The notes beneath the pieces were generated by a model, which searched no databases, was not told the DNA's origin, and saw only the letters and a list, made by a program, of their open reading frames with translations. DNA of 64,000 nt, from positions 1,630 to 65,629 of the forward strand of contig PKTF01000391.1 in assembly GCA_002869275.1 (NCBI GenBank). Direction: 5' to 3'. Origin of the DNA: Ignavibacteria bacterium. Its GTDB lineage: Bacteria; Bacteroidota; Ignavibacteria; SZUA-365. The translations under genes were made by a program, and so were the position numbers. The first letter of the stretch is position 1. Each line of letters opens with the position of its first letter. This document shows positions 1-64,000 of this stretch, one piece after another.

Positions 1-360
1 GTCGATGATTCCGTTCATCCGGTCGATAACGTTCCTGGCCACGCCCTTCGCATACGACACGTCTCCGGCCGACATGGAAGATCCGACGGCGATGATGATT
101 GTCAGTGAAAACGGCTGCGTCGGCTGAGGACAGGTGTAGGACAACGGTGCCTGTTCGAATCCGTCTTCGATGATGCGGAAATTCGTGCTGTCGAATCCTC
201 GCGTGATCACCCCGCTCATCCGGGTGACAACATTCACTTTGACCGTTGGAAACTCGTCGGTGAGCACCGAGTCAACGGAGATTTCGAGCTGCGCCATCGC
301 CGACGGAGCGGCCATGACCAACAACAGCAGCAATAGGGCAACACTCTTGAAACGCTTCAT
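1..360 (-). CDS. Partial CDS (first 120 codons; continues past the window start): secreted VWFA-related protein
   Basis: My own reverse-complement translation from the ATG at 360-358 is stop-free to position 1. It reads MKRFKSVALLLLLLVMAAPSAMAQ (signal peptide) ... NFRIIEDGFEQ ... FSLTIIIAVGSSMS, the layout of VWFA-related secreted proteins. It is absent from the ORF track because no stop lies in the window. Confidence 0.55.
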   Translation of the reverse strand, partial: MKRFKSVALLLLLLVMAAPSAMAQLEISVDSVLTDEFPTVKVNVVTRMSGVITRGFDSTNFRIIEDGFEQAPLSYTCPQPTQPFSLTIIIAVGSSMSAGDVSYAKGVARNVIDRMNGIID

Positions 361-462
361 GCATACATCCTTGGGAAAATTCATACACATCTGTGTCAAT
401 TAGTAAAAATACTCAACCCGCCGCCAATTTCAAGGAAGATAGATTGCGCAGATTTGCAGAGT

Positions 463-596
463 ATTACTCGGATGCCTCACCACCGATTACACTGATTACA
501 CAGAGGGCTTTATCAATTGGATGGGACTTGCAAGTCCCACCACCGCGGAAACCCTCTGTGTAATCTGCGTAATCGGTGGTGAGACATCCGAGTAAT
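463..596. repeat. 134-bp near-perfect inverted repeat (45-bp arms, 3 mismatches) with a nested perfect 18-bp palindrome
   Basis: The left arm 463-507 (ATTACTCGGATGCCTCACCACCGATTACACTGATTACACAGAGGG) matches the reverse complement of the right arm 552-596. The inner palindrome TGGGACTTGCAAGTCCCA lies at 522-539. The arms carry multiple GATTAC/GTAATC motifs. Confidence 0.9.
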
Positions 597-685
597 CTTC
601 TTCTAATCCGTGTAATCCCCGCGCTTGTGTACGGGCGGCAGGTTGGGTATTTTTCCCGCATACCTCAACCAGTATCGGATCCACC

Positions 686-1345
686 ATGATCAAACCAGAA
701 TCGCTGTTCTCAGAAGAAGACAAAAAACGCATCGCGGATGCCGTCAAGGAAGCAGAAAGCAAAACCTCGGGCGAAATCGTACCGTTCGTCGTCGGACAGT
801 CCGACAGCTACCCGGAAGCATGGCTGCGCGGCGCAAGCCTCGCGGGCTTTCTTGTGCTCTTTCTTTTCTCGGTCTTCCATCTCGGGACAGACTGGTGGAT
901 CCCCTTCGGCATTTCCGAAGTCGCCCTGATCACCATCGTGGCCTTCGGAATCGGCGGACTCGCCGGGCAGTTCATTCCCACACTCAGGCGGGGACTCATT
1001 CCCGACGCGATGGAACAGCAGCGTGTGGACGAACGGGCTGCACTCGCATTCCTCGATGAGGAAATCTTCAAGACACGCGAACGCACCGGTATACTCATCT
1101 TCCTGTCACTCTTCGAACGTCGCGTATGCATCATCGGCGACGAGGGCATCAATAAACTGGTCAAGACGGAAGAGTGGGACGAGATCGTGCATATCATCGT
1201 GCAGTCGATGAAAAGCGGTGCTCCGGCCGACGGCATGCTCGAGGCAATCTGGAAATGCGGGCATCTGCTCGAACGCCAGGGTGTTGAGATTCGTCCCGAC
1301 GATACGGACGAACTCGACAACACCGTTCGCTTCAGCGACAAGTAG
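686..1345 (+). CDS. TPM-domain membrane protein
   Basis: 219-aa ORF. It has SGEIVPFVVGQSD N-terminally, central hydrophobic helices, and a C-terminal TRERTGILIFLSLFERRVCIIGDEGI block typical of TPM/COG3762 proteins. It is paired with a YgcG-like TPM gene immediately downstream. Confidence 0.7.
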   Translation: MIKPESLFSEEDKKRIADAVKEAESKTSGEIVPFVVGQSDSYPEAWLRGASLAGFLVLFLFSVFHLGTDWWIPFGISEVALITIVAFGIGGLAGQFIPTLRRGLIPDAMEQQRVDERAALAFLDEEIFKTRERTGILIFLSLFERRVCIIGDEGINKLVKTEEWDEIVHIIVQSMKSGAPADGMLEAIWKCGHLLERQGVEIRPDDTDELDNTVRFSDK

Positions 1346-1354
1346 GAGGGACAC

Positions 1355-2287
1355 ATGAAACGCATTGCCGGTATTGTTTCAACCGCCCTGCTGCTGTGTA
1401 TCACGGCAGCCTGGGCTCTCGATGTCCCGTACCTCTCCGGACATATCAACGACAACGCCCATCTGCTCAGTCCCGAAGCCGTCAACGAACTCGAGCAGAT
1501 GCTGACAGCATACGAAGACAGCACGACCAACCAGATCGTGCTGCTGACTATCGAATCACTGGAAGGCGAGATCCTGGAAGATTACACCCTGCGTGTCGCC
1601 GAAACCTGGAAACTCGGGCAAAAGGACGTCGACAACGGTGTGCTGCTGCTGATCGCACGCGACGACAGAAAAATGCGCATCGAGGTCGGCTACGGGCTCG
1701 AACCCTCGGTAACCGACGCCGCGTCTTCCTACATCATCAACAGCATCATCCGCCCTCTTTTCAAGCAGGGTGAATTCGAGGACGGAATCCGTGAAGGCCT
1801 GAAGGCCCTCATTATGGCAGCTGACGGCAACTTGACGGACGAGGTCGCAAGTGCCGGAGACGATGATACCATCGGACTCATTTTCTTCTCACTGTTCTGG
1901 CTGCTGATTGTCGGTATCTTTACCCTGGTCGGTCTCTTCACCGAAGGCTGCATGGGATGGTTCTTCTACGCCTTCCTCACACCCTTCTATGCCGTTCCTG
2001 CAGCGCTGCTGACCATCGGCGGCATTCCGATCGGTGCCATGATCTTCCTCGTTTTCATCATCGGCTACCCGATACTGAAACTCACCCTGCCGAAAACAGA
2101 GGTCGGGAAAAAGTGGGGCAAATCCATCGGTAAGATGAGCAAATCCCGCGGCGGAAGCCGGGGCAGCGGTTCAGGCTGGATATCCTCCGGTGGCGGCTGG
2201 TCCAGCGGCGGCGGTTTCTCCTCCGGCGGAGGTTTCAGCGGCGGAGGCGGCAGCTTCGGTGGCGGCGGTTCTTCCGGCGGCTGGTAA
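1355..2287 (+). CDS. TPM-domain protein (YgcG-like) with a Gly/Ser-rich C-terminal tail
   Basis: AGGAGG lies upstream of the ATG and a signal peptide is present. The TPM core reads HINDNAHLLSPEAVNELEQML...NQIVLLTIESL...GVLLLIARDDRKMRIEVGYGLE. TM helices follow, then a GGGWSSGGGFSSGGGFSGGGG tail. Confidence 0.85.
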   Translation: MKRIAGIVSTALLLCITAAWALDVPYLSGHINDNAHLLSPEAVNELEQMLTAYEDSTTNQIVLLTIESLEGEILEDYTLRVAETWKLGQKDVDNGVLLLIARDDRKMRIEVGYGLEPSVTDAASSYIINSIIRPLFKQGEFEDGIREGLKALIMAADGNLTDEVASAGDDDTIGLIFFSLFWLLIVGIFTLVGLFTEGCMGWFFYAFLTPFYAVPAALLTIGGIPIGAMIFLVFIIGYPILKLTLPKTEVGKKWGKSIGKMSKSRGGSRGSGSGWISSGGGWSSGGGFSSGGGFSGGGGSFGGGGSSGGW

Positions 2288-2321
2288 TCCATTCAGAGCA
2301 TACTGCGTACGTCATAGAGCA

Positions 2322-2360
2322 CAAACAAAAACGGCCCCACATGGGGGCCGTTTTTGTTTG
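2322..2360. terminator. Bidirectional intrinsic terminator between the convergent TPM gene and groEL
   Basis: Stem CAAACAAAAACGGCCCC / GGGGCCGTTTTTGTTTG. A/T runs sit on both sides, so either strand reads a GC stem followed by a U-tract. Confidence 0.85.
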
Positions 2361-2371
2361 CTTGCGCGATA

Positions 2372-4027
<1,656 letters not shown>

Positions 4028-4054
4028 CTATGAAATTGGATTGTTCAAATTCGC

Positions 4055-4348
4055 TTAGTCGATGATCGCGAAGATGTCGTTCTCACGCATGATGAGAAAA
4101 TCTTCGCCACCGGATGCCACTTCGGTGCCGGAATACTTTCCGTACAGCACCTTGTCGCCAACCTTGACTTCCATGGCGACCTGCTTGCCGTCATCAGCCG
4201 TCTTACCAGGACCGACTGCAACGATTTCACCCTGCATGGGCTTCTCTTTCGCGGAATCAGGGATGTAAAGACCACCCGCGGTCTTCTCTTCTGCTTCGAG
4301 GGGACGAACAATGACGCGATCCGCCAGAGGTTTCAGATTGATTGCCAT
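4055..4348 (-). CDS. groS: Co-chaperonin GroES
   Basis: [48 protein letters not shown]... I chose the internal ATG at 4348, which is preceded by GGAGGAAAC. The ORF-track start at 4411 would read through the CIRCE operator. Confidence 0.95.
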
Positions 4349-4400
4349 AACAGTGTTTCCTCCAAAAAAATCCGGAATTGATATAGTGGTAATGGAATTA

Positions 4401-4427
4401 TTAGCACTCACCTTTGTAGAGTGCTAA
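4401..4427. promoter_or_regulatory. CIRCE operator (HrcA binding site) upstream of groES-groEL
   Basis: TTAGCACTC-N9-GAGTGCTAA is a perfect match to the CIRCE consensus. It lies 53 nt upstream of the groES start. Confidence 0.95.
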
Positions 4428-4454
4428 CATAATAATCCGGAAAGCGAAAGTCAA
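4426..4454 (-). promoter_or_regulatory. Putative sigma70-type promoter of groESL
   Basis: The minus strand reads TTGACT-17 nt-TATGTT. The -10 element abuts/overlaps the CIRCE element, which is the classic HrcA-repressed arrangement. Confidence 0.45.
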
Positions 4455-4510
4455 GACCTCGCTTTGTAAGACTTTTGTTAGCAACTACTTAGCTTATCAA
4501 TTCCCGACCC

Positions 4511-4645
4511 CGGATTACGCATTACACATGACGCGTTACGAAATACCAACTGCGAATCCCTCGTATCCACGCTCCAGCATGGAAACCACCGATGGTACTC
4601 CTACCGCATTCAGCATACGGCATACTGCATACGGCTTACGGCATA
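4511..4645. repeat. Intergenic copy of a dispersed short-repeat family (GATTACGCATTACACA; CATACGGCATA-type motifs)
   Basis: 4514-4529 GATTACGCATTACACA resembles the arm of the 463-596 palindrome. 4611-4645 is CAGCATACGGCATACTGCATACGGCTTACGGCATA. Its reverse complement shares AGTATGCCGTATGCT with 10286-10300 and TATGCCGTAAGCC with 9486-9498. Confidence 0.75.
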
Positions 4646-4708
4646 AACCCTTCCATATCAACAATATATCAGGAAGTTAATGCACCCTAAAATAAAAGTT
4701 AATACGCC

Positions 4709-5350
4709 CTAAATTGGACGGAAGAGCAAAAGGACGCCGTCAGAGAAGGAAATCTCGAATGCATCTCCCGTCGCCTCGTTGCAGGTGCCCTCACGCAGCC
4801 CCGCTTCCAGGGTTTCGCCCTTGAGCGGATAACGCAATCCCTGATATACGACATCATGGGCGGGCGCCAGCGGAACCACACTGATGCGATCTCCGGCCTT
4901 GCTTGTGAAACGTCCTCCCTCCGTGAGTACATCCATGCGAAAGTTCTCGTCGAAAAGGACGATGCTGAAATCCCGGATATACCTGAGAAGAATCGAAAAG
5001 TTGCCGAGTGTATGATCGAGCAGCTTGCCCGTGACGCCCGTGATAACCAGATGTTTCGTGCCTCTCTGGCGCAGGAGCAGCAGGGCCTTTTCGAAATCCG
5101 TGTCGTCCTGCCGCGTAAGATGCAGCATTTCCACACCGTGTTGTTCGCAATACCGGCGCGTTTCCTCCGTCATGGAATCGAAGTCGCCGATGACTGTTCG
5201 CGGTACGATCTCGAGAGCGGCAGCGGCGTTCGCCCCTCCATCCGCGCAAACAACGGACTCCGCCCGCTCCGCCAGTATGTTCAGAACTTCGGGCGCGGCG
5301 ATTTCGCCGTTGCACACCAACAGATCGTACGATTGCGGCAGCTGCATCAT
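4709..5350 (-). CDS. thiN: Thiamine pyrophosphokinase
   Basis: 213 aa. It shows DLLVCNGE, VVCADGGAN, VIGDFDS and QDDTDFEKAL, followed by a C-terminal thiamine-binding beta domain. This is the typical TPK layout. Confidence 0.8.
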   Translation of the reverse strand: MMQLPQSYDLLVCNGEIAAPEVLNILAERAESVVCADGGANAAAALEIVPRTVIGDFDSMTEETRRYCEQHGVEMLHLTRQDDTDFEKALLLLRQRGTKHLVITGVTGKLLDHTLGNFSILLRYIRDFSIVLFDENFRMDVLTEGGRFTSKAGDRISVVPLAPAHDVVYQGLRYPLKGETLEAGLREGTCNEATGDAFEISFSDGVLLLFRPI

Positions 5351-5420
5351 GACCTCCGTAATAAAGGCAGTGCCCCGGATAACTCCGGGGCGTGCCGGAT
5401 GGTGCCAGACGGTTCGTCTC

Positions 5421-7862
5421 TCAGAGATTCAAAACAAGATCAACGAAGAAGTTGCGCTCGGCTGCGACGAAGAACTGGTTGCCTTCCCCGCTCTGCGCGT
5501 AGAGCCGGTCGAGTATGTTGTTGACCGTCAGTCGAAGGTCCACCGAACGCAGACCCATCACAGGCGGAGTACGATAGCCGATCGATGCGTTCAGCACCGA
5601 ATACGGGTCCACGCGGTTCTCGGGATTCTCGTAATTATCGGTGTACTGCTCGCCCACATACTTGAGCGTGAGTACGCCCGTGATGCCGCTTTCGCGCCAG
5701 CGCAGCTTGACATTCGCGAGCTGCTCGGGGAAACCGGCGATGCGGTTGCCGTCGAGCGACGTGGCAACGGAATTGCCGTCGTCATCGGTATCGTACACGG
5801 TGTAGGATTCGAGTCGGCTGCGGCTGAGCAGACCGTTGACCTCCACGGCCAGACTGCGCAGCAGCTGGTACTGCGCGACAAGCTCCATGCCCATGTGCAA
5901 GGTCTGATCGGCGTTGCCGGTGATCGGCTGTCCGAAGCGGTCAAGCCCGCCGCTCTTGACGATCTCATCCTCAAAATCCATCACATAGGCGTTCAACAGA
6001 ACGCGGTGACGGTCACCCACGAATCCGGCACCCAACTCGAAGTTGAGCAGTTTCTCAGGCCGCACGTACGGGTTGTCGAAATCATAGCTTCCGTCGGCGT
6101 TCTGGGCAAACTGCGGTGTAGTGCCGCCGCTGGATTCCGCTGCGTCGTACAGGTTCTTCAGGCGCGGCTCGCGATGCGTGTACGACACGTTCCCGTAGAG
6201 ATTCCATGCATCATTGATATTGAAGTTGACGCCGAGACGGGGATTGATGAAATGATAATCGTGGTCGAATTCCGTCCCGACATATTTCTCATCGAACAGC
6301 GAATACCGGTTGAACACGTACTGCAGGTTGCCCATCACGTTGATACGGTCGGTGAGGCTGTACTGCTCCTGCACATACGCCGCGGCAATATCCTTACCGC
6401 CCCTGTATTCGTAGTAACGGCGGTGGGGGTCGAGTCCTGTCGGCAGTCCCTCGGCCCATTGAATGCGGCCCCAGTGCTCCGAACGGTGACGCCGCAGCTC
6501 GAGTCCGGCGGTAAATGATCCGCCGTCGTGCGCGTACGTCATTCGCGGCAGCCAGCCCACCTGGCGATTATCCACGTACGCGCGGATGATGGGGTTTGCC
6601 GGATCGCCGACATTCTCGAAACCGAATTCCGGTGTAAGCCTGTAGTACGCGGCATCGGTCCACCCGGTGCCGTCATAATCGAAATACCCCTGCCCAATCA
6701 CATAGAACAGCGCGCTGTTGAATGTCAGGCTCTCGCTGGCCTTCCATTCATTCAGCATCTCGAAATGCGGCTGGCTGAACTGCTCATGTTCCTGCTTCCG
6801 GCGCTCCGACGTCCAGGTATATTCCCCGTCGGCCGCTTCCCAGTAATTGTAATTCTTTCGGCGCTCGTCACGGTCCTCGATAGCGAAGCGTGGGAGGCCG
6901 TAATACACCAGCCCATCTTCCAGCGGTCCGCCATAGATGTTCAGCCTGGTAGTCACGTCCTCGTCGTAGCGCGTCGCGGCCACGTAATAGGAACTGGCTT
7001 TCGTATACGAATGATCGCGATAGCCGTCGGTGCTCATGCGTGAAAAGCGTCCGAAAAAGGTGTAGGTGTCGTCAACCAGGCCCGAACCTACGGCGAGAGC
7101 GTAGCGCTGCGTATTGTAGCTTCCGGCGCCGGTGCTGATACTCACGCCCTTGCGGTTCGCGAAGTCGCCGGTGACGATGTTGATCGATCCGCCGATGGCA
7201 GGCGGACCATAAAACGCGCTTCCCGCGCCGCGCTGCACCTGGATGTTGTCGGTATTGCCGAGAAGGTCCACGAGATCGATCCAGTACACGTTGTGATCTT
7301 CCGGGTCGTTCTGCGGCACACCGTTGACCATCACGGCCAGGCGCCGCTGGTCGAAGCCGCGGATGCGCAGATAGTTGTAGCCGATGCCGTGTCCGCTCTC
7401 GGAATAGAAGGTCACCGAGGGAAGGTCCGCAAGCATCACAGGGATATCCTGCATGTAATACTCGCTCTCGATGTCCTCGCGGTCGATATCCGAAAAGGTG
7501 ACCGGGGAAAATCGCTCACGCGCCCTCATGGCCGAGATTTCGATCTCGGGTCCGGGCATGGCGACCGCATGCATCTCCACGGCAACAAACACATCGGCGT
7601 GGCCGAGTTGGACTTTCCGTTCGACGGTTTCATAGCCGACAAAGCTGACACGCAGGACGTAGGATCCCTCGGAAAGGTTGTCAAACTCAAAATGGCCCGA
7701 GCGGTCGGCTGCCATGCCCATGTTGCCATGCAGCAGCTGTACGCTGGCGAGAGGAAGTGGTGAGGAAGTACGCGCGTCGCGTACGGTTCCAACAATGGAT
7801 TGCGCGAAAGCGCCCTGGACGGTTACTGTGACGGCCAGGGCGAGTAACCAGAAATACCTCAT
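5421..7862 (-). CDS. TonB-dependent outer-membrane receptor (CarboxypepD_reg + plug + barrel), thiamine-regulated
   Basis: 813 aa with signal peptide MRYFWLLALAVTVTVQGAFAQ. SIVGTVRDARTSSPLPLASVQLL marks the CarboxypepD_reg domain, and a plug and long beta-barrel follow. AAGGAG lies before the ATG and a TPP riboswitch sits in the leader. Confidence 0.9.
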   Translation of the reverse strand: MRYFWLLALAVTVTVQGAFAQSIVGTVRDARTSSPLPLASVQLLHGNMGMAADRSGHFEFDNLSEGSYVLRVSFVGYETVERKVQLGHADVFVAVEMHAVAMPGPEIEISAMRARERFSPVTFSDIDREDIESEYYMQDIPVMLADLPSVTFYSESGHGIGYNYLRIRGFDQRRLAVMVNGVPQNDPEDHNVYWIDLVDLLGNTDNIQVQRGAGSAFYGPPAIGGSINIVTGDFANRKGVSISTGAGSYNTQRYALAVGSGLVDDTYTFFGRFSRMSTDGYRDHSYTKASSYYVAATRYDEDVTTRLNIYGGPLEDGLVYYGLPRFAIEDRDERRKNYNYWEAADGEYTWTSERRKQEHEQFSQPHFEMLNEWKASESLTFNSALFYVIGQGYFDYDGTGWTDAAYYRLTPEFGFENVGDPANPIIRAYVDNRQVGWLPRMTYAHDGGSFTAGLELRRHRSEHWGRIQWAEGLPTGLDPHRRYYEYRGGKDIAAAYVQEQYSLTDRINVMGNLQYVFNRYSLFDEKYVGTEFDHDYHFINPRLGVNFNINDAWNLYGNVSYTHREPRLKNLYDAAESSGGTTPQFAQNADGSYDFDNPYVRPEKLLNFELGAGFVGDRHRVLLNAYVMDFEDEIVKSGGLDRFGQPITGNADQTLHMGMELVAQYQLLRSLAVEVNGLLSRSRLESYTVYDTDDDGNSVATSLDGNRIAGFPEQLANVKLRWRESGITGVLTLKYVGEQYTDNYENPENRVDPYSVLNASIGYRTPPVMGLRSVDLRLTVNNILDRLYAQSGEGNQFFVAAERNFFVDLVLNL

Positions 7863-7924
7863 GAGAGAACTCCTTATAGGTGGTGGTTCTGGAACTCGAC
7901 CCTTGCACGGCTCGAAGAGGAAAG

Positions 7925-7960
7925 AAAAAACCGTTGACCCTGCAGAAGCAGAACAACGGT
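7925..7960 (-). terminator. Riboswitch expression-platform terminator (attenuator)
   Basis: The minus strand reads ACCGTTG-TTCTGCTTCTGCAGGGT-CAACGGT followed by TTTTTT. It sits directly 3' of the TPP aptamer and about 60 nt before the receptor ATG. Confidence 0.75.
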
Positions 7961-7964
7961 GTGG

Positions 7965-8060
7965 GAAACTTCCTTCCCTACGCCGGCATTATCCGGGTCA
8001 GGTTCGACGGGTATGTTCTCAGCGGCCCTTTTTTCGGCGGGTCGCACCCCGAGTACCCCT
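7965..8060 (-). promoter_or_regulatory. TPP (THI-box) riboswitch aptamer
   Basis: The minus strand reads ACUCGGGGUGCGACCCGCCGAAAAAAGGGCCGCUGAGAACAUACCCGUCGAACCUGACCCGGAUAAUGCCGGCGUAGGGAAGGAAG. The conserved blocks are all present: CUCGGGGUGC, GCUGAGA, ACCCGU, ACCUGA, GGAUAAUGCC, GCGUAGGGAAG. Confidence 0.95.
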
Positions 8061-8144
8061 AACTTACACTTTCTGGGCCAATCAGGCAACGCGGGCGTGC
8101 TGACTGCATTGCTTCGCATATCCGCATGGCGGTATTTTGCATGC

Positions 8145-9503
8145 ATGAAAAAACGCATCATCTCCGCATTCGCCCTTACCGTAATCCTGTGCATGCCTCT
8201 CGCCGGCCAGGACTACCTTCCGCAATTCGAGACCATGGCACTTCCCAACGGTCTCGCCGTCACGCTGCACCGCGACAGCACGGTGTCCTTCGTATCGCTG
8301 AACATGTCCTACCGCGCAGGATCTTCGCGCGATCCCGAGGGCAAAACCGGCGTCGCGAATATCGCCGGCGAGTCGCTGCTCACCGGCACGAAGTTATTTC
8401 CGCGCGAGGAGCTGATCCGGCTTCGCACCGAGGAAGACGTATCCATCAGAGCGCAGACCACGGTGGACTGGTGTTCCATCGCGTCGGTGTTCCCGGCGAA
8501 TCAGCTCGAGCTGGCGTTGATGATCGAAGCTGACCGGTTGAAACACGCCGAGAATACAGCAACCGTGGAAGTCTTCGATGCGATTGTCGCGGTACTGAAA
8601 CGCGAGCATGATCGGCGTGCCCGCAAGCCGCTCGCGAGCCTTCGGCAGCAGATCTACGACGAGTTGTACTCCGAGGGCCATCCGTATCGCCACAGTACCA
8701 TCGGCTACGCGGCCGACCTCGAGAAACTGAGCGTCAAGGATGTGCGGACGTTCCTCAAGCGGTACATGTCACCCTCGAACGCATGCCTCACGATCAGCGG
8801 CAACTTCGATCCCGAACGGATCACGGCCCTGGTCCAGGGCGCATTCAGCGACATTCCTGCCGGCGTGGTCTCACGCTGGAAAACACTGCCTGATGAATTC
8901 TCACCTTACGGACAGGCCGCCTTCATCCGCGAAGACAGGATCGAGTACAATCAATTACATCTCATTTTCCCTTCCGTCCGCCTGGGTCACACAGACGATG
9001 CCGCGCTGAAAGCCCTGGCCGCGGTGCTCAACGCTTCGCAGTACGCCATACTTCGACAGAGGATAGTCGACGCCAATCCCCTCGTCGTCAACGCCGAGGT
9101 ATATCAGAGTGCGCAGGAAATCGGCGGTAATTTCTGGATTTCCGTCACCGTGAAGCCCGAGATGAAGCTGCAGGTACTCTACGACCAGGTCATGCGTCTG
9201 CTGACCTCTCTTGCGGAAGAAGGCGTGACGGAGGAAGAGGTACTGGTCGCGCGCAACCACTCCGCTCTCGACTTCTACACTCCGCTCGAGGCCGTGTACA
9301 GCTTCGGCGGACGCGGAGACCTCCTGAACCTCGGAATGCTTTATGCCGACGATCCCCTCTTTCATTTCGACCTCTTCCACCTGCAGCAGGGGGCCACGTC
9401 AGCAAGCCTCCGACGTGCCGCCGCCCGTTACCTCACCGCGAAAAATCAGCTGGTCGTCAGCTGCGTCCCCATGGGCAAGACAGAGTATGCCGTAAGCCCG
9501 TAG
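8145..9503 (+). CDS. M16 (insulinase/pitrilysin) family protein, apparently non-catalytic
   Basis: I chose the start at MKKRIISAFALTVILCMPLAGQ (signal peptide). The M16 fold shows LPNGLAVTLHRD...MSYRAGSSRDPEGKTG. The HxxEH position reads NIAGE. The longer ORF-track start at 7959 would overlap the riboswitch. Confidence 0.75.
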   Translation: MKKRIISAFALTVILCMPLAGQDYLPQFETMALPNGLAVTLHRDSTVSFVSLNMSYRAGSSRDPEGKTGVANIAGESLLTGTKLFPREELIRLRTEEDVSIRAQTTVDWCSIASVFPANQLELALMIEADRLKHAENTATVEVFDAIVAVLKREHDRRARKPLASLRQQIYDELYSEGHPYRHSTIGYAADLEKLSVKDVRTFLKRYMSPSNACLTISGNFDPERITALVQGAFSDIPAGVVSRWKTLPDEFSPYGQAAFIREDRIEYNQLHLIFPSVRLGHTDDAALKALAAVLNASQYAILRQRIVDANPLVVNAEVYQSAQEIGGNFWISVTVKPEMKLQVLYDQVMRLLTSLAEEGVTEEEVLVARNHSALDFYTPLEAVYSFGGRGDLLNLGMLYADDPLFHFDLFHLQQGATSASLRRAAARYLTAKNQLVVSCVPMGKTEYAVSP

Positions 9504-9546
9504 GGTTGCCATATGCCGTCTTCTGCCGTACGCCCCATACGGCATA
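9484..9546. repeat. Copy of the ATGCCGTA-type dispersed repeat, overlapping the last codons of the M16 gene
   Basis: AGTATGCCGTAAGCCCGTAGGGTTGCCATATGCCGTCTTCTGCCGTACGCCCCATACGGCATA. It contains the motif in both orientations, and the M16 stop codon lies inside it. Confidence 0.7.
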
Positions 9547-9628
9547 AATGTGAAATCCATTCACAAGTCGTCCCTCATTTTCACAGGGACGAAATTATCT
9601 CCTTTTGAAAACAGCCTGTATTGCGTAG

Positions 9629-9651
9629 AAACCATGTTTGGCATGGTTTTT
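9629..9651 (+). terminator. Weak candidate terminator downstream of the M16 gene
   Basis: AAACCATG-TTTGG-CATGGTTT followed by TTT. The stem is AT-rich, so the call is weak. Confidence 0.3.
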
Positions 9652-9722
9652 ACATGTATATGGGCAGAACATGATGAACCGCCGAGGCGCGCCGGCGGGC
9701 AGTATACAAAGGAGATAAGAAG

Positions 9723-10136
9723 ATGCGTAAATCTATTGTAATGATCCTGGCAGCACTGCCGTTCCTGGCGGTGAGCGCGTTTGCGCAGGGTCCGAACACG
9801 ACAATGACCCTGCTCTGCAAGACGAGCGACGGACTGGTCACCATCAGCGACCAGCGTATAGCGCTCGCAGACTACAACCTGCAGTTCGATTCGATGATAC
9901 GCGAAGGCGTGGTGCGCTACCGGGATGCCGGTACGGGAGTGACCGCAACTCTCGACGCGCGCGGTGATGAAGGACTGTACATTGAGATCCTGGAAAACGG
10001 CAGCACGATGCTGGTCGTAGCCGATCGTTCGGACGTGCGGTACAGTTTCGACGACAACGGCTCCGAACCCGCGGCCCCCTCACTGACTTCGGTCATGCCG
10101 CACAATGCCGTTCCTGCAGCAACAGAAAGCAAATGA
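9723..10136 (+). CDS. Hypothetical secreted protein
   Basis: 137 aa. AAGGAG lies upstream and the signal peptide is MRKSIVMILAALPFLAVSAFAQ. I recognise no family. A strong terminator follows. Confidence 0.6.
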   Translation: MRKSIVMILAALPFLAVSAFAQGPNTTMTLLCKTSDGLVTISDQRIALADYNLQFDSMIREGVVRYRDAGTGVTATLDARGDEGLYIEILENGSTMLVVADRSDVRYSFDDNGSEPAAPSLTSVMPHNAVPAATESK

Positions 10137-10231
10137 CCAATAACATCAGAAGCACACCTGATGTCAACGATCAAATAGCGTAGCACCTATGGCATAACAA
10201 CGTTCTCATTGCATAATACCTCCGTGCAACA

Positions 10232-10271
10232 ACCAGCCCCGCATTCGCGTGCCACCGCGGGGCTGGTTTTT
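10232..10271 (+). terminator. Intrinsic terminator
   Basis: CCAGCCCCGC-loop-GCGGGGCTGG followed by TTTTTTT. Confidence 0.85.
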
Positions 10272-10284
10272 TTATACCCTTTCG

Positions 10285-10330
10285 TAGTATGCCGTATGCT
10301 ATATGCCGTATGCCATATGCCATATGCCAT
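10285..10330. repeat. Copy of the ATGCCGTA-type dispersed repeat (degenerate short tandem)
   Basis: TAGTATGCCGTATGCTATATGCCGTATGCCATATGCCATATGCCAT. Confidence 0.75.
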
Positions 10331-10403
10331 GATCCTCCTCCTTGAGCCCTGTTCCCTGAGCCATGATCCTGCTCCTTGAGCCTTGTTCCCTGCACCATGA
10401 TCC
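10327..10403. repeat. 34-bp tandem repeat, about 2.3 copies
   Basis: CCATGATCCTCCTCCTTGAGCCCTGTTCCCTGAG / CCATGATCCTGCTCCTTGAGCCTTGTTCCCTGCA / CCATGATCC. It lies between two terminators. Confidence 0.9.
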
Positions 10404-10406
10404 TAC

Positions 10407-10440
10407 AAAAAAACCCCCTCCCGGAAACCGGGAGGGGGTT
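10407..10440 (-). terminator. Intrinsic terminator (bidirectional shape) for the T9SS cargo gene
   Basis: AAAAAAA-CCCCCTCCCGG-AAA-CCGGGAGGGGG-TTTT. It sits about 25 nt past the stop at 10465. Confidence 0.85.
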
Positions 10441-10464
10441 TTGAAATGCGAACTCTGCAGCGTA

Positions 10465-13143
10465 TTAGCGGGTAAGAATCATCTTCTTGGCCGCGATGAA
10501 CGAAGCAGTTCCGTCAACCGGATTGGCTTCCATGCGATAGAGATAGATACCGCTGGCGACGGCCTGACCGAGATTGTTCTCGGCACCCCAGGTCGCGATG
10601 TACTTGCCTGCGGACTGGAAACCGTTGACGAGCGTTGCAACTTCACGACCGAGCATGTCGAACACACGGATGGTGATGTTCGCATCGGACGGGAGGTTGT
10701 AAGCAACGTTCGTGGTCGGGTTGAACGGGTTGGGATAGTTCTGCGTCAGCTCGAAGCTGGCAGGATTGACGATGTCCTCGACAACGCGGCTGGACGGCTT
10801 GCTGTCCTTGACGAGCAGGTTGACCACGGAAAGTTCCGCGACGCGCTCGGCGTGGATGCTGAAGTCATCGCTGCTGCTGAAGACGATCGCGCCATTCGGA
10901 TCGCGAAGCACGGGCTCGCCGCCCGAATTCTTGACCCACTGGTAGAACTGCGCAATGCGATCGCTGTTGCCGTTATCCTTTGCAAAGGAGAATGCGGACT
11001 CGGCACCCTGGGCGAGGCGTGCGATGAACGGGCTGTTCGCCGGGATATCAATCTTGCTGATATCCGGAGTGGCGAGAACACTGTTCATGGCATCGAGCTC
11101 GGGAGAGGTCGCGACCTGCGTGAAGATATCCGTCATCGGATGCTTGTTGAGCTTGACGTCCGGCAGAATTGCGAAGCTGCCGCCGTTGCGTACGTACTCG
11201 CGTGCATCCTGTGCAACGCTGCTGCTGAGATCACCAACCCAGAGGACCTTTCCGTTTTCGGGGAAGTCCACGGAGCCAAGTGCGCGGTCTGCGAACACCA
11301 CGTCCACACCCTGCTGACCGAAGGAAGTGACGATTTCAGACTGAAGTGTGCTGCTGAGCGGACCCTCGCTGATGACGACCATCGGGGCGAAGGGAATATT
11401 GAGCTGACGGCTGTATTCGTTGTTGATCAGGTTCTCATCATCCGGACGCTCAATCACGACGCGGATGGTGTAGCTGCCCGAAGAGAGCGACGGGAAGCTG
11501 AAGACCTGCGTGTCAAGCCACGGTGCCTGCTGCAGGAACACGCGCTTCTCCTGGTAGCCGACAACCGACTGCGTCGCGTTGTCGATCACCCACACCTTAC
11601 CAAAAGTAATCTGGTTCGGCAGGTAGGAGTAATGTGCGTAGGCTGCGAAGTCGACAGTCACATCAAGACCACTGAATCCGTTGTTCGGCCAGATGGCGAA
11701 CACACCGACATCGGACATCTGCACGAAGTTCGGGCGGATCATCTTGGTGTTGAACGCGCGGAAGAAATCAGGATTCCACGATGCGCCACCGTCGAAGGAG
11801 AAGTCCTGCAGGCCGAAGCCGTAGTACTTGCTCAGGAAACCAAGCGGCTCAAAGGGGCTGCCGGTCTGATCCATACCGATTCCGGGACCGGAGGACATGG
11901 GATCGAGGGCGTCAAGACAGAAACCGACGCGGTACTGGCCGGCGGGCAGCGTCACAGGCGGTGAGAACGGGTAGGATACCCACTTGTCACCCTGCGGCGG
12001 GAACATCAGCGGACCGGTGGTGGCCACGATAGCGTTCGTGTTCACGTCCCAGACGTTGACGGTCATGGCGGAAGTCGACGGCATCGGCTCGAGCTCGACG
12101 ACGCTTCCCTGCCAGATATCGACACTGGTGATCGTCTGCGGGGCATAGATCCAGTACACGTTCGCGTCGCACTCGTTGACCGACGGGAACAGCGTGTTCA
12201 TGACCATGCCGTTGTCATAACCGAGCGAACCCGGCGTCACGTCGAGGTCAGCCTCGATCGTGTTGTCGGGAGTCGTCATATAAAGATCGCCACGCATGAA
12301 CGTCGTCACGATTCCGGTGTGCATACCGGTCATGTTACCCAGGTTGAAGGCTGCGTTGACCTCGTAAGCATCCTCTGCGGGGAGACTGCCTTCGAGCGCA
12401 CCGATCACCGTCGTGTTGTTGGTCGGGTATTTATGCTTGGCGGTCAGGTTGACCACACCAGGTGTCTGGCTGTTCTGGAAGTACACCTTCGCATTGACGA
12501 TGTTGCCCAACGGACGGAAACCCTGCACCGTGTAGGGCGGGACCGTCGTCACGTCACCAACATAACCGAGAGGATTGAGAGTCGAGGACCCGGCGTAGTT
12601 CAGATCGACGCCCATGCGGATGTCGCGATAGTCGTCGTACCGGTTGAAAATCAGTCCCCAGGAAACCAACACACCGTTGTCGCCGGGCAGGTTGTCCGTG
12701 ACACTCAGCGTCCATGCACCGCGGGGGTCGCCGGCGACCGGCAGAGCGCTCTCGGGCATGTACACGCCGCGGAAGTATGCGGTGACGTTCGTCGGCGCGT
12801 TGATCGCGACACCGGGAATCGCCATTCCGGGGTTACTGTCAAAAATCGTGTTCTCGTAATTCGCACCTGCAAGACCGTTCTGCGTCGACAGTGTGTAGGT
12901 GCCTGTGGGACCCGACAGCGTGATCGTAAGATCGGCAGCTGCCGGATGATCAATGTCGACCATCACGGAAAGGGTGGAAATCGTGAATTGATCGGGAACA
13001 TCGATCATACTGGAGGTTGTGCTGAAATCCACGATGGGAACCGGCGTATTCCTGAAGTATTCGTATTCCCTCTGGGCTTGCGCCGTGAGGGTCATCAGGA
13101 AAGCGAGAGCCACCAACGTGACAGATAGCCTAACAACTTTCAT
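10465..13143 (-). CDS. Secreted protein with an N-terminal proprotein-convertase P-domain and a T9SS C-terminal sorting domain
   Basis: 892 aa with signal peptide ...LMTLTAQAQ. The P-domain signature is LSVMVDIDHPAAADLTITLSGPTGTYTL. The C-terminus YPNPFNPTTNVAYNLPSDANITIRVFDMLGREVATLV...GIYLYRMEA is a type-A T9SS CTD. Confidence 0.85.
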   Translation of the reverse strand: MKVVRLSVTLVALAFLMTLTAQAQREYEYFRNTPVPIVDFSTTSSMIDVPDQFTISTLSVMVDIDHPAAADLTITLSGPTGTYTLSTQNGLAGANYENTIFDSNPGMAIPGVAINAPTNVTAYFRGVYMPESALPVAGDPRGAWTLSVTDNLPGDNGVLVSWGLIFNRYDDYRDIRMGVDLNYAGSSTLNPLGYVGDVTTVPPYTVQGFRPLGNIVNAKVYFQNSQTPGVVNLTAKHKYPTNNTTVIGALEGSLPAEDAYEVNAAFNLGNMTGMHTGIVTTFMRGDLYMTTPDNTIEADLDVTPGSLGYDNGMVMNTLFPSVNECDANVYWIYAPQTITSVDIWQGSVVELEPMPSTSAMTVNVWDVNTNAIVATTGPLMFPPQGDKWVSYPFSPPVTLPAGQYRVGFCLDALDPMSSGPGIGMDQTGSPFEPLGFLSKYYGFGLQDFSFDGGASWNPDFFRAFNTKMIRPNFVQMSDVGVFAIWPNNGFSGLDVTVDFAAYAHYSYLPNQITFGKVWVIDNATQSVVGYQEKRVFLQQAPWLDTQVFSFPSLSSGSYTIRVVIERPDDENLINNEYSRQLNIPFAPMVVISEGPLSSTLQSEIVTSFGQQGVDVVFADRALGSVDFPENGKVLWVGDLSSSVAQDAREYVRNGGSFAILPDVKLNKHPMTDIFTQVATSPELDAMNSVLATPDISKIDIPANSPFIARLAQGAESAFSFAKDNGNSDRIAQFYQWVKNSGGEPVLRDPNGAIVFSSSDDFSIHAERVAELSVVNLLVKDSKPSSRVVEDIVNPASFELTQNYPNPFNPTTNVAYNLPSDANITIRVFDMLGREVATLVNGFQSAGKYIATWGAENNLGQAVASGIYLYRMEANPVDGTASFIAAKKMILTR

Positions 13144-13495
13144 TTAATCCTCCGATGGGGTTATGAATGATGAATAGGATTGAATAGCATACCATTTAAA
13201 GTCAACGATAGTGTTCAAACTACCATTTACCGCCTGTAAAGTCAAGCAAATGGGGATCTGAAGAGGCTTCGGCCGAACAACAGCCTTGCTGCTCAGCCTG
13301 AGCGCTGGATACCAGGTTTTTCCCTGAAATCGCCACCTATCGATGATCTACAATTCGCTAAAAAGAATACCATTCAGCGCGTCCAATGTCAATAGAAAGG
13401 GAAAAAATGAATTTCTTCTCCGTGACCCTGTTTTCGAGGCTTCATGCACGGCGGGTACTTGCAATTCCTGACCTGTATCGGCATCTTTAAATGAT

Positions 13496-14266
13496 ATGCA
13501 GGAGACGACGCAAACAATAAAGCCACTGTATTTCCTGTCCGATGTGCACCTCGGTGTGTCCGATACGGATACGGAACAGGAAAAACTCCGCCTGCTGATG
13601 CAGATTCTTGAAGAGGTGCGCAGCAAGGCGGCAGGGCTTTATATCGTTGGCGATCTCTTTGACTTCTGGTACGAATACCGCTCCGTCATCCCCCGCGGCT
13701 ATCACCGGCTCTACGCGGCCCTCGAAGAGTTGCGCCGTTCCGAGGTGACCGTAACCTACCTCGCCGGGAATCACGATTTCGCCATCAATGGTTTTTTTTC
13801 GAGGGACCTGGACGTGAACGTCGTGCGCGACGATCTCGCATTCGAGTACGGCGGAAAGCGTTTTTACCTGTATCATGGCGACGGACTCGCACAGCGAGAC
13901 GGCGGGTACCGCATGCTCAAACGCGTTCTGCGCAATCCCGTATCCCAGTGGGCCTTTCGCCTCCTCCATCCTGATGTTGGTTTCGGCCTCGCCCGCCGCT
14001 TCTCACACAGCAGCCGCGATTTCACCTCCGGAAAGGTGTACGGTGAAACAGACGGCATGCGCATCGAAGCGGAACGCCGCATCGCCTCGGGCGCGGATTT
14101 CGTCATCATGGGCCACCGGCACCTGCCCGCGCGCGAGAAGATCGACGGCGGGATGTATATCAATCTCGGCGACTGGATACGGCATTACAGCTATGCCGTG
14201 TTCACCGACGGTGACATTTCCCTCTACACCATCAAGCAAGGAACGCAGGAGCTGCTCACGCTATGA
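13496..14266 (+). CDS. lpxH: UDP-2,3-diacylglucosamine diphosphatase (LpxH-type metallophosphoesterase)
   Basis: LYFLSDVHLG, LYIVGDLFDFWYEY, YLAGNHDF and VIMGHRH motifs are present. The length (256 aa) and motif order match LpxH. Confidence 0.75.
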   Translation: MQETTQTIKPLYFLSDVHLGVSDTDTEQEKLRLLMQILEEVRSKAAGLYIVGDLFDFWYEYRSVIPRGYHRLYAALEELRRSEVTVTYLAGNHDFAINGFFSRDLDVNVVRDDLAFEYGGKRFYLYHGDGLAQRDGGYRMLKRVLRNPVSQWAFRLLHPDVGFGLARRFSHSSRDFTSGKVYGETDGMRIEAERRIASGADFVIMGHRHLPAREKIDGGMYINLGDWIRHYSYAVFTDGDISLYTIKQGTQELLTL

Positions 14267-16470
14267 CCGTCACGCCAAGGGTTTTCTGGTCCATCGCCCT
14301 CCCGGTTATCATCGTCTTCGGGGGCGGCTGGCTGTTTCTCTCCTATCTCTCAGACGGACTGCCCTCTCTCGAGGAACTCGAGAATCCGCGTCCCCCCTTC
14401 GCTACGCGCGTGTTTTCCGCCGACGGCGTAGTCATCGACCGCTTCTTCGAGGAAAACCGCTCCCGCATCACGAGTCTCGACAGCGTGCCGCGCCCCTTCC
14501 TCGAAGCTCTGCTTTCGACCGAAGACCGGCGTTTCTACAACCACTGGGGCGTCGACGTCCGCGGCGTCTTCGGCGTGCTCGTCGAACGCGTGCTGAGCCT
14601 TTCGATCAGCGGACGCGGCGCGAGCACCATCACACAGCAGCTCGCGCGCCTGCTCTACCTCACACGCGAGGTCACGATCACCCGCAAGCTGCGCGAGATG
14701 ATGACCGCGGTGCAGATCGAGCAGCGGTACACCAAGGATGAAATCCTCATCATGTACCTCAACGTGGCGCCGTTCGGACGCGGAGCATACGGATTGCAAT
14801 CCGCCGCGATGGTGTACTTCGGCAAAATCCCGCAGCAGCTCACCAAGTCTGAATGCGCCTTTCTCGTCGGCACCCTCGCAAATCCCACGCATTACGATCC
14901 CCGGCGCAGCCACGGTCGCGCAATGTACCGGCGTAATGTGGTACTGCTGAACATGGTCGATGCCGGCTACCTCGATGAGGGCGAATTCCTTGACATGAAA
15001 CAGGATTCGATCTTCACCCAGTCGCGCACACGCTCGGCAGGAATCGCGCCGCACTTCGTGGAATTCGTCCGGCAGCAGCTCCGCGAAAAAGCAGAACGCT
15101 ACGGCTTCAACCTGTACCGCGACGGACTGTCTGTCTATACGACCCTCGACAGCCGTATGCAGGAGCATGCGAACCGCGCGGTAATGGAACACCTTCTCCC
15201 CTTCCAGGAACAGTTCGACAGGCGCTGGAACTGGAATTCGCCGTCCCGGCGCGCCATTCTCGGCACTGCTATCCGTATCGCGATCAAGGCGCATCCGGAA
15301 TACACATCGGCGCCGAACGCAGATGCCCGCGAAGTCGTCGCCATCCGCCTGCGCGGCAGCAAGCGTTTCGTCGATTCGGTAAAACACATCCTGACCAGCA
15401 TCCAGGTCGGTTTCGTCGCGGTGGATCCGCAAACAGGCGAGATCAAGGCGATGGTCGGCAATGCGGCGATGGATTTCCGCTACGGTCTCAACCACGTGAC
15501 ACAGATTACCCGGCAGCCGGGATCCACATTCAAGCCGTTCATTTACACTGTTGCGATTGACAACGGATACAGCCCCGCATACCAGCTTTCGAATGAAGCG
15601 ATCTCCTTCACCGACGGATCGGGGAAGCTGTGGCAGCCTCGAAATTTCGGTGGTGAAACCGGGGGCATGTATTCGCTGCGTGCCGGATTGAAAAACTCGG
15701 TAAACCTCGTCGCGATCCGCACCATCATGGAAATCGCTCCGGCCGAGGAAGTCGTACGCTACGCCCGCAGAATGGGCATCGAAACACCCCTCCGTCCGGT
15801 ACCCTCCCTGGCCATCGGTACGTCCGAAGTGGTCCCGCTTCAGATCATCTCTTCCTACGGCGCGTTCGCCAACGAGGGAATTTACGCGAAACCCTTCGGG
15901 ATCCTCCGTATCGAGGACAGGGACGGCCGCGTGATTGAAAACAACACCAGCGAGATTCGCGAAGTCCTCAGCAAGGAAACCGCCTTCATCATGACGAGCA
16001 TGCTAAAGTCGGTCATGAACGGCGGTACCGGTTCCGGCACGCGACGCTGGTTCCACGGACCGGCGGGCGGCAAGACCGGCACGACACAGGATTATGCAGA
16101 TGCCTGGTTCATCGGGTTCACTCCGAATCTCGTTGCCGGCGTGTGGACTGGTTTCGACGACCGCCGCATCACCTTCACGGGCTCCTACGGCCAGGGAAGT
16201 GTCGCTGCGGCGCCGATCTGGGGCCGCTTCATGAAATACGTCTACACCGACAAACGCATTCCGCTGAAAATCCGCGACTTCGTCATGCCCGAGGGCGTGA
16301 CGCAGGAAAAAATCTGCGTCGAGTCGCAGAACCTCGCGAATCCTTTCTGTCCGCACACTGTCGTCGAGTTCATCAACAGCAAGTATTTCCCGGGATACTG
16401 CACGGTGCATACGGCAGCATCTTCGCCAGATAATATTTCTGAGCCCGAGGAACGGACGATCGAGTATTGA
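14263..16470 (+). CDS. mrcA: Class A penicillin-binding protein (PBP1A; transglycosylase + transpeptidase)
   Basis: 735 aa with an N-terminal TM helix. GT51 motifs are EDRRFYNHWGVD and GASTITQQLAR. The transpeptidase motif is GSTFKP (SxxK), with KTGTT near the C-terminus. The start overlaps the lpxH stop (ATGA). Confidence 0.95.
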   Translation: MTVTPRVFWSIALPVIIVFGGGWLFLSYLSDGLPSLEELENPRPPFATRVFSADGVVIDRFFEENRSRITSLDSVPRPFLEALLSTEDRRFYNHWGVDVRGVFGVLVERVLSLSISGRGASTITQQLARLLYLTREVTITRKLREMMTAVQIEQRYTKDEILIMYLNVAPFGRGAYGLQSAAMVYFGKIPQQLTKSECAFLVGTLANPTHYDPRRSHGRAMYRRNVVLLNMVDAGYLDEGEFLDMKQDSIFTQSRTRSAGIAPHFVEFVRQQLREKAERYGFNLYRDGLSVYTTLDSRMQEHANRAVMEHLLPFQEQFDRRWNWNSPSRRAILGTAIRIAIKAHPEYTSAPNADAREVVAIRLRGSKRFVDSVKHILTSIQVGFVAVDPQTGEIKAMVGNAAMDFRYGLNHVTQITRQPGSTFKPFIYTVAIDNGYSPAYQLSNEAISFTDGSGKLWQPRNFGGETGGMYSLRAGLKNSVNLVAIRTIMEIAPAEEVVRYARRMGIETPLRPVPSLAIGTSEVVPLQIISSYGAFANEGIYAKPFGILRIEDRDGRVIENNTSEIREVLSKETAFIMTSMLKSVMNGGTGSGTRRWFHGPAGGKTGTTQDYADAWFIGFTPNLVAGVWTGFDDRRITFTGSYGQGSVAAAPIWGRFMKYVYTDKRIPLKIRDFVMPEGVTQEKICVESQNLANPFCPHTVVEFINSKYFPGYCTVHTAASSPDNISEPEERTIEY

Positions 16471-16610
16471 TCAGCATCCCGTCAGGTCCAACGTACCAGA
16501 CGCTGCGCAGTATTGCGTCGCGTTCCGGCAGGCTGTACTTTATTGACCGATTCCCACTACAATAGCTCAACAAGCAGTACTATTTTTTATCTCAATTTCA
16601 CGGAGTACGT

Positions 16611-17267
16611 ATGAAAACGTCGATTCCCCTGATGTTGGTTTTGGGTTTCCTGTCCATATCACTGTTGACCGCCTGCGGCGGAGGTGATCAGAAAAGCGAC
16701 CTCGAAAAGCTGTCCGACGCCGCTGAGGAAATGGCGGATCAGGCCGAAAACCTTGCGGACCAGGCACAGGACATGACGACAGGCATGACCGATGACCGCG
16801 AACCCCAGCCGGCCGTGCACTTCAAAGTCCTGATGAACTACCTGCCCGACGGTTTCGGCGATCTCGAGCGCGGCGAACCCCGGGGCGAGAAGGCCTCGAT
16901 GGGCAACTGGACGTATTCCTCCGCCGAGGTGGATTTCACCGGAATGGACAACAGTAACGCCAATGTCGAGATTTTCGACTATGCCTACATTTCGATGCTG
17001 TATGCATCGTTCAACATGATTTTCAAGATGGGCTTCGAGCAGGAATCGTCGGAAGGATACGAGCGCACGACGGAAATCGCGGGTTCACCGGCCATCGAGA
17101 AATGGGAAGAAGCCGGGCAGCACGCGGAAGCAACTGTCCTGGTCGTCGAACGTTTCATCGTTACCGTGACAACTCGCAACCTGCCGCATGACATGCCTCG
17201 TCAGATCATCGAGACAATGGACCTCAGCGGTCTGGCCAAGGAAACCGCCGACAAGCCGCCGGCATAA
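16611..17267 (+). CDS. Hypothetical lipoprotein
   Basis: GGAG lies upstream. The lipobox is LSISLLTAC|GGGD. The protein is 218 aa and I recognise no family. Confidence 0.65.
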   Translation: MKTSIPLMLVLGFLSISLLTACGGGDQKSDLEKLSDAAEEMADQAENLADQAQDMTTGMTDDREPQPAVHFKVLMNYLPDGFGDLERGEPRGEKASMGNWTYSSAEVDFTGMDNSNANVEIFDYAYISMLYASFNMIFKMGFEQESSEGYERTTEIAGSPAIEKWEEAGQHAEATVLVVERFIVTVTTRNLPHDMPRQIIETMDLSGLAKETADKPPA

Positions 17268-17293
17268 TTCCGTGTCGTAAAACCGCCAAATGC

Positions 17294-17342
17294 GCGGCCC
17301 CGGCTGCAGTACATCGATGCTGCGCCGGGGCCGTTTTTTTTT
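17294..17342 (+). terminator. Intrinsic terminator
   Basis: CGGCCCCGGC ... GCCGGGGCCG followed by TTTTTTTTT. Confidence 0.85.
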
Positions 17343-17358
17343 CACAACAATGTGTGCG

Positions 17359-18273
17359 TCACCGTTCGGGATGGAGGACAGTCCGCAGCCACTGCGCCGC
17401 GGCGAACACGCGTGGGCCCGGACGAAGGAACATGTCGGCGTTCACTGCATGCATGCGTCGTTCGCGAACAGCGGTTATTTCTTTCCACTCCGGATACCGG
17501 GAAACCAGGTCGCGCACGCCAAGATGCATGTCGTCCGGAAACAACAGCACGTCGGGATCGAGGGCCAGGACGGATTCACGGCTGAGCGTGGGATAGTGTC
17601 CGGGCAGCTCGGCCGCAGCATTGCGCCCGCCACCTGTTTCGATGATTTCATCCAGGAAAGTTTCGCGTCCGGCAACCATGATCGGCTGAGTCGATACCAG
17701 CACCAGGACGCCCGGTCGCTCCGCCGGCTGATTCGCGAGCAGCTGCTTCCGCAGCAGACGCAGCGAATCGACCAGTTCGCGGGCCCTGTGCGGCCGTGCC
17801 GTAAGCTGCCCCAGATCCGCCAGCGATTTACAGACCCCCTCCATGCTGCGGGGATTGGAGACGAAGAGCCGCAGCCCCATGCGCTCCATCGCCGTGAAGC
17901 TTCTTTGCGTGTTGCCTTCGACGGAGATCAGGACAAGGTCCGCGTCAAGGGACAGGATACGTTCAAGGTTCGGCGTCAGGAGATCTCCGACGACAGGAAC
18001 GCCGCTTACGCGTGGCGGGTAATTGCAGGCGCTGGTCACACCGGCAACAAGGCTGTCGGCTCCGAGCGCGAACAGCGATTCAGTGAGGCTCGGAGCGAGG
18101 CTGACGATTCGTCGGGGGGCTGCCTCGAATCGTACGACGCGGCCAAGGTCATCGGTGAGCTCGAACGCCGCCTCTTCCTGCTCATGTGAAGGCCGGCTGC
18201 ATCCTGCTCCCTGCAGAAGAAGCAGGAGAGTCAGAACCGCCGGCCATAACACTGTCCGATTGCGGAACATCAT
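17359..18273 (-). CDS. Periplasmic substrate-binding lipoprotein, Peripla_BP_2 / BtuF-FhuD class
   Basis: 304 aa with lipobox LLLQGAGC. RIVSLAPSLTESLFALGADSLVAGVT...NLERILSLDADLVL is the typical cobalamin/siderophore-type ABC binding-protein pattern. Confidence 0.7.
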   Translation of the reverse strand: MMFRNRTVLWPAVLTLLLLLQGAGCSRPSHEQEEAAFELTDDLGRVVRFEAAPRRIVSLAPSLTESLFALGADSLVAGVTSACNYPPRVSGVPVVGDLLTPNLERILSLDADLVLISVEGNTQRSFTAMERMGLRLFVSNPRSMEGVCKSLADLGQLTARPHRARELVDSLRLLRKQLLANQPAERPGVLVLVSTQPIMVAGRETFLDEIIETGGGRNAAAELPGHYPTLSRESVLALDPDVLLFPDDMHLGVRDLVSRYPEWKEITAVRERRMHAVNADMFLRPGPRVFAAAQWLRTVLHPER

Positions 18274-18279
18274 GAATAC

Positions 18280-19188
18280 TCAGGTATTGAGGTGAAGGAT
18301 CGCCTTGATGATGTGCATGGCCATGGACGGATTTTCCTTGAGGCGGCGTGTGGAGTACGCGTACCACTGATCGCCGAAAGGCACGTATACCCGCAAACGG
18401 TGTCCCTGCGCGACGATCTCGTCCCGCCTCTTCGGACGCACGCCCAGCAGCATCTGGAATTCATATTCCTCTTTCTTCAGTTTCAACGCTTCGACGGTCT
18501 CGATGCCATGTTCGAGCAGTACGTCGTCATGCGTTGCAATCCCGATGTACACGCCGTCTCTGAGACCGAGTTCATTGAGCTTCTTGAAATTCTCCTGCAC
18601 TTCCTCGCGTTTCTTGAAGGCGATCTCCTCGGGCTCGACATAAATGCCCTTGCAGAGGCGGATATTCGTTTTCCCGTCTGCCATCAGGTCGCGAAGATCG
18701 GCGTCGGTCCGCCGCAGGTAGGCCTGCAGCACCACACCGACATGCTTGCCGTAATCGCGGCGCAGGTTCTTGTACATCGTAAGGGTGGAATCGGTATATG
18801 GATGGTCTTCCATATCGATACGCACGAAATTATCATAACCGCGCGCGATGTCGAGAAGCACCCGAAGATTCTCTTCGCAGTAGGCCGGATCGATGCTCAG
18901 TCCCATCTGCGTCGGCTTGATCGAAAGGTTGGCGTCGAGCTTATGCTCGTTGATGGCGTGCAGCACTGCTTCGCACTGGCGCCGCATGTCCAGCGTTTCT
19001 TCACGGCTGTTGACGCTCTCACCGAGAACGTCCATTGTCGCCATGATTCCCCTGGCGTTCAGCTCCTTGACGACGCGAACACCGTCGGACAGCGCTTCAC
19101 CGGCGATATAGGGCCGTGCGAAGTAACCGACGATGGGCTTGGGAACGAGGGGGATTGTTACGACGATAAGTTTTGAGATGAATGACAT
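18280..19188 (-). CDS. Proline dehydrogenase (monofunctional PRODH)
   Basis: 302 aa. It shows YIAGE, MDVLGE, SIKPTQMG, VRIDMED, VVLQAYLRRT, IRLCKGIY and YVPFG...YAYSTRRLKENP, the canonical PRODH barrel motifs. Confidence 0.88.
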   Translation of the reverse strand: MSFISKLIVVTIPLVPKPIVGYFARPYIAGEALSDGVRVVKELNARGIMATMDVLGESVNSREETLDMRRQCEAVLHAINEHKLDANLSIKPTQMGLSIDPAYCEENLRVLLDIARGYDNFVRIDMEDHPYTDSTLTMYKNLRRDYGKHVGVVLQAYLRRTDADLRDLMADGKTNIRLCKGIYVEPEEIAFKKREEVQENFKKLNELGLRDGVYIGIATHDDVLLEHGIETVEALKLKKEEYEFQMLLGVRPKRRDEIVAQGHRLRVYVPFGDQWYAYSTRRLKENPSMAMHIIKAILHLNT

Positions 19189-19269
19189 GGTAGGATACTC
19201 TTCAAGCGTTATAGCATATCAAAGAAAATTAGCTCCGATACTCAGGAAAAACAAACCGGGCCGCACCAT

Positions 19270-20415
19270 TCAGGTTGCCGCCGGATCCTCCTCTTCGCCC
19301 AGAAGTTCGCGGTACACTCCCATCATCTTTTCCGCGATCCGTGTATTGGTATAATGTTCGAGCACACGTGCCCTGCCTCGCGGACCGTATTCCGCACGCA
19401 GTTCCGACCGGTCGAGCAGCATCTGCAGCTTCTCGTGCATCTCGTCCCAGTTTTTTTCTTCGAACGTAAATCCGGCATCGCCGATAACCTTGGGGATCTC
19501 GGCGTGTGTCGATCCGAGCACGGTCACTTCCGATGCCATGGCCTGCACGAGTACCTGGCCAAACTGCTCCTTCCAGTGTGCGACGGTATACGACGGCAGA
19601 ACGAGCAGATCCATGACGTTGATGTGCCGTGGGACTTCGTCGTGGGGTATGCTGATGGCAAATCGTACCCGGTCGGCAATTCCGAGTTCTTCCGCCCGGC
19701 GCCGCAGATCGGCTTCCAGCTTGCCTCCACCGATCAACAGAAGGGAATACTCGCCGTTCAGCTTCGCGCAGCTTTCGAGCAATTCCATGACGCCCTTCTC
19801 CGGCACAAAGCGTCCGATAAAGCCGATAACCGTGCCGGTCAGTCCGAGCTCCTGTTTGAAGTCCGAAGCATCGCGTTTCTGGAACAGCTCCGCATCGAGT
19901 CCGAGCAGCGGCATGACGTGCACTGGCTTCTCGAAGCCCTTCTTTCGGAGAATATCACGCGCGTCGCTGTTTCCACAGATGGCGGCATCACTGCGAATGA
20001 GATTGAAGCGCTCAAAAAACGTAAAGGGGAAATTCAGCGTTTTCTCGAAGTTCATCCAGGTAAAAAACAGCGTTCTGGCCTGCGGCGCGAAAATCCTACG
20101 GTACACCAGCGCCTGAAAATACGAGAAGGCGTCCGTCCCCTCTTCGACATGCAGAATATCGGGTTTGAAATCGCGCATGCACATGTAGGCCGAGCGGTAG
20201 ACGTGTGCCGCTTCCTTGCCGCTGAACAGGACGGGCAGTGCGCGCATCTCCAGTTCGTCGTCACGGTGTTCGTCGTACCGGATCGTGAACAGGTAATCCT
20301 TCCAGACCGTTGGTACGATGATGCGCAGGTTGACGTCATAGAGACGCGCCAGCTCGCGCCACTTTTCGCGGCCGATCCGGGTAATGTAGGTATGGCTGAT
20401 GACGAGTACGTTCAC
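19270..20415 (-). CDS. Glycosyltransferase, GT4 family
   Basis: 381 aa with a GT-B fold. The C-terminal half shows FIGRFVPEKGV...LLLIGGG...LVLPS...EQFGQVLVQAMA, the E-x7-E region. Confidence 0.8.
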   Translation of the reverse strand: MNVLVISHTYITRIGREKWRELARLYDVNLRIIVPTVWKDYLFTIRYDEHRDDELEMRALPVLFSGKEAAHVYRSAYMCMRDFKPDILHVEEGTDAFSYFQALVYRRIFAPQARTLFFTWMNFEKTLNFPFTFFERFNLIRSDAAICGNSDARDILRKKGFEKPVHVMPLLGLDAELFQKRDASDFKQELGLTGTVIGFIGRFVPEKGVMELLESCAKLNGEYSLLLIGGGKLEADLRRRAEELGIADRVRFAISIPHDEVPRHINVMDLLVLPSYTVAHWKEQFGQVLVQAMASEVTVLGSTHAEIPKVIGDAGFTFEEKNWDEMHEKLQMLLDRSELRAEYGPRGRARVLEHYTNTRIAEKMMGVYRELLGEEEDPAAT

Positions 20416-20438
20416 GGATTTCGGGCGGGTGCTGGTGA

Positions 20439-21590
20439 TTATTGATGCGCCGCGATGGCTTTTTCGTAGACGTCGACGGTGCGGCGCGAAATTTCGGGCC
20501 AGGCAAATTCTTCTTCCACGCGCTTACGCGCTCCGGCACCGAGCTGCGCGCGCAGCGCCTCAGATTTCAGCAGGCGCACGAACTGCTCGGCGAGCTGATC
20601 CGGGCTTCGTGGCTCGACCAGGATGCCGCTGACGCCATCCTCGATGATCTCCGGTATGCCTCCGACACGTGTACCGACGAGCGGAAGTCCGCTGGCCATG
20701 GCTTCGAGACCGGAGATGCTCGTTGCTTCCATCAGGGACGGCAGGGTCGCGATGGTGGATAACGCATAGAACTTGGGCATGGCCGTGTTGGGTACGTTGC
20801 CTGTGAAGAACACATCATGCGACTGCCCGAATTCCTGGAGCAGTGCCTCGAAGCGCTCGCGCTCATCGGGGAAACCTCCGCCGACGATAAGGAATTGTAC
20901 GTCGGGTACCTGCACGCGTACGTGCGGTATCGCGCGAATAAAATACTCGACGCCGTTCTTGGGTTCGAGGCGACGAGGGCAAATGATCACCGGACGACCG
21001 GGATCGAGTCCGTAATCCTTGTCGATGACGCCGAAGCTGTTGTCCGGATGAAATTTTGCCGCATCCACCCCGTTGGGAATGTACACGTTGCGCGCGGGCG
21101 CGATGCCAGTGGCAGTGGACTTTTCGTAGAGTTCACGGCTCGGACTGATGATCGCGTCTGCGTGTCCGAGGAACATGCGAATTTTTCGCTTTCCACTGCT
21201 GGTCTCGTACATCTCGAGATAGTTCGAGGTGTGGTTGGTCCATACGAGCGGAATATCCTTGCGCAGCGCCCGTGTCGTCCAGCAGTTGGGCGTCAGGTCA
21301 TGCCAGTGTAGTACATCGAAGGTGTGCTCGGCGTGAAGCCTGCGCACATATTCTCGCACGCGACGAATGTAGAACAGGTGCTTGATGCGGGGCGTGTCGC
21401 GGTCCACGAAGAGATTGTGGACAGTGAATCCTTCCATCTCCTCGATGTTGTCTTCGCCCGCGCCGTACACCGGGTGCACCAGGTGCAGCAGATGTCCGTT
21501 CTGCACGTGTGCGCGGGCCAGTTCGAGCGCATGCGTGGCCATGCCACCGATGTTGGGAAGAAAGTCTGAAGTCAGGAGAAGTATGTTCAT
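20439..21590 (-). CDS. Glycosyltransferase, GT4 family
   Basis: 383 aa. It starts MNILLLTSDFLPNIGGMATHALELA and continues with RRLEPKNGV...FLIVGGG...TLPSLMEATSISGLEAMASGLPLVGTRVGGIPE. Confidence 0.85.
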   Translation of the reverse strand: MNILLLTSDFLPNIGGMATHALELARAHVQNGHLLHLVHPVYGAGEDNIEEMEGFTVHNLFVDRDTPRIKHLFYIRRVREYVRRLHAEHTFDVLHWHDLTPNCWTTRALRKDIPLVWTNHTSNYLEMYETSSGKRKIRMFLGHADAIISPSRELYEKSTATGIAPARNVYIPNGVDAAKFHPDNSFGVIDKDYGLDPGRPVIICPRRLEPKNGVEYFIRAIPHVRVQVPDVQFLIVGGGFPDERERFEALLQEFGQSHDVFFTGNVPNTAMPKFYALSTIATLPSLMEATSISGLEAMASGLPLVGTRVGGIPEIIEDGVSGILVEPRSPDQLAEQFVRLLKSEALRAQLGAGARKRVEEEFAWPEISRRTVDVYEKAIAAHQ

Positions 21591-21593
21591 GCG

Positions 21594-22625
21594 TTATGCT
21601 CCAAGCAGCGCCCGGACGTCCTCGACGATCCGGTGCAGCCTGTGGATGGCCTGGTGTTCCGCTGTCGCGCGCTCGTGTCCGGCGCGTGCGATGGCCAGGC
21701 GTTCTTCTTCGTGGTCAATATAGTAACGGATTTTTTCCTTCAGCTCGTCCACCGAGTCGAAGCAGGCGATTTCCTTCCCTTCCACGTACAGCTCCTCGGC
21801 CTGTTCCTGCGAGCGCTGAGTGAGCAGGAAGCCTCCGTAGCCCGGAATTTCCAGGGTACGGACGTTATGCGAATCCTTGTTCTGTTCGCGCAGAAAATTC
21901 AGGTGGATACGAGACACGGCGAAAAGCTTCGAGATCTCTTCCCCGTACACGGCGTTGCCTTTCCAGCGAGCGCGCAGAGGTGTCCCTTCAGCGACGCGCT
22001 CCCACATGTTTCCCCAGACCGAGAGATCAAACTCCGTCACCTTCTCCAGCCACCATTCCCGCATGGGTTCCCAGGTGCCGGCGAACACCACGTCGGTGGC
22101 GTAGCGCGCGCGGTCTTCGTCGGAGACGGCCTCGGGCCTCTGCAGCATGGCCGGATCGTAGCAGAACGGCAGGTACTCCACCCGCTTGCCGCCGGCGTCT
22201 CGCAGCGGTTGAATGAGCGACCTGGCGTAGATATAGTAGATGTCGAACAGCGGGATGCTCGCAATGCTGTCTTTCGTGGCATTGCGGTTTTTGACGTTGA
22301 AGGGACCGTCGGGATACCACTGCAGCAGCAGCGTCCCATACTTCTCCTTCACCTCGCGGATGGCGCTTTCATAGATGGTTTCGCCCTTGAGAAAGAGCAC
22401 GACGTCGGGACGAAAATCCGCCACGGTCTGTACGAACTCGGCGTTCATCTGTCGCCGGTTGATGCGTCGCGTCGCCGCGGAGACAATGGGGATGCTTCCG
22501 CCGGTGGTGAAGCGGGGCTTCCGGAAATCAAATACCCGCACCTCGCAGCCGAGTTGTTCGAGGTAACCCTTGTACGACCACCCACCGGTTCCGTACCAGT
22601 ATTCGCAGACCAGGAGAAGTTTCAT
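21594..22625 (-). CDS. CgeB-like glycosyltransferase (Glyco_trans_1_2 / DUF3880-type)
   Basis: 343 aa. The C-terminal block NVRTLEIPGYGGFLLTQRS...ELYVEGKEIACFDSVDELKEKIRYY...RLAIARAGHERATAEH is typical of the CgeB family. Confidence 0.6.
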   Translation of the reverse strand: MKLLLVCEYWYGTGGWSYKGYLEQLGCEVRVFDFRKPRFTTGGSIPIVSAATRRINRRQMNAEFVQTVADFRPDVVLFLKGETIYESAIREVKEKYGTLLLQWYPDGPFNVKNRNATKDSIASIPLFDIYYIYARSLIQPLRDAGGKRVEYLPFCYDPAMLQRPEAVSDEDRARYATDVVFAGTWEPMREWWLEKVTEFDLSVWGNMWERVAEGTPLRARWKGNAVYGEEISKLFAVSRIHLNFLREQNKDSHNVRTLEIPGYGGFLLTQRSQEQAEELYVEGKEIACFDSVDELKEKIRYYIDHEEERLAIARAGHERATAEHQAIHRLHRIVEDVRALLGA

Positions 22626-22626
22626 G

Positions 22627-24081
22627 TTATTCGGTATCGGACGTCTCGTCCGCCTTCATGACGCTCTTGATGTAATCGGCATGTTCCCTGAGCTGCCGAC
22701 GTTCGACGAGCAGTTCAAGTACTGCAAAAATACCAATGAGATAGAGCGCTTCCAAAACAAACTGCACGATGGCTCCCATGCCCAGATCCGGAAGCGGGGC
22801 GAGCAGCACGACCGCGGCGGCGATGGCGGCGAAGATGACCGGCAGCACGAACACGTGCATCCAGCGGATGGACACTTCGCGACGGACGATGAACAGTGCT
22901 CCGAATACACCGATCGCGTAATTCAGCACGATCGCATAAGCGGCACCGCTGATACCGAGCCATACGACCAGGAAGTACATGGCGGGGAGGAATACCACGA
23001 GCTGACCGATGCGTACCCGCACAATGGCTTCAGGCTTCCCTTTCGCATACAGCAGCTGCTTCATGTTTTCGAACATGGGTGAAAGCAGCGCACCGGCGGC
23101 AAGAATCTGCAGGACGGGGATGGCGTCGTTCCACTGGTCCCCGATGATGCGAATAAATGACCCCGGGAGAATACCGAACACCAGCACGAAGGGCATCAGT
23201 ACGCGCACGAGAAAATACAGAACCAGGCTGAACGCGCGTGAGAGGCGCTCCTGATCGTTCTGGACTTTGGAATACGTCGGAAGCGCGACCGTCACCACGG
23301 CGGGTGCAACGGTCTGCGGCGCCATTTCCCAGTACTTGAGCGCACGGCCGTAGCTGCCCTGCAGATTCGTCCCCAGCAGTCCTTCGGTCACCAGCGTGCC
23401 GTAGCGCACGAAGATGACTTCCATTCCGCGGGAGAAAATGAGTTTCCATCCCATGGAAAGGAACCAGCGCGCGGTCTCGGGGTTGAAGGTCAGTCCCACC
23501 GGATACCGGCTGATGATGCTCATGCCGATGAAGGAAATCACGAACGTGGAGCAGTAACCCAGCACCATGCCCCAGGCTCCCATGCCGTTGGCCACGAGGA
23601 TGTATGACACAACCGGGAACGCAAGGACGGACATCAGGTTGATACGAGCGATTTTTTTGTACTCGAGCTGTTTCTCGAGATACGACGAAAAGAGAATCGT
23701 GAAGAGATTCAGCGTGCTGAACGCGGCGAGTACCAGGAAGGCTTCGATCTTGATTTCGGTGGTACCGCGCACAGCAAGCACCCATGCCACGACAAGCGTC
23801 GCGGCGAGCATGACGGCACTGAGCGCGATCGTGAGCACAAAGGCGGTGGAATAGAGGTCTTTCCGTTTCTCATCGGCCTGGATCACGGAAATGTTGAAGG
23901 AAACGGCGGCGAGAATGAAAAGCAGATCTACGACGGCAAGCCCGAACATATAGATGCCGTTTTCGTCGGGCTGCAGCATGCGGTCGCGGAAAATGCCGAA
24001 GACAAAACCCACGCCCATGGCAATGTAATTCAGGCCGCTGGTCCACAGCGTACTGACGATAGCCTTGCGGGCAATGTTCAC
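22627..24081 (-). CDS. Polysaccharide flippase (Wzx / MOP superfamily)
   Basis: 484 aa and polytopic (12 or more hydrophobic helices). It sits among glycosyltransferases and its boundaries overlap or abut both neighbours. Confidence 0.75.
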   Translation of the reverse strand: MNIARKAIVSTLWTSGLNYIAMGVGFVFGIFRDRMLQPDENGIYMFGLAVVDLLFILAAVSFNISVIQADEKRKDLYSTAFVLTIALSAVMLAATLVVAWVLAVRGTTEIKIEAFLVLAAFSTLNLFTILFSSYLEKQLEYKKIARINLMSVLAFPVVSYILVANGMGAWGMVLGYCSTFVISFIGMSIISRYPVGLTFNPETARWFLSMGWKLIFSRGMEVIFVRYGTLVTEGLLGTNLQGSYGRALKYWEMAPQTVAPAVVTVALPTYSKVQNDQERLSRAFSLVLYFLVRVLMPFVLVFGILPGSFIRIIGDQWNDAIPVLQILAAGALLSPMFENMKQLLYAKGKPEAIVRVRIGQLVVFLPAMYFLVVWLGISGAAYAIVLNYAIGVFGALFIVRREVSIRWMHVFVLPVIFAAIAAAVVLLAPLPDLGMGAIVQFVLEALYLIGIFAVLELLVERRQLREHADYIKSVMKADETSDTE

Positions 24082-25220
24082 CGGGTATGCTCCGTATCAT
24101 CCAGGAGTTCGTGATACACGTCGATGACGCGGCGCGCGTAACGGTCCCAGGTAAATTCCTGGATGTACTCCGACGCGTTGCGTCCCATCTCTGCAGAATC
24201 CTTGGGATGGTCGTACAGCCATTGCAGTTTCTCAGCGATGGCGTCGGCGCTGCGGATAGGGATGCGGAAGCCGTCCTGTCCGTCGCGCACCACGCTGCCG
24301 GTGTTCACCGATACGACCATCGGCAGACCGCAGGCCATGGCCTCGTATGTGACCAGTGCCGAGCCCTCCTGCAGCGACGGCAGTATGAACACCGACGCCT
24401 GTGCGTATTCCTTCTGCAGTTCCTCGTGTTTGACATGTCCGCGAAGAATGATGCGCGAGGCGTGACGGTTGAGGATGGGCTGCATGCCTTCCTCCACCTT
24501 GCCGATGAAATGCAATTCGGCGTTGGGCAGCGCCAGGCGCTCCCAGGCTTCGAGTAAATAATGGACGCCTTTCTGTATCCCGATGTTCCCGACGAACAGT
24601 ACCCGGAACACATCGTCGCGCTTTTCGCCCGGCTTGAAGTCCGAGGGATTGAAGCCGTAGGGAATAACGGACAGTTTCTCATCGGGAATGCCGTTTTCCA
24701 CGAAGGTGCGGCGCACGAATTCCGAGGGGATGATGACGCGGTCCGCTTCATCGATTTCGCGCAGTCCTTTCTTGATGATCTGCGGATGCGCCCGTTCGAT
24801 CTCCACTCCGAAACGCTCAAATTCCTCTTTCAGAATTGCGTCCTGGTAATGAGGGTGGGTGGATCCGCGTTCGATCACGATGCGGGCGCCATGCGCACGG
24901 GCATGCGGGATCGAGGCAAGGGCGTAGTTGCCCCAGGCGTGGAAAATGTCGCAGGGGGGAATGTACCGGCGTGCGAGCGCATCAAAAAGATTGTCTTTCA
25001 GCCAGGAATAATATCCGCGTCGCCGCAGAGGCGGGACCTTGCGCACGAGCATCCCCAGGTATTCCGGCGAGGGGATACTATGGCAGCGCCGTGAAGAAAA
25101 GCGCTTTTTCACGTACCAGCGCTTGGTCGTGATGATGCGCTCGAGATAGCCCCGCTTATCGAGTTGTTCGGCCAGCTCAAGCGCGTGGAAGCGCCCGCCG
25201 ACGGATATAACGACTTTCAC
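24078..25220 (-). CDS. Glycosyltransferase, GT4 family
   Basis: 380 aa. It shows FVGNIGIQKGVHYLL...LHFIGK...FILPSLQEGSALVTYEAMACGLPMVVS. Confidence 0.8.
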   Translation of the reverse strand: MKVVISVGGRFHALELAEQLDKRGYLERIITTKRWYVKKRFSSRRCHSIPSPEYLGMLVRKVPPLRRRGYYSWLKDNLFDALARRYIPPCDIFHAWGNYALASIPHARAHGARIVIERGSTHPHYQDAILKEEFERFGVEIERAHPQIIKKGLREIDEADRVIIPSEFVRRTFVENGIPDEKLSVIPYGFNPSDFKPGEKRDDVFRVLFVGNIGIQKGVHYLLEAWERLALPNAELHFIGKVEEGMQPILNRHASRIILRGHVKHEELQKEYAQASVFILPSLQEGSALVTYEAMACGLPMVVSVNTGSVVRDGQDGFRIPIRSADAIAEKLQWLYDHPKDSAEMGRNASEYIQEFTWDRYARRVIDVYHELLDDTEHTR

Positions 25221-25228
25221 GCTCGCTG

Positions 25229-27874
25229 TTACTCTCCGCTGTTGTCGGCTGCCGCAGTTTCTCTCTTCGCCATGCGTTTGCGGATGTACAGGACGAAGTA
25301 GACAAGAAACACGATGGCGAGCAGATAGTTGGTCAGGGTTGTGATGATCAGACCGGACTGATAGGTCTCCGGTTCAAAGTGCATTTCGAGTCGATGCGAT
25401 CCGGCAGGCACCACCACTGCGCGCAGCGCATAGTCCGAGCGCAGGATTTCCACGGGCTCTCCGTCGATCGTCGCCTTCCAGCCGCTGGGATAATACACCT
25501 CGCTGACCTTCAATATGGCGTCGACCGGCGTCTCGAGGTCGTAGGCGAATCCGTTGATCCCGAAGTGTACCAGTTCCGCGGATGCGCCCGCGAGCACGCT
25601 GTCCGGCACCTGCATCGGAGGCGAGGTCAGCTCTTCGCTCAGATAGGCGACGCGGTCGGGCTGATACCCGGGAAGCGTCCCGATCTTCTGGAACATGGTC
25701 TCGTCATCTTCGATCACCTCGTGACTGCCGACAAAGAATGCGCGGGGGAAGACGGCACGGTTTTCGAACACCATTTCCTGCTGTCCGGTAAAGACCGGTT
25801 CCAACCAGGGCGACTGGATCTGCCAGCCGATCGGCGTCACGAGATACTTGGTGTTGAGCATGCTGAGAAGCGCCCAGTTCACACCGTCGACGTGTGCACC
25901 TTCCCGGAAGGTGAACTGGTTGTACATCGTGTTTCGTATGTCGTCATAGAGCTTCATCTTGGCCGGGTGATACCCCGCCACGTTTTGAATTCCGAAACCG
26001 ACATACCAGTTGTCGTCACCATGTGCCCCGGCGGGGAGAACCCGGTACACGGTCGTATCCTGCTGAAGGAAATCCACGACGTCGGTGCGGGCCAGCGATT
26101 GCTCCTGCTGCCGCATCGGTACCATGTGCATCGGCTTGTAGTCGACGATCCACCAGTCGATCACGAGGAGGAGAAGGAGTCCGACCTGCAATCCGGTAAA
26201 CGCCAGTTTGCCGCGTACGAAAGCGAACAGTGCTCCTCCGGCGAGGACCATGAACAGCACGGCGAGCATGGCGTCATCGAGCGCCATGCCGAAGATTGCA
26301 TCGCGGGTCAGGTTATGATACTGTGCATCTACCTGACTCAGCTGCCCTGCCTGTGCGGCCTGCTCTATCTGCTGCATGCCCTGGTACAGGTTCGGGTGAT
26401 TGTTCTCCATCCCCTCGGCAACCATGTCTTTGTAACTGCCTTCTGAGACCACGAGCACCAGCACGAGCGCGGCTGCCGCGGCGACAGGGATCCAGATGAT
26501 CTTCGTCAGGCGCTTGACCTGGCCTTCGCCTTCACCGCGTTTGCGTTCGCGTATCAGGCGGATGATCTCCGTCAGCCCCACACCCGCGAGCATGCCCATG
26601 GACAGCGACATGAGGAAAAGGATCATCGACGGAATTCGGAAATTATTGAAGAACGGGAGGTAGTTGAACAGCAGGTCGTAAACGACACTGAAATTCCGTC
26701 CGAAGGCGACGAGCAGGGAAAACAGTCCGAGGGCGATCCACAGGTGCACGAAACGGTCTTTCGGCCGCAGGAGGATGCCCAGCAATGCGAGGAAGCTGAT
26801 GACCACACCCAGATAAATCGGAGATTCGGTGAACGTCATCGTACCCCAGTACGTCAGGCCCCCGAAGCCGACAAACGACGGCACGAAAAAGGTAATAACC
26901 TCGATCGGTGAGAAGGACCAGTTGGTGGCGTAGTCATAATCCAGCCCGGCACCTGCCGGAGCGCCGTGACCTGATCCGCCCGAACCCGCGCCGCGGATGG
27001 AAAAGTCCTTGTATTCCCAGGTGGCGAAATACGGTCCCGACAGCATCAGGAAGGCGAACGCCGCGGCGCCGACGGTGATGACGGAGACGAAGGCGACATC
27101 CTTGAAGGATGCTCCGGCGTACCATTTATACAGCACGTAGAATCCCACGGCCATCAGGCTGTAGAACACCATCTGCACGTGACCGGAATTGAACGTGAAA
27201 TGCAGAGCCGCGACGAGCAGCGCGACCCGCAACACACTGCGTTTCTCGAAGAGAAGATCGACCAGAAGCAAAATGGCGGGGAGCCATGCAAACACCGTGA
27301 TTTTGGTGTTGTGTCCGGCCATGATCCAGTTCAGCGAGTACAGTGAGAACACAACGGACACCGCTACGAGGAACGCTACGTACGGCTCGAATTTGCGCCG
27401 TATTCCGAGCATGTATACGAATGCGCCGAGCAGGAAGAAATTGAAAATATCCCAGAACATCGATGGCAGCGGCAGCACTCCGATGGCGGACTGCACCCAG
27501 CCATAGACCTGAAGGATCACCATCGGCTTGAGGGGATCCAGGAACGTATGCAAGTACATACCGTGACCGGGAGACGACGATCCCCATGTAGGCATGCCCG
27601 AGAAGACGTAGGGGTTCCAGAAGGGATTCACTCCCGCGTCATCGGCATCCTTCAGGTAGCCGTCTTCATAGACGATGGAAGACACATTATCCGGCACGAA
27701 GAACACCTTGCCGTCGAAGAAGGCCTCGTGAAAGAATATCACGAGCAGCAGGGCAATCAGGCCGAGGAATACTTTGTGTGCGTGCTTCTCGAGGAAGGCG
27801 GGCTGTGACAGGGAGGGTCCCTGTACCGCGACTTTACGTGATGACTTTTTCGAGGATGAACGTGTCTTTGCCAT
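25229..27874 (-). CDS. YfhO-family polytopic membrane protein (GT-C-like)
   Basis: About 881 aa with many TM helices, a large C-terminal extracytoplasmic domain and a final TM helix. NPFWNPYVFSGMPTWG is the typical YfhO N-terminal motif. I prefer the start at MAKTRSSS (27874). The ORF-track start at 27946 leaves no room after the terminator at 27981-28009. Confidence 0.6.
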   Translation of the reverse strand: MAKTRSSSKKSSRKVAVQGPSLSQPAFLEKHAHKVFLGLIALLLVIFFHEAFFDGKVFFVPDNVSSIVYEDGYLKDADDAGVNPFWNPYVFSGMPTWGSSSPGHGMYLHTFLDPLKPMVILQVYGWVQSAIGVLPLPSMFWDIFNFFLLGAFVYMLGIRRKFEPYVAFLVAVSVVFSLYSLNWIMAGHNTKITVFAWLPAILLLVDLLFEKRSVLRVALLVAALHFTFNSGHVQMVFYSLMAVGFYVLYKWYAGASFKDVAFVSVITVGAAAFAFLMLSGPYFATWEYKDFSIRGAGSGGSGHGAPAGAGLDYDYATNWSFSPIEVITFFVPSFVGFGGLTYWGTMTFTESPIYLGVVISFLALLGILLRPKDRFVHLWIALGLFSLLVAFGRNFSVVYDLLFNYLPFFNNFRIPSMILFLMSLSMGMLAGVGLTEIIRLIRERKRGEGEGQVKRLTKIIWIPVAAAAALVLVLVVSEGSYKDMVAEGMENNHPNLYQGMQQIEQAAQAGQLSQVDAQYHNLTRDAIFGMALDDAMLAVLFMVLAGGALFAFVRGKLAFTGLQVGLLLLLVIDWWIVDYKPMHMVPMRQQEQSLARTDVVDFLQQDTTVYRVLPAGAHGDDNWYVGFGIQNVAGYHPAKMKLYDDIRNTMYNQFTFREGAHVDGVNWALLSMLNTKYLVTPIGWQIQSPWLEPVFTGQQEMVFENRAVFPRAFFVGSHEVIEDDETMFQKIGTLPGYQPDRVAYLSEELTSPPMQVPDSVLAGASAELVHFGINGFAYDLETPVDAILKVSEVYYPSGWKATIDGEPVEILRSDYALRAVVVPAGSHRLEMHFEPETYQSGLIITTLTNYLLAIVFLVYFVLYIRKRMAKRETAAADNSGE

Positions 27875-27980
27875 GGCAACCGGCTGATATTGAATGACAG
27901 AGGGAGTATAAAGGAAAAAAATAGCCATCCCGTGATGAAGAAACAATGCGTTCCCCTGTCAGGGACAGCCAGGGACAGCA

Positions 27981-28009
27981 AAAGAAACACCCCGCGCAGA
28001 GGCGGGGTG
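27981..28009 (-). terminator. Intrinsic terminator after the lon / zinc-ribbon unit
   Basis: The minus strand reads CACCCCGC-CTCTGC-GCGGGGTG followed by TTTCTTT. Confidence 0.75.
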
Positions 28010-28034
28010 CTTTAGAACTCATCAATGCGCCAGC

Positions 28035-28274
28035 TCAGGCCACGCGTTTCTGTCCACCCTTCTGGTTGGGATTCCGCGAGGCGCGGACGACCACTTCCAC
28101 ATTGTCGAGATCGACACTGACCTCGGCATTGCAATACGGGCAGTACTTGGCCGTCTGTATATCAAAGCTGATAGTATTTTTACACATGGGACACTCTGTG
28201 ATCACCATGCCGATGACCTTGCCGGTCTGCTTGACTTTCACCGGTTTGGCAGCTGCTTTGTCTGTTGCTTTCAT
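28035..28274 (-). CDS. Small zinc-ribbon protein (hypothetical)
   Basis: 79 aa with two CxxC pairs (CPMC ... CPYC). The N- and C-termini are basic. It lies 42 nt downstream of lon on the same strand, and the terminator follows it. Confidence 0.5.
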   Translation of the reverse strand: MKATDKAAAKPVKVKQTGKVIGMVITECPMCKNTISFDIQTAKYCPYCNAEVSVDLDNVEVVVRASRNPNQKGGQKRVA

Positions 28275-28316
28275 TCTTCACCGTTTCTTTGAACAGTTTT
28301 CCATTATCCCTTGAAT

Positions 28317-30737
28317 TTACGAAATCTCGGTGACCTTTTCAATGGATTTCTTCGTGTTCTTGCTTTTACGCGCCTTTTTCGGGAGTGCATGTTCGAGCAC
28401 TTCATCCATCTGCTCCACGAGAAGGAAGGTTATCTCATTTCGAACAGATTCCGGTATCTCCTTGAGATCGTCCTCGTTGCGTTTGGGCAGCAGTACGGTC
28501 TTGATTCCGGCACGGTGCGCGGCAAGCACCTTTTCTTTTACTCCGCCGATGGGCAGCACCTGCCCTCGGAGCGTGATTTCGCCCGTCATACCGAGATCAT
28601 TGCGCACGATGCGACCTGTCAGAAGTGACGTGAGGGCCGTGAGCATGGTGACTCCGGCAGAGGGACCGTCTTTCGGCACGGCTCCGGCAGGGACATGCAC
28701 GTGAATATCGAACACCTCACGGAAGTTTTCCGGTACCCCGAGTTCCTTGGCATTCGCGGCGATGTAGCTCATGGCGGCCTGTACGCTTTCCTTCATGACG
28801 TCGCGCACCTGGCCGGTAATAATCAGGCGTCCCTTCCCTTTCATCTTTGTCGCCTCGATGAAGAGGATGTCGCCGCCGACCGGCGTCCACGCCAATCCGG
28901 TGGCAATGCCGGGGACGCAGATGCGCTCGGCGATTTCCGGATAAAATTTCCTTGAGGTGATGTACTCCGGCAGCTTCTCGCCGGTGACCGTGATGCGCTT
29001 GGCCTCGCCTTCGGCGATACGCCGCGCCGCGCCGCGACAGACGTCCGCGAGTTTGCGTTCGAGATTGCGCACACCCGACTCACGGGTATACCGGTCGATG
29101 ACATCCCTGATCACGTCGTCGCCCAGGACGAGTTGTTTCCCCGTGAGGCCATGTTCCCCGAGCTGCTTGGGAAGCAGGTGCCTGCGTGCGATATGCACTT
29201 TTTCATCCATGATATAGCTCGGAATCTCGATGATCTCCATGCGATCGCGCAGCGCCGGCTGGATGGTGTCAAGGGTATTGGCCGTTGCGATGAACAGCAC
29301 ATTCGACAGGTCGAAGGGCACTTCCAGGTAGTGGTCGCTGAAATTGACGTTCTGTTCCGGGTCCAGCACCTCGAGTAATGCCGATGTGGGATCACCACGG
29401 AAATCCGTACCCACCTTGTCGATTTCATCGAGCACCATCACGGGATTGTTGCTGCCCGCTTTCTTGATGCTCTGAATGATGCGTCCCGGCAGGGCACCGA
29501 TATATGTGCGTCGATGTCCGCGGATTTCCGCTTCGTCGCGCACGCCGCCGAGGGAGAAGCGTACGTATTTTCGTCCCATGGCTTCGGCAATCGAGCGGCC
29601 GAGGGACGTCTTACCCACTCCCGGGGGACCGACAAAGCAGAGGATAGGCCCGCGCATGTCGTTTTTGAGTTTGCGCACGGCCAGGTATTCGAGAATGCGT
29701 TTCTTGACTCTGTCGAGTCCATAATGGTCCGCGTCCAGCTGCTTGCGTACGGATTTGATGTCGAGATTGTCCTCTGTCCGTTCCGACCAGGGCATTTCCA
29801 GCAGCCAGTCGAGGTAGTTGCGTGTGACGCTGTACTCCGCCGCGGCCGGATTCATGACGCTCAGGCGGTTGAGTTCTTTCTCGGCCACCTTGCGGATTTC
29901 ATCGGGCATGGTGAGTTCGTCGAGCTTCTTGCGCATCTCGTCGACTTCCAGCTGGTCCTTCTCCTCACCCAGTTCCTTTTTGATTGCGCGAAGCTGTTCG
30001 CGCAGAAAGTACTCGCGCTGCGCCTTGTTAATCGAGTCCTGTACATCGGCCTGGATTTTCTGGCTCAGTTCCTGCCGCTGTATCTGCCGGCTGAGCACCA
30101 TGGCGAGCTTGTTGAGAAACTCCTTCATGTCCATGGTTTCGAGGAGTTCCTGCTTCTCAGGCACCGGCGAATTGAGCATGGCCGCGACCTGGAAGGCGAA
30201 GTTGGACATGTCCTGCGTGTTCATGATCAGGTTCATCTGCTCGGGATTGGATTCCGGCAGAACCTCCTGCAGCTTCTTCAACTGCCCGCGGATCGTAGAG
30301 ACATGCGCCGACACTTCGACGTCGTCCTGTGAAACCTGGATTTCGTCGAGCTGTGCAACCTCGGCAAGCAGATATGGTTCGTCGTTCAGGAGATCGAGCA
30401 GTTTCCCGCGATGCAGTCCCTGCACGACGACGCTCTTCGAACCGTCCGGCATGGTGTAGATCTTGACCACGCGCACGACCGTACCGGTTTCATACAGGTC
30501 CTCTTTGCCCGGCGTATCCATGGAGGAATCTCGCTGGGTGAGAACCATGACCGGACGCTGCTGCTGATGCGCCTCCTCGATCAATCGGACCGAACTCGGG
30601 CGACCGACGAACAGGGGCATGATCTGCCCGGGAAAAAAGACCATGTTACGCAGGGGAAGAACAGGAAGCTGTTCACGTGCCTCCTGCGTGCTGTAGTAAT
30701 TGTCGTTCCCTGCATTCTGCTGTTCATTGTGCTGCAT
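28317..30737 (-). CDS. lon: ATP-dependent Lon protease (LonA)
   Basis: 806 aa with an N-terminal LON domain. Walker A is GPPGVGKTS. The proteolytic site is [15 protein letters not shown]. Confidence 0.98.
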
Positions 30738-30939
30738 CGCTACCTCTTGTCAATATTATCGGTTCCCGGTCCCCGGTGCATGGTTGCGCCTCACCCTCCG
30801 ACTGTGTACTTTTGCAAGAACCATGCCATGCAATAATTTCCTCTCCGCAGTGGAAGATACTGCATATTTGTCATTGTTTACTGCCACGGCCGCTGTCATT
30901 ATGGCAGATTAAGCGTTTTTTCGAGAGCAGGGGAAGCAC

Positions 30940-31398
30940 ATGATCGTTTCAAAGGCTGATATGATACAGGCCTATGTCTTCCGGACGATGAGTGATGGAA
31001 GCGTGGAGTACCTCCTTCTTCGCAGGTCGGAAGAAGAGCGCCTGTATCCCGGGATGTGGCAGATGATAACGGGACGTCTCAAGGAGACGGAAAGCGCGCT
31101 GCAGGCGGCCAGGCGAGAAATTACAGAGGAAACGGGTCTGCTTCCTGACACGCTCATAGTTGTGCCGTACATCGCTTCTTTTTACTTTCCACCTGGTAAC
31201 TCCATTCATCATGTCCCCGTATTCGCCATGGAGGCGAACAGTAACGCCGAAATCAGGCTGTCGCATGAGCACCAGGAATTTGCATGGCTTGGTTATGATG
31301 TTGCATGGAGGCGCCTGGTGTTCCCCGGTCACCGCGAGGGGCTGCGCATACTACGTGACTACTGTCTGGAAGATACACGCGCACGAGAAGAGTTCTGA
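30940..31398 (+). CDS. NUDIX hydrolase
   Basis: 152 aa. The Nudix box is GRLKETESALQAARREITEETGL. Confidence 0.8.
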   Translation: MIVSKADMIQAYVFRTMSDGSVEYLLLRRSEEERLYPGMWQMITGRLKETESALQAARREITEETGLLPDTLIVVPYIASFYFPPGNSIHHVPVFAMEANSNAEIRLSHEHQEFAWLGYDVAWRRLVFPGHREGLRILRDYCLEDTRAREEF

Positions 31399-31423
31399 GA
31401 ATTCCACCATAGGAGGCCTACGC

Positions 31424-32185
31424 ATGCATGCCCTGTCACGCCTGATCACACTTTGCCTGATCCTCGTCGGTATCGCGCTGATTCCCGCATGTGAGTTCAC
31501 AACAGCGAATATCGAACGTGCAACGATGTCTCGCTCGGTGAGTGAAGAATCCGAACCGATCGAGGAAACCTCCTCGTTCTACGCTTCCGAGTCCACCATT
31601 CACTGCTCGGTATTGATGGCGAACACTCCCGAAGGTACCGAGGTCAAGGCGATATGGTACCCTGTTCTCGAGGACGAAGAAAAGGTCATCCTCGACTCCA
31701 GCATCGTCACGATGGAAAGCAGCGGATGGATCGATTTCTACCTGCAGCTCACGCAATCGAACCTTCCCTACGGCGAGTATGCCGTCGACCTGTACGTCGA
31801 AAATACGTACGAGCAAACCGTCCCCTTCGTGATCGAACCCATGTACCCCGACAGCTACATCAAGGAAGCGGTCATCGCCCGAAGCATCAACGAAAATTTC
31901 TTCCCGACCGAGGTCACCTGGGTGTTCGATGAAGGACTCGCCAATATCTATGCCCCGATCTATGTCTCCGGACAGCCTGAGGGAACTGCGTTCGGAGCGA
32001 TATGGTATCAACATGACGCGGCAGGCGACCGTCAGGTCATCGACGCAGCGGAAATCGGCTTCGACGCAGAAGGCTGGATCGGCTTCTCATTGAATCTGCC
32101 AAACGGCCTTCCAGCAGGCAAATATTCAGCCGATATCCTGCTAAACGGTGAAGTCGAGCATACACTGGAGTTTCGTGCCGAGTAG
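31424..32185 (+). CDS. Hypothetical lipoprotein with an internal domain duplication
   Basis: AGGAGG lies 7 nt upstream of the ATG at 31424, and the lipobox is ALIPAC. Two related modules are present (AIWYPVLEDEEKVILDSS...GWIDFYL...YGEYAVDLYV and AIWYQHDAAGDRQVIDAA...GWIGFSL...AGKYSADILL). The ORF-track start at 31160 overlaps the Nudix gene. Confidence 0.65.
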   Translation: MHALSRLITLCLILVGIALIPACEFTTANIERATMSRSVSEESEPIEETSSFYASESTIHCSVLMANTPEGTEVKAIWYPVLEDEEKVILDSSIVTMESSGWIDFYLQLTQSNLPYGEYAVDLYVENTYEQTVPFVIEPMYPDSYIKEAVIARSINENFFPTEVTWVFDEGLANIYAPIYVSGQPEGTAFGAIWYQHDAAGDRQVIDAAEIGFDAEGWIGFSLNLPNGLPAGKYSADILLNGEVEHTLEFRAE

Positions 32186-32217
32186 ATCGCCACACCGGCA
32201 CAACCTGTCATTTCCTG

Positions 32218-32245
32218 GCCCCGGCACCCGCCGGGGCTTTTTTTT
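32218..32245 (+). terminator. Intrinsic terminator
   Basis: GCCCCGGC-ACCC-GCCGGGGC followed by TTTTTTTT. Confidence 0.9.
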
Positions 32246-32275
32246 GTTTTCGATAACCCTCTTTCTGACAATGGA

Positions 32276-32302
32276 TTAGCACTCCGGGTCACCGAGTGCT
32301 AC
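32276..32302. promoter_or_regulatory. CIRCE operator upstream of hrcA-grpE-dnaJ
   Basis: TTAGCACTC-N9-GAGTGCTAC has one mismatch at the last base versus the consensus. It lies about 85 nt upstream of the preferred hrcA start. Confidence 0.9.
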
Positions 32303-32386
32303 CTTGCTTCCCAGTCTCCGGAGTCGTATGTTTCATGCTGGAAATTGCTGCGGCGCCCCATCGCACCGCTCAGGAGCAGCCAAAAC

Positions 32387-33430
32387 ATGAATACGAACAT
32401 TGACCATATAGAAGACCTCAACGAGCGTGAACGCCGGGTACTGCTCTCCATTATCGAGCAGCACGTCCTCACGGCCTCTCCGATCGGTTCTCGAACGCTC
32501 TCGAAGAACTCGGAGTTGAACCTCAGTCCCGCCTCCATCCGCAATGTCATGGCGGATCTCGAGGAGCGCGGGCTGATCGGACATCCGCACACCTCGGCCG
32601 GACGCATCCCCACGGATCTCGGCTACCGCTACTACGTCAATTCCATCATGGAGTCCATCGCACTGACGGACGATGAGCGACGTTTCATCGAGGCGCAGCT
32701 GCAGGGCACGATTCCTACAGCACTGCAGGAACTCATCCGTACCAGTTCGCATATTCTCAGCCAGATTTCGCATCAGCTCGCCATTGTGTCCGCTCCATCC
32801 TTGGGACGCGGGGTGCTGCAACGGCTGGAGCTCGTGCAGGTGGCCTCTGATAAGATCATGGTTATCATCACGATCCGCTCTGGCATCGTGAAGTCCATCA
32901 TGCTGCAGATCCACACCGAAGTCGGCCGTGAACAGCTGGATAACATTACGGCGCTCCTGAACGAACGACTCGCGGGATTGACCCTCCAGGAGATCAGGGA
33001 GACCTTCGCCGACCGCATGCGCGATGCGCAGCAGGACGATCACCACGGCATCATCCGCCTGTTCATCGAATCGACCGACCGCGTTTTTTCAGAGAAACTC
33101 AATCCCGAAGCCCTCTGCATTGAAGGGATGCAGAGTGTTACACAGCAGCCGGAATTCGGTGATCCCAACAGCATGCGAAACATCATAGAACTGGTAGAGA
33201 ACCAGAACGTGATCGTGCACGTGCTCGATTCACTGAGCGGCGGCCAGTCGGTGACGATTCGCATCGGACGTGAACTGGTCGACCACAAGCTCAGTGACTA
33301 CAGCATCATCGCATCACCTTACCAGTTCGGACAGCTCAGCGGAACGGTCAGTATTGTCGGACCGAAGCGCATGGACTATCCACGGATGATCGCCATGGTG
33401 GATTACCTGGCCAAGCTGATCTCGACCTGA
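32387..33430 (+). CDS. hrcA: Heat-inducible transcription repressor HrcA
   Basis: LNERERRVLLSIIEQHVLTASPIGSRTL...LSPASIRNVMADLEERGLIGHPHTSAGRIPTDLGYRYYV. I chose the start at MNTNIDHIEDL. The upstream ATG at 32345 is also possible. Confidence 0.93.
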   Translation: MNTNIDHIEDLNERERRVLLSIIEQHVLTASPIGSRTLSKNSELNLSPASIRNVMADLEERGLIGHPHTSAGRIPTDLGYRYYVNSIMESIALTDDERRFIEAQLQGTIPTALQELIRTSSHILSQISHQLAIVSAPSLGRGVLQRLELVQVASDKIMVIITIRSGIVKSIMLQIHTEVGREQLDNITALLNERLAGLTLQEIRETFADRMRDAQQDDHHGIIRLFIESTDRVFSEKLNPEALCIEGMQSVTQQPEFGDPNSMRNIIELVENQNVIVHVLDSLSGGQSVTIRIGRELVDHKLSDYSIIASPYQFGQLSGTVSIVGPKRMDYPRMIAMVDYLAKLIST

Positions 33431-33470
33431 CGAAGAACGAAACTGCAAGAATAGATTTCAAGGAGCACAT

Positions 33471-34061
33471 ATGCCTGATCAGGATTTTCAGGAACATGAA
33501 GAACAGCAGCAACCGCCCGTCGACAACGAGGATGCCGCCCAGGATGAGGCGACCGCTCCCGACGGCGGGCAGTCTGAAAGCGGACAGCCGCAAACCGATG
33601 CTGCGCCGGAGCGGCAGACACTTCAAGACGAAAGCACTCAGCTGAAGGACCAGCTTCTGCGTAAGATCGCGGAGTTCGAAAACTTCAAACGGCGTACTCG
33701 CGATGAGAAAGACGCGTTGATGAAATACGGCGCCGAGCCCGTGCTGCGAGACCTGCTCCCCGTGCTCGATGATTTCGAACGGTCGCTCGCATCGGGGAAG
33801 GAACATCCTGATTTCGACTCCTTTTACAAGGGCGTCGAGATTATCTATGCGAAGCTTCTGAAAACGCTCGAGCAGCGCGGGCTGCGCCCGATGGACGCCG
33901 TTGGCAAACCGTTCGATGTCGACTATCACGATGCGCTGCTGCAGATTCCCAACGCAGATGTTGAACCCGGCACCGTCCTCGACCAGGCGGAAAAAGGGTA
34001 TCTTCTGCATGACAAGGTCATCCGGCACGCCAAGGTCACCGTTTCCAAAGAGGTCGAATAA
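33471..34061 (+). CDS. grpE: Nucleotide exchange factor GrpE
   Basis: 196 aa. It shows LKDQLLRKIAEFENFKRRTRDE, DLLPVLDDFERS and HDALLQ motifs. Confidence 0.95.
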   Translation: MPDQDFQEHEEQQQPPVDNEDAAQDEATAPDGGQSESGQPQTDAAPERQTLQDESTQLKDQLLRKIAEFENFKRRTRDEKDALMKYGAEPVLRDLLPVLDDFERSLASGKEHPDFDSFYKGVEIIYAKLLKTLEQRGLRPMDAVGKPFDVDYHDALLQIPNADVEPGTVLDQAEKGYLLHDKVIRHAKVTVSKEVE

Positions 34062-34081
34062 GAAGGTATGGACAAGCATTC

Positions 34082-35239
34082 ATGAAACGAGACTACTACG
34101 AGATTCTGGGACTCGACAAATCCGCGGATGATGCCGCAATCAAAAGCGCGTACCGCAAGCTCGCGATGCAATACCATCCCGACCGCAATCCGGGTGACTC
34201 CGCAGCTGAAGAAAACTTCAAGGAGGCCGCCGAGGCTTACGAAGTTCTCAGCAACCCTGACAAACGACAGAAGTACGACCGTTTCGGACATGACGGTTTG
34301 CGCAACCAGGGAGGTGGTCCGGGCTTCACCGATATCAACGATATTTTCAGCCATTTCAGCGACATCTTCGGTGGTGGATTCGGTGGCGGGATATTCGAGG
34401 AAGTATTCGGCGGAGGTCGCGGACGGCAGCGCGGTCGCAGGCAGGGTATCCCCGGTACCGACCTGAAGATTCAGCTGCCTCTGACACTGGAAGAAATCGC
34501 TACGGGCGTGGAAAAAACACTCAAGGTCAAGCGACAGACCTCCTGTGAAAGCTGTTCTGGAACCGGTGCGAAGGCTGGAACCGCGCTTGAGAACTGTGCC
34601 GTCTGTCATGGTTCAGGCGAAATTCAGCAGGTATCGCGATCGCTCTTCGGTCAGTTCGTCAATGTCGTACCCTGCACCAACTGCGGCGGAGAAGGTCGCG
34701 TAGTCAAGGACCCCTGTTTGTCCTGTCACGGCGACGGACGCGTCCAGGGTGAAAAAACGATCAAGGTGAAAGTACCGGCCGGTGTCAGCGAAGGGAACTA
34801 CATTCCTCTGCACGGACAGGGAAACGCGGGTCGCAAGGGTGGCCCCGCGGGCGACCTCATCGTCTATATCCGGGAAAAAGAGCATGAGGAATTCATCCGT
34901 CAGGATGATGACGTGCTCTATAACCTCGTCCTGAGCTTCGCCGACGCCGCACTTGGCAAGGATGTCGAAGTTCCCACCCTCGGTGGGCGCGCCCGACTGA
35001 AAATCGAAGCGGGAACACCTGCCGGCCAGATCCTCAGAATGCGTGACAAAGGCATCCAGCACTTGAACAGCAGCGGCAGGGGCGATCAACTGGTCCGTGT
35101 CCACGTATACGTACCGAGGAAAGTCTCGACGAGAGAAAAAGAGCTTCTGCAGCAAATGAACGAGATGGAAGCGTTCCAACCCACGGACAGCGAGGAGAAG
35201 AAAAGCTTTTTTGCCAGGATCTTCGATTCGTTTTCATGA
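34082..35239 (+). CDS. dnaJ: Molecular chaperone DnaJ
   Basis: The J domain is DYYEILGL...YRKLAMQYHPDRN, followed by a G/F region. Four CxxCxGxG zinc-finger repeats are present (CESCSGTG, CAVCHGSG, CTNCGGEG, CLSCHGDG). Confidence 0.97.
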   Translation: MKRDYYEILGLDKSADDAAIKSAYRKLAMQYHPDRNPGDSAAEENFKEAAEAYEVLSNPDKRQKYDRFGHDGLRNQGGGPGFTDINDIFSHFSDIFGGGFGGGIFEEVFGGGRGRQRGRRQGIPGTDLKIQLPLTLEEIATGVEKTLKVKRQTSCESCSGTGAKAGTALENCAVCHGSGEIQQVSRSLFGQFVNVVPCTNCGGEGRVVKDPCLSCHGDGRVQGEKTIKVKVPAGVSEGNYIPLHGQGNAGRKGGPAGDLIVYIREKEHEEFIRQDDDVLYNLVLSFADAALGKDVEVPTLGGRARLKIEAGTPAGQILRMRDKGIQHLNSSGRGDQLVRVHVYVPRKVSTREKELLQQMNEMEAFQPTDSEEKKSFFARIFDSFS

Positions 35240-35308
35240 ACCCGGTACAGCTTTCAAAACTCCCCTGCCTTTCCTATTTTGCATCTGATGTGAACTGAGC
35301 AACAGGCT

Positions 35309-35803
35309 GTGCATATGTGGAAACGTATTCTCGCAACGGCGCACCGCTTCGGTTTCACACGGAATGAAGCTGCCGTCGTTGTTTTCCTCTGCGCGGTCAT
35401 TATCGTCGGCACGATACTGACAGAGGTACGATCCTCCGGCGCTCGGCCGGTGGAAGATATTCGAACATCCTATGAAAAGGCCGACAGGGCGTTTGCCGAT
35501 CGCTCGACAGTCGAAATTTCGCAGGCAGACGCAGGCACAGAATCTGTCCGCGAAAACGAGAAATCGCCTGACGTGGCTCCCGCGGTAGTAAATGCCGCCC
35601 AGACCCCGCAGGCTATCGATCCGAACACTGCCACACAGGACGTCCTGACCAGCCTGCCGGGAGTCGGTCCGGCGACTGCGAGGAATATCATCGAGTACCG
35701 CCGGGAACACGGACCGTTCCGGCAGCCGGAAGATCTGCTGAAGGTACAGAACATCGGTCCAAAGAAATTCGAACGGATACGAACATTCATTACCATCGAA
35801 TAA
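35309..35803 (+). CDS. comEA: ComEA-family helix-hairpin-helix DNA-binding protein
   Basis: It has an N-terminal TM helix. The C-terminus reads IDPNTATQDVLTSLPGVGPATARNIIEYRREHGPFRQPEDLLKVQNIGPKKFERI. Confidence 0.8.
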   Translation: MHMWKRILATAHRFGFTRNEAAVVVFLCAVIIVGTILTEVRSSGARPVEDIRTSYEKADRAFADRSTVEISQADAGTESVRENEKSPDVAPAVVNAAQTPQAIDPNTATQDVLTSLPGVGPATARNIIEYRREHGPFRQPEDLLKVQNIGPKKFERIRTFITIE

Positions 35804-35839
35804 ACGCAGGCATCACAGCCTAATCTCTCGGAGGAATTC

Positions 35840-36310
35840 ATGGCACACAAACAGCCATTCGGAATTGTTGATGCAGTCCTCGTCGTTGTCATTATTGGAC
35901 TCGCCTACATACTCTTCAGGGTGATCAATGATCCCGGCCAGCAGCTCGCGTATGAAGAGGACATGAAGTGGGAATCACGCTCGCGCCTCTCCGCTCTGCG
36001 GACCGCGGAGGTGGAATACTACAACGTGCGCAGTACCTATACCAGTGACCTCGACTCGCTGATCATTTTCCTTCAGGACAGCCTTCCCAAGGATCGCATT
36101 GACAGTCTGTTCACAAACACGAAGCTGTATCTGACGGCATTCTCCTTCGATTCCATTCGCCATACTCCGAAAAGCCTCAAACCGTACCAGGTCGCCGTAG
36201 ACGACACGGCAGACGTACACCGGTATATGATCGTCGATCCTGACGGATATGGGTACATCAGTTCGCTGACTGACCCTGACGAACATAACAAGGCCTCGTG
36301 GGAGCAGTGA
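35840..36310 (+). CDS. Hypothetical membrane-anchored protein with a pilin-like architecture (degenerate)
   Basis: 156 aa. The N-terminal hydrophobic helix is FGIVDAVLVVVIIGLAYILF, followed by LSALRTAEVEYYNVRSTYTSDLDSL, which resembles the pilin alpha1-C region. The G-F-T-L-I-E prepilin motif is not conserved. Confidence 0.5.
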   Translation: MAHKQPFGIVDAVLVVVIIGLAYILFRVINDPGQQLAYEEDMKWESRSRLSALRTAEVEYYNVRSTYTSDLDSLIIFLQDSLPKDRIDSLFTNTKLYLTAFSFDSIRHTPKSLKPYQVAVDDTADVHRYMIVDPDGYGYISSLTDPDEHNKASWEQ

Positions 36311-36337
36311 TAGTGCGACGTTCTGCGTCGGCATGAT

Positions 36338-37264
36338 ATGGGCACCGCACATCATATCGGATTGGAAATTGCAGAACGGAGTTTTCGTTTTGTAGAAATT
36401 CAGCAGCAGGATCGTCAGACGACGATCCTGCGTGCTGATACACTGGAAACGGCGCACGATTACGCCTCTCCCCTCCTGTTTGATCTTCCCTTCGACAGAG
36501 ACCTCGCGCGCAGCTTCATCACGGACCTCGCATCGGTATACCATCAGCATACGGTGTATGCCGGCAGTATCTCCCTGGTGCTTCCATCCATGCTTCCGCT
36601 CGTCTGCACAGTACCGGTGGACAGAAAGCTGTCGGCTGAAGAACGCCGTGAACAGGTGGAATGGGAATGTCGCACCCTGGGCGGCCTCGCGGAAAACGTG
36701 CCGCTGAGCATTCTCTCGCACACCATCACCTCCAACGATGAAATCGCCATCACTCTGGCGGTCGCTCTGCCGCAGTCGACTGTGGATTTTCTTACCCAGA
36801 CCTGCGAACATCTCACGCTGGATCTCCATGCGATTGATATCGATCAGTTCACCATGGAGAAAATGATTCAGCTGCTGTACCCGCATGAAGCGAAAAACGA
36901 TTTCGCGGTTCTCGGTCTGCACGAAAAGCACTGTTCAGCGGGCCGGTACAGCAGCGCGCAGTATCATGGCTGCCGGCTCGGCACGGTTTCTTACAAGCAG
37001 CACTATCCTGCGCAGGCCGTGCGGCTTCTCGAAAGCCTTCCGATTCGCCAGTCGACGAATGGCCCCGGGCACGTCTATGTCTTTGGCAATGCCGCGGAAA
37101 CACATCTGACCGACGCTATCGAGGATATTCTGAAATGCAGTGTCACACGCTGCGTGCCGTTGGCGGACACTCATGTCCCCGATGCCATCCGAGACGGTTT
37201 CCAGCTCAAGGGAGAGCGTCTCTTTGACGCAGCGGCAGCAGCCGGTCTACTGGGCCTGTCATGA
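36338..37264 (+). CDS. Hypothetical protein, possibly PilM-like (actin-fold)
   Basis: 308 aa. HHIGLEIAERSFRFVEIQQ resembles the PilM IGLDIGsssIK.VEl N-terminus. The assignment is by eye only. Confidence 0.4.
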   Translation: MGTAHHIGLEIAERSFRFVEIQQQDRQTTILRADTLETAHDYASPLLFDLPFDRDLARSFITDLASVYHQHTVYAGSISLVLPSMLPLVCTVPVDRKLSAEERREQVEWECRTLGGLAENVPLSILSHTITSNDEIAITLAVALPQSTVDFLTQTCEHLTLDLHAIDIDQFTMEKMIQLLYPHEAKNDFAVLGLHEKHCSAGRYSSAQYHGCRLGTVSYKQHYPAQAVRLLESLPIRQSTNGPGHVYVFGNAAETHLTDAIEDILKCSVTRCVPLADTHVPDAIRDGFQLKGERLFDAAAAAGLLGLS

Positions 37265-37815
37265 GAATCATCGCCGGCCGACTGAAAGGCCGCAGTCTCC
37301 ACGTTCCGCGCTCCGCTACGTTTCGTCCGACCACGGATCGCGTGAAAGAATCCGTGTTCAACGTACTGGCTGGCTACGTGGACTGGGGCGACGTCTCCGT
37401 GTGTGATCTGTATGCCGGCAGCGGCGGTCTTGGACTCGAAGCGCTGAGCCGCGGGGCTGGCCAGGTGACATTCGTCGAACGCAGTAAAGCCAGCCTCGTA
37501 ACCCTGGAGCGCAACATCGAGACACTTGGCGTTTCCGCGCAGGCAATCATCATCCGGATGCCCGTGGAAAAGTTTCTCCGGCAACGGTCGATAAAGTTTT
37601 CACTGGTATTCGCTGATCCGCCGTACGCCGATGCGTTCCTCGATGAACTCAATGTTCATATCGCACCGGTCCTGCAACCAGGCGGCGTGGCGGTGGTTGA
37701 ACACGCCGGGGATCGAACGCTGGAGCCAACCTCACACCTCGAAGTTATTGACCGACGTGATTATGGAACAACATCTGTCACCTTCTTTCGACCCACAGAT
37801 GGAGAATCAGCATGA
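37261..37815 (+). CDS. rsmD: 16S rRNA (guanine966-N2)-methyltransferase RsmD
   Basis: MRIIAGRLKGRSL...RPTTDRVKESVFNVL...DLYAGSGGLGLEALSRGA...VFADPPY. Confidence 0.88.
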   Translation: MRIIAGRLKGRSLHVPRSATFRPTTDRVKESVFNVLAGYVDWGDVSVCDLYAGSGGLGLEALSRGAGQVTFVERSKASLVTLERNIETLGVSAQAIIIRMPVEKFLRQRSIKFSLVFADPPYADAFLDELNVHIAPVLQPGGVAVVEHAGDRTLEPTSHLEVIDRRDYGTTSVTFFRPTDGESA

Positions 37816-38309
37816 GAATCGCCGTCTATCCGGGTTCCTTCGATCCGGTAACCTACGGACATATCGATGTGCTCGAACGCGCCACCGATATCTTTGACAA
37901 CGTGATCGTGACGATCGCGCGCAATTCCTCGAAAACACCACTGTTCTCCACCGACCAGCGGGTGGCTCTGCTGCAGGAATCCGTCTCTCATCTCGAGAAT
38001 GTCGAGGTGGATACCTTCGAAGGCCTCATCGTCGACTATGCCAGGAAAAGGCAGGCCGTCGCCCTTGTACGCGGGCTGCGCGCCGTATCGGATTTCGAGT
38101 ATGAATTTCAGATGGCGCTGATGAACCGGAAACTCGACAGCGATATTGCCACGGTCTTCCTGATGCCTCACGAGCGTTTCACATACCTGAACTCGTCAAT
38201 CGTGCGCGAACTTGCCAGGCATCGTACCGACGTCTCGGATTTCGTCCCGGAATGCGTCCGCGAGGCGCTTGTTGCACACTTCGGGCAAACGAAACCCGAA
38301 CACACATAA
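37812..38309 (+). CDS. coaD: Phosphopantetheine adenylyltransferase
   Basis: MRIAVYPGSFDPVTYGHIDVLERA...VRGLRAVSDFEYEFQMALMNR...SSIVRE. The start overlaps the rsmD stop by 4 nt. Confidence 0.95.
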   Translation: MRIAVYPGSFDPVTYGHIDVLERATDIFDNVIVTIARNSSKTPLFSTDQRVALLQESVSHLENVEVDTFEGLIVDYARKRQAVALVRGLRAVSDFEYEFQMALMNRKLDSDIATVFLMPHERFTYLNSSIVRELARHRTDVSDFVPECVREALVAHFGQTKPEHT

Positions 38310-38376
38310 ACGCATCATATCATAACAGAACACGAAACCTCGTAGACCACTCAGTCCGAGTAAAAGGAACCAAGAA

Positions 38377-38694
38377 ATGCCCACCTATGATTACGCCTGC
38401 AAGGAATGCAACCATCGCTTTGAAGCATTCCAATCGATGAAGGATCCAGTACTCACCACCTGCCCCAGCTGTGGTGCGGAAACGCTGCAACGGATGATCG
38501 GTGCCGGCGCCGGACTGCTGTTCAAGGGTTCCGGATACTATCTGACGGATTACAAAAAATCATCTGCCTCTCCCAGCAACGGTAACGGGACAAACGGAGA
38601 CAGTACCGACGCGAAAGCAGCGACAGAGACGAGCAGTGCGGCAGCAAAGCCGGCCGCCGCAGGCGCGAAGGACAGTTCGAATACAACTGCCTGA
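38377..38694 (+). CDS. FmdB-family zinc-ribbon protein
   Basis: MPTYDYACKECNHRFEAFQSMKD...TTCPSCG, followed by a low-complexity tail. Confidence 0.85.
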   Translation: MPTYDYACKECNHRFEAFQSMKDPVLTTCPSCGAETLQRMIGAGAGLLFKGSGYYLTDYKKSSASPSNGNGTNGDSTDAKAATETSSAAAKPAAAGAKDSSNTTA

Positions 38695-38716
38695 GTGTCG
38701 ACTGTACAGGAATAGG

Positions 38717-38745
38717 AAAAGGCAGCCACGAGCTGCCTTTTTCAT
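38717..38745. terminator. Intrinsic terminator between convergent genes
   Basis: AAAAGGCAGC-CACGA-GCTGCCTTTTT. A/T runs lie on both sides. Confidence 0.8.
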
Positions 38746-38764
38746 TTCTTCGACGTCATTGTGG

Positions 38765-39766
38765 TCAGACTTGCAGCAGTTCCTCCGCAGCATCGACAAC
38801 CCGCTCGGCCCGCAGGTCTATCATGCAGACGAAGGTCGCGATCGGACATTCCTTTCCACCGTGGATCCCGCACGGCCGGCACTCCAGTTCGTTGTGCTCG
38901 ACGATGCGAAACGGAACGCCTACCGGGGTAAAGCCAAACGCAGGAACCGTTGCACCGAAGATTTCGACCACCGGCGTCCCCACCGCCGATGCAATATGAA
39001 CGGGCGCACTGTCGTTACTGATCAAGACCCCGGCACTCCGTATCATCGCGGCAGAACCCAGCAGAGAAAGCGCTCCGGCCGCGTTGACGGCGGCAGCACC
39101 CGAACTCGTGATGATTCGCTCGCACAGCGCGTGGTCTTCCTTCCCTCCGATCAGAACCACTGTGTACGCGACGGCGAAGTGCCGCACAATCGCGGCGAAA
39201 CCTTCCTCCGTCCACCTCTTTGTTGCCCAAACCGAACCGGGCGCCACGCAGACATGTGGCCTGCCTGTATCCGGCAGCAGCGCCGCCGCGCTCTGCGCGT
39301 CGTGCTCCGATGGATACAGCCTTGGTGATGTGTCCAACACCGGTGCGCACTCCGCCCTGCGAAGAAGCGACAGATTGCGAACTGCTTCGTGTTCGTTTTG
39401 CCGATAGGATGCTGTGGCCGTATACAGGAATGCGCCCGATGCGGTATCGAACGCTACACGAACCGGTGCGCCGGAAGCTCTGGCAAGGATTGCACTGCGA
39501 AACGACCTGTGTGGAGATAGGCAAAGTGTATACTTCTTTTTCCTGATCTGATTCATCAAAGGAAACAGGCCCGGCTTTCTGTTTCGCTTATCATACACGA
39601 TCAGGTCACGCACAGCGGGATTATTTGCCAGCAGATCTGCGGTAGAAGGGATACAAAGCACATCGATCCGTGAACCCTGGAAGCAGCGGGCCGTCTCCTC
39701 TATCAGCGGTGTCGTAAGGATCAGATCTCCTGCAAACGCCGTTTGAATGATGAGGATATCACTCAT
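38765..39766 (-). CDS. Glycosyltransferase family 9 (LPS heptosyltransferase-like)
   Basis: 333 aa. It starts ILIIQTAFAGDLILTTPLIEE and shows ...GSVWATKRW...VLIGGKED...NDSAPVHIASAVGTPVVEIFG, the typical GT9 pattern. Confidence 0.8.
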   Translation of the reverse strand: MSDILIIQTAFAGDLILTTPLIEETARCFQGSRIDVLCIPSTADLLANNPAVRDLIVYDKRNRKPGLFPLMNQIRKKKYTLCLSPHRSFRSAILARASGAPVRVAFDTASGAFLYTATASYRQNEHEAVRNLSLLRRAECAPVLDTSPRLYPSEHDAQSAAALLPDTGRPHVCVAPGSVWATKRWTEEGFAAIVRHFAVAYTVVLIGGKEDHALCERIITSSGAAAVNAAGALSLLGSAAMIRSAGVLISNDSAPVHIASAVGTPVVEIFGATVPAFGFTPVGVPFRIVEHNELECRPCGIHGGKECPIATFVCMIDLRAERVVDAAEELLQV

Positions 39767-40673
39767 GGTCCGGGTCCTCGATGAGAACGCTCTCTGCGTG
39801 AGGTGTATGTTTCCAGCGCTTGTGCTGCCACAGCCATTGCTCGGGATGCGCGGCGACCATGCGTTCGAGTGCGCGCACGTGCCTCCGTGTCAGTTCGTGC
39901 AGATGTTCCTCGTTCAGCCCCTGCAGGTCCCGTGTCGGAATTTCCTGCAGTATCACGTCGTAATTACCATCCGCAGCCCGTACCGCATAAGTCATGACGA
40001 TCGGGGCGCCAGTCCGGAGAGCGAACGTCGCAGGACCTTCGTACGTGGCCGCGTGCCGACCAAAGAAGCGGACGTACAGGGCGCCGCTCGGACCGCTCTG
40101 ATCCGCGATCAGCGCTACGATACCGCGTTCACGCAGCGTCTTGATGATTTCACGGATGGACAGTCCCAGGTCTACCACCCGGTTTCCGAGCTGTGTGCGC
40201 CACCCTTCCACCAGTGCGTTGACCGAAGGATTATGCAGGGGATGAACGATGACCGTGGCGGTGAAGCCCATGAGGCGCGAGGCGCCGATGGAAAGCCATT
40301 CCCAGTTACCGAAATGCCCGGACATCATGATGAGCCCGTTTCCCCGCCTGCGCGCACGTTCCACAACCTCAGGATTCCTGATACGGAGGACCTCCGGCAG
40401 CCGCTCAAATGTCAGCCGCGGAGTCCACATCAGTTCGAAAATGGTCGTGACCAGGCTCACGTAGCTGCCATAGGCGATGCGTCTGATTTCAGCGTCCTCC
40501 TTTTCAGGGAACGCGCGTCTCAGCTGCTGCAGGGTGAGTTTCTTTCTTATGGAAAGTACGTAGTACACGAATGCCGCCAGTGCCGCCGCGAGCCTTCGGA
40601 CCAGTCCGAGAGGCAGCTGCTGCAGGATGCGCGCGATCGTGAGAAAGAGCAGGTATTCGAGCGTCGATTTCAC
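39759..40673 (-). CDS. Lysophospholipid/lipid A late acyltransferase family (LpxL/HtrB-like)
   Basis: 304 aa with an N-terminal TM helix. The catalytic HFGNWE motif is present, and the C-terminus reads HPEQWLWQHKRWK. The start is GTG. The gene overlaps the GT9 gene by 8 nt. Confidence 0.8.
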   Translation of the reverse strand: MKSTLEYLLFLTIARILQQLPLGLVRRLAAALAAFVYYVLSIRKKLTLQQLRRAFPEKEDAEIRRIAYGSYVSLVTTIFELMWTPRLTFERLPEVLRIRNPEVVERARRRGNGLIMMSGHFGNWEWLSIGASRLMGFTATVIVHPLHNPSVNALVEGWRTQLGNRVVDLGLSIREIIKTLRERGIVALIADQSGPSGALYVRFFGRHAATYEGPATFALRTGAPIVMTYAVRAADGNYDVILQEIPTRDLQGLNEEHLHELTRRHVRALERMVAAHPEQWLWQHKRWKHTPHAESVLIEDPDHE

Positions 40674-40694
40674 GCGGAGTCTCTGGTTGGCTCG

Positions 40695-42065
40695 TTAGTA
40701 CGTCCCGGCGGTGCGCTCCCAATCCGGATTGTAGATTTCGTTTCGTTTCGTGGAATGCACGAGTTCATAGCTGCTGAATCCGCCACGATCGACGAAGATG
40801 AAATCCACACCGCCCTCGATGGCGTCGTACCTCCAGATCTCATGAGGCTTCATGTCGCTCTCGCTGGAGAGACGCTCGACGTAATCCGGTGGGCCGTACA
40901 GCATATACACCCGGCCGCGATCTGAGCGCCAGCCGCTGCGATAGGCCGTCCGGAACTGTTCGCTGCAGATTGCGATGCGCTGGCGGTACTCCTGATAAAA
41001 CTCGTTGATCGGAGTTGCGGGGTCCGGGTCTCGGTCACGCCAGAATTTTGTGAGAAATTTCTTTTTTGCCTCGGAGCCTGTCAGCGCTTCGTAGATATTG
41101 CTTTCTTCCGAGGTCGCGATATAGTTGGCCATGGCATACTGTTCGTCCAGTTCGTCCTCTGCCATGGCACTGAATTCCGCTGCGATGAGATCGGCGATCG
41201 CCGACGCTTCCAGCGTGTCGAGAGGAATATCCGGATTGAAGACGTAGAAGGCCTTGCTCTGCGAATGGAGGTAGTCCCCCGCCGTATCGCCGTAGGAGAG
41301 GATGAGGGTATAGACACCTGTCGGCAGCGGACTCACATTCATCGATCCCACTTCCACGCGAGAGTCGTGCTTGCCCTTTCGCGCACGCACCTTGCTCGAC
41401 ATGGTCTTCCCATAAGACGACACAATCTCGCTCTTGACAAGAAACTGCTCACGGTCCGCTTTGTACAGCTCGATGTAGTACAGGACATTGGGCAGCTGTT
41501 TTCCATAAAGCAGCGTGGGGTTGGGAATGACCTCCAGAGTGTTCTTGTAAAAAATATTTCCGTCGTCCATTTCCTTGCGCTCGATAGACGATGCCAGCTC
41601 CAGGTCACTGTACTTGACTGCGCGCGTGGAGAAGTCACGAACTTCAAAGGGGATCGACACACTGTCGCTGATCAGCGGACGCTTTTCATCGCGGGTCACC
41701 ACGGTGAAGCTGTAGCGTCCGGGTTCGAGAAGGAAATTCACCTTTCCTATCAGCGTTTTCTCGAGCATTCCCGTCGTATCCTCGACACTGATGGGAACGC
41801 GCCAGGATTTGAGAATGGGGTCCTGCTCCGCTTCCTCATCGAGATTGCGAATGATGGAGTGCAGTACCGCTGCGCCGTCGTACCTCCCGTTCACCAGTGA
41901 ATACTCAAGGACACTGCGAGGAAAGGAATAATACATTTCGACGTAACTCGTCTCCTTGTCGTACTGAAACGCAGCCATGTCGATACTGACCTGTATTTGT
42001 GATGGCTGTGCAGCCGCGAGCATGGGAAAACAGAGAGCACAGATAAGTAACAGACGCTTCGTCAT
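40695..42065 (-). CDS. GWxTD domain-containing protein
   Basis: 456 aa with a signal peptide. The C-terminus FWRDRDPDPATPINEF...YRSGWRSDRGRVYMLYGPPDYVE...EIWRY is the GWxTD signature. Confidence 0.8.
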   Translation of the reverse strand: MTKRLLLICALCFPMLAAAQPSQIQVSIDMAAFQYDKETSYVEMYYSFPRSVLEYSLVNGRYDGAAVLHSIIRNLDEEAEQDPILKSWRVPISVEDTTGMLEKTLIGKVNFLLEPGRYSFTVVTRDEKRPLISDSVSIPFEVRDFSTRAVKYSDLELASSIERKEMDDGNIFYKNTLEVIPNPTLLYGKQLPNVLYYIELYKADREQFLVKSEIVSSYGKTMSSKVRARKGKHDSRVEVGSMNVSPLPTGVYTLILSYGDTAGDYLHSQSKAFYVFNPDIPLDTLEASAIADLIAAEFSAMAEDELDEQYAMANYIATSEESNIYEALTGSEAKKKFLTKFWRDRDPDPATPINEFYQEYRQRIAICSEQFRTAYRSGWRSDRGRVYMLYGPPDYVERLSSESDMKPHEIWRYDAIEGGVDFIFVDRGGFSSYELVHSTKRNEIYNPDWERTAGTY

Positions 42066-42168
42066 GGTTCCATCCTATTTGTACGCGGAATTACTCCTGA
42101 GGGAGTCTTTCTAAACTAGTAATACGGCGTTAGAAAGCAACCCGTTTCGACGGACAGGGGAAAACGGC

Positions 42169-42193
42169 GAAGGGCCCCGAAACGGGGCCCTTC
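42169..42193 (-). terminator. Candidate terminator/processing hairpin between the PorV-like and GWxTD genes
   Basis: GAAGGGCCCCG-AAA-CGGGGCCCTTC is a perfect 11-bp stem. The U-tract on the minus strand is weak (GCCGTTTTCC). Confidence 0.5.
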
Positions 42194-42214
42194 TGACAAT
42201 GATGAACCTGCGGA

Positions 42215-43264
42215 TTAGAAACCGAGGTTAACGGTAATCACGTGGTTACCGTCAAAAGTTTTCATGTGGCGATAGGCATAGTCGACACCGATCTGCAGAT
42301 CGCCGGCATCGAGATTCACGCCTGCACCGAATGCGGCATCGTATTCGTAGGCACCCTCATCGAAGGCATTGTCAGGCTCATCGCCGGCCATGTTGTACGA
42401 GCCCCGGAGGAAGAAGAAGTTCCGGAATGAATACTCGACACCGACGCGATACTGATCCGTGATGAAGTTGTTGTTCTCGAAGGATCCCGCGAAGGTGAAA
42501 TTGTGCAGCTCCGCCAGAGTGCGCGTGTAAGCAACACCGAGTTCGAGAGATGTCGGGAGGCTGAAACCTGCCGCTTCGATGCGCAGGAGCTGCGGGTCGC
42601 GCTTGCTGTCGAGCTCATCCACACGGCGGGTCAGACCTGCACCCTCGTACTGCACATTGCCACCGAGGTGACGGAGGGTCACGCCGATACCAAGACCGCG
42701 AACACCTGCGAGTCCCTGATACTGCACACCGATGTCGAAGGACGCGGTGGCAGCCGAAACACGATACATGTCTTCGCTGACGAGGTATGCCGAGACACCG
42801 GCACGAATGCGATCGGTAAGCGCGCGCGCATATGTTACACCCAGAGCGACGAACGTCGGCGACCAGGTCGCGCCCGTGCCGTCGGGGCTGGTTTCATCCG
42901 TCAGATCGATGTCGCCGAAAGAGAGCGATTTTACGGAGAAGGCCAGATGGCCGAAGCCTCCGAACTCCGCTCCGACTGCGGCATAATCCACGCCGATGTC
43001 ACCGAAGGATGAGGTGTGTGAGAACAGGGCTTCGGCAGAATTCTTCGTTGCCGCGAGGCCTGCAGGATTGAAATAGATGGCATTGAGGCCAGAGATGCCC
43101 GCACTGTAGGAACTTCCGAGCGCGATACCCCGCGCACCGACGGGAACCAACAACTGGTCCGCTCCCGCAGTACCTGAGCGGTCACCACCTCCGGCGGTCG
43201 CGGTGGCGCTGATCAGAACGAGCGCCATCAACACAGCCAGGAAAGATGAAAGCGTAGTACGCAT
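42215..43264 (-). CDS. PorV/PorQ-family outer-membrane beta-barrel (T9SS-associated)
   Basis: I chose the start at MRTTLSSFLAVL, which is preceded by GGAG. GTAGADQLLVPVGARGIALGSSYSAGISGLNAIYFNPAGLA matches the PorV/PorQ N-terminal signature. The C-terminal ...NLGF has an aromatic end. Confidence 0.7.
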   Translation of the reverse strand: MRTTLSSFLAVLMALVLISATATAGGGDRSGTAGADQLLVPVGARGIALGSSYSAGISGLNAIYFNPAGLAATKNSAEALFSHTSSFGDIGVDYAAVGAEFGGFGHLAFSVKSLSFGDIDLTDETSPDGTGATWSPTFVALGVTYARALTDRIRAGVSAYLVSEDMYRVSAATASFDIGVQYQGLAGVRGLGIGVTLRHLGGNVQYEGAGLTRRVDELDSKRDPQLLRIEAAGFSLPTSLELGVAYTRTLAELHNFTFAGSFENNNFITDQYRVGVEYSFRNFFFLRGSYNMAGDEPDNAFDEGAYEYDAAFGAGVNLDAGDLQIGVDYAYRHMKTFDGNHVITVNLGF

Positions 43265-43334
43265 GATTAATCTCCTATATGATGTATCTGATTCACAACG
43301 ATTGTTCATATGCATGTGTTGCTGCCCGCCGGGC

Positions 43335-46300
43335 TTAGATGCGGTCGAGGTACTGGGCCTCGCTCACGACACCAAGCTTCAGCACCTTTTCAGTGCCGAG
43401 ATCGGGCATCTCGATATGAATAATGTAGACACCGCTCGCAACGGGGAGGCCGTTGTCGTTTTGGAGATCCCATGTGGCAAGCTGTGAACCGTCATCAACC
43501 TTTCTGAAGCTGGCGACCAGTGCTCCCGACACCGTGTAGATGCGGAAGTTGGCACGCGCTGGAAGGTGGTTGAAGGTCACAAAACGCTGATACTTGTTCA
43601 GCTCTTGCTCGTTGGATCCCAGGTATGGATTCGGGAAGACCTGGATTTCCTCCACGTCCTCCATGGCATTCTCCATGCTGAACGAGGGTTTCGGGGTTGT
43701 GAATGTAAATACATCGTCGCTGCTGAATGCGACATTGGGCACCCAAACCAGTTTGTCTCCATCCTGGAACGGGTACAGAGTTCCATCTGCATCTGCGGTC
43801 TGCTCAGGCCACCAGGCATAGAGAATTGGCATGTTGCCTGCGTTGGCGGTAAGAGTAAACTCGGGATCCACCCATTCAGCATTGGGCGTCTCACTGTACG
43901 GAACATCGAGAATGAATAGATACTCGCGATCACTCCATGCGATAGGATTCCAAATGTTATCCTGGGTTGGTCCGTCCTGCGCCTCGACAAAGGCGTAACT
44001 GAGCTGCACAGGATTGTCTTCGTCGGTCACATCCCAGATGGTCATGGGTGAAGGATGGTATCCGACACAGCCGTAGCTGGGGGTACCACCACGAACGAAA
44101 ACGTATCCGTTGGACGTTACATTTCGGTCCCAGCGGATTTCCACAATCTTCTTGATATCGTATCCTGGGATCGAACTTCCGAAGAAGTCATATCCCGGCA
44201 GGAAGTAATGCTGGAAATCGTAATAGACCTGCGGACCACCTTCCCAGTACACGTCGAGGATCTCATTTCCGGTCTGGTAAACACCTGAGCCTAAAAGGCC
44301 GATCTGGAAGCCATCGAGCGTATAATAGCTCGTCGACAGTCCGCCGTATCCGGTCGCGTTGGCAATCAGGTCTATGCTTTGCGTCGTGTTGGCGAGATTC
44401 CATCCATAGGAGTCGAACTCCAGCATTTCGCCGCCGTAATCGACTTCGACCTTGCCCTGCGAAGTGAAGGTCACGGCATAGGAATCGCCGGTCAGAGCGG
44501 ACGGATCGACGACTTTAACAAGGACCGAACCGGTGGAGAGTCCTTCAGTGTGCATCACCTGCAGGTTCTCACCCAACTCGGCACCTGCACGGTAGCCGGG
44601 ATCCATGATCTGTGGACGTACCTCGAAGATACTCGGCGTCGACTCGAGCTGACGTGGCGTCGCCTCGTCGTCGGTATTATACGAGTACGCGGTCACGGCA
44701 AAGTAATACGGCTGGTTGTTGACCAGCGGACGGTCCGTGATAGCATCGCTCGTGATTTCAAGCAAACGCTCGATGCCGGAATCCGTACCGAACTGCACGG
44801 GCAGGACGACGACGGCGCCGGTCTTGTTGTCGATGACTTCGTCAAAAATGGTCGCGATGTTATCGATGACATCGAACGTTGCGATGCGCTTTGCATCATC
44901 GATGGTTGAACTCGACGAAGGGAACTGGTACACGTTGTATCCCTGGAACCCGTAGCCACGATCAATGTAGCTTTCCGTTGCTTTGACGCCGTTGGGATCA
45001 CCCCACATGAGAATGATCTTGTTGTTCTGCAACGACGATGTCACGCGCGGCGCGGGCGGCGCCTTCGGCAGGTCGAAGTTGTTGTCGAACGCCAGCTGTG
45101 CGAAACGATCATAATACTTCAGGACCTGGAGGCTGGAGATACGGTCGGAACCGCGTCCCACGATGCGGGAAACGACAACTTCCTGCTTGTTGATCTTTCC
45201 ATTGGCCAGATCAGTGTCCTTGTTCAGGGTGAACGGACCGGTCGTCATCAACATGCGGCGATCATCCGGTGCATTGACGATTCCGTCAATCCACCCGGTC
45301 TTGGTAATCGGATCACCGGCGAGGGTGACTTTGACCTCTTCATTCGTGGTCGGATCGATGAAGGGCTGTCCGTCGTACAACTTCGACTGCAGATAATTGT
45401 ACATCTGGATGGCGCCTTCAGGAATACCGAGATCCGGATCCTGGTACACGGGGTCAGAATTGATATAGAACGCGAAGGACGACACCTGCAGATTCTTCCA
45501 CCCGGCAAGTTTGCCAAAGTTGTAGATCGCCTCGTCGCCGGGCTCACCCGGCACGACCGGACCCTGGAAAAAGTCATAGCCCGCTGCGGGCGGCACACCG
45601 TAGACATCGTCCTTGGCGAGACCGTTGTAGCAGAAGCCCAGAGAAAGCGTGGTGTCGATACCGACAAGGTCATCAGCGGCGTCACCGAGATCGGGATCCG
45701 ACCACAGTGCGAAGTAAGCGTCTTCGAGATCGGAAATACCGCGGTTGATCACGGTATACTTCGCGAACACCATGTTGCCGAGAGGACCGGTCTGATTGTA
45801 CCCCCACACGAGAGTCTGCACTTCGACTCCGATCGGTGCCGTGCCGTACAGGTCGGTAGTGCGGGAGGGATCGAGGTCGTTCGAAACAAACCACAGGACC
45901 TCGTCGCCGATGAACCACGGGGAGTCTGCGTTTTCGTCGCCGCTCAACCAGGCGTCGAAATCGGGATTATAGCTGCCGTTGTTATCCCCATCGGTATAGG
46001 GGGCACCAATCGCGGCCGGCCATTCGAGAAAGTCCTTCTCGAGACGCGCCCGCTCTTCAGCCGTCATCTGACCATATGCGTCACGATCAACGAGACGTAC
46101 TTTATAGATGCGGTGTGTCGGATCGTTCGCATCTGCCGGGGTACCATCACCTTTGATGTTACCCGCCTGCAGGCCCTGAACATAGGTTGATCCGCCGATG
46201 CGAATCTCACCCTCGACCTTGCCGCCCCAGATGAGTCCGTCCTGGAAGATGGCATACTTTGCACTTCCGGCCGGCCATTCCAGGCCCGAGCCGTCTGTGA

Positions 46301-46496
46301 GGGGATTATGTGATGTGGCTCCGTTATTCGAAATCCACATCAGAATGTTATTGATGGAAATGAAGTCATAAACGTCGTTAGATGCAGATTTCTGCAGTTT
46401 ACCGCGGTCCTTGCCGCCCTCATGCTCCCCGGCCTGAATATCGGCCGCGAAACAGAGCAACATGAGCAGCAGGAACAACCTTCCAAACATTTTCAT
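43335..46496 (-). CDS. Large secreted protein of unknown function with a T9SS C-terminal sorting domain
   Basis: About 1053 aa. The start MKMFGRLFLLLMLLCF lies 7 nt after AAGGAG. An FN3-like module is LPKAPPAPRVTSSLQNNKIILMWGDP...GYNVYQF...YYFAVTAYS. The CTD is VFPNPY...FRIYTVSGALV...SGVYIIHIE. I recognise no catalytic motif. Confidence 0.8.
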   Translation of the reverse strand: MKMFGRLFLLLMLLCFAADIQAGEHEGGKDRGKLQKSASNDVYDFISINNILMWISNNGATSHNPLTDGSGLEWPAGSAKYAIFQDGLIWGGKVEGEIRIGGSTYVQGLQAGNIKGDGTPADANDPTHRIYKVRLVDRDAYGQMTAEERARLEKDFLEWPAAIGAPYTDGDNNGSYNPDFDAWLSGDENADSPWFIGDEVLWFVSNDLDPSRTTDLYGTAPIGVEVQTLVWGYNQTGPLGNMVFAKYTVINRGISDLEDAYFALWSDPDLGDAADDLVGIDTTLSLGFCYNGLAKDDVYGVPPAAGYDFFQGPVVPGEPGDEAIYNFGKLAGWKNLQVSSFAFYINSDPVYQDPDLGIPEGAIQMYNYLQSKLYDGQPFIDPTTNEEVKVTLAGDPITKTGWIDGIVNAPDDRRMLMTTGPFTLNKDTDLANGKINKQEVVVSRIVGRGSDRISSLQVLKYYDRFAQLAFDNNFDLPKAPPAPRVTSSLQNNKIILMWGDPNGVKATESYIDRGYGFQGYNVYQFPSSSSTIDDAKRIATFDVIDNIATIFDEVIDNKTGAVVVLPVQFGTDSGIERLLEITSDAITDRPLVNNQPYYFAVTAYSYNTDDEATPRQLESTPSIFEVRPQIMDPGYRAGAELGENLQVMHTEGLSTGSVLVKVVDPSALTGDSYAVTFTSQGKVEVDYGGEMLEFDSYGWNLANTTQSIDLIANATGYGGLSTSYYTLDGFQIGLLGSGVYQTGNEILDVYWEGGPQVYYDFQHYFLPGYDFFGSSIPGYDIKKIVEIRWDRNVTSNGYVFVRGGTPSYGCVGYHPSPMTIWDVTDEDNPVQLSYAFVEAQDGPTQDNIWNPIAWSDREYLFILDVPYSETPNAEWVDPEFTLTANAGNMPILYAWWPEQTADADGTLYPFQDGDKLVWVPNVAFSSDDVFTFTTPKPSFSMENAMEDVEEIQVFPNPYLGSNEQELNKYQRFVTFNHLPARANFRIYTVSGALVASFRKVDDGSQLATWDLQNDNGLPVASGVYIIHIEMPDLGTEKVLKLGVVSEAQYLDRI

Positions 46497-46556
46497 GCCC
46501 ATTCTCCTTGTATTACTTCTACGATAATTCATCTGTTGACCAACGTCCGATGGTGA

Positions 46557-49500
46557 TTAAAAATCGATTCTCAGACCGAGGCGCACCTGCCGCGGCGGGC
46601 CGTAGAGAGGTGCATTCATGACGTTCGTCTGATAGTAGTATTCACGATAGAGATCGGAATACACACTGCCATAGGCCTCATACGCCTGTACGAGCTGGTT
46701 ACCTGTCGTCGTGCTCAGGTAGCCATCATCACTGGCGCTGCCGGACTGAATAAAGACATCGGTCACGTTCCTGGTGTCAAGCAGGTTGACCACCCAGACG
46801 TAGAAGTTGAAATCGAGAGAGGCGATAGTCACTGTTTTGTCAAGACGGGCATCGAGCTGGAAGTTCCACGGGGTGCGGGACTCGTTCAGCACTTCGACGG
46901 GCTGACGGCGGTTGTCATAACTGTTCTCATCAACGAGGGTGTAAGGATGACCACTGTTGAATGTGAACAGCATGTTGAGTCCGAGATTCTCGAATGGATG
47001 CATTCCGCCGATCTCAGGACCGTCATTGTTCGAGAATCGATAGTCGATGTTCAGCGCACCGCGATGCGTCTGGTCGAAATCGAGTGACGTCGTGTATTTC
47101 GGGAGATACGGGGTTTCCGTCGGGGAGAGCCAGAGCGCGCGGAAAGCGCTCGACGGGGCAGAGCCGGTTCCGCGGGCGTCGGCATACGTATAGTCGATCG
47201 AAGCCTGTATGCGCTCGGTGCGGCGCAGATCGATCTTCAGAGAGAGACCCGAGGTCGTGGCGAAGTCGCCGTTAATCCATGCAAAATATGCACGGTGCTG
47301 CGCACCTGAGGCGGCAGGGATCTGCTGCTGCTGAATCTGGTCGCGGATATCCTTGTAGAACGCTCCGATATCAAACGCGAGATTTTCGCCGATCTGCTGG
47401 CGGAAACCGAAGTCATACTGAATTGTGGTTTCCGGACGAAGGCCGTAACCCACCGGATTCTGAATCGCGTAGCCGCCACGAATATTGTTGGCGGAAATCG
47501 CGCTTCCCAGGTAGACATCGCGCAAACGAGACTGCTGCACGAACTTACCGTACTGTGCGTAGAACACCGTCTGGTCAGTCACAGGGAAGGAGAAACCGAG
47601 ACGCGGACTGAACGTTGACGAAGCCTCGACATCCTTGAGGTTGTCGTCCTTCTGGCTGATGAGTCCTTCCTCATCAAACTTGATCTTATTCGGATCCACG
47701 AACTCCTTCGTGTCGGTATCGATGAAATCCCAGCGAAGACCGACATTGATGATCAGATCCTCCAGCTCAATTTTGTCAAGAGCGTAAACAGAAGCGAACA
47801 CCGGTTTCTTCGGTCCGTTCGCACCGTCATCAACCGGGATACCCCACTCATTGTATCCGTAGTTGTTCGTACGAGAACTGACGGCGATCTGTCCATCCGT
47901 CGCGTCGGGATTGTTACGAACAAAGCTTCGAAGAGTAAATGGGGTGATATCAAACTGGCGTACGTCGTACTGCGACGCTTCACCACCGAGCTTGATTTCA
48001 TGCGTGCGTCCGATCTGATGCACGAAGTTCAGCTTTGCGCTGATCGACGAGTAGCGATCCTTCTGATAGGCATACCCACGCGCTGGCGAACCATACACTT
48101 CGTACTGGTCGCCGAAGAGCTCGATGGGCAGGGGGCCGATGCCGTCGCCACGGAACTCATAGCCGAGCGGGGAGTTGGCGGCAGAGTCACCGTACGCGAA
48201 GAGATCATGCTGGTGATACGGATCCATCGCCAGGTTGAAGTTGCCGAAATAGTTCACGAAGATTTCGTAGAACGTGTTCTGGCTCAGAAGATGTGTCATC
48301 TTCAGGTTGGCGCTGTAATTTTCAGACTCCGTCTGCAGCGCGCGATGCTGATTGCCGTACGAAATGTTCTCGCCGGTGTTGTAGAACCACTGCTGTGCAG
48401 TCTGGTCGAAATAGGCCGTGCGACCGACCTGATATCCGCGCTGCACCGGACCGTCCACCGGTACCGGATTCGTTGTACCGACCGTGTAATCTCCGTCGCG
48501 AACCGTTGAGTACCCGTAGGTACCGCCGACCCGAATGTTGATCGGGTTGAGATCGATGGTCAGGTTACCGTTGAGAGCGTAGGCTTCCTGGGCATTATTA
48601 TAGATCAGGCCGCCGGGGTAGGTGAAGTCCACCTTCTTCGCCGCCGATCCCAGTCGGGGATCGAAGATGCCGACCTTGGCTTGCTCCTCTGGAGCGAGCA
48701 CGGCATGCGCAGCGGTGGACCGCAGAGCCATGTCGTACTTGTTTGCCAGGTCCATCGGATCACGGTACTGCGCCGGTGTGCGCTGGAAGGTGTTCTGTCC
48801 CGCAACGAAGAAACGGACAGGACCGACGAGCGGACCAGCGGCAGTCATGACGTACTGGCTCAGGCCGTAGTTATACGATCCGAGGAAATTCTCCTCACCC
48901 GGAGTCCCCCAGCTGTCGGTGTAGGCTTCAAGTCCGAACTGGTATTTACGGGATCCGGTGCGTGTGGTCGTGCTGATCAGACCACCGTTTGCTCCGCCGA
49001 ATTCCGCGGAATAGCCACCCGCCTGGAAGTTCACCTCTGCGATGGCATTGTTGATGACGGTGAGGGAACGTCCGCCATACACAGGGTCGTTGACATTCAC
49101 ACCGTCAACGATGTACCCGGTCATGTCACCACGGCTTCCGCGCACGTGCAGATCGCCGTCCTGGCTGACGGTTCCCGCCTGGAGGGCCGCAATATTCTCG
49201 ACACCGCGCACGGGAAGATTTTCAATCTCCTCCTGGGTAACGGTGCTCTTGCTGTTCGTCACGTTCTTGTCGACGAGCGGCTTTTCTGCGATGATCTCGA
49301 CTTCTCCGACTTTGAAAGCCTCGCTGGGAAGCCGGAAATCTGTCGATGTTGTCTCGTTCGACTTGATCAGAATGTCACGGATGGTGATCTGCTGATATCC
49401 GATGTAGCTGCTGACGAGGGTGACCTTGCCAATGGGGACGTTCAAAATGACGTACTCACCATTGATGTTGGTGGCAGCACCGCGATCCGTGCCTTCAATC

Positions 49501-49631
49501 ACGACGTTCGCACCAATAAGAGGCTCTCCTGTCTCGCGATCTGTAACTTTTCCGGCAATCTTGCCTGTTTGTGCCATTGCGGCTACCGGGAAAAGAATAC
49601 AGAGGATAGCAATCAGGATCCATTTATGCAT
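46557..49631 (-). CDS. TonB-dependent receptor (CarboxypepD_reg + plug + large barrel)
   Basis: 1024 aa. AQTGKIAGKVTDRETGEPLIGANVVIEGT marks the CarboxypepD_reg domain. The plug reads NLPVRGVENIAALQAGTV...VRGSRGDMTGYIVDGVNVND. The C-terminus is ...VRLGLRIDF. Confidence 0.92.
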   Translation of the reverse strand: MHKWILIAILCILFPVAAMAQTGKIAGKVTDRETGEPLIGANVVIEGTDRGAATNINGEYVILNVPIGKVTLVSSYIGYQQITIRDILIKSNETTSTDFRLPSEAFKVGEVEIIAEKPLVDKNVTNSKSTVTQEEIENLPVRGVENIAALQAGTVSQDGDLHVRGSRGDMTGYIVDGVNVNDPVYGGRSLTVINNAIAEVNFQAGGYSAEFGGANGGLISTTTRTGSRKYQFGLEAYTDSWGTPGEENFLGSYNYGLSQYVMTAAGPLVGPVRFFVAGQNTFQRTPAQYRDPMDLANKYDMALRSTAAHAVLAPEEQAKVGIFDPRLGSAAKKVDFTYPGGLIYNNAQEAYALNGNLTIDLNPINIRVGGTYGYSTVRDGDYTVGTTNPVPVDGPVQRGYQVGRTAYFDQTAQQWFYNTGENISYGNQHRALQTESENYSANLKMTHLLSQNTFYEIFVNYFGNFNLAMDPYHQHDLFAYGDSAANSPLGYEFRGDGIGPLPIELFGDQYEVYGSPARGYAYQKDRYSSISAKLNFVHQIGRTHEIKLGGEASQYDVRQFDITPFTLRSFVRNNPDATDGQIAVSSRTNNYGYNEWGIPVDDGANGPKKPVFASVYALDKIELEDLIINVGLRWDFIDTDTKEFVDPNKIKFDEEGLISQKDDNLKDVEASSTFSPRLGFSFPVTDQTVFYAQYGKFVQQSRLRDVYLGSAISANNIRGGYAIQNPVGYGLRPETTIQYDFGFRQQIGENLAFDIGAFYKDIRDQIQQQQIPAASGAQHRAYFAWINGDFATTSGLSLKIDLRRTERIQASIDYTYADARGTGSAPSSAFRALWLSPTETPYLPKYTTSLDFDQTHRGALNIDYRFSNNDGPEIGGMHPFENLGLNMLFTFNSGHPYTLVDENSYDNRRQPVEVLNESRTPWNFQLDARLDKTVTIASLDFNFYVWVVNLLDTRNVTDVFIQSGSASDDGYLSTTTGNQLVQAYEAYGSVYSDLYREYYYQTNVMNAPLYGPPRQVRLGLRIDF

Positions 49632-49755
49632 AATATCCTCCTTCAGAACTTGAGAAAACGTTATCTGTTCGTCATACCTCCAGGATTCGGATTCGCATCA
49701 GGACCGGTCCTTCCATTGTTCCACCAATCCTGCCCTGATGCATGATGCATAATCC

Positions 49756-50487
49756 TTATTTTGGTTCGTCCTGGAGTTTCACAACCTCAAGCGATCCGGA
49801 ATCACCAAAGATGACAAAGGTGTAGCGGTAGCCTGGTGTCTCGAGTGCACTGCTGAACTTGGAATCGAGAAGCACGACCCCACCCGTGCGGGCAGCGTAG
49901 TAATTCTGGCTCTGAGGCATGGCGAGAACGCGATTGTACGCGGAAAGCGAACCTGCGTCAACCGGATTGAGCAGGACTTCGTAGTTCCCCTCGGATACTT
50001 CGTAGGAAATACCAAAGGCTTCGCCGCGACTGTTCAGGTTGAGCACCTTCACGTCACAGCTGTCCTGCAACATGCTGGTTTCGTCTGCATAAGTGAACCG
50101 TTCCTGCGTGCTCATCAGCTGGACATCCTCGGCGGCATTGTAAAACGCCATCGTGATCTGCGTAAGCGAACGCACGCTCACGAGCTGACGAAATACCGCG
50201 TTCGAAGTATCCTGGCCGGCGGGAACGAGGCGCAGGAACCTGTTTCCGGAGTTGACCGAAAGGTACTGGCTGTAGCCCTTGTACCCCACGTTGCTGGCAA
50301 TCTTGTCTGCATCAGCGTAGATGTCCATGGCGCCCGCATTCGGGACGGCATGCACAAAGCGTACGTCCGACGTGATCTGGCCAAGCACAGGCGGGTTCGG
50401 TTCATCAATGCAGCCGGTCAGCGCGACACCGGCCGTAAGAAGCACGATGCCCAGCAACCCGGCTTTCCGTAGCAGCTTTTGTTGCAT
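49756..50487 (-). CDS. DUF4397-domain lipoprotein
   Basis: 243 aa with AGGAGG upstream and lipobox ALTGC. VRFVHAVPNAGAMDIYADADKIASNVGYKGYSQYLSV is the DUF4397 pattern. Confidence 0.75.
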   Translation of the reverse strand: MQQKLLRKAGLLGIVLLTAGVALTGCIDEPNPPVLGQITSDVRFVHAVPNAGAMDIYADADKIASNVGYKGYSQYLSVNSGNRFLRLVPAGQDTSNAVFRQLVSVRSLTQITMAFYNAAEDVQLMSTQERFTYADETSMLQDSCDVKVLNLNSRGEAFGISYEVSEGNYEVLLNPVDAGSLSAYNRVLAMPQSQNYYAARTGGVVLLDSKFSSALETPGYRYTFVIFGDSGSLEVVKLQDEPK

Positions 50488-50518
50488 AGTTCCTCCTGTA
50501 AAGGTTAGGGTAAATAGT

Positions 50519-50547
50519 AGAATAGATGCACGAACTGTCTATGTCAA
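50519..50547 (-). promoter_or_regulatory. Putative sigma70-type promoter of the DUF4397-TonB receptor operon
   Basis: The minus strand reads TTGACA-17 nt-TATTCT, about 30 nt upstream of the ATG. The near-palindrome ATCATTGC-AGAA-GCGATGAT abuts the -35 element. Confidence 0.5.
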
Positions 50548-50896
50548 TCATCGCTTCTGCAATGATAATAGAAAGCAACCGCCATCCCCGATGAAATGAA
50601 ATCCACTGGTAGCTCCACGCAGCGTGTTCTCGAGGGTAAAACACCACGAATATTTGGTAGGTCGCATGTGTCAGTCAGTTGTGGAGAACATAGCACCACA
50701 CCGGCTAAAATGCAACCAGTACGTCCATTGATAGCGCTTCCATTGTTAACGCCAATATTTGTGCTTCCTGAGGAGACCTCATGAATCCCTCAAGGACGAT
50801 TTGCCAGCTTCAATATATGATATTTCCCTCTCAAATACCCAGCGGGGGACAGTGCGGAAGAAGAAAAAATGATCAGCACTTTTCCACCCTCCATAC

Positions 50897-50925
50897 TTGA
50901 CATTTTTCTGCACAGTACCTATTTT
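50897..50925 (+). promoter_or_regulatory. Putative sigma70-type promoter of tRNA-Asn
   Basis: TTGACA-17 nt-TATTTT ends 14 nt before the tRNA 5' end. Confidence 0.55.
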
Positions 50926-50939
50926 TGATATCCACATAT

Positions 50940-51011
50940 TCCTCGGTAGCTCAATGGTAGAGCATGCGGCTGTTAACCGCAGGGTTGTAAGTTCGAGTCT
51001 TACCCGGGGAG
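50940..51011 (+). tRNA. tRNA-Asn (GTT)
   Basis: Manual cloverleaf. The acceptor is TCCTCGG/CCGGGGA and the D arm is GCTC..GAGC. The anticodon arm TGCGG-CTGTTAA-CCGCA carries GTT. The T arm is GTAAG-TTCGAGT-CTTAC. No CCA is encoded. Confidence 0.9.
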
Positions 51012-51072
51012 CAAAAGCGCGGGTTGCACCCGCGTTTTTCATTTCCTCTCATATCGAAACGGTGCTCGTCAC

Positions 51073-51720
51073 GTGCTGCTCCTTCATTCCGTCGAAGCCG
51101 GACCCGTCGCCACCATGGGCTATGTCCTCGCCGACGCACAACGCTCGTCTGCGATCCTCGTCGATGTCCCGCTGGAATCCTCCGCTCAACTGACCGCGCT
51201 CCTGCGTGACCACGACCTCCGCGTCACACAAATCGTGCTGACACACGGACACTTCGACCATGTCGGTGAAGTTGCCTCCCTGGCACGCCGCCTGCAGGTA
51301 CCGGTGTCGATCGGCCGCGAGGATGCCCCGATGCTGGAGGATCCGGGGAGCATGTTCATGAGCATGCCTATCTCTATAGAAGGGATGACGCCGCAGCAGC
51401 TCCTCGACGACGGAGATGTCATCGAGTGCGGGGAACTGCGGCTCGAGGTTCTCCATGTACCCGGCCATACGACCGGACATGTCGCTCTGTACGAACGGCA
51501 ACAGGGGATCCTGTTCTCGGGCGACGTACTCTTCCACAGCAGTATCGGTCGTACCGACCTGCCCGGCGGCGACTACGACACGCTCATGACGAGCATTACC
51601 CGGAAACTCCTCACGCTGCCGGATGAAACAGTGGTCTACCCCGGCCATGGCCCCTCGACCACCATCGCATATGAGCGCAGTCACAATCCATTCATCCTGG
51701 AGTACCTCGAGCATTTCTGA
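51073..51720 (+). CDS. MBL-fold metallo-hydrolase (glyoxalase II-like)
   Basis: 215 aa with a GTG start. It shows LTHGHFDHVG, HVPGHTTGH, GDVLF and YPGHG motifs. Confidence 0.85.
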   Translation: MLLLHSVEAGPVATMGYVLADAQRSSAILVDVPLESSAQLTALLRDHDLRVTQIVLTHGHFDHVGEVASLARRLQVPVSIGREDAPMLEDPGSMFMSMPISIEGMTPQQLLDDGDVIECGELRLEVLHVPGHTTGHVALYERQQGILFSGDVLFHSSIGRTDLPGGDYDTLMTSITRKLLTLPDETVVYPGHGPSTTIAYERSHNPFILEYLEHF

Positions 51721-51835
51721 GTGCTTCCGCGCCGGTGCCACAGGCTTGCGGATTCATGCGCACCGTCGTATATTTCATCTTGCATTTTTTGCAACGAAAG
51801 CACCCGGAAACTCAGTGGCTTTCCGCGCAATTCCC

Positions 51836-51909
<74 letters not shown>

Positions 51910-51950
51910 CAATGAAATAACGAAGCTGTTGAGTAATCCGGAGAAAATCT

Positions 51951-52649
51951 GTGTTAACCGCCAAGAAAAAAATTTCCGTACGTGAAGCTGTCCCGCAGTC
52001 CACTTCCGCCGAACTGTTCTACAAGAGCAAGGAGTGGTTCCAGGCAAACACGAAAATCGTTTACGGTGCCGCACTCGGGATCGCGGCCCTGCTTATCATC
52101 GGCTACCTGTATACGTCCGGCAAAGCCGCCGACGACCTGGCCGCCAACCGCGAGCTGCGCAAGGTGCAAACCCTGTATCAGCAGCAGCAGTACCGCCTGG
52201 CCATCAGTGGTGATCCGAACCAGAACATCATGGGGCTCGAAGAAATCACCGAGAAGTACGGCGGCACGCCCACCGGCGATGTTGCCATGATCTATCTCGG
52301 AAATTCCTATCTCTACTCGGGTGAGCTCGACAAGGCAGCCGGTGTGTTCGACGATGTATCCCCCTCCACCGATATGCTGCAAGCCGCTGCCGTTGCGGGA
52401 CAGGCCGCTGTCGCGGAAGCAAAGGGAGAATTCGCTGACGCTGCATCGCTTTTTGAAGAGGCCGCACGAATGTTCGAAAATGAACTGCTTTCGGGTGACC
52501 GTTATCTCTCCGCCGGACGCTGCTACGGCCTGGCGGGAGACCTTGACGCGGCAAAGGAAATGCTTCTCATCGCCAAGGAAAACAAAACGCAGCGCTTCCA
52601 GCAGGAAGCCGACCGACTCCTGGCTCAGTATAATCTGGATAGCGAATAA
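51951..52649 (+). CDS. TPR-like membrane-anchored protein (YfgM-like)
   Basis: 232 aa with a GTG start 8 nt after GGAG. It has a single TM helix (IVYGAALGIAALLIIGYL) followed by helical-repeat sequence (YLGNSYLYSGELDKAAGVF...). Confidence 0.55.
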   Translation: MLTAKKKISVREAVPQSTSAELFYKSKEWFQANTKIVYGAALGIAALLIIGYLYTSGKAADDLAANRELRKVQTLYQQQQYRLAISGDPNQNIMGLEEITEKYGGTPTGDVAMIYLGNSYLYSGELDKAAGVFDDVSPSTDMLQAAAVAGQAAVAEAKGEFADAASLFEEAARMFENELLSGDRYLSAGRCYGLAGDLDAAKEMLLIAKENKTQRFQQEADRLLAQYNLDSE

Positions 52650-52673
52650 ACGCGCAGTCCGCCTCCGATCTTG

Positions 52674-52701
52674 AAGCCTCCCCCTCCGGGAGGCTTTTTT
52701 T
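52674..52701 (+). terminator. Intrinsic terminator
   Basis: AAGCCTCCC-CCTCC-GGGAGGCTT followed by TTTTT. Confidence 0.85.
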
Positions 52702-52893
52702 ATTCCCGGGGGAGGAATACTTATCGCAGAGAGTTAACCTGTCCACTATTTGAGACAGCCACCCTCCTTCAATGGAACAATCACCGCTCAGCATCCTGCC
52801 TTTCTGCTCATTTCATCCTGAAATAGCCGTTTTCAATCTTGGCACCGCTTTTGCAGCACTGGAAACAAGCACACAGTCAAAGGAGCTGAGAAA

Positions 52894-53706
52894 ATGAGAA
52901 TCCTCTACGCACTACTACTACTACCCCTGTTCTTCCTTTCCGCATGCCACGACGACTGCGAAGAAATCATTCTGATCGACGATTTCGCTCCGCTGCCCCC
53001 GGTTGGCATCGTATCGGTGTCACTCGACAACGCCGTTGAACTTCAGTGGATCGAGAATCAGGAGCCGGACCTCGCCGGCTACAATATCTATGTCAGCGAC
53101 CGCTATAACGGGAGCTATGATTTCATCGGTACCTCGCACACCGCCACCTTTCTCGACCGGGGTGCTGTCAATGGCCTGACGAACTATTACGCGGTCACGG
53201 CATTCGATTTCGACGGCAATGAAAGCGAACTGAGCCGGGATGTCGCGTACGACACTCCGAGACCTGAAGGACGCGGAGTGACGCTCACCGACCGTTTTGT
53301 CAATCCCAACAGAGCCGGATATGACTTTTCCGACTACAGCGTCACCCATTTCGATACGGATTTCACTGATTTCTTTTTCGAAATCGACGGAAACGGAATT
53401 CCCTACCTCGCGGTGTGGGACGATTCAGAAATCCAGGACATGGGCTACACCAGCAGTATCGACGAGATTTCCAGCGCGCCGGCGGCCGGGTGGAATCCCA
53501 CAGGCGACGCACTGATCATTCGCGGACACACCTACGTGCTCCGCACCTTTGACAACCATTTTGCCAAGGTTCGGATCGTCGATATCGCGGGCAGTGCCGT
53601 CACATTTGACTGGGCCTACCAGGTCGCAAAAGGCAACCCGGAACTCGTCGTCGGCCATGGAAACTCCTTAAGCAAGCGCAGCCGTAAAGGCGCGCGGAGG
53701 CACTGA
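52894..53706 (+). CDS. Lipoprotein with a fibronectin type III-like domain
   Basis: AAGGAG lies upstream and the lipobox is FFLSAC. The FN3 pattern is VELQWIENQEPDLAGYNIYVS...YYAVTAFDFDGNES. Confidence 0.7.
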   Translation: MRILYALLLLPLFFLSACHDDCEEIILIDDFAPLPPVGIVSVSLDNAVELQWIENQEPDLAGYNIYVSDRYNGSYDFIGTSHTATFLDRGAVNGLTNYYAVTAFDFDGNESELSRDVAYDTPRPEGRGVTLTDRFVNPNRAGYDFSDYSVTHFDTDFTDFFFEIDGNGIPYLAVWDDSEIQDMGYTSSIDEISSAPAAGWNPTGDALIIRGHTYVLRTFDNHFAKVRIVDIAGSAVTFDWAYQVAKGNPELVVGHGNSLSKRSRKGARRH

Positions 53707-53762
53707 CTCCGCATAACAACACAATCCACGACCACACGCATCTTTTCCACAGGAGGTCGATC

Positions 53763-55283
53763 ATGAAACGCTTAATCCTTGTTCTCGTTGTCAGCCTGGC
53801 ATTTCTGCCGCTGTTGAATACTCCGGCGTTCGGTCGCACCCTTCGTAATCCCGGTCCCGTCGTCAGCAGCGATCGCGGATTGAACATCGATCTCTGGACC
53901 GATCGGGCGCAGGATGAGATATATGATGTGGGCGACAGCCAGGAAATTTATTTCCGGTCGAATGATGATTGCTACGCTACCATATACCATATCGACACGG
54001 ACGGCCATGTCGAAGTGCTGTTCCCGCGCTATCCCGACGACGGTTTCATCTTCGGCGGGATGACCTACCGCCTGCCGGACTACTATGATGCATGGGACCT
54101 GCGGGCTCGGGGCCCTGAAGGTATCGGCTACCTTCACGCCGTGGCTTCGCGCACCCCACGGGCTTTCCGCTACGCGGTACATCAGAATCACTACCACCTC
54201 GATGTCGACCCGATCATGGGAGATCCGTATCTCGCCATCAACACCATCAACGCGGGCCTGATCCCCCGCCGTCATCTCCACGCCGCGGCGACGGTTTCGT
54301 TCTTCGTCGGCAGACACTCGTGGTATCCCCGTTACATGTGCTATGACTGCCACGGCCGCAGTATGCGCTATCATCCGTATCGCGATGCCTGCCCGCGCTA
54401 CAACGTACGGCTCACCAGGAACTACGACTACTGGTGGGGATATGACTACCATCCGGCGTTCGTGCATCTGTCCTTCGGCGGACCGTTCTGGCGCTTCGAA
54501 TTGCGTACTGTTCCCGTGCACCGCCACAAACGCTATCGCTACCTCAACTACGCGTACGGCTACGGGAACTACCATCCCATTCGACCCCTTTCCCGTTCCC
54601 CGCGCGTCGTGAGATATAAGTCTCCGAAGGTAAAAACACGCCGGAGCTATGCACGCAACTACAAACCTGTCAGCTACAGAGATACCCGGATAAGAAGAAC
54701 CGGGAATACCCGGACCCCTGTGCGTCCTCGTACCACCACGACGACGCGTACAACGCGCACGACAACACGTTCTGCTCGAGTACCGGGCACAGCCACGCGC
54801 GACAGGTCCACGACCGGCAGCGGCACCACGCGCTCATCCAGCGTCGGGTCCACGCGCAGCAGATCCACGAACGGCAGCGGCACCACGCGCTCATCCAGCG
54901 TCGGGTCCACGACAAGCAGCCGCAATCTCTCGGCCCCTGGCAGCCGGTCATCGAGTGTTTCGCGCAGCAGCGCCGCTCCGGCGGACGGGACCTCGCAACG
55001 GTCGGTCACCAACAGAAGAACAACCAGCACACGCTCAACGAGAACATCAACCGCACCCTCATCCAGCTCCAGGTCCGCTCGAAAGGCGGTGTCATCCGCA
55101 TCCCGCACTACGCCGCGGAAGTCCACACGGTCCACACCCTCATCATCCTCCTCTCCCCGCGGCAGGACACTGTCTTCGGAACGCTCGAGCAGAGATGAAC
55201 GGAGCACGAGGAATTCCCGGTCTTCCGGGAGTTCCTCGCGCGCCACGCGGTCATCTTCGCGCAGCAGTCGGAAGGACCGCTGA
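53763..55283 (+). CDS. Secreted DUF4384-like protein with a long Arg/Ser/Thr-rich tail
   Basis: 506 aa with AGGAGG upstream and a signal peptide. YFRSNDDCYATIYHIDTDGHVEVLFP is the DUF4384 pattern. From about residue 290 the composition is almost only R, S, T, P, G. Confidence 0.75.
   Translation: MKRLILVLVVSLAFLPLLNTPAFGRTLRNPGPVVSSDRGLNIDLWTDRAQDEIYDVGDSQEIYFRSNDDCYATIYHIDTDGHVEVLFPRYPDDGFIFGGMTYRLPDYYDAWDLRARGPEGIGYLHAVASRTPRAFRYAVHQNHYHLDVDPIMGDPYLAINTINAGLIPRRHLHAAATVSFFVGRHSWYPRYMCYDCHGRSMRYHPYRDACPRYNVRLTRNYDYWWGYDYHPAFVHLSFGGPFWRFELRTVPVHRHKRYRYLNYAYGYGNYHPIRPLSRSPRVVRYKSPKVKTRRSYARNYKPVSYRDTRIRRTGNTRTPVRPRTTTTTRTTRTTTRSARVPGTATRDRSTTGSGTTRSSSVGSTRSRSTNGSGTTRSSSVGSTTSSRNLSAPGSRSSSVSRSSAAPADGTSQRSVTNRRTTSTRSTRTSTAPSSSSRSARKAVSSASRTTPRKSTRSTPSSSSSPRGRTLSSERSSRDERSTRNSRSSGSSSRATRSSSRSSRKDR
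54807..54911 (+). repeat. 57-bp in-frame tandem duplication inside the DUF4384 tail
   Basis: CGGCAGCGGCACCACGCGCTCATCCAGCGTCGGGTCCACG occurs identically at 54815-54854 and 54872-54911. It encodes GSGTTRSSSVGST twice. Confidence 0.95.
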
Positions 55284-55363
55284 ATGATCCGCAATGGTGG
55301 AATATCAGTGACACAGAAAGCACCCGGTTGCATTCCGGGTGCTTTCAAATTATGTTCATACAC

Positions 55364-55843
55364 ATGACAATCCGGAATGTACACATTGCCATCGGCGCGA
55401 TGCTGATCCTGCTGAGCTTCAGCACCGTGCTGCTGCAGACCGAGGACGCCGGGGCCGCAGCCCCTTCCCCGAATCTCAGCGTGGATCAGTCCGAGCGCGA
55501 GGCACGAGAACTTCTGCTCAGTGCCAAGGATGCGCTGTCATCCGGTAACGTGCGCTTTCTCAAGCCGCGTCTCGGCGGCAAGGTGTACCTGAATCTCTTT
55601 ACCGGGATCAACAGCTACTACAGCAGTGCCCAGGCGTTTCTCATTCTGGAATCATTTTTTTCCACCTATACACCGATCAGCTTCTCGTTCAGCAGCAGGA
55701 ACTTCTCCATTCGTAACCCGTACGGCTTTGGCCCGCTGACCTACGAGCGCCGCGGACGCCGCGGCACGGCCGAACTGTTCATCAGCCTGGCGGTGATCGA
55801 CGGGAAATGGGTAATCAATCAGATTACCATCGCATCCCGCTGA
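55364..55843 (+). CDS. DUF4783-like exported protein
   Basis: I chose the start at MTIRNVHIAIGAMLILLSF (signal/anchor); upstream ATGs at 55328 and 55352 are possible. SSAQAFLILESFF...GTAELFISLAVIDGKWVINQITI resembles DUF4783 (an SnoaL-like fold family of Bacteroidota). Confidence 0.55.
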   Translation: MTIRNVHIAIGAMLILLSFSTVLLQTEDAGAAAPSPNLSVDQSEREARELLLSAKDALSSGNVRFLKPRLGGKVYLNLFTGINSYYSSAQAFLILESFFSTYTPISFSFSSRNFSIRNPYGFGPLTYERRGRRGTAELFISLAVIDGKWVINQITIASR

Positions 55844-55862
55844 ACGACTCCCGGAATGCCCC

Positions 55863-58800
55863 ATGGATGAGCGCTTCACATGGATCAGGCGCGAGCAGCG
55901 GTGGATCTACGCCACCGGGATCCTCCTCATCATGCTTTCGCTCGTTTTCGCCGCACGCGCGTATTTCCTCGATCATGTCTCGGGGAACTGGGATACGCTG
56001 CGATCCGAGGTGAATCGGGGGCAATCCGACATCATTGAACTCCGGCTGAACAGTATCCGGACGGACTTGAACAGCCGGTTGGAGGACCTCCTCGCGCGAG
56101 AACCCGAGCGACTGTTTGCTTCGGAAGACCGTTCCCCGGAGCGAGCCCAGGCAGCACGCCGGCTGATCGAACATTTCCCCGCCGACGCTTATTCTTTCGA
56201 ATTCCGTTCCACCGCCGGGCGGCTCGCCGCGTTTTGCGGTGAACCGATGACGGAAGCTGCACACGCTCTGGAACCGGAGGCGGGTCTGGCCATCATCGAG
56301 CGCACTCCGTACGTCTTCCTGACGCATACTGCCATTCTGCGGGACAGTTCCGGAGTCCTGGGTTCGCTCCGTGTCGGGACGCCCCTGACAACGACGGTCC
56401 CGATCAACCGGCGCTATCTCAATTCGGAAGGCTACCTGCATACGCTCGGGCAGAACCTGGATCTTGAACTGGAATTCTCCAGAGAACTCCCGCCCCCAGA
56501 CGCCGAACAGGTCGTGCTTCCCGTTCTTTCACGAGAACACCCGCTCGGTTATGTCTCCTATCATGGAGCAGACCGCGAGAGTTATCTCGACCATATCGCC
56601 CGGCAGTTCAACCGTGTCGCGGTATTTCTTCTCTTCTGCACGTTTATCGTCATCTCTATCCCCCTGCTGCGGATCTATCTCCGCTTCAGGTCCGCCCTGC
56701 CGGCCTTCGTTGTCATCGTCCTGCACGTATGGGCCATACGATATATCCTGTACTTCAGTGGATTCGCGGAACTGATCTTCCCTGCAGCCATGATGGATCC
56801 TGCCTACTTCGCCTCGCCGTTCGGCTGGGGCATCACCAGTTCCACCGGCGAGTTGCTGCTGTCCGTCTGCGCTTTGCTCCTCTCCGCGGTGCTGCTCTAC
56901 CGTCTCACCCTCGATCGTCGGGAGACGTTGCTCAAGGCTGCGTTCGCAGTTGCGGTGGCCGCCATCCTGTGCATACTGCTTCCCTTCATCCTGCGCGGCT
57001 ACGCCGCCTCACTGAAAAGCTTTGTCTCGGACTCGACCTTCAACTTCGATGATGTCACCGGTCTGCTCGATCAACCGATGTATCTGGTCATGCTCATCGC
57101 GACCTACCTTTTTTCCCTGGCGCTCGGCTTTGGACTTCTCAGCTGCTACCTGATGGTGAAGTCCGCGTTGCGTTCGGTGTCGACCCCGGGCGGAAAAACC
57201 GGCATCCTGGCGGGCGGAACAGCAGCTGGTTTCCTGATCTTCGTCGCCACGACCTCCGACTACCTCCTGCCCTGGTGGGTGTACCTCGGTTTCGGCATAG
57301 TCTTCATCATCCCGCTGATCGTGCGCGTCCCGCCGATCCGTGGCAGGTCTGACTCCCTCATCGCCCCGTTCGCCGTGACGGTCGTCATTGGAGCGCTGCT
57401 GACCATTACCCTGTTCAGCCATTTTATGAATGGAAAACGCGCGAGCGAAATCCAGGCCATCGCGATCGACCTGTCACGACCGGTTGACGGGTGGTCTCAG
57501 GTGCTGATGGAGCAGACCCTGCAGTATATTTCGCGCGAGCGTGTCGGACGCATTCCGCCCCCGGCTGCTGCGGGCGCACCGGATTACGAGGCCGCATTCC
57601 GGATCTGGTCGGGTTCGCCCCTGAGCCGACTGCAAAACAATTCCGCCATTCTGCTTCTGGATTCGACGCATGCTCCCGTGTCTCGTTTCGCTGTAGGAAA
57701 CAACCCCTTTCTTCTCTCGATGCATGCCCTGGCATCCACGATGGAGAGTACCGAGGGACTGGTGCAGAGCACGTACCGCTGGCAGGAGACCCGTGGCAGA
57801 CGATACTACCGCGCATACACCGATATCTCAACGAGCGGCGTGGGCGCCACACTGGCTGTCGTCATCCTCGAGGCTCTCGATCCGATGCACATGACACGGC
57901 AGTCGGTGGATCTGCTGCGAAACATCCCTGCCAGCATCAGTCTCGTTCCGGAAGACAACTACATCATCAGCCGCTTCAGTGATGGGGTGATGCGGCAGAC
58001 GACGGACCGGCGCCTCGAAAGGAGCCTGGAACTGCCCGAAGAAGTCCTTGAAACGGTCCAGCAGAAAAAACAGCCTCGTTGGAGCTCGATCAATGTCGAT
58101 GGTGAAGCTCTGGACAGCTACTTCATCGCCGTGCCGGATACGGAGGACGAAATTCTCGCGATCACGCGCGGGCAATCGGTTCCTATTCTTTCCATCTACC
58201 GGGGATTACGTATCGCGCTGCTCTATGCCGCGTTGAGTCTGCTCCTGCTCGCACTGATCGCTCTCGTCACCAGGCGGTATCTGCTCATCTCCCGAATGAC
58301 GTTCGCGCGCAAGCTGCAGCTTGCACTGCTGGGGGTCGCGGCCATTCCGCTGCTACTCGTCTGGATCACCGGCAGGGACTTCGTGGAGGAAAATGCACGG
58401 CGTGAAACCGAATCCCAGGTCGTCGAGGACCTCGACATTCTGCGTACCAATATTCTCGAGCGACTCCCGGACGACAGCGACGTGGCGAACATCCCGGAGA
58501 TCATCACCGATCAGACCTGTCAGGAAATCCAGCTCCGCTCCGGAAAAGACCTCAATATCTACCACGGTCCAGAGCTGCGTGCGACGAGCAAGCCCGAACT
58601 GTATCATGTGGGGCTGCTCAACAACCGTCTCAACCCTCTCGCCCATATCAATATCGTGCAGCGTGGAAGAGATGTGTATTTCGCCTCCGAGCAGATCGGC
58701 GATTTCTCGTACTACGTAGGATACCTTGCCATCCGTGGTGAAAACGGGCAGCTGGCGGCCGTGATTTCCACACCCACACTCTTCCAGCGCGCGCAGGCGG

Positions 58801-59744
58801 AGGAAGGCTATCTCCGGGCTTCGGCAACGATATTTTTCTGGATCACGATCATCGGCATCCTTGTCATTCTTGCGAGCATCGCGCTTGCCAGGCAAATTTC
58901 ACGACCGCTGAACGAACTGCTCCGCGCTACCGGCGATATCGCGGAAGGAAACCTGAACAGGAAGCTCGATGTGCGGGGATCGGCAGAAATCGTGGACCTG
59001 ATGAATTCCTTCAACACGATGACAAGCCGGCTGCGTCAGAGTCAGGAAGAGCTTGCGGCTGCCGAGCGCGAGCTCGCGTGGAAGGAAATGGCGAAGCAGG
59101 TCGCACATGAGATCCGGAATCCCCTCACTCCGATGAAGCTCGCCGTGCAGCACCTGCAGCGCGCCTGGCGTGACGGCGCCGCTCAGCTCGGTGATATCAT
59201 CGAGAAGGTCACGCGGACGCTGGCTGATCAGATCGAGAGCCTCTCACGGATCAGCGATGAGTTTTCGCGCTTTGGTCGCATGCCCCGGCGGACGATGAGC
59301 GAAGTGGATATCGCGGATACCCTCACGGAGACCGCCGCCCTGTTTCGCGGCCACGAGCATGTCTCGATTGCTCTGCAGATCGACTCTCAGCTCCCGCCCG
59401 TACAGGCCGATCGTGAAGAACTCGCCCGCGCATTTACCAACCTCCTGCGCAACGCGGTTCAGGCAATCCACGACGAAGGGGAAATCCGGCTCACCGCCGC
59501 TGAGATGGATGGCTGGATAGAGGTTCGGATCGCTGACAGCGGGACGGGAATCGCACCTGAGCTTCTCGACAGGATTTTCGAACCGAACTTTTCGACGAAA
59601 ACCGAGGGCATGGGACTGGGACTCCCGATCGTAAAAAAAATCATCGACGATGCCGGCGGCGAAATCACGATAGACAGCACTCCTGGAGCGGGTACGACCG
59701 TCCGAATTTCCCTTCCGATCGCCTCAAGTGAATCCCTGAGCTAG
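55863..59744 (+). CDS. Very large polytopic sensor histidine kinase (HAMP-HisKA-HATPase_c)
   Basis: 1293 aa with about 12 predicted TM helices and three extracytoplasmic segments in the first roughly 1000 aa. The HAMP domain is RPLNELLRATGDIAEGNL. The H-box is AHEIRNPLTPM, the N-box is NLLRNAVQA, and the G-boxes are DSGTGI and GMGLGLPIV. No response regulator is adjacent. Confidence 0.9.
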   Translation: MDERFTWIRREQRWIYATGILLIMLSLVFAARAYFLDHVSGNWDTLRSEVNRGQSDIIELRLNSIRTDLNSRLEDLLAREPERLFASEDRSPERAQAARRLIEHFPADAYSFEFRSTAGRLAAFCGEPMTEAAHALEPEAGLAIIERTPYVFLTHTAILRDSSGVLGSLRVGTPLTTTVPINRRYLNSEGYLHTLGQNLDLELEFSRELPPPDAEQVVLPVLSREHPLGYVSYHGADRESYLDHIARQFNRVAVFLLFCTFIVISIPLLRIYLRFRSALPAFVVIVLHVWAIRYILYFSGFAELIFPAAMMDPAYFASPFGWGITSSTGELLLSVCALLLSAVLLYRLTLDRRETLLKAAFAVAVAAILCILLPFILRGYAASLKSFVSDSTFNFDDVTGLLDQPMYLVMLIATYLFSLALGFGLLSCYLMVKSALRSVSTPGGKTGILAGGTAAGFLIFVATTSDYLLPWWVYLGFGIVFIIPLIVRVPPIRGRSDSLIAPFAVTVVIGALLTITLFSHFMNGKRASEIQAIAIDLSRPVDGWSQVLMEQTLQYISRERVGRIPPPAAAGAPDYEAAFRIWSGSPLSRLQNNSAILLLDSTHAPVSRFAVGNNPFLLSMHALASTMESTEGLVQSTYRWQETRGRRYYRAYTDISTSGVGATLAVVILEALDPMHMTRQSVDLLRNIPASISLVPEDNYIISRFSDGVMRQTTDRRLERSLELPEEVLETVQQKKQPRWSSINVDGEALDSYFIAVPDTEDEILAITRGQSVPILSIYRGLRIALLYAALSLLLLALIALVTRRYLLISRMTFARKLQLALLGVAAIPLLLVWITGRDFVEENARRETESQVVEDLDILRTNILERLPDDSDVANIPEIITDQTCQEIQLRSGKDLNIYHGPELRATSKPELYHVGLLNNRLNPLAHINIVQRGRDVYFASEQIGDFSYYVGYLAIRGENGQLAAVISTPTLFQRAQAEEGYLRASATIFFWITIIGILVILASIALARQISRPLNELLRATGDIAEGNLNRKLDVRGSAEIVDLMNSFNTMTSRLRQSQEELAAAERELAWKEMAKQVAHEIRNPLTPMKLAVQHLQRAWRDGAAQLGDIIEKVTRTLADQIESLSRISDEFSRFGRMPRRTMSEVDIADTLTETAALFRGHEHVSIALQIDSQLPPVQADREELARAFTNLLRNAVQAIHDEGEIRLTAAEMDGWIEVRIADSGTGIAPELLDRIFEPNFSTKTEGMGLGLPIVKKIIDDAGGEITIDSTPGAGTTVRISLPIASSESLS

Positions 59745-59814
59745 CCCGGCATTTCCTTGCTTCTCAGCCCCGCCTTTTCTACTTTTTCATATTGTATTCT
59801 TTTCACGGAAAACC

Positions 59815-61353
59815 ATGTCCTTTCTCGTAACGGCAAGAAAATACAGGCCTTCGACCTTCGATGAAGTCGTAGCGCAGGGACATGTCGTCGATACGCTGCT
59901 CAATTCCATCAAGCTTGAAAGGATCGCGCACGCATATCTCTTTACGGGCCCACGGGGCGTCGGCAAAACGACCACGGCACGCATTTTCGCCAAGGCGCTC
60001 AACTGTCCGAACGCCACAGGCGGCGAACCGTGCAATACCTGCGATACATGCCTCGAAATTTCAGAGGGACGCAGCATCGATGTCATCGAAATCGACGGTG
60101 CATCCAACAACGGTGTGGAGCAGGTTCGGACCATCAGGGAAGCTGTCCGCTATACGCCCAGCCGTGACAAGTATAAAATGTATATCATCGACGAAGTCCA
60201 CATGCTGAGCAAGGGTGCGTTCAACGCCTTGCTGAAGACACTGGAAGAACCACCCGCGCACGCGATTTTCATTTTCGCGACAACGGAAGTCCAAAAGCTT
60301 CCGGCGACGGTGATTTCCCGCTGTCAGCGGTATGACTTTCGTCGCATTGCAACGGAGGATATCGTCGGTCAGCTCCGGCATATCTGTCAGACTGAGGGCA
60401 TCACCGCGGCGGACGCGGCGCTGTTCGCCATCGCCCGCAAGGGAGACGGCTCCATGCGTGATGCGGAAAGCATTTTCGACCAGGTTGTCGCGTTCAGCGG
60501 CGAAAACCTCGAGTACGAGGATGTCCGCCAGGTGCTGCACATAGTTGACCAGGACACATTTTTTCATTTCACCGATCTGATCATCACGAAGAATACCAGT
60601 GAGGGGTTCGCTCTCGCAGAGAACGTCGTGATGAGCGGGTACGATATTCAGGATTTTCTGTCGGGGCTCGAAGAGCATTTTCGCAATCTGCTGGTGGCGC
60701 GGTCCACCGGAGAAACGCGATTGATCGAGGCCCCTGCTGACGTGTGCGCTCGCTATGCCGAGCTCGCACAGCAGTTCACCGAAGGAGATCTTCTGCGTCT
60801 GCTGAAGATCACCACGCAGGCAATGCAAGCCGTGAGATTCAGTCCCCAGCCTCGACTCAAATTCGAGGTTGCTCTGATCGACATGATCAAGATGGACAGC
60901 ACCATCGAGATCAGCGCCCTGCTCTCCGGGATGGATTCCGGCGGCACCAAGCCGTCCTTCCGGAACTCCACCGCGACGCCATCAGCTCCGCGAAACACCC
61001 TTTCCGGGGCGTCTGCGCAGTCCGATACGGCTTCGCTATCCGGTCATGGCGACGCACAGCGCATTGCTCCAGCACCGCCTCCACCGCCAGCTGTCAAACC
61101 GGCAGCGGCTCCGGAGCCGAGCTCCGAAAGCACGAAAAAGACCGTGCTTTCGCAGGCCATGGACGCAACCGAACCGATTCAGCAGGCGGAAGAGCGCTTC
61201 CGTCAGGCACTGTCGGCGGCATCGCTGTCCGCAACTGCTCATTATGCTCCACCTCCCGGTGGCATTGCTGCGCCTTCCGAAACAGAATCACCCCCTCCGC
61301 CTATCGTACAAATGCTCATCGATGGACTCGACGCGGTACTGCTGCCAAAATGA
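59815..61353 (+). CDS. dnaX: DNA polymerase III subunit gamma/tau
   Basis: MSFLVTARKYRPSTFDEVVAQGHV...AYLFTGPRGVGKTTTARIFAKALNC, with zinc module CNTCDTC and YIIDEVHMLS. The C-terminal region is P/A/S-rich. Confidence 0.96.
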   Translation: MSFLVTARKYRPSTFDEVVAQGHVVDTLLNSIKLERIAHAYLFTGPRGVGKTTTARIFAKALNCPNATGGEPCNTCDTCLEISEGRSIDVIEIDGASNNGVEQVRTIREAVRYTPSRDKYKMYIIDEVHMLSKGAFNALLKTLEEPPAHAIFIFATTEVQKLPATVISRCQRYDFRRIATEDIVGQLRHICQTEGITAADAALFAIARKGDGSMRDAESIFDQVVAFSGENLEYEDVRQVLHIVDQDTFFHFTDLIITKNTSEGFALAENVVMSGYDIQDFLSGLEEHFRNLLVARSTGETRLIEAPADVCARYAELAQQFTEGDLLRLLKITTQAMQAVRFSPQPRLKFEVALIDMIKMDSTIEISALLSGMDSGGTKPSFRNSTATPSAPRNTLSGASAQSDTASLSGHGDAQRIAPAPPPPPAVKPAAAPEPSSESTKKTVLSQAMDATEPIQQAEERFRQALSAASLSATAHYAPPPGGIAAPSETESPPPPIVQMLIDGLDAVLLPK

Positions 61354-61431
61354 TGAACGGCACGCCGACACGCGAGACAATTCTCTCATCCCGAGGAATT
61401 GAAATCCATAATAACTCAAGAGATACCACGC

Positions 61432-63990
61432 ATGTTTATCAGTAGTATGTCCGGTGTCGTCACCACGCTGACGCCGAATAACCAGACACGTTTTCAATGT
61501 ACCGTCCAGCTCAGCATTCCGTTGGACGAACTCGCGGGGATCGGGCCAGGCCGCCTCATCGCAGCGGAAAACGTATACCACGCAGCTCGCGACAAACGAT
61601 ACACCATCCTGCAGATCATCGACCTGTTTCCCATGGAGACGGAGAAGAAGAGCGCGAAGAACGACACCCTCACGCTCAGCTGTTCGGCCACTCCCATCGG
61701 ACAGGAACTGCGTTACAAAAATGCTCGAACCGGTCCGGAGGTCCTGCGGGCAGACACATTCCCGGCCTACGACGGAAAAGTGGAAGTGCTGGACGATGAC
61801 CTCACCCGCGATGTGATTCATCATATCGCACCGGAAAGTCTCAGCGATGCCGACGGCAATCGCTTCGATATCGGCAGTTACCAGAGCAATCCCGAAGTGA
61901 AAGTCGGGCTCGACGCCACCGGACTCCTTCGCGGGAACGCAGCGGTAATCAGCGCACGTCCACGCGCCCGCACAACGATGCTGACCAACCTGATTCAGAG
62001 CCTTCTCGGGCACAGCAACACCCCGGCCCATGTCGTGTACTGCGATGTCAACAACTCCGGGACCCTCTCCCTCTCACCGCAGCTGAGCGAGTATTCCAAC
62101 GCTGGTATTCTCTGTCTCAACGACAAGTTTCTGCCGTCGAGCGTTTTCCAGTCGATGAAGAATCCGAGCGACCGTTCGGCTCTCAAGCGGGCCGTGCTCG
62201 ACTATCTCGATATGATGATACTTCCTTCCGTTCTGGAACCCAGACGCCATGACTTCAGCTATCCCATATCGACCTGGATGCGTGAAAACCGTATCGCGAT
62301 CTTCCGCCCCAACGAACAGACTGTCGACCAGTTCATCAATGAGATCAGCGTCGATATTCTGGACGGTGTGGAAGACGACGCCGAAGAGTATATCTCCGAG
62401 CTGATGAACGGTATTGCGGAGACTTACCGCGGCGAGCGTTTCACCGAGAAGAACACCAAAGACATGCTCGACATGGTGGATGAATTCAGCCAGGAATCCA
62501 AAAGCCATGCTGCACGGCGCACGCTGTACGACCTCAAAGCGGAAATCCAGTCTGTCTTCGAAACATATTCGAAAGACATCCCGTCAACTTCGCGCCGGTC
62601 CATGCAGGATATGATCACGCGGCTCAACGACGACACACACTCCAGCCTCACCATCGTCCAGGGCCAGAAAACCACTGACATTCTGCGTTTCGTGGGCAGC
62701 CTCGCACAGACACTCATCGACGAGCGCCTGAAGCGCCTGAAGATCCGCGTACCTGTGCTGTTTATTTTCAACAACATCGACGACTATGTCGGGCGCAACG
62801 GCAATGGGGCTCGCGAACCCGGTTCCGACCGTTTCAACGATACCATACAGTTGTTGCTGACCAACGGCCGGCGACACGGCCTGGGCTTCTGTCTGACGCT
62901 TGAAAATGCGGGCGCCCTCGACCACCAGCTCGCCCGGCGTATTCAGAATTACTTCATCGGACCCATCCCCTTTATCGACGAGCCGGCCAGCATCGCCGAC
63001 CTTCTCAACCTCTCGGAAGAACTCATCCATCCGGCCGTCCGCTACGAGGATGGTGAATTCATGTTCGCTTCTGTGGAATCCCCGTACCACCGACGCGTTC
63101 CTCTCCCCGTCCTGACCGAGAAGTATACCGTTCTCATGCATCGCTATCTCGATGACATGATCGTGGAACAGGAGAAGAAACGCCAGGAATATCTCGCACA
63201 GGAAGAGGAACGGCGCAAACGCCAGGAGAAGGAGCGCGAGGAACGCCGCAAACGCGAAGACAAGGAGCGCGAAGAGCGCCGCAAGCGCGAAGATGAAGAG
63301 GCAAAAGCCAAGAAGGAGCAGCAGGAAGTCGAGCGCGAGGAAAAGGAGAAAACTGAAGGGACAGAAGCGCAGGAGAAGACAGCGGAGGACTCCAAAACCT
63401 CAAAGACCGACAAGGATGACGCCCCCGAATCCGAAGAATCAAAGAGAGCCACGACTCGTTCTCGCAGAAAACGTGGACCAAAGCGCACTCGCGCAGCAGA
63501 TGCTGCCGACGATTCGAAAACGAGCGTGAAGGAAAAGGAAGCCGCCCCGGCGGAAGACACCCCGGCCGAAAAGGCAGAGGAAGCTCCCCCTGTCGCGGAT
63601 GCGGGCAAAGAGGACAAGGAGAAAACGGAAGCGCAGGAAAAGCAGTCCGATCGCGCGACCTCGCGCTCACGACGGAGCAAGCGCGGCAGGAAACCGAAGA
63701 AGGAAGAAACGTCCACGGCGAAGAAGACAGCGGAAGAGACAGCTCCCGCGGCCGAGACTGCAGCGGCAGCTTCGTCCGACAGTGCGCAGGAGAAGGGTTC
63801 CAAAGGGTTGACGATCGAGGAATTCGATCCGAATGCCGGAAAGCCCTCCGCGAGCGACACTCCCGCCGGCACAGGCGAAGAAAAGCAAACTGACGAAAAG
63901 GAAAAAAAGCCTGCTCGAAAGAGCACGCGACGCCGCAGCACACGCAGCAGGAAATCTCCATCCAGCAAAAAGGACAGTGAAGGGAAGTAA
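61432..63990 (+). CDS. HerA/FtsK-like P-loop-fold protein with degenerate Walker motifs and a K/E/R-rich disordered tail
   Basis: The ORF-track start is a TTG at 61399; the first ATG is at 61432. The N-terminal barrel-like region reads GPGRLIAAENVY...YTILQIIDL. The Walker A position reads ISARPRARTTML and the Walker B position reads VLFIFNNIDDY. GRRHGLGFCLTLEN resembles the HerA sensor block. The last roughly 270 aa are E/K/R/A/T low complexity. Confidence 0.6.
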   Translation: MFISSMSGVVTTLTPNNQTRFQCTVQLSIPLDELAGIGPGRLIAAENVYHAARDKRYTILQIIDLFPMETEKKSAKNDTLTLSCSATPIGQELRYKNARTGPEVLRADTFPAYDGKVEVLDDDLTRDVIHHIAPESLSDADGNRFDIGSYQSNPEVKVGLDATGLLRGNAAVISARPRARTTMLTNLIQSLLGHSNTPAHVVYCDVNNSGTLSLSPQLSEYSNAGILCLNDKFLPSSVFQSMKNPSDRSALKRAVLDYLDMMILPSVLEPRRHDFSYPISTWMRENRIAIFRPNEQTVDQFINEISVDILDGVEDDAEEYISELMNGIAETYRGERFTEKNTKDMLDMVDEFSQESKSHAARRTLYDLKAEIQSVFETYSKDIPSTSRRSMQDMITRLNDDTHSSLTIVQGQKTTDILRFVGSLAQTLIDERLKRLKIRVPVLFIFNNIDDYVGRNGNGAREPGSDRFNDTIQLLLTNGRRHGLGFCLTLENAGALDHQLARRIQNYFIGPIPFIDEPASIADLLNLSEELIHPAVRYEDGEFMFASVESPYHRRVPLPVLTEKYTVLMHRYLDDMIVEQEKKRQEYLAQEEERRKRQEKEREERRKREDKEREERRKREDEEAKAKKEQQEVEREEKEKTEGTEAQEKTAEDSKTSKTDKDDAPESEESKRATTRSRRKRGPKRTRAADAADDSKTSVKEKEAAPAEDTPAEKAEEAPPVADAGKEDKEKTEAQEKQSDRATSRSRRSKRGRKPKKEETSTAKKTAEETAPAAETAAAASSDSAQEKGSKGLTIEEFDPNAGKPSASDTPAGTGEEKQTDEKEKKPARKSTRRRSTRSRKSPSSKKDSEGK
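63229..63294 (+). repeat. 33-bp in-frame tandem repeat (2 copies) in the charged tail
   Basis: AAGGAGCGCGAGGAACGCCGCAAACGCGAAGAC / AAGGAGCGCGAAGAGCGCCGCAAGCGCGAAGAT. Each unit encodes KEREERRKRED. Confidence 0.9.
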
Positions 63991-64000
63991 CGGCATGCGA

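Follow-up and report, generated by a model that had tools for sequence, protein, structure and literature searches.

A TonB-dependent receptor, a large secreted protein that we call BIG and a PorV/PorQ-family outer-membrane barrel are encoded side by side in the window, the 64,000-nucleotide stretch of an Ignavibacteria bacterium contig analyzed here, and this triad is intact in nearly all of about 130 complete related loci. From its strict gene linkage and by analogy with known systems, the likeliest reading, which we put forward tentatively, is that the triad builds a nutrient-uptake complex in which a T9SS-delivered surface lid takes the place of the SusD lipoprotein. If true, it would be an undescribed uptake complex with such a lid as an alternative to the SusD lipoprotein; we found no published description of a receptor-BIG-barrel module.

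Layout of the locus and conservation of the triad

Four co-directional genes on the minus strand encode, in order, a DUF4397 lipoprotein, the receptor, BIG and the barrel (Table 1), and the layout given in the initial annotation agreed with the ORF coordinates. BIG most likely starts at M13, which is near-invariant (alignment A2) and has AGGAGA 6 nt upstream, and the barrel most likely starts at M18, with AGGAGA 7 nt upstream. With these two starts, the intergenic gaps reported earlier (124, 60 and 70 nt) were reproduced exactly, and Shine-Dalgarno sites of the AGGAG type were present at all four genes. The hairpin proposed downstream was also borne out by direct reading, with a G+C-rich 11-bp stem and a 3-nt loop; the pattern scan missed it, as its T run begins 4 nt past the stem. 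The proposed promoter site is present, but promoter-like matches in the region were not enriched over shuffles (11 vs 6.8 ± 2.6), so its function is plausible but unproven. In contrast to typical uptake loci, no regulator, degradative enzyme or inner-membrane transporter was found within the locus, and the earlier statement that it contains no SusD holds.

Table 1. Features of the locus and its downstream neighbors, by position in the window
Feature	Position	Strand	Remarks
GT9 heptosyltransferase	38765-39766	-	conserved downstream neighbor of main copy
LpxL-like lipid A acyltransferase	39759-40673	-	conserved downstream neighbor of main copy
GWxTD-domain protein	40695-42065	-	conserved downstream neighbor of main copy
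Intrinsic-terminator-like hairpin	42169-42193	-	GAAGGGCCCCG-TTT-CGGGGCCCTTC, then GCCGTTTT; 3' of barrel gene
Barrel ORF	42215-43315	-	full ORF before start correction
PorV/PorQ-family outer-membrane beta-barrel	42215-43264	-	349 aa from probable start M18 (at 43264); terminal Phe
BIG ORF	43335-46532	-	1065 aa as full ORF
BIG, secreted protein	43335-46496	-	1053 aa from probable start M13 (at 46496); no family assignment
BIG T9SS-type sorting domain (CTD)	43338-43655	-	residues 960-1065
BIG variable beta-rich region	43668-44612	-	residues 641-955; least conserved part
BIG FN3-like beta-sandwich region	44613-45050	-	residues 495-640; conservation 0.60
BIG N-terminal domain	45063-46382	-	ORF residues 51-490; predicted beta-supersandwich with helical inserts
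TonB-dependent receptor	46557-49631	-	1024 aa; Pfam CarbopepD_reg_2 1.5e-20, Plug 1.3e-6
DUF4397 lipoprotein	49756-50487	-	243 aa; Pfam PF14344 E 4.9e-18; accessory first gene
Sigma-70-like promoter match	50519-50547	-	TTGACA-17-TATTCT, upstream of DUF4397 gene; 10/12 matches

A search of 185,579 species genomes from BIG gave 80 loci, and 74 of them carry the receptor, BIG and barrel genes in this order on the same strand at 33-80% identity; four of the remaining loci lie on truncated contigs, out of six. In an independent metagenome search from the receptor, which also gave 80 loci, only loci with room for the next gene were counted: BIG came next in 68/68 and the barrel in 45/45. Such consistency far exceeds what chance would give, and the gene order expected earlier to be conserved outside this genome is so for these three genes. 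Their divergence is tightly correlated (r 0.93-0.96). The triad occurs in MAGs labelled Ignavibacteria, Melioribacteraceae, Kryptoniota, Caldithrix and Latescibacterota, and in several MAGs a second, paralogous triad is present (L003/L011, L006/L013, L007/L015, L005/L016).

The DUF4397 gene had been counted as part of a four-gene system. Its family assignment stands, and its product has a lipobox (LTGC) with acidic residues following the Cys (CIDE) and no PDB relative by sequence search, but the gene lies upstream of the receptor in only 17 of the 80 genome loci. DUF4397 is an accessory of two sub-lineages, outside the conserved unit, and may act as an optional additional surface lipoprotein in some lineages.

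Downstream of the main copy, the neighbor block spans 38765-42065 on the minus strand. Of the 80 genome loci, 33 have the GWxTD gene after the barrel and 24 have the LpxL-like and GT9 genes downstream of the triad; in the metagenome loci, GWxTD comes after the barrel in 11/45. Paralogous second copies are without these three neighbors, and a SurA-like chaperone gene was seen beside paralogous copies. In most related loci, the receptor has neither SusD nor a lipoprotein partner, and housekeeping genes lie upstream. T9SS proteins with BNR-like repeats or CBM56 were seen upstream in some related loci.

Features of the three proteins

The receptor consists of a signal peptide, a carboxypeptidase-regulatory-like N-terminal extension, a TonB-box-like segment (GEVEIIAEKPLVDK), a plug and a large barrel with a terminal Phe, and the TonB-box segment and plug motifs are conserved across 35-76% identity (alignment A4). 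It had been described as a giant CarboxypepD_reg-type TonB receptor; the family is correct, but the protein is SusC-sized rather than giant, yet not SusC/RagA, membership of which was ruled out by TIGR04056 (84 bits vs a cutoff of 368). Among solved barrels, PhuR is the closest in sequence (E 5.5e-11), but the match is only partial in length. The downstream barrel exceeds the cutoff of the NCBIfam PorV/PorQ family model NF033709 (143 vs 90 bits), which upholds its earlier assignment, and FadL or another family was rejected. The PorQ, PorV2 and PorV equivalog models all scored far under their cutoffs on the barrel, with PorQ as the best match. Its sole PDB relative is F. johnsoniae PorV (6h3i_F), and a PorV fragment used as query retrieves exactly the barrel genes of the related loci.

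BIG had been regarded as a protein of unknown function. Consistent with this, it matched no family, enzymes included, in Pfam and NCBIfam except through its CTD, and the PDB profile search gave no matches; none of its more than 1000 homologues carries a label other than hypothetical or "T9SS type A sorting domain-containing". The whole protein was modelled by AF2 with pLDDT 89.3 and pTM 0.75, and the N-terminal domain alone with pLDDT 96 and pTM 0.94. In Foldseek, this domain best matches the non-catalytic N-domains of dextran dextrinase and of GH94, GH116, GH63 and GH15 enzymes, but the similarity is weak (TM only 0.35-0.39); the predicted fold only remotely resembles the non-catalytic beta-supersandwich domains of glycoside hydrolases/phosphorylases. 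The domain family comprises 5692 50%-identity clusters at E<=1e-3. In the BIG alignment A2, the N-terminal domain has 35 invariant residues, and no His, Cys or Ser is invariant there or elsewhere in BIG. The conserved blocks quoted earlier (NNILMWISNNGATSHNPL and APDDRRMLMTTGPFTL) are present in the BIG translation within this domain, and the FN3-like module corresponds to strands 498-638 in the model, with Foldseek matches to fibronectin and tenascin FN3 arrays. The commonest-residue frequency is 0.44-0.45 in residues 641-955, compared with 0.62 in the N-terminal domain and 0.70 in the CTD, and residues 641-955 are a candidate specificity region. BIG is probably a large, non-enzymatic, all-beta surface protein.

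The CTD, the most conserved region of BIG, contains the type-A motifs VFPNPY, SGMYI.HI and KILKL, a family-specific insertion (G.N..E.NKYQRFVTFNHLP) and a conserved tail (E.Q.LDR). Its initial annotation as a type-A T9SS CTD is thus right in the motifs, but the domain is atypical: the type A model TIGR04183 gave 20.5 bits, just under the cutoff of 23, Pfam Por_Secre_tail gave no match, and the best NCBIfam match was the CTD part of PorZ (3.2e-11), with the CTD part of PorU at 2.6e-3. The top whole-chain Foldseek match was PorZ (5m11), a local match only. In PorZ, the CTD stays on the protein and binds PorQ, and PorV-like barrels may shield their cognate CTDs from cleavage (PMC10202324). Relatives of the N-terminal domain that carry an ordinary Por_Secre_tail CTD (P0144, P0212) have no receptor or barrel nearby; together with the high conservation of the BIG CTD, this supports permanent anchoring of BIG in the style of PorZ on PorQ.

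A possible uptake complex and competing explanations

The core of the proposed complex would be a three-protein outer-membrane module of a TonB-dependent transporter with a SusC-like N-terminal extension, TonB box and plug, BIG, and a private PorV/PorQ-family barrel. As read from their signal peptides, all three proteins would cross the inner membrane via Sec, and the family assignments and terminal Phe of the two barrels suggest that BAM inserts both. The PorV-like barrel, proposed as BIG's own carrier and anchor, would receive the CTD and leave it uncleaved, so BIG would be held at the surface non-covalently and permanently, like PorZ on PorQ. Anchored beside or over the transporter, BIG could act as a substrate-capturing lid or platform, the role of SusD and BtuG in Bacteroidia, and the substrate would then be moved through the barrel by TonB energy. 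From the strict gene linkage and by analogy, we infer that BIG may supply the receptor with a substrate, which it captures or processes. The predicted supersandwich fold and the poorly conserved residues 641-955 make a glycan or other polymer plausible as substrate, with specificity differing between paralogous copies.

SusC/SusD (RagA/RagB) and BtuB/BtuG resemble the triad in having a TonB-dependent barrel of about 1000 aa with a carboxypeptidase-regulatory-like N-terminal extension, encoded directly before the presumed extracellular partner, and multiple paralogous copies per genome. In contrast, the receptor here misses the SusC/RagA model, SusD is a helical lipoprotein whereas BIG is predicted to be an all-beta non-lipoprotein that carries a T9SS sorting domain, the module always includes a third gene, which encodes a PorV-like barrel, and enzymes and regulators are absent from the locus. 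The link between a cargo gene and a private outer-membrane barrel is shared with type B CTD cargo and PorP/SprF-like barrels (SprB-SprF), in which dedicated shuttle barrels are genetically linked to cargo genes (PMC12618676) and the cognate barrel determines cargo secretion and final surface anchorage (PMC9143113, PMC12618676). However, the BIG CTD is type-A-like (VFPNPY, G.Y, KILKL) with no type B model match, and the barrel belongs to the PorV/PorQ rather than the PorP/SprF family; type A CTDs are reported to use general PorV (PMC12618676). In the PorZ-PorQ and PorU-PorV pairs of the P. gingivalis attachment complex, a T9SS-exported protein with an uncleaved CTD docks on a barrel of the PorV family (PMC10202324). 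In BamG-BamH, part of the Bacteroidota BAM complex, a FadL/PorV-like barrel of 14 strands uses its extracellular loops to hold a large surface protein beside another barrel (PMC12578637), and a PorV-like barrel holding a big surface protein near a second barrel is likewise proposed here; this likeness is architectural only, BamH is a lipoprotein, and BamA takes the place of a TonB-dependent transporter as the partner barrel.

The GWxTD/LpxL-like/GT9 neighborhood of the main copy makes an envelope-related role possible, and its housekeeping/LPS setting, with the SurA-like neighbor of a paralogous copy, would suit a function in the envelope and one in nutrition alike. BIG and the barrel might then be a lineage-specific counterpart of PorZ-PorQ or PorU-PorV (Porphyromonas gingivalis), or an LPS- or glycan-handling surface-assembly factor, with the TonB-type barrel as a structural or energizing partner and no nutrient importer. 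We consider this unlikely, although the BIG CTD is closest to that of PorZ, the top whole-chain Foldseek matches of BIG are PorZ and PorU, the main-copy synteny extends from 76% to about 35% identity, and the triad is found in nearly all sampled Ignavibacteria-like genomes with no catabolic genes adjacent. The BIG scores for PorZ (42 vs 260) and PorU (15 vs 420) are confined to the CTD, and the triad proteins miss all equivalog cutoffs widely; the BIG model lacks the beta-propellers of PorZ, and the alignment lacks a conserved Cys/His dyad like that of the C25-type peptidase domain of PorU. The genes here are adjacent, multi-copy and always coupled to a TonB-dependent receptor, and the presence of at least two paralogous triads per genome, with a tandem receptor-BIG duplication in L073, resembles diversifying uptake systems, unlike a single machine. 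In addition, the receptor retains an importer-like TonB box and plug, and the terminator-like hairpin lies between the triad and the GWxTD gene.

Improbable, and somewhat more so, is ordinary polysaccharide utilization, in which BIG, displayed by the T9SS, would belong to an undescribed glycoside hydrolase or lyase family and cut a polymer into pieces for the receptor, and the barrel would be only an anchor. The nearest folds of the N-terminal domain all come from carbohydrate-active enzymes, its invariant residues include Asp, Glu, Asn, Gln, Trp and Tyr (D167, D203, D219, E237, D293, D308, D424, E451, W171, W414), and the upstream BNR-like-repeat or CBM56 proteins would suit such a locus. However, the matched parts are non-catalytic beta-sandwiches, BIG contains neither an (alpha/alpha)6 domain nor any other catalytic one and has no Pfam/NCBIfam enzyme-family match, and the acidic cluster WSDPDLGDAADD appears to resemble a metal-binding loop more than an active site.

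Least probable is that no joint machine exists and that BIG and the barrel form a self-contained adhesin or surface-coat pair merely co-transcribed with the receptor, which would be either an importer with no relation to them or a TonB-dependent exporter like Oar: type B cargo-plus-barrel pairs do work alone (PMC12618676), L068 has BIG and barrel genes with no detectable receptor and L054 has BIG alone, and PopC secretion in Myxococcus xanthus requires Oar, a TonB-dependent barrel that is likewise large and has a carboxypeptidase-regulatory-like N-terminus (PMC6434023). However, the Pfam scan of the receptor gave no match to an Oar-type barrel family, Oar has no PorV-like partner, BIG carries its own T9SS signal and so needs no other exporter, and the genes stay adjacent whether the search starts from the receptor or from BIG, with sequences that have diverged by more than 60% at correlated rates, a pattern difficult to account for unless the proteins function together.

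Gene order and conservation of the triad

The locus at 42169–50547 of the window (minus strand) holds four ORFs in the same direction, each preceded by a strong Shine-Dalgarno site. They encode a DUF4397 lipoprotein, a TonB-dependent receptor, a large secreted protein (BIG) and a PorV/PorQ-family barrel; the last three are called the triad here. M13 is favored as the start of BIG because AGGAGA lies 6 nt upstream and M13 is near-invariant among homologues. When this start and M18 of the barrel are used, successive genes are separated by 124, 60 and 70 nt, matching the initial annotation, whose layout of genes, gaps, promoter site and hairpin was borne out in every particular. The promoter is only a candidate, since matches of such quality are not enriched (11 compared with 6.8 ± 2.6 in shuffled sequences). 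Neither a riboswitch near the triad locus nor a second triad within the window was found. The 863-aa ORF was considered as part of a second triad and rejected as unrelated.

Features of the window, with positions in window coordinates and BIG residues in ORF numbering
Feature	Position	Strand	Remarks
TPP riboswitch	7958–8061	-	65 bits, gathering score 54; immediately 5′ of the gene for an 813-aa TonB-dependent receptor (5421–7862)
892-aa protein	10465–13143	-	Proprotein-convertase P-domain, FlgD_ig, borderline Por_Secre_tail
Polysaccharide-biosynthesis run	17359–27946	-	GT1/GT4 glycosyltransferases, Polysacc_synt flippase, 905-aa YfhO-like membrane protein
GWxTD-domain protein, LpxL-like lipid A acyltransferase, GT9 heptosyltransferase	38765–42065	-	Downstream of triad
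Hairpin	42169–42193	-	GAAGGGCCCCG-TTT-CGGGGCCCTTC, then GCCGTTTT; read directly from the sequence
Barrel	42215–43315	-	Likeliest start M18 (43264), giving 349 aa; AGGAGA 7 nt upstream
BIG, 1065-aa ORF	43335–46532	-	Likeliest start M13 (46496), giving 1053 aa
Receptor, 1024 aa	46557–49631	-	Signal peptide, CarbopepD_reg_2 (1.5e-20), Plug (1.3e-6, above cutoff)
DUF4397 lipoprotein, 243 aa	49756–50487	-	Pfam DUF4397 E 4.9e-18; lipobox LTG|C, then IDE
Candidate promoter TTGACA-17-TATTCT	50547–50519	-	Pattern scan
tRNA-Asn(GTT)	50940–51012	+	Just upstream of triad locus, opposite strand
Strong bidirectional hairpin	51013–51039	both	After tRNA-Asn(GTT)
tRNA-Arg(CCG)	51836–51910	+	Just upstream of triad locus, opposite strand
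HAMP/HisKA/HATPase sensor kinase, 1293 aa	55863–59744	+	Very long N-terminal region without family match
863-aa ORF	61399–63990	+	No Pfam or NCBIfam match whatever

An alignment of BIG was scanned against 185,579 species, each represented by a single genome. At least 565 relatives were found, of which the best 80 loci were retrieved and analyzed. The complete triad was present in the same order and on the same strand in 74 of these best 80 loci, at 33–80% identity (tblastn); among the remaining six, four contigs are truncated and two loci (L054 and L068) are true exceptions. A separate ORF clustering of the 80 loci concurred, its seeming misses being antisense-ORF or frameshift artefacts. When a receptor profile was scanned over metagenome contigs, BIG was directly downstream in all 68 loci with room for it, and the barrel came next in 45 of 45. 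Gene order is thus conserved beyond this genome, whether viewed from BIG or from the receptor. Identity to the window proteins co-varies among the three proteins across loci (r 0.93–0.96), and the triad module is obligately co-inherited. The four-gene unit originally proposed stands for receptor, BIG and barrel and falls for the DUF4397 gene as a core member, which lies 5′ of the receptor in 17/80 loci belonging to two sub-lineages; the conserved unit is the triad, and DUF4397 is accessory.

More than 1000 homologues of BIG were found, all labeled hypothetical or "T9SS type A sorting domain-containing protein", the closest (76–82% identity) coming from MAGs labeled Bacteroidetes/Bacteroidota. 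The MAG labels among the loci include Ignavibacteria, Melioribacteraceae, Kryptoniota, Caldithrix and Latescibacterota, and several bins are obviously mislabeled. The triad also seems to occur in cultured Melioribacter and Ignavibacterium, having been found in a Melioribacter isolate (L048) and a MAG labeled Ignavibacterium album (L041). Among complete genomes, OY782765.1 has it. Several MAGs hold two paralogous triads (locus pairs L003/L011, L006/L013, L007/L015 and L005/L016). A tandem arrangement of receptor-BIG-receptor-BIG-barrel, with two receptor/BIG pairs and one barrel gene, was seen in a Latescibacterota-labeled locus (L073, 1632–15928), and another locus (L066, 12449–15556) has an additional receptor 3′ of the barrel.

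Receptor, barrel and lipoprotein

The receptor carries the sequence features of a TonB-dependent importer. Its Plug domain (PF07715, residues 122–217) scores 29.3 bits against a cutoff of 23.9, a feature of TonB-dependent transporters in general. In an alignment of 11 orthologues (35–76% identity), the N-terminal extension, the TonB-box-like segment and the plug motifs are all conserved, the plug motifs being invariant. The putative TonB box, V-x-EVEI-x-A-x-KPL, is at the expected position, with V111, A115 and P118 invariant. Residues 604–822 match siderophore-receptor models of NCBIfam in part, and the terminal residue is Phe; none of the Pfam barrel models matched. By sequence, the nearest solved structure is PhuR, matched along a portion of the barrel at E 5.5e-11, and PDB searches with the single sequence and with a profile gave only N-terminal-extension domains or PhuR as informative matches, so far as sequence comparison can tell placing the receptor remote from all solved transporters. 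The receptor does not belong to the SusC/RagA family, since it scores 84 bits with TIGR04056 against a cutoff of 368.25. Directly downstream of the receptor, where a SusC/SusD system has its SusD-family lipoprotein gene, the window and all related loci long enough to show it have BIG instead, and BIG matched no SusD-family Pfam model. Nor did the receptor match an Oar-type exporter family, Pfam at E ≤ 0.01 giving CarbopepD_reg and Plug only.

The barrel had been assigned to the PorV/PorQ family, and it passes the family cutoff (NF033709, 143.4 bits against 90, residues 50–364). It falls below the cutoffs of the equivalogs for PorV (NF033710, 45.7 against 250), PorQ (NF033711, 55.8 against 220) and PorV2 (NF052325, 54.8 against 325), and judged by these scores it is a distinct PorV/PorQ subfamily. 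Its sole PDB relative is PorV of F. johnsoniae (6h3i_F). A PorV fragment used as query against the fetched loci matched exactly the triad barrels and no other gene, and a canonical PorV was not found within these loci. The lipoprotein belongs to DUF4397 (PF14344, 66.3 bits against 30.6), and its sequence gave nothing informative in the PDB.

Fold and sorting domain of BIG

According to its sequence, BIG carries a T9SS-type CTD and no recognizable catalytic domain. Outside the C-terminus it matched no Pfam or NCBIfam family, a profile search of the PDB gave zero matches, and no catalytic domain of a known glycoside hydrolase, lyase or peptidase was detected in Pfam, NCBIfam or PDB sequences. 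The AlphaFold2 model (70-sequence alignment; pLDDT 89.3, pTM 0.75) consists of a signal peptide, a disordered linker, an N-domain (about 51–490), an FN3-like region (about 495–640), a beta-sandwich region (641–955), the CTD (960–1057) and a short tail. Foldseek with the whole chain gave only local matches (TM about 0.1), including FN3 arrays and macroglobulin-like Ig stacks; the top match was PorZ (5m11), and PorU was also found, both through C-terminal and Ig-like parts.

Since these matches were only local, the N-domain was modeled and searched alone (pLDDT 96, pTM 0.94). The model resembles the non-catalytic beta-supersandwich N-domains of dextran dextrinase, GH94, GH116, GH63 and GH15 (Foldseek TM 0.35–0.39), and the catalytic (alpha/alpha)6 barrels of these enzymes have no counterpart in BIG. 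The earlier view that BIG cannot be assigned to a characterized enzyme family therefore holds in Pfam, NCBIfam and the PDB, with Foldseek finding only non-catalytic domains. The 35 invariant residues of the N-domain include no His, Cys or Ser, which argues against common protease mechanisms and, as far as residue conservation can indicate, leaves open a role in binding or, less likely, as a carboxylate-based glycosidase. A novel surface enzyme supplying the receptor is accordingly a reading to which the invariant acidic and aromatic residues of BIG lend some support, but the confinement of the fold matches to non-catalytic domains makes it quite unlikely.

The CTD shows the type-A hallmarks VFPNPY, SGMYI.HI and KILKL, together with an insertion peculiar to the family (G.N..E.NKYQRFVTFNHLP) and a tail that is likewise conserved (E.Q.LDR). 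No other part of BIG is as well conserved: the commonest-residue frequency is 0.70 in the CTD compared with 0.62 in the N-domain and 0.44 in the middle region, and in distant homologues the CTD retains 55–59% identity where BIG as a whole has 41–45%. TIGR04183 scores 20.5 against a cutoff of 23 and PF18962 does not match, although NCBI gives many homologues the name "T9SS type A sorting domain-containing". Among the Pfam and NCBIfam matches of BIG and the barrel there is neither a type B CTD model nor a PorP/SprF model. With PorZ, the BIG CTD aligns to the CTD part of the model at E 3.2e-11. Two identities for BIG were rejected: PorZ (NF052228, 42.4 bits against 260, CTD only at model positions 665–756), as the AlphaFold2 model has no propellers, and PorU sortase (NF033707, 15.4 bits against 420, CTD only), as BIG has no invariant Cys/His outside the CTD; multiple copies also speak against both.

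The CTD of PorZ is retained and binds the PorQ barrel, and cognate PorV-like barrels have been proposed to shield CTDs from cleavage (PMC10202324). In the type B system, cargo shows genetic linkage to PorP/SprF shuttles of its own, whereas type A CTDs reportedly rely on the general PorV (PMC12618676). We infer that the T9SS exports BIG, which then stays docked through its CTD on the neighboring barrel, because the two genes are linked 1:1, the CTD is atypical and hyper-conserved, and N-domain proteins with an ordinary CTD have no private barrel beside them.

The latter proteins belong to a large family. Searching 1.84 billion representative proteins with the N-domain gave 5692 clusters (50% identity) at E ≤ 1e-3 and 1569 at E ≤ 1e-30, with all members currently annotated as hypothetical. 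A second architecture joins a beta-propeller-like region of about 400 aa to the N-domain and a canonical Por_Secre_tail CTD, and two such genes on long contigs have no receptor or PorV-like neighbor. Loci L081, L082 and L083 (7001–16844) contain the second architecture, with neither a TonB receptor nor a PorV-like gene nearby, and L083 has three to four consecutive T9SS-cargo genes.

Proposed function and flanking genes

TonB-dependent transporters of Bacteroidia act together with surface lipoproteins, and how these lipoproteins get to the surface is, to our knowledge, an open problem. The working of the triad would be most like that of the SusC/SusD and BtuB/BtuG pairs, with a PorZ-PorQ-type tether added. 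It belongs to none of the families concerned: the proteins fall outside SusC, SusD, PorZ, PorU and the PorV/PorQ equivalogs, and what the locus does match is the broad TonB-receptor features, the PorV/PorQ family and DUF4397 only. We favor, with slightly less than even confidence, a tethered surface partner working with the TonB-dependent receptor. BIG would be delivered by the T9SS, anchored on its private barrel, and capture substrate at the surface for the receptor, as a substitute for SusD or BtuG. Differing specificities might lie behind the weak conservation of region 641–955 and the paralogous copies, the substrate could possibly be a glycan, as the fold weakly suggests, and in some lineages the DUF4397 lipoprotein may add a further component at the surface.

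Beyond this, it is possible, if rather doubtful, that the triad represents an undescribed and widespread TonB-dependent uptake machine of Ignavibacteria-like and neighboring FCB lineages, in which the lid is a T9SS-secreted protein with an uncleaved CTD on a private PorV-like barrel, forming a permanent three-component transporter assembled via the T9SS. The module suggests a second, genetically explicit solution in sister lineages, with the partner exported via the T9SS and parked on a dedicated PorV-like barrel. If true, the module would connect two outer-membrane systems that are hallmarks of the FCB group, and nutrient uptake would join the T9SS machinery (PorZ-PorQ) as a use of a retained CTD on a cognate barrel. 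The family has many members, all of them uncharacterized; the evidence for linkage is very strong, and functional coupling is inferred. The triad would combine a transporter-plus-surface-partner complex with a cargo-plus-cognate-barrel pair. Full-text literature searches on T9SS, PorV-like, TonB-dependent, Ignavibacteria, Melioribacter, GWxTD and PorV2 turned up no account of it; the 2025 papers on the Bacteroidota BAM that mention PorV-like barrels concern a different complex.

The flanking genes bear on an alternative, an envelope-biogenesis or T9SS-accessory module. A GWxTD-domain gene is 3′ of the barrel in 33 of the 80 loci, and in 24 of the 80 the LpxL-like acyltransferase and GT9 heptosyltransferase genes are next in order, a block syntenic with the triad from 76% to about 35% identity; thus the GWxTD gene and two LPS-biosynthesis genes follow the main triad copy. 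This kept linkage, the PorZ-like CTD of BIG, the SurA-like gene beside a paralogous triad and the missing catabolic genes at the locus all fit such a module. We nevertheless consider it unlikely, as BIG fell short in every comparison with PorZ and PorU, the triad occurs as multiple paralogues and in tandem duplication, and the putative TonB box and the plug of the receptor are intact. A further reading has no joint machine, with BIG and the barrel acting by themselves as an adhesin and its anchor, or with the receptor as an exporter like Oar (PMC6434023). It is very unlikely, being hard to square with linkage in 68/68 and 74/80 loci and with the secretion signal that BIG itself has.

The GWxTD protein has no PDB relative by sequence, and no literature on it was found. 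The other flanks over the 80 loci are housekeeping genes (SerA, SerC-like, thioredoxin, DnaE, acyl-CoA dehydrogenase, M23 peptidase, bactofilin and AtpB), and their clustering gave no clue to the substrate. In L011, L012 and L013, which hold a second triad of the window's clade, a SurA-like PPIase chaperone gene (Rotamase_2, SurA_N) follows about 100–200 nt past the barrel gene (e.g., L012:12344–14293), and the GWxTD and LPS genes are not there. An Ignavibacteria sub-lineage (L038, L040, L041, L045, L052, L072 and L074) has an extra T9SS-sorted protein 5′ of DUF4397, of two types: one of about 600 aa with BNR-like SxDxGxTW repeats and one of about 750 aa with a weak CBM56 match. These BNR-like and CBM56 proteins hint at a glycan theme.

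Within the window, the 892-aa protein is the only other protein with a CTD, and its domains make it likely to be another T9SS cargo of the same genome. The 813-aa receptor downstream of the TPP riboswitch is presumably a thiamine-regulated outer-membrane importer.
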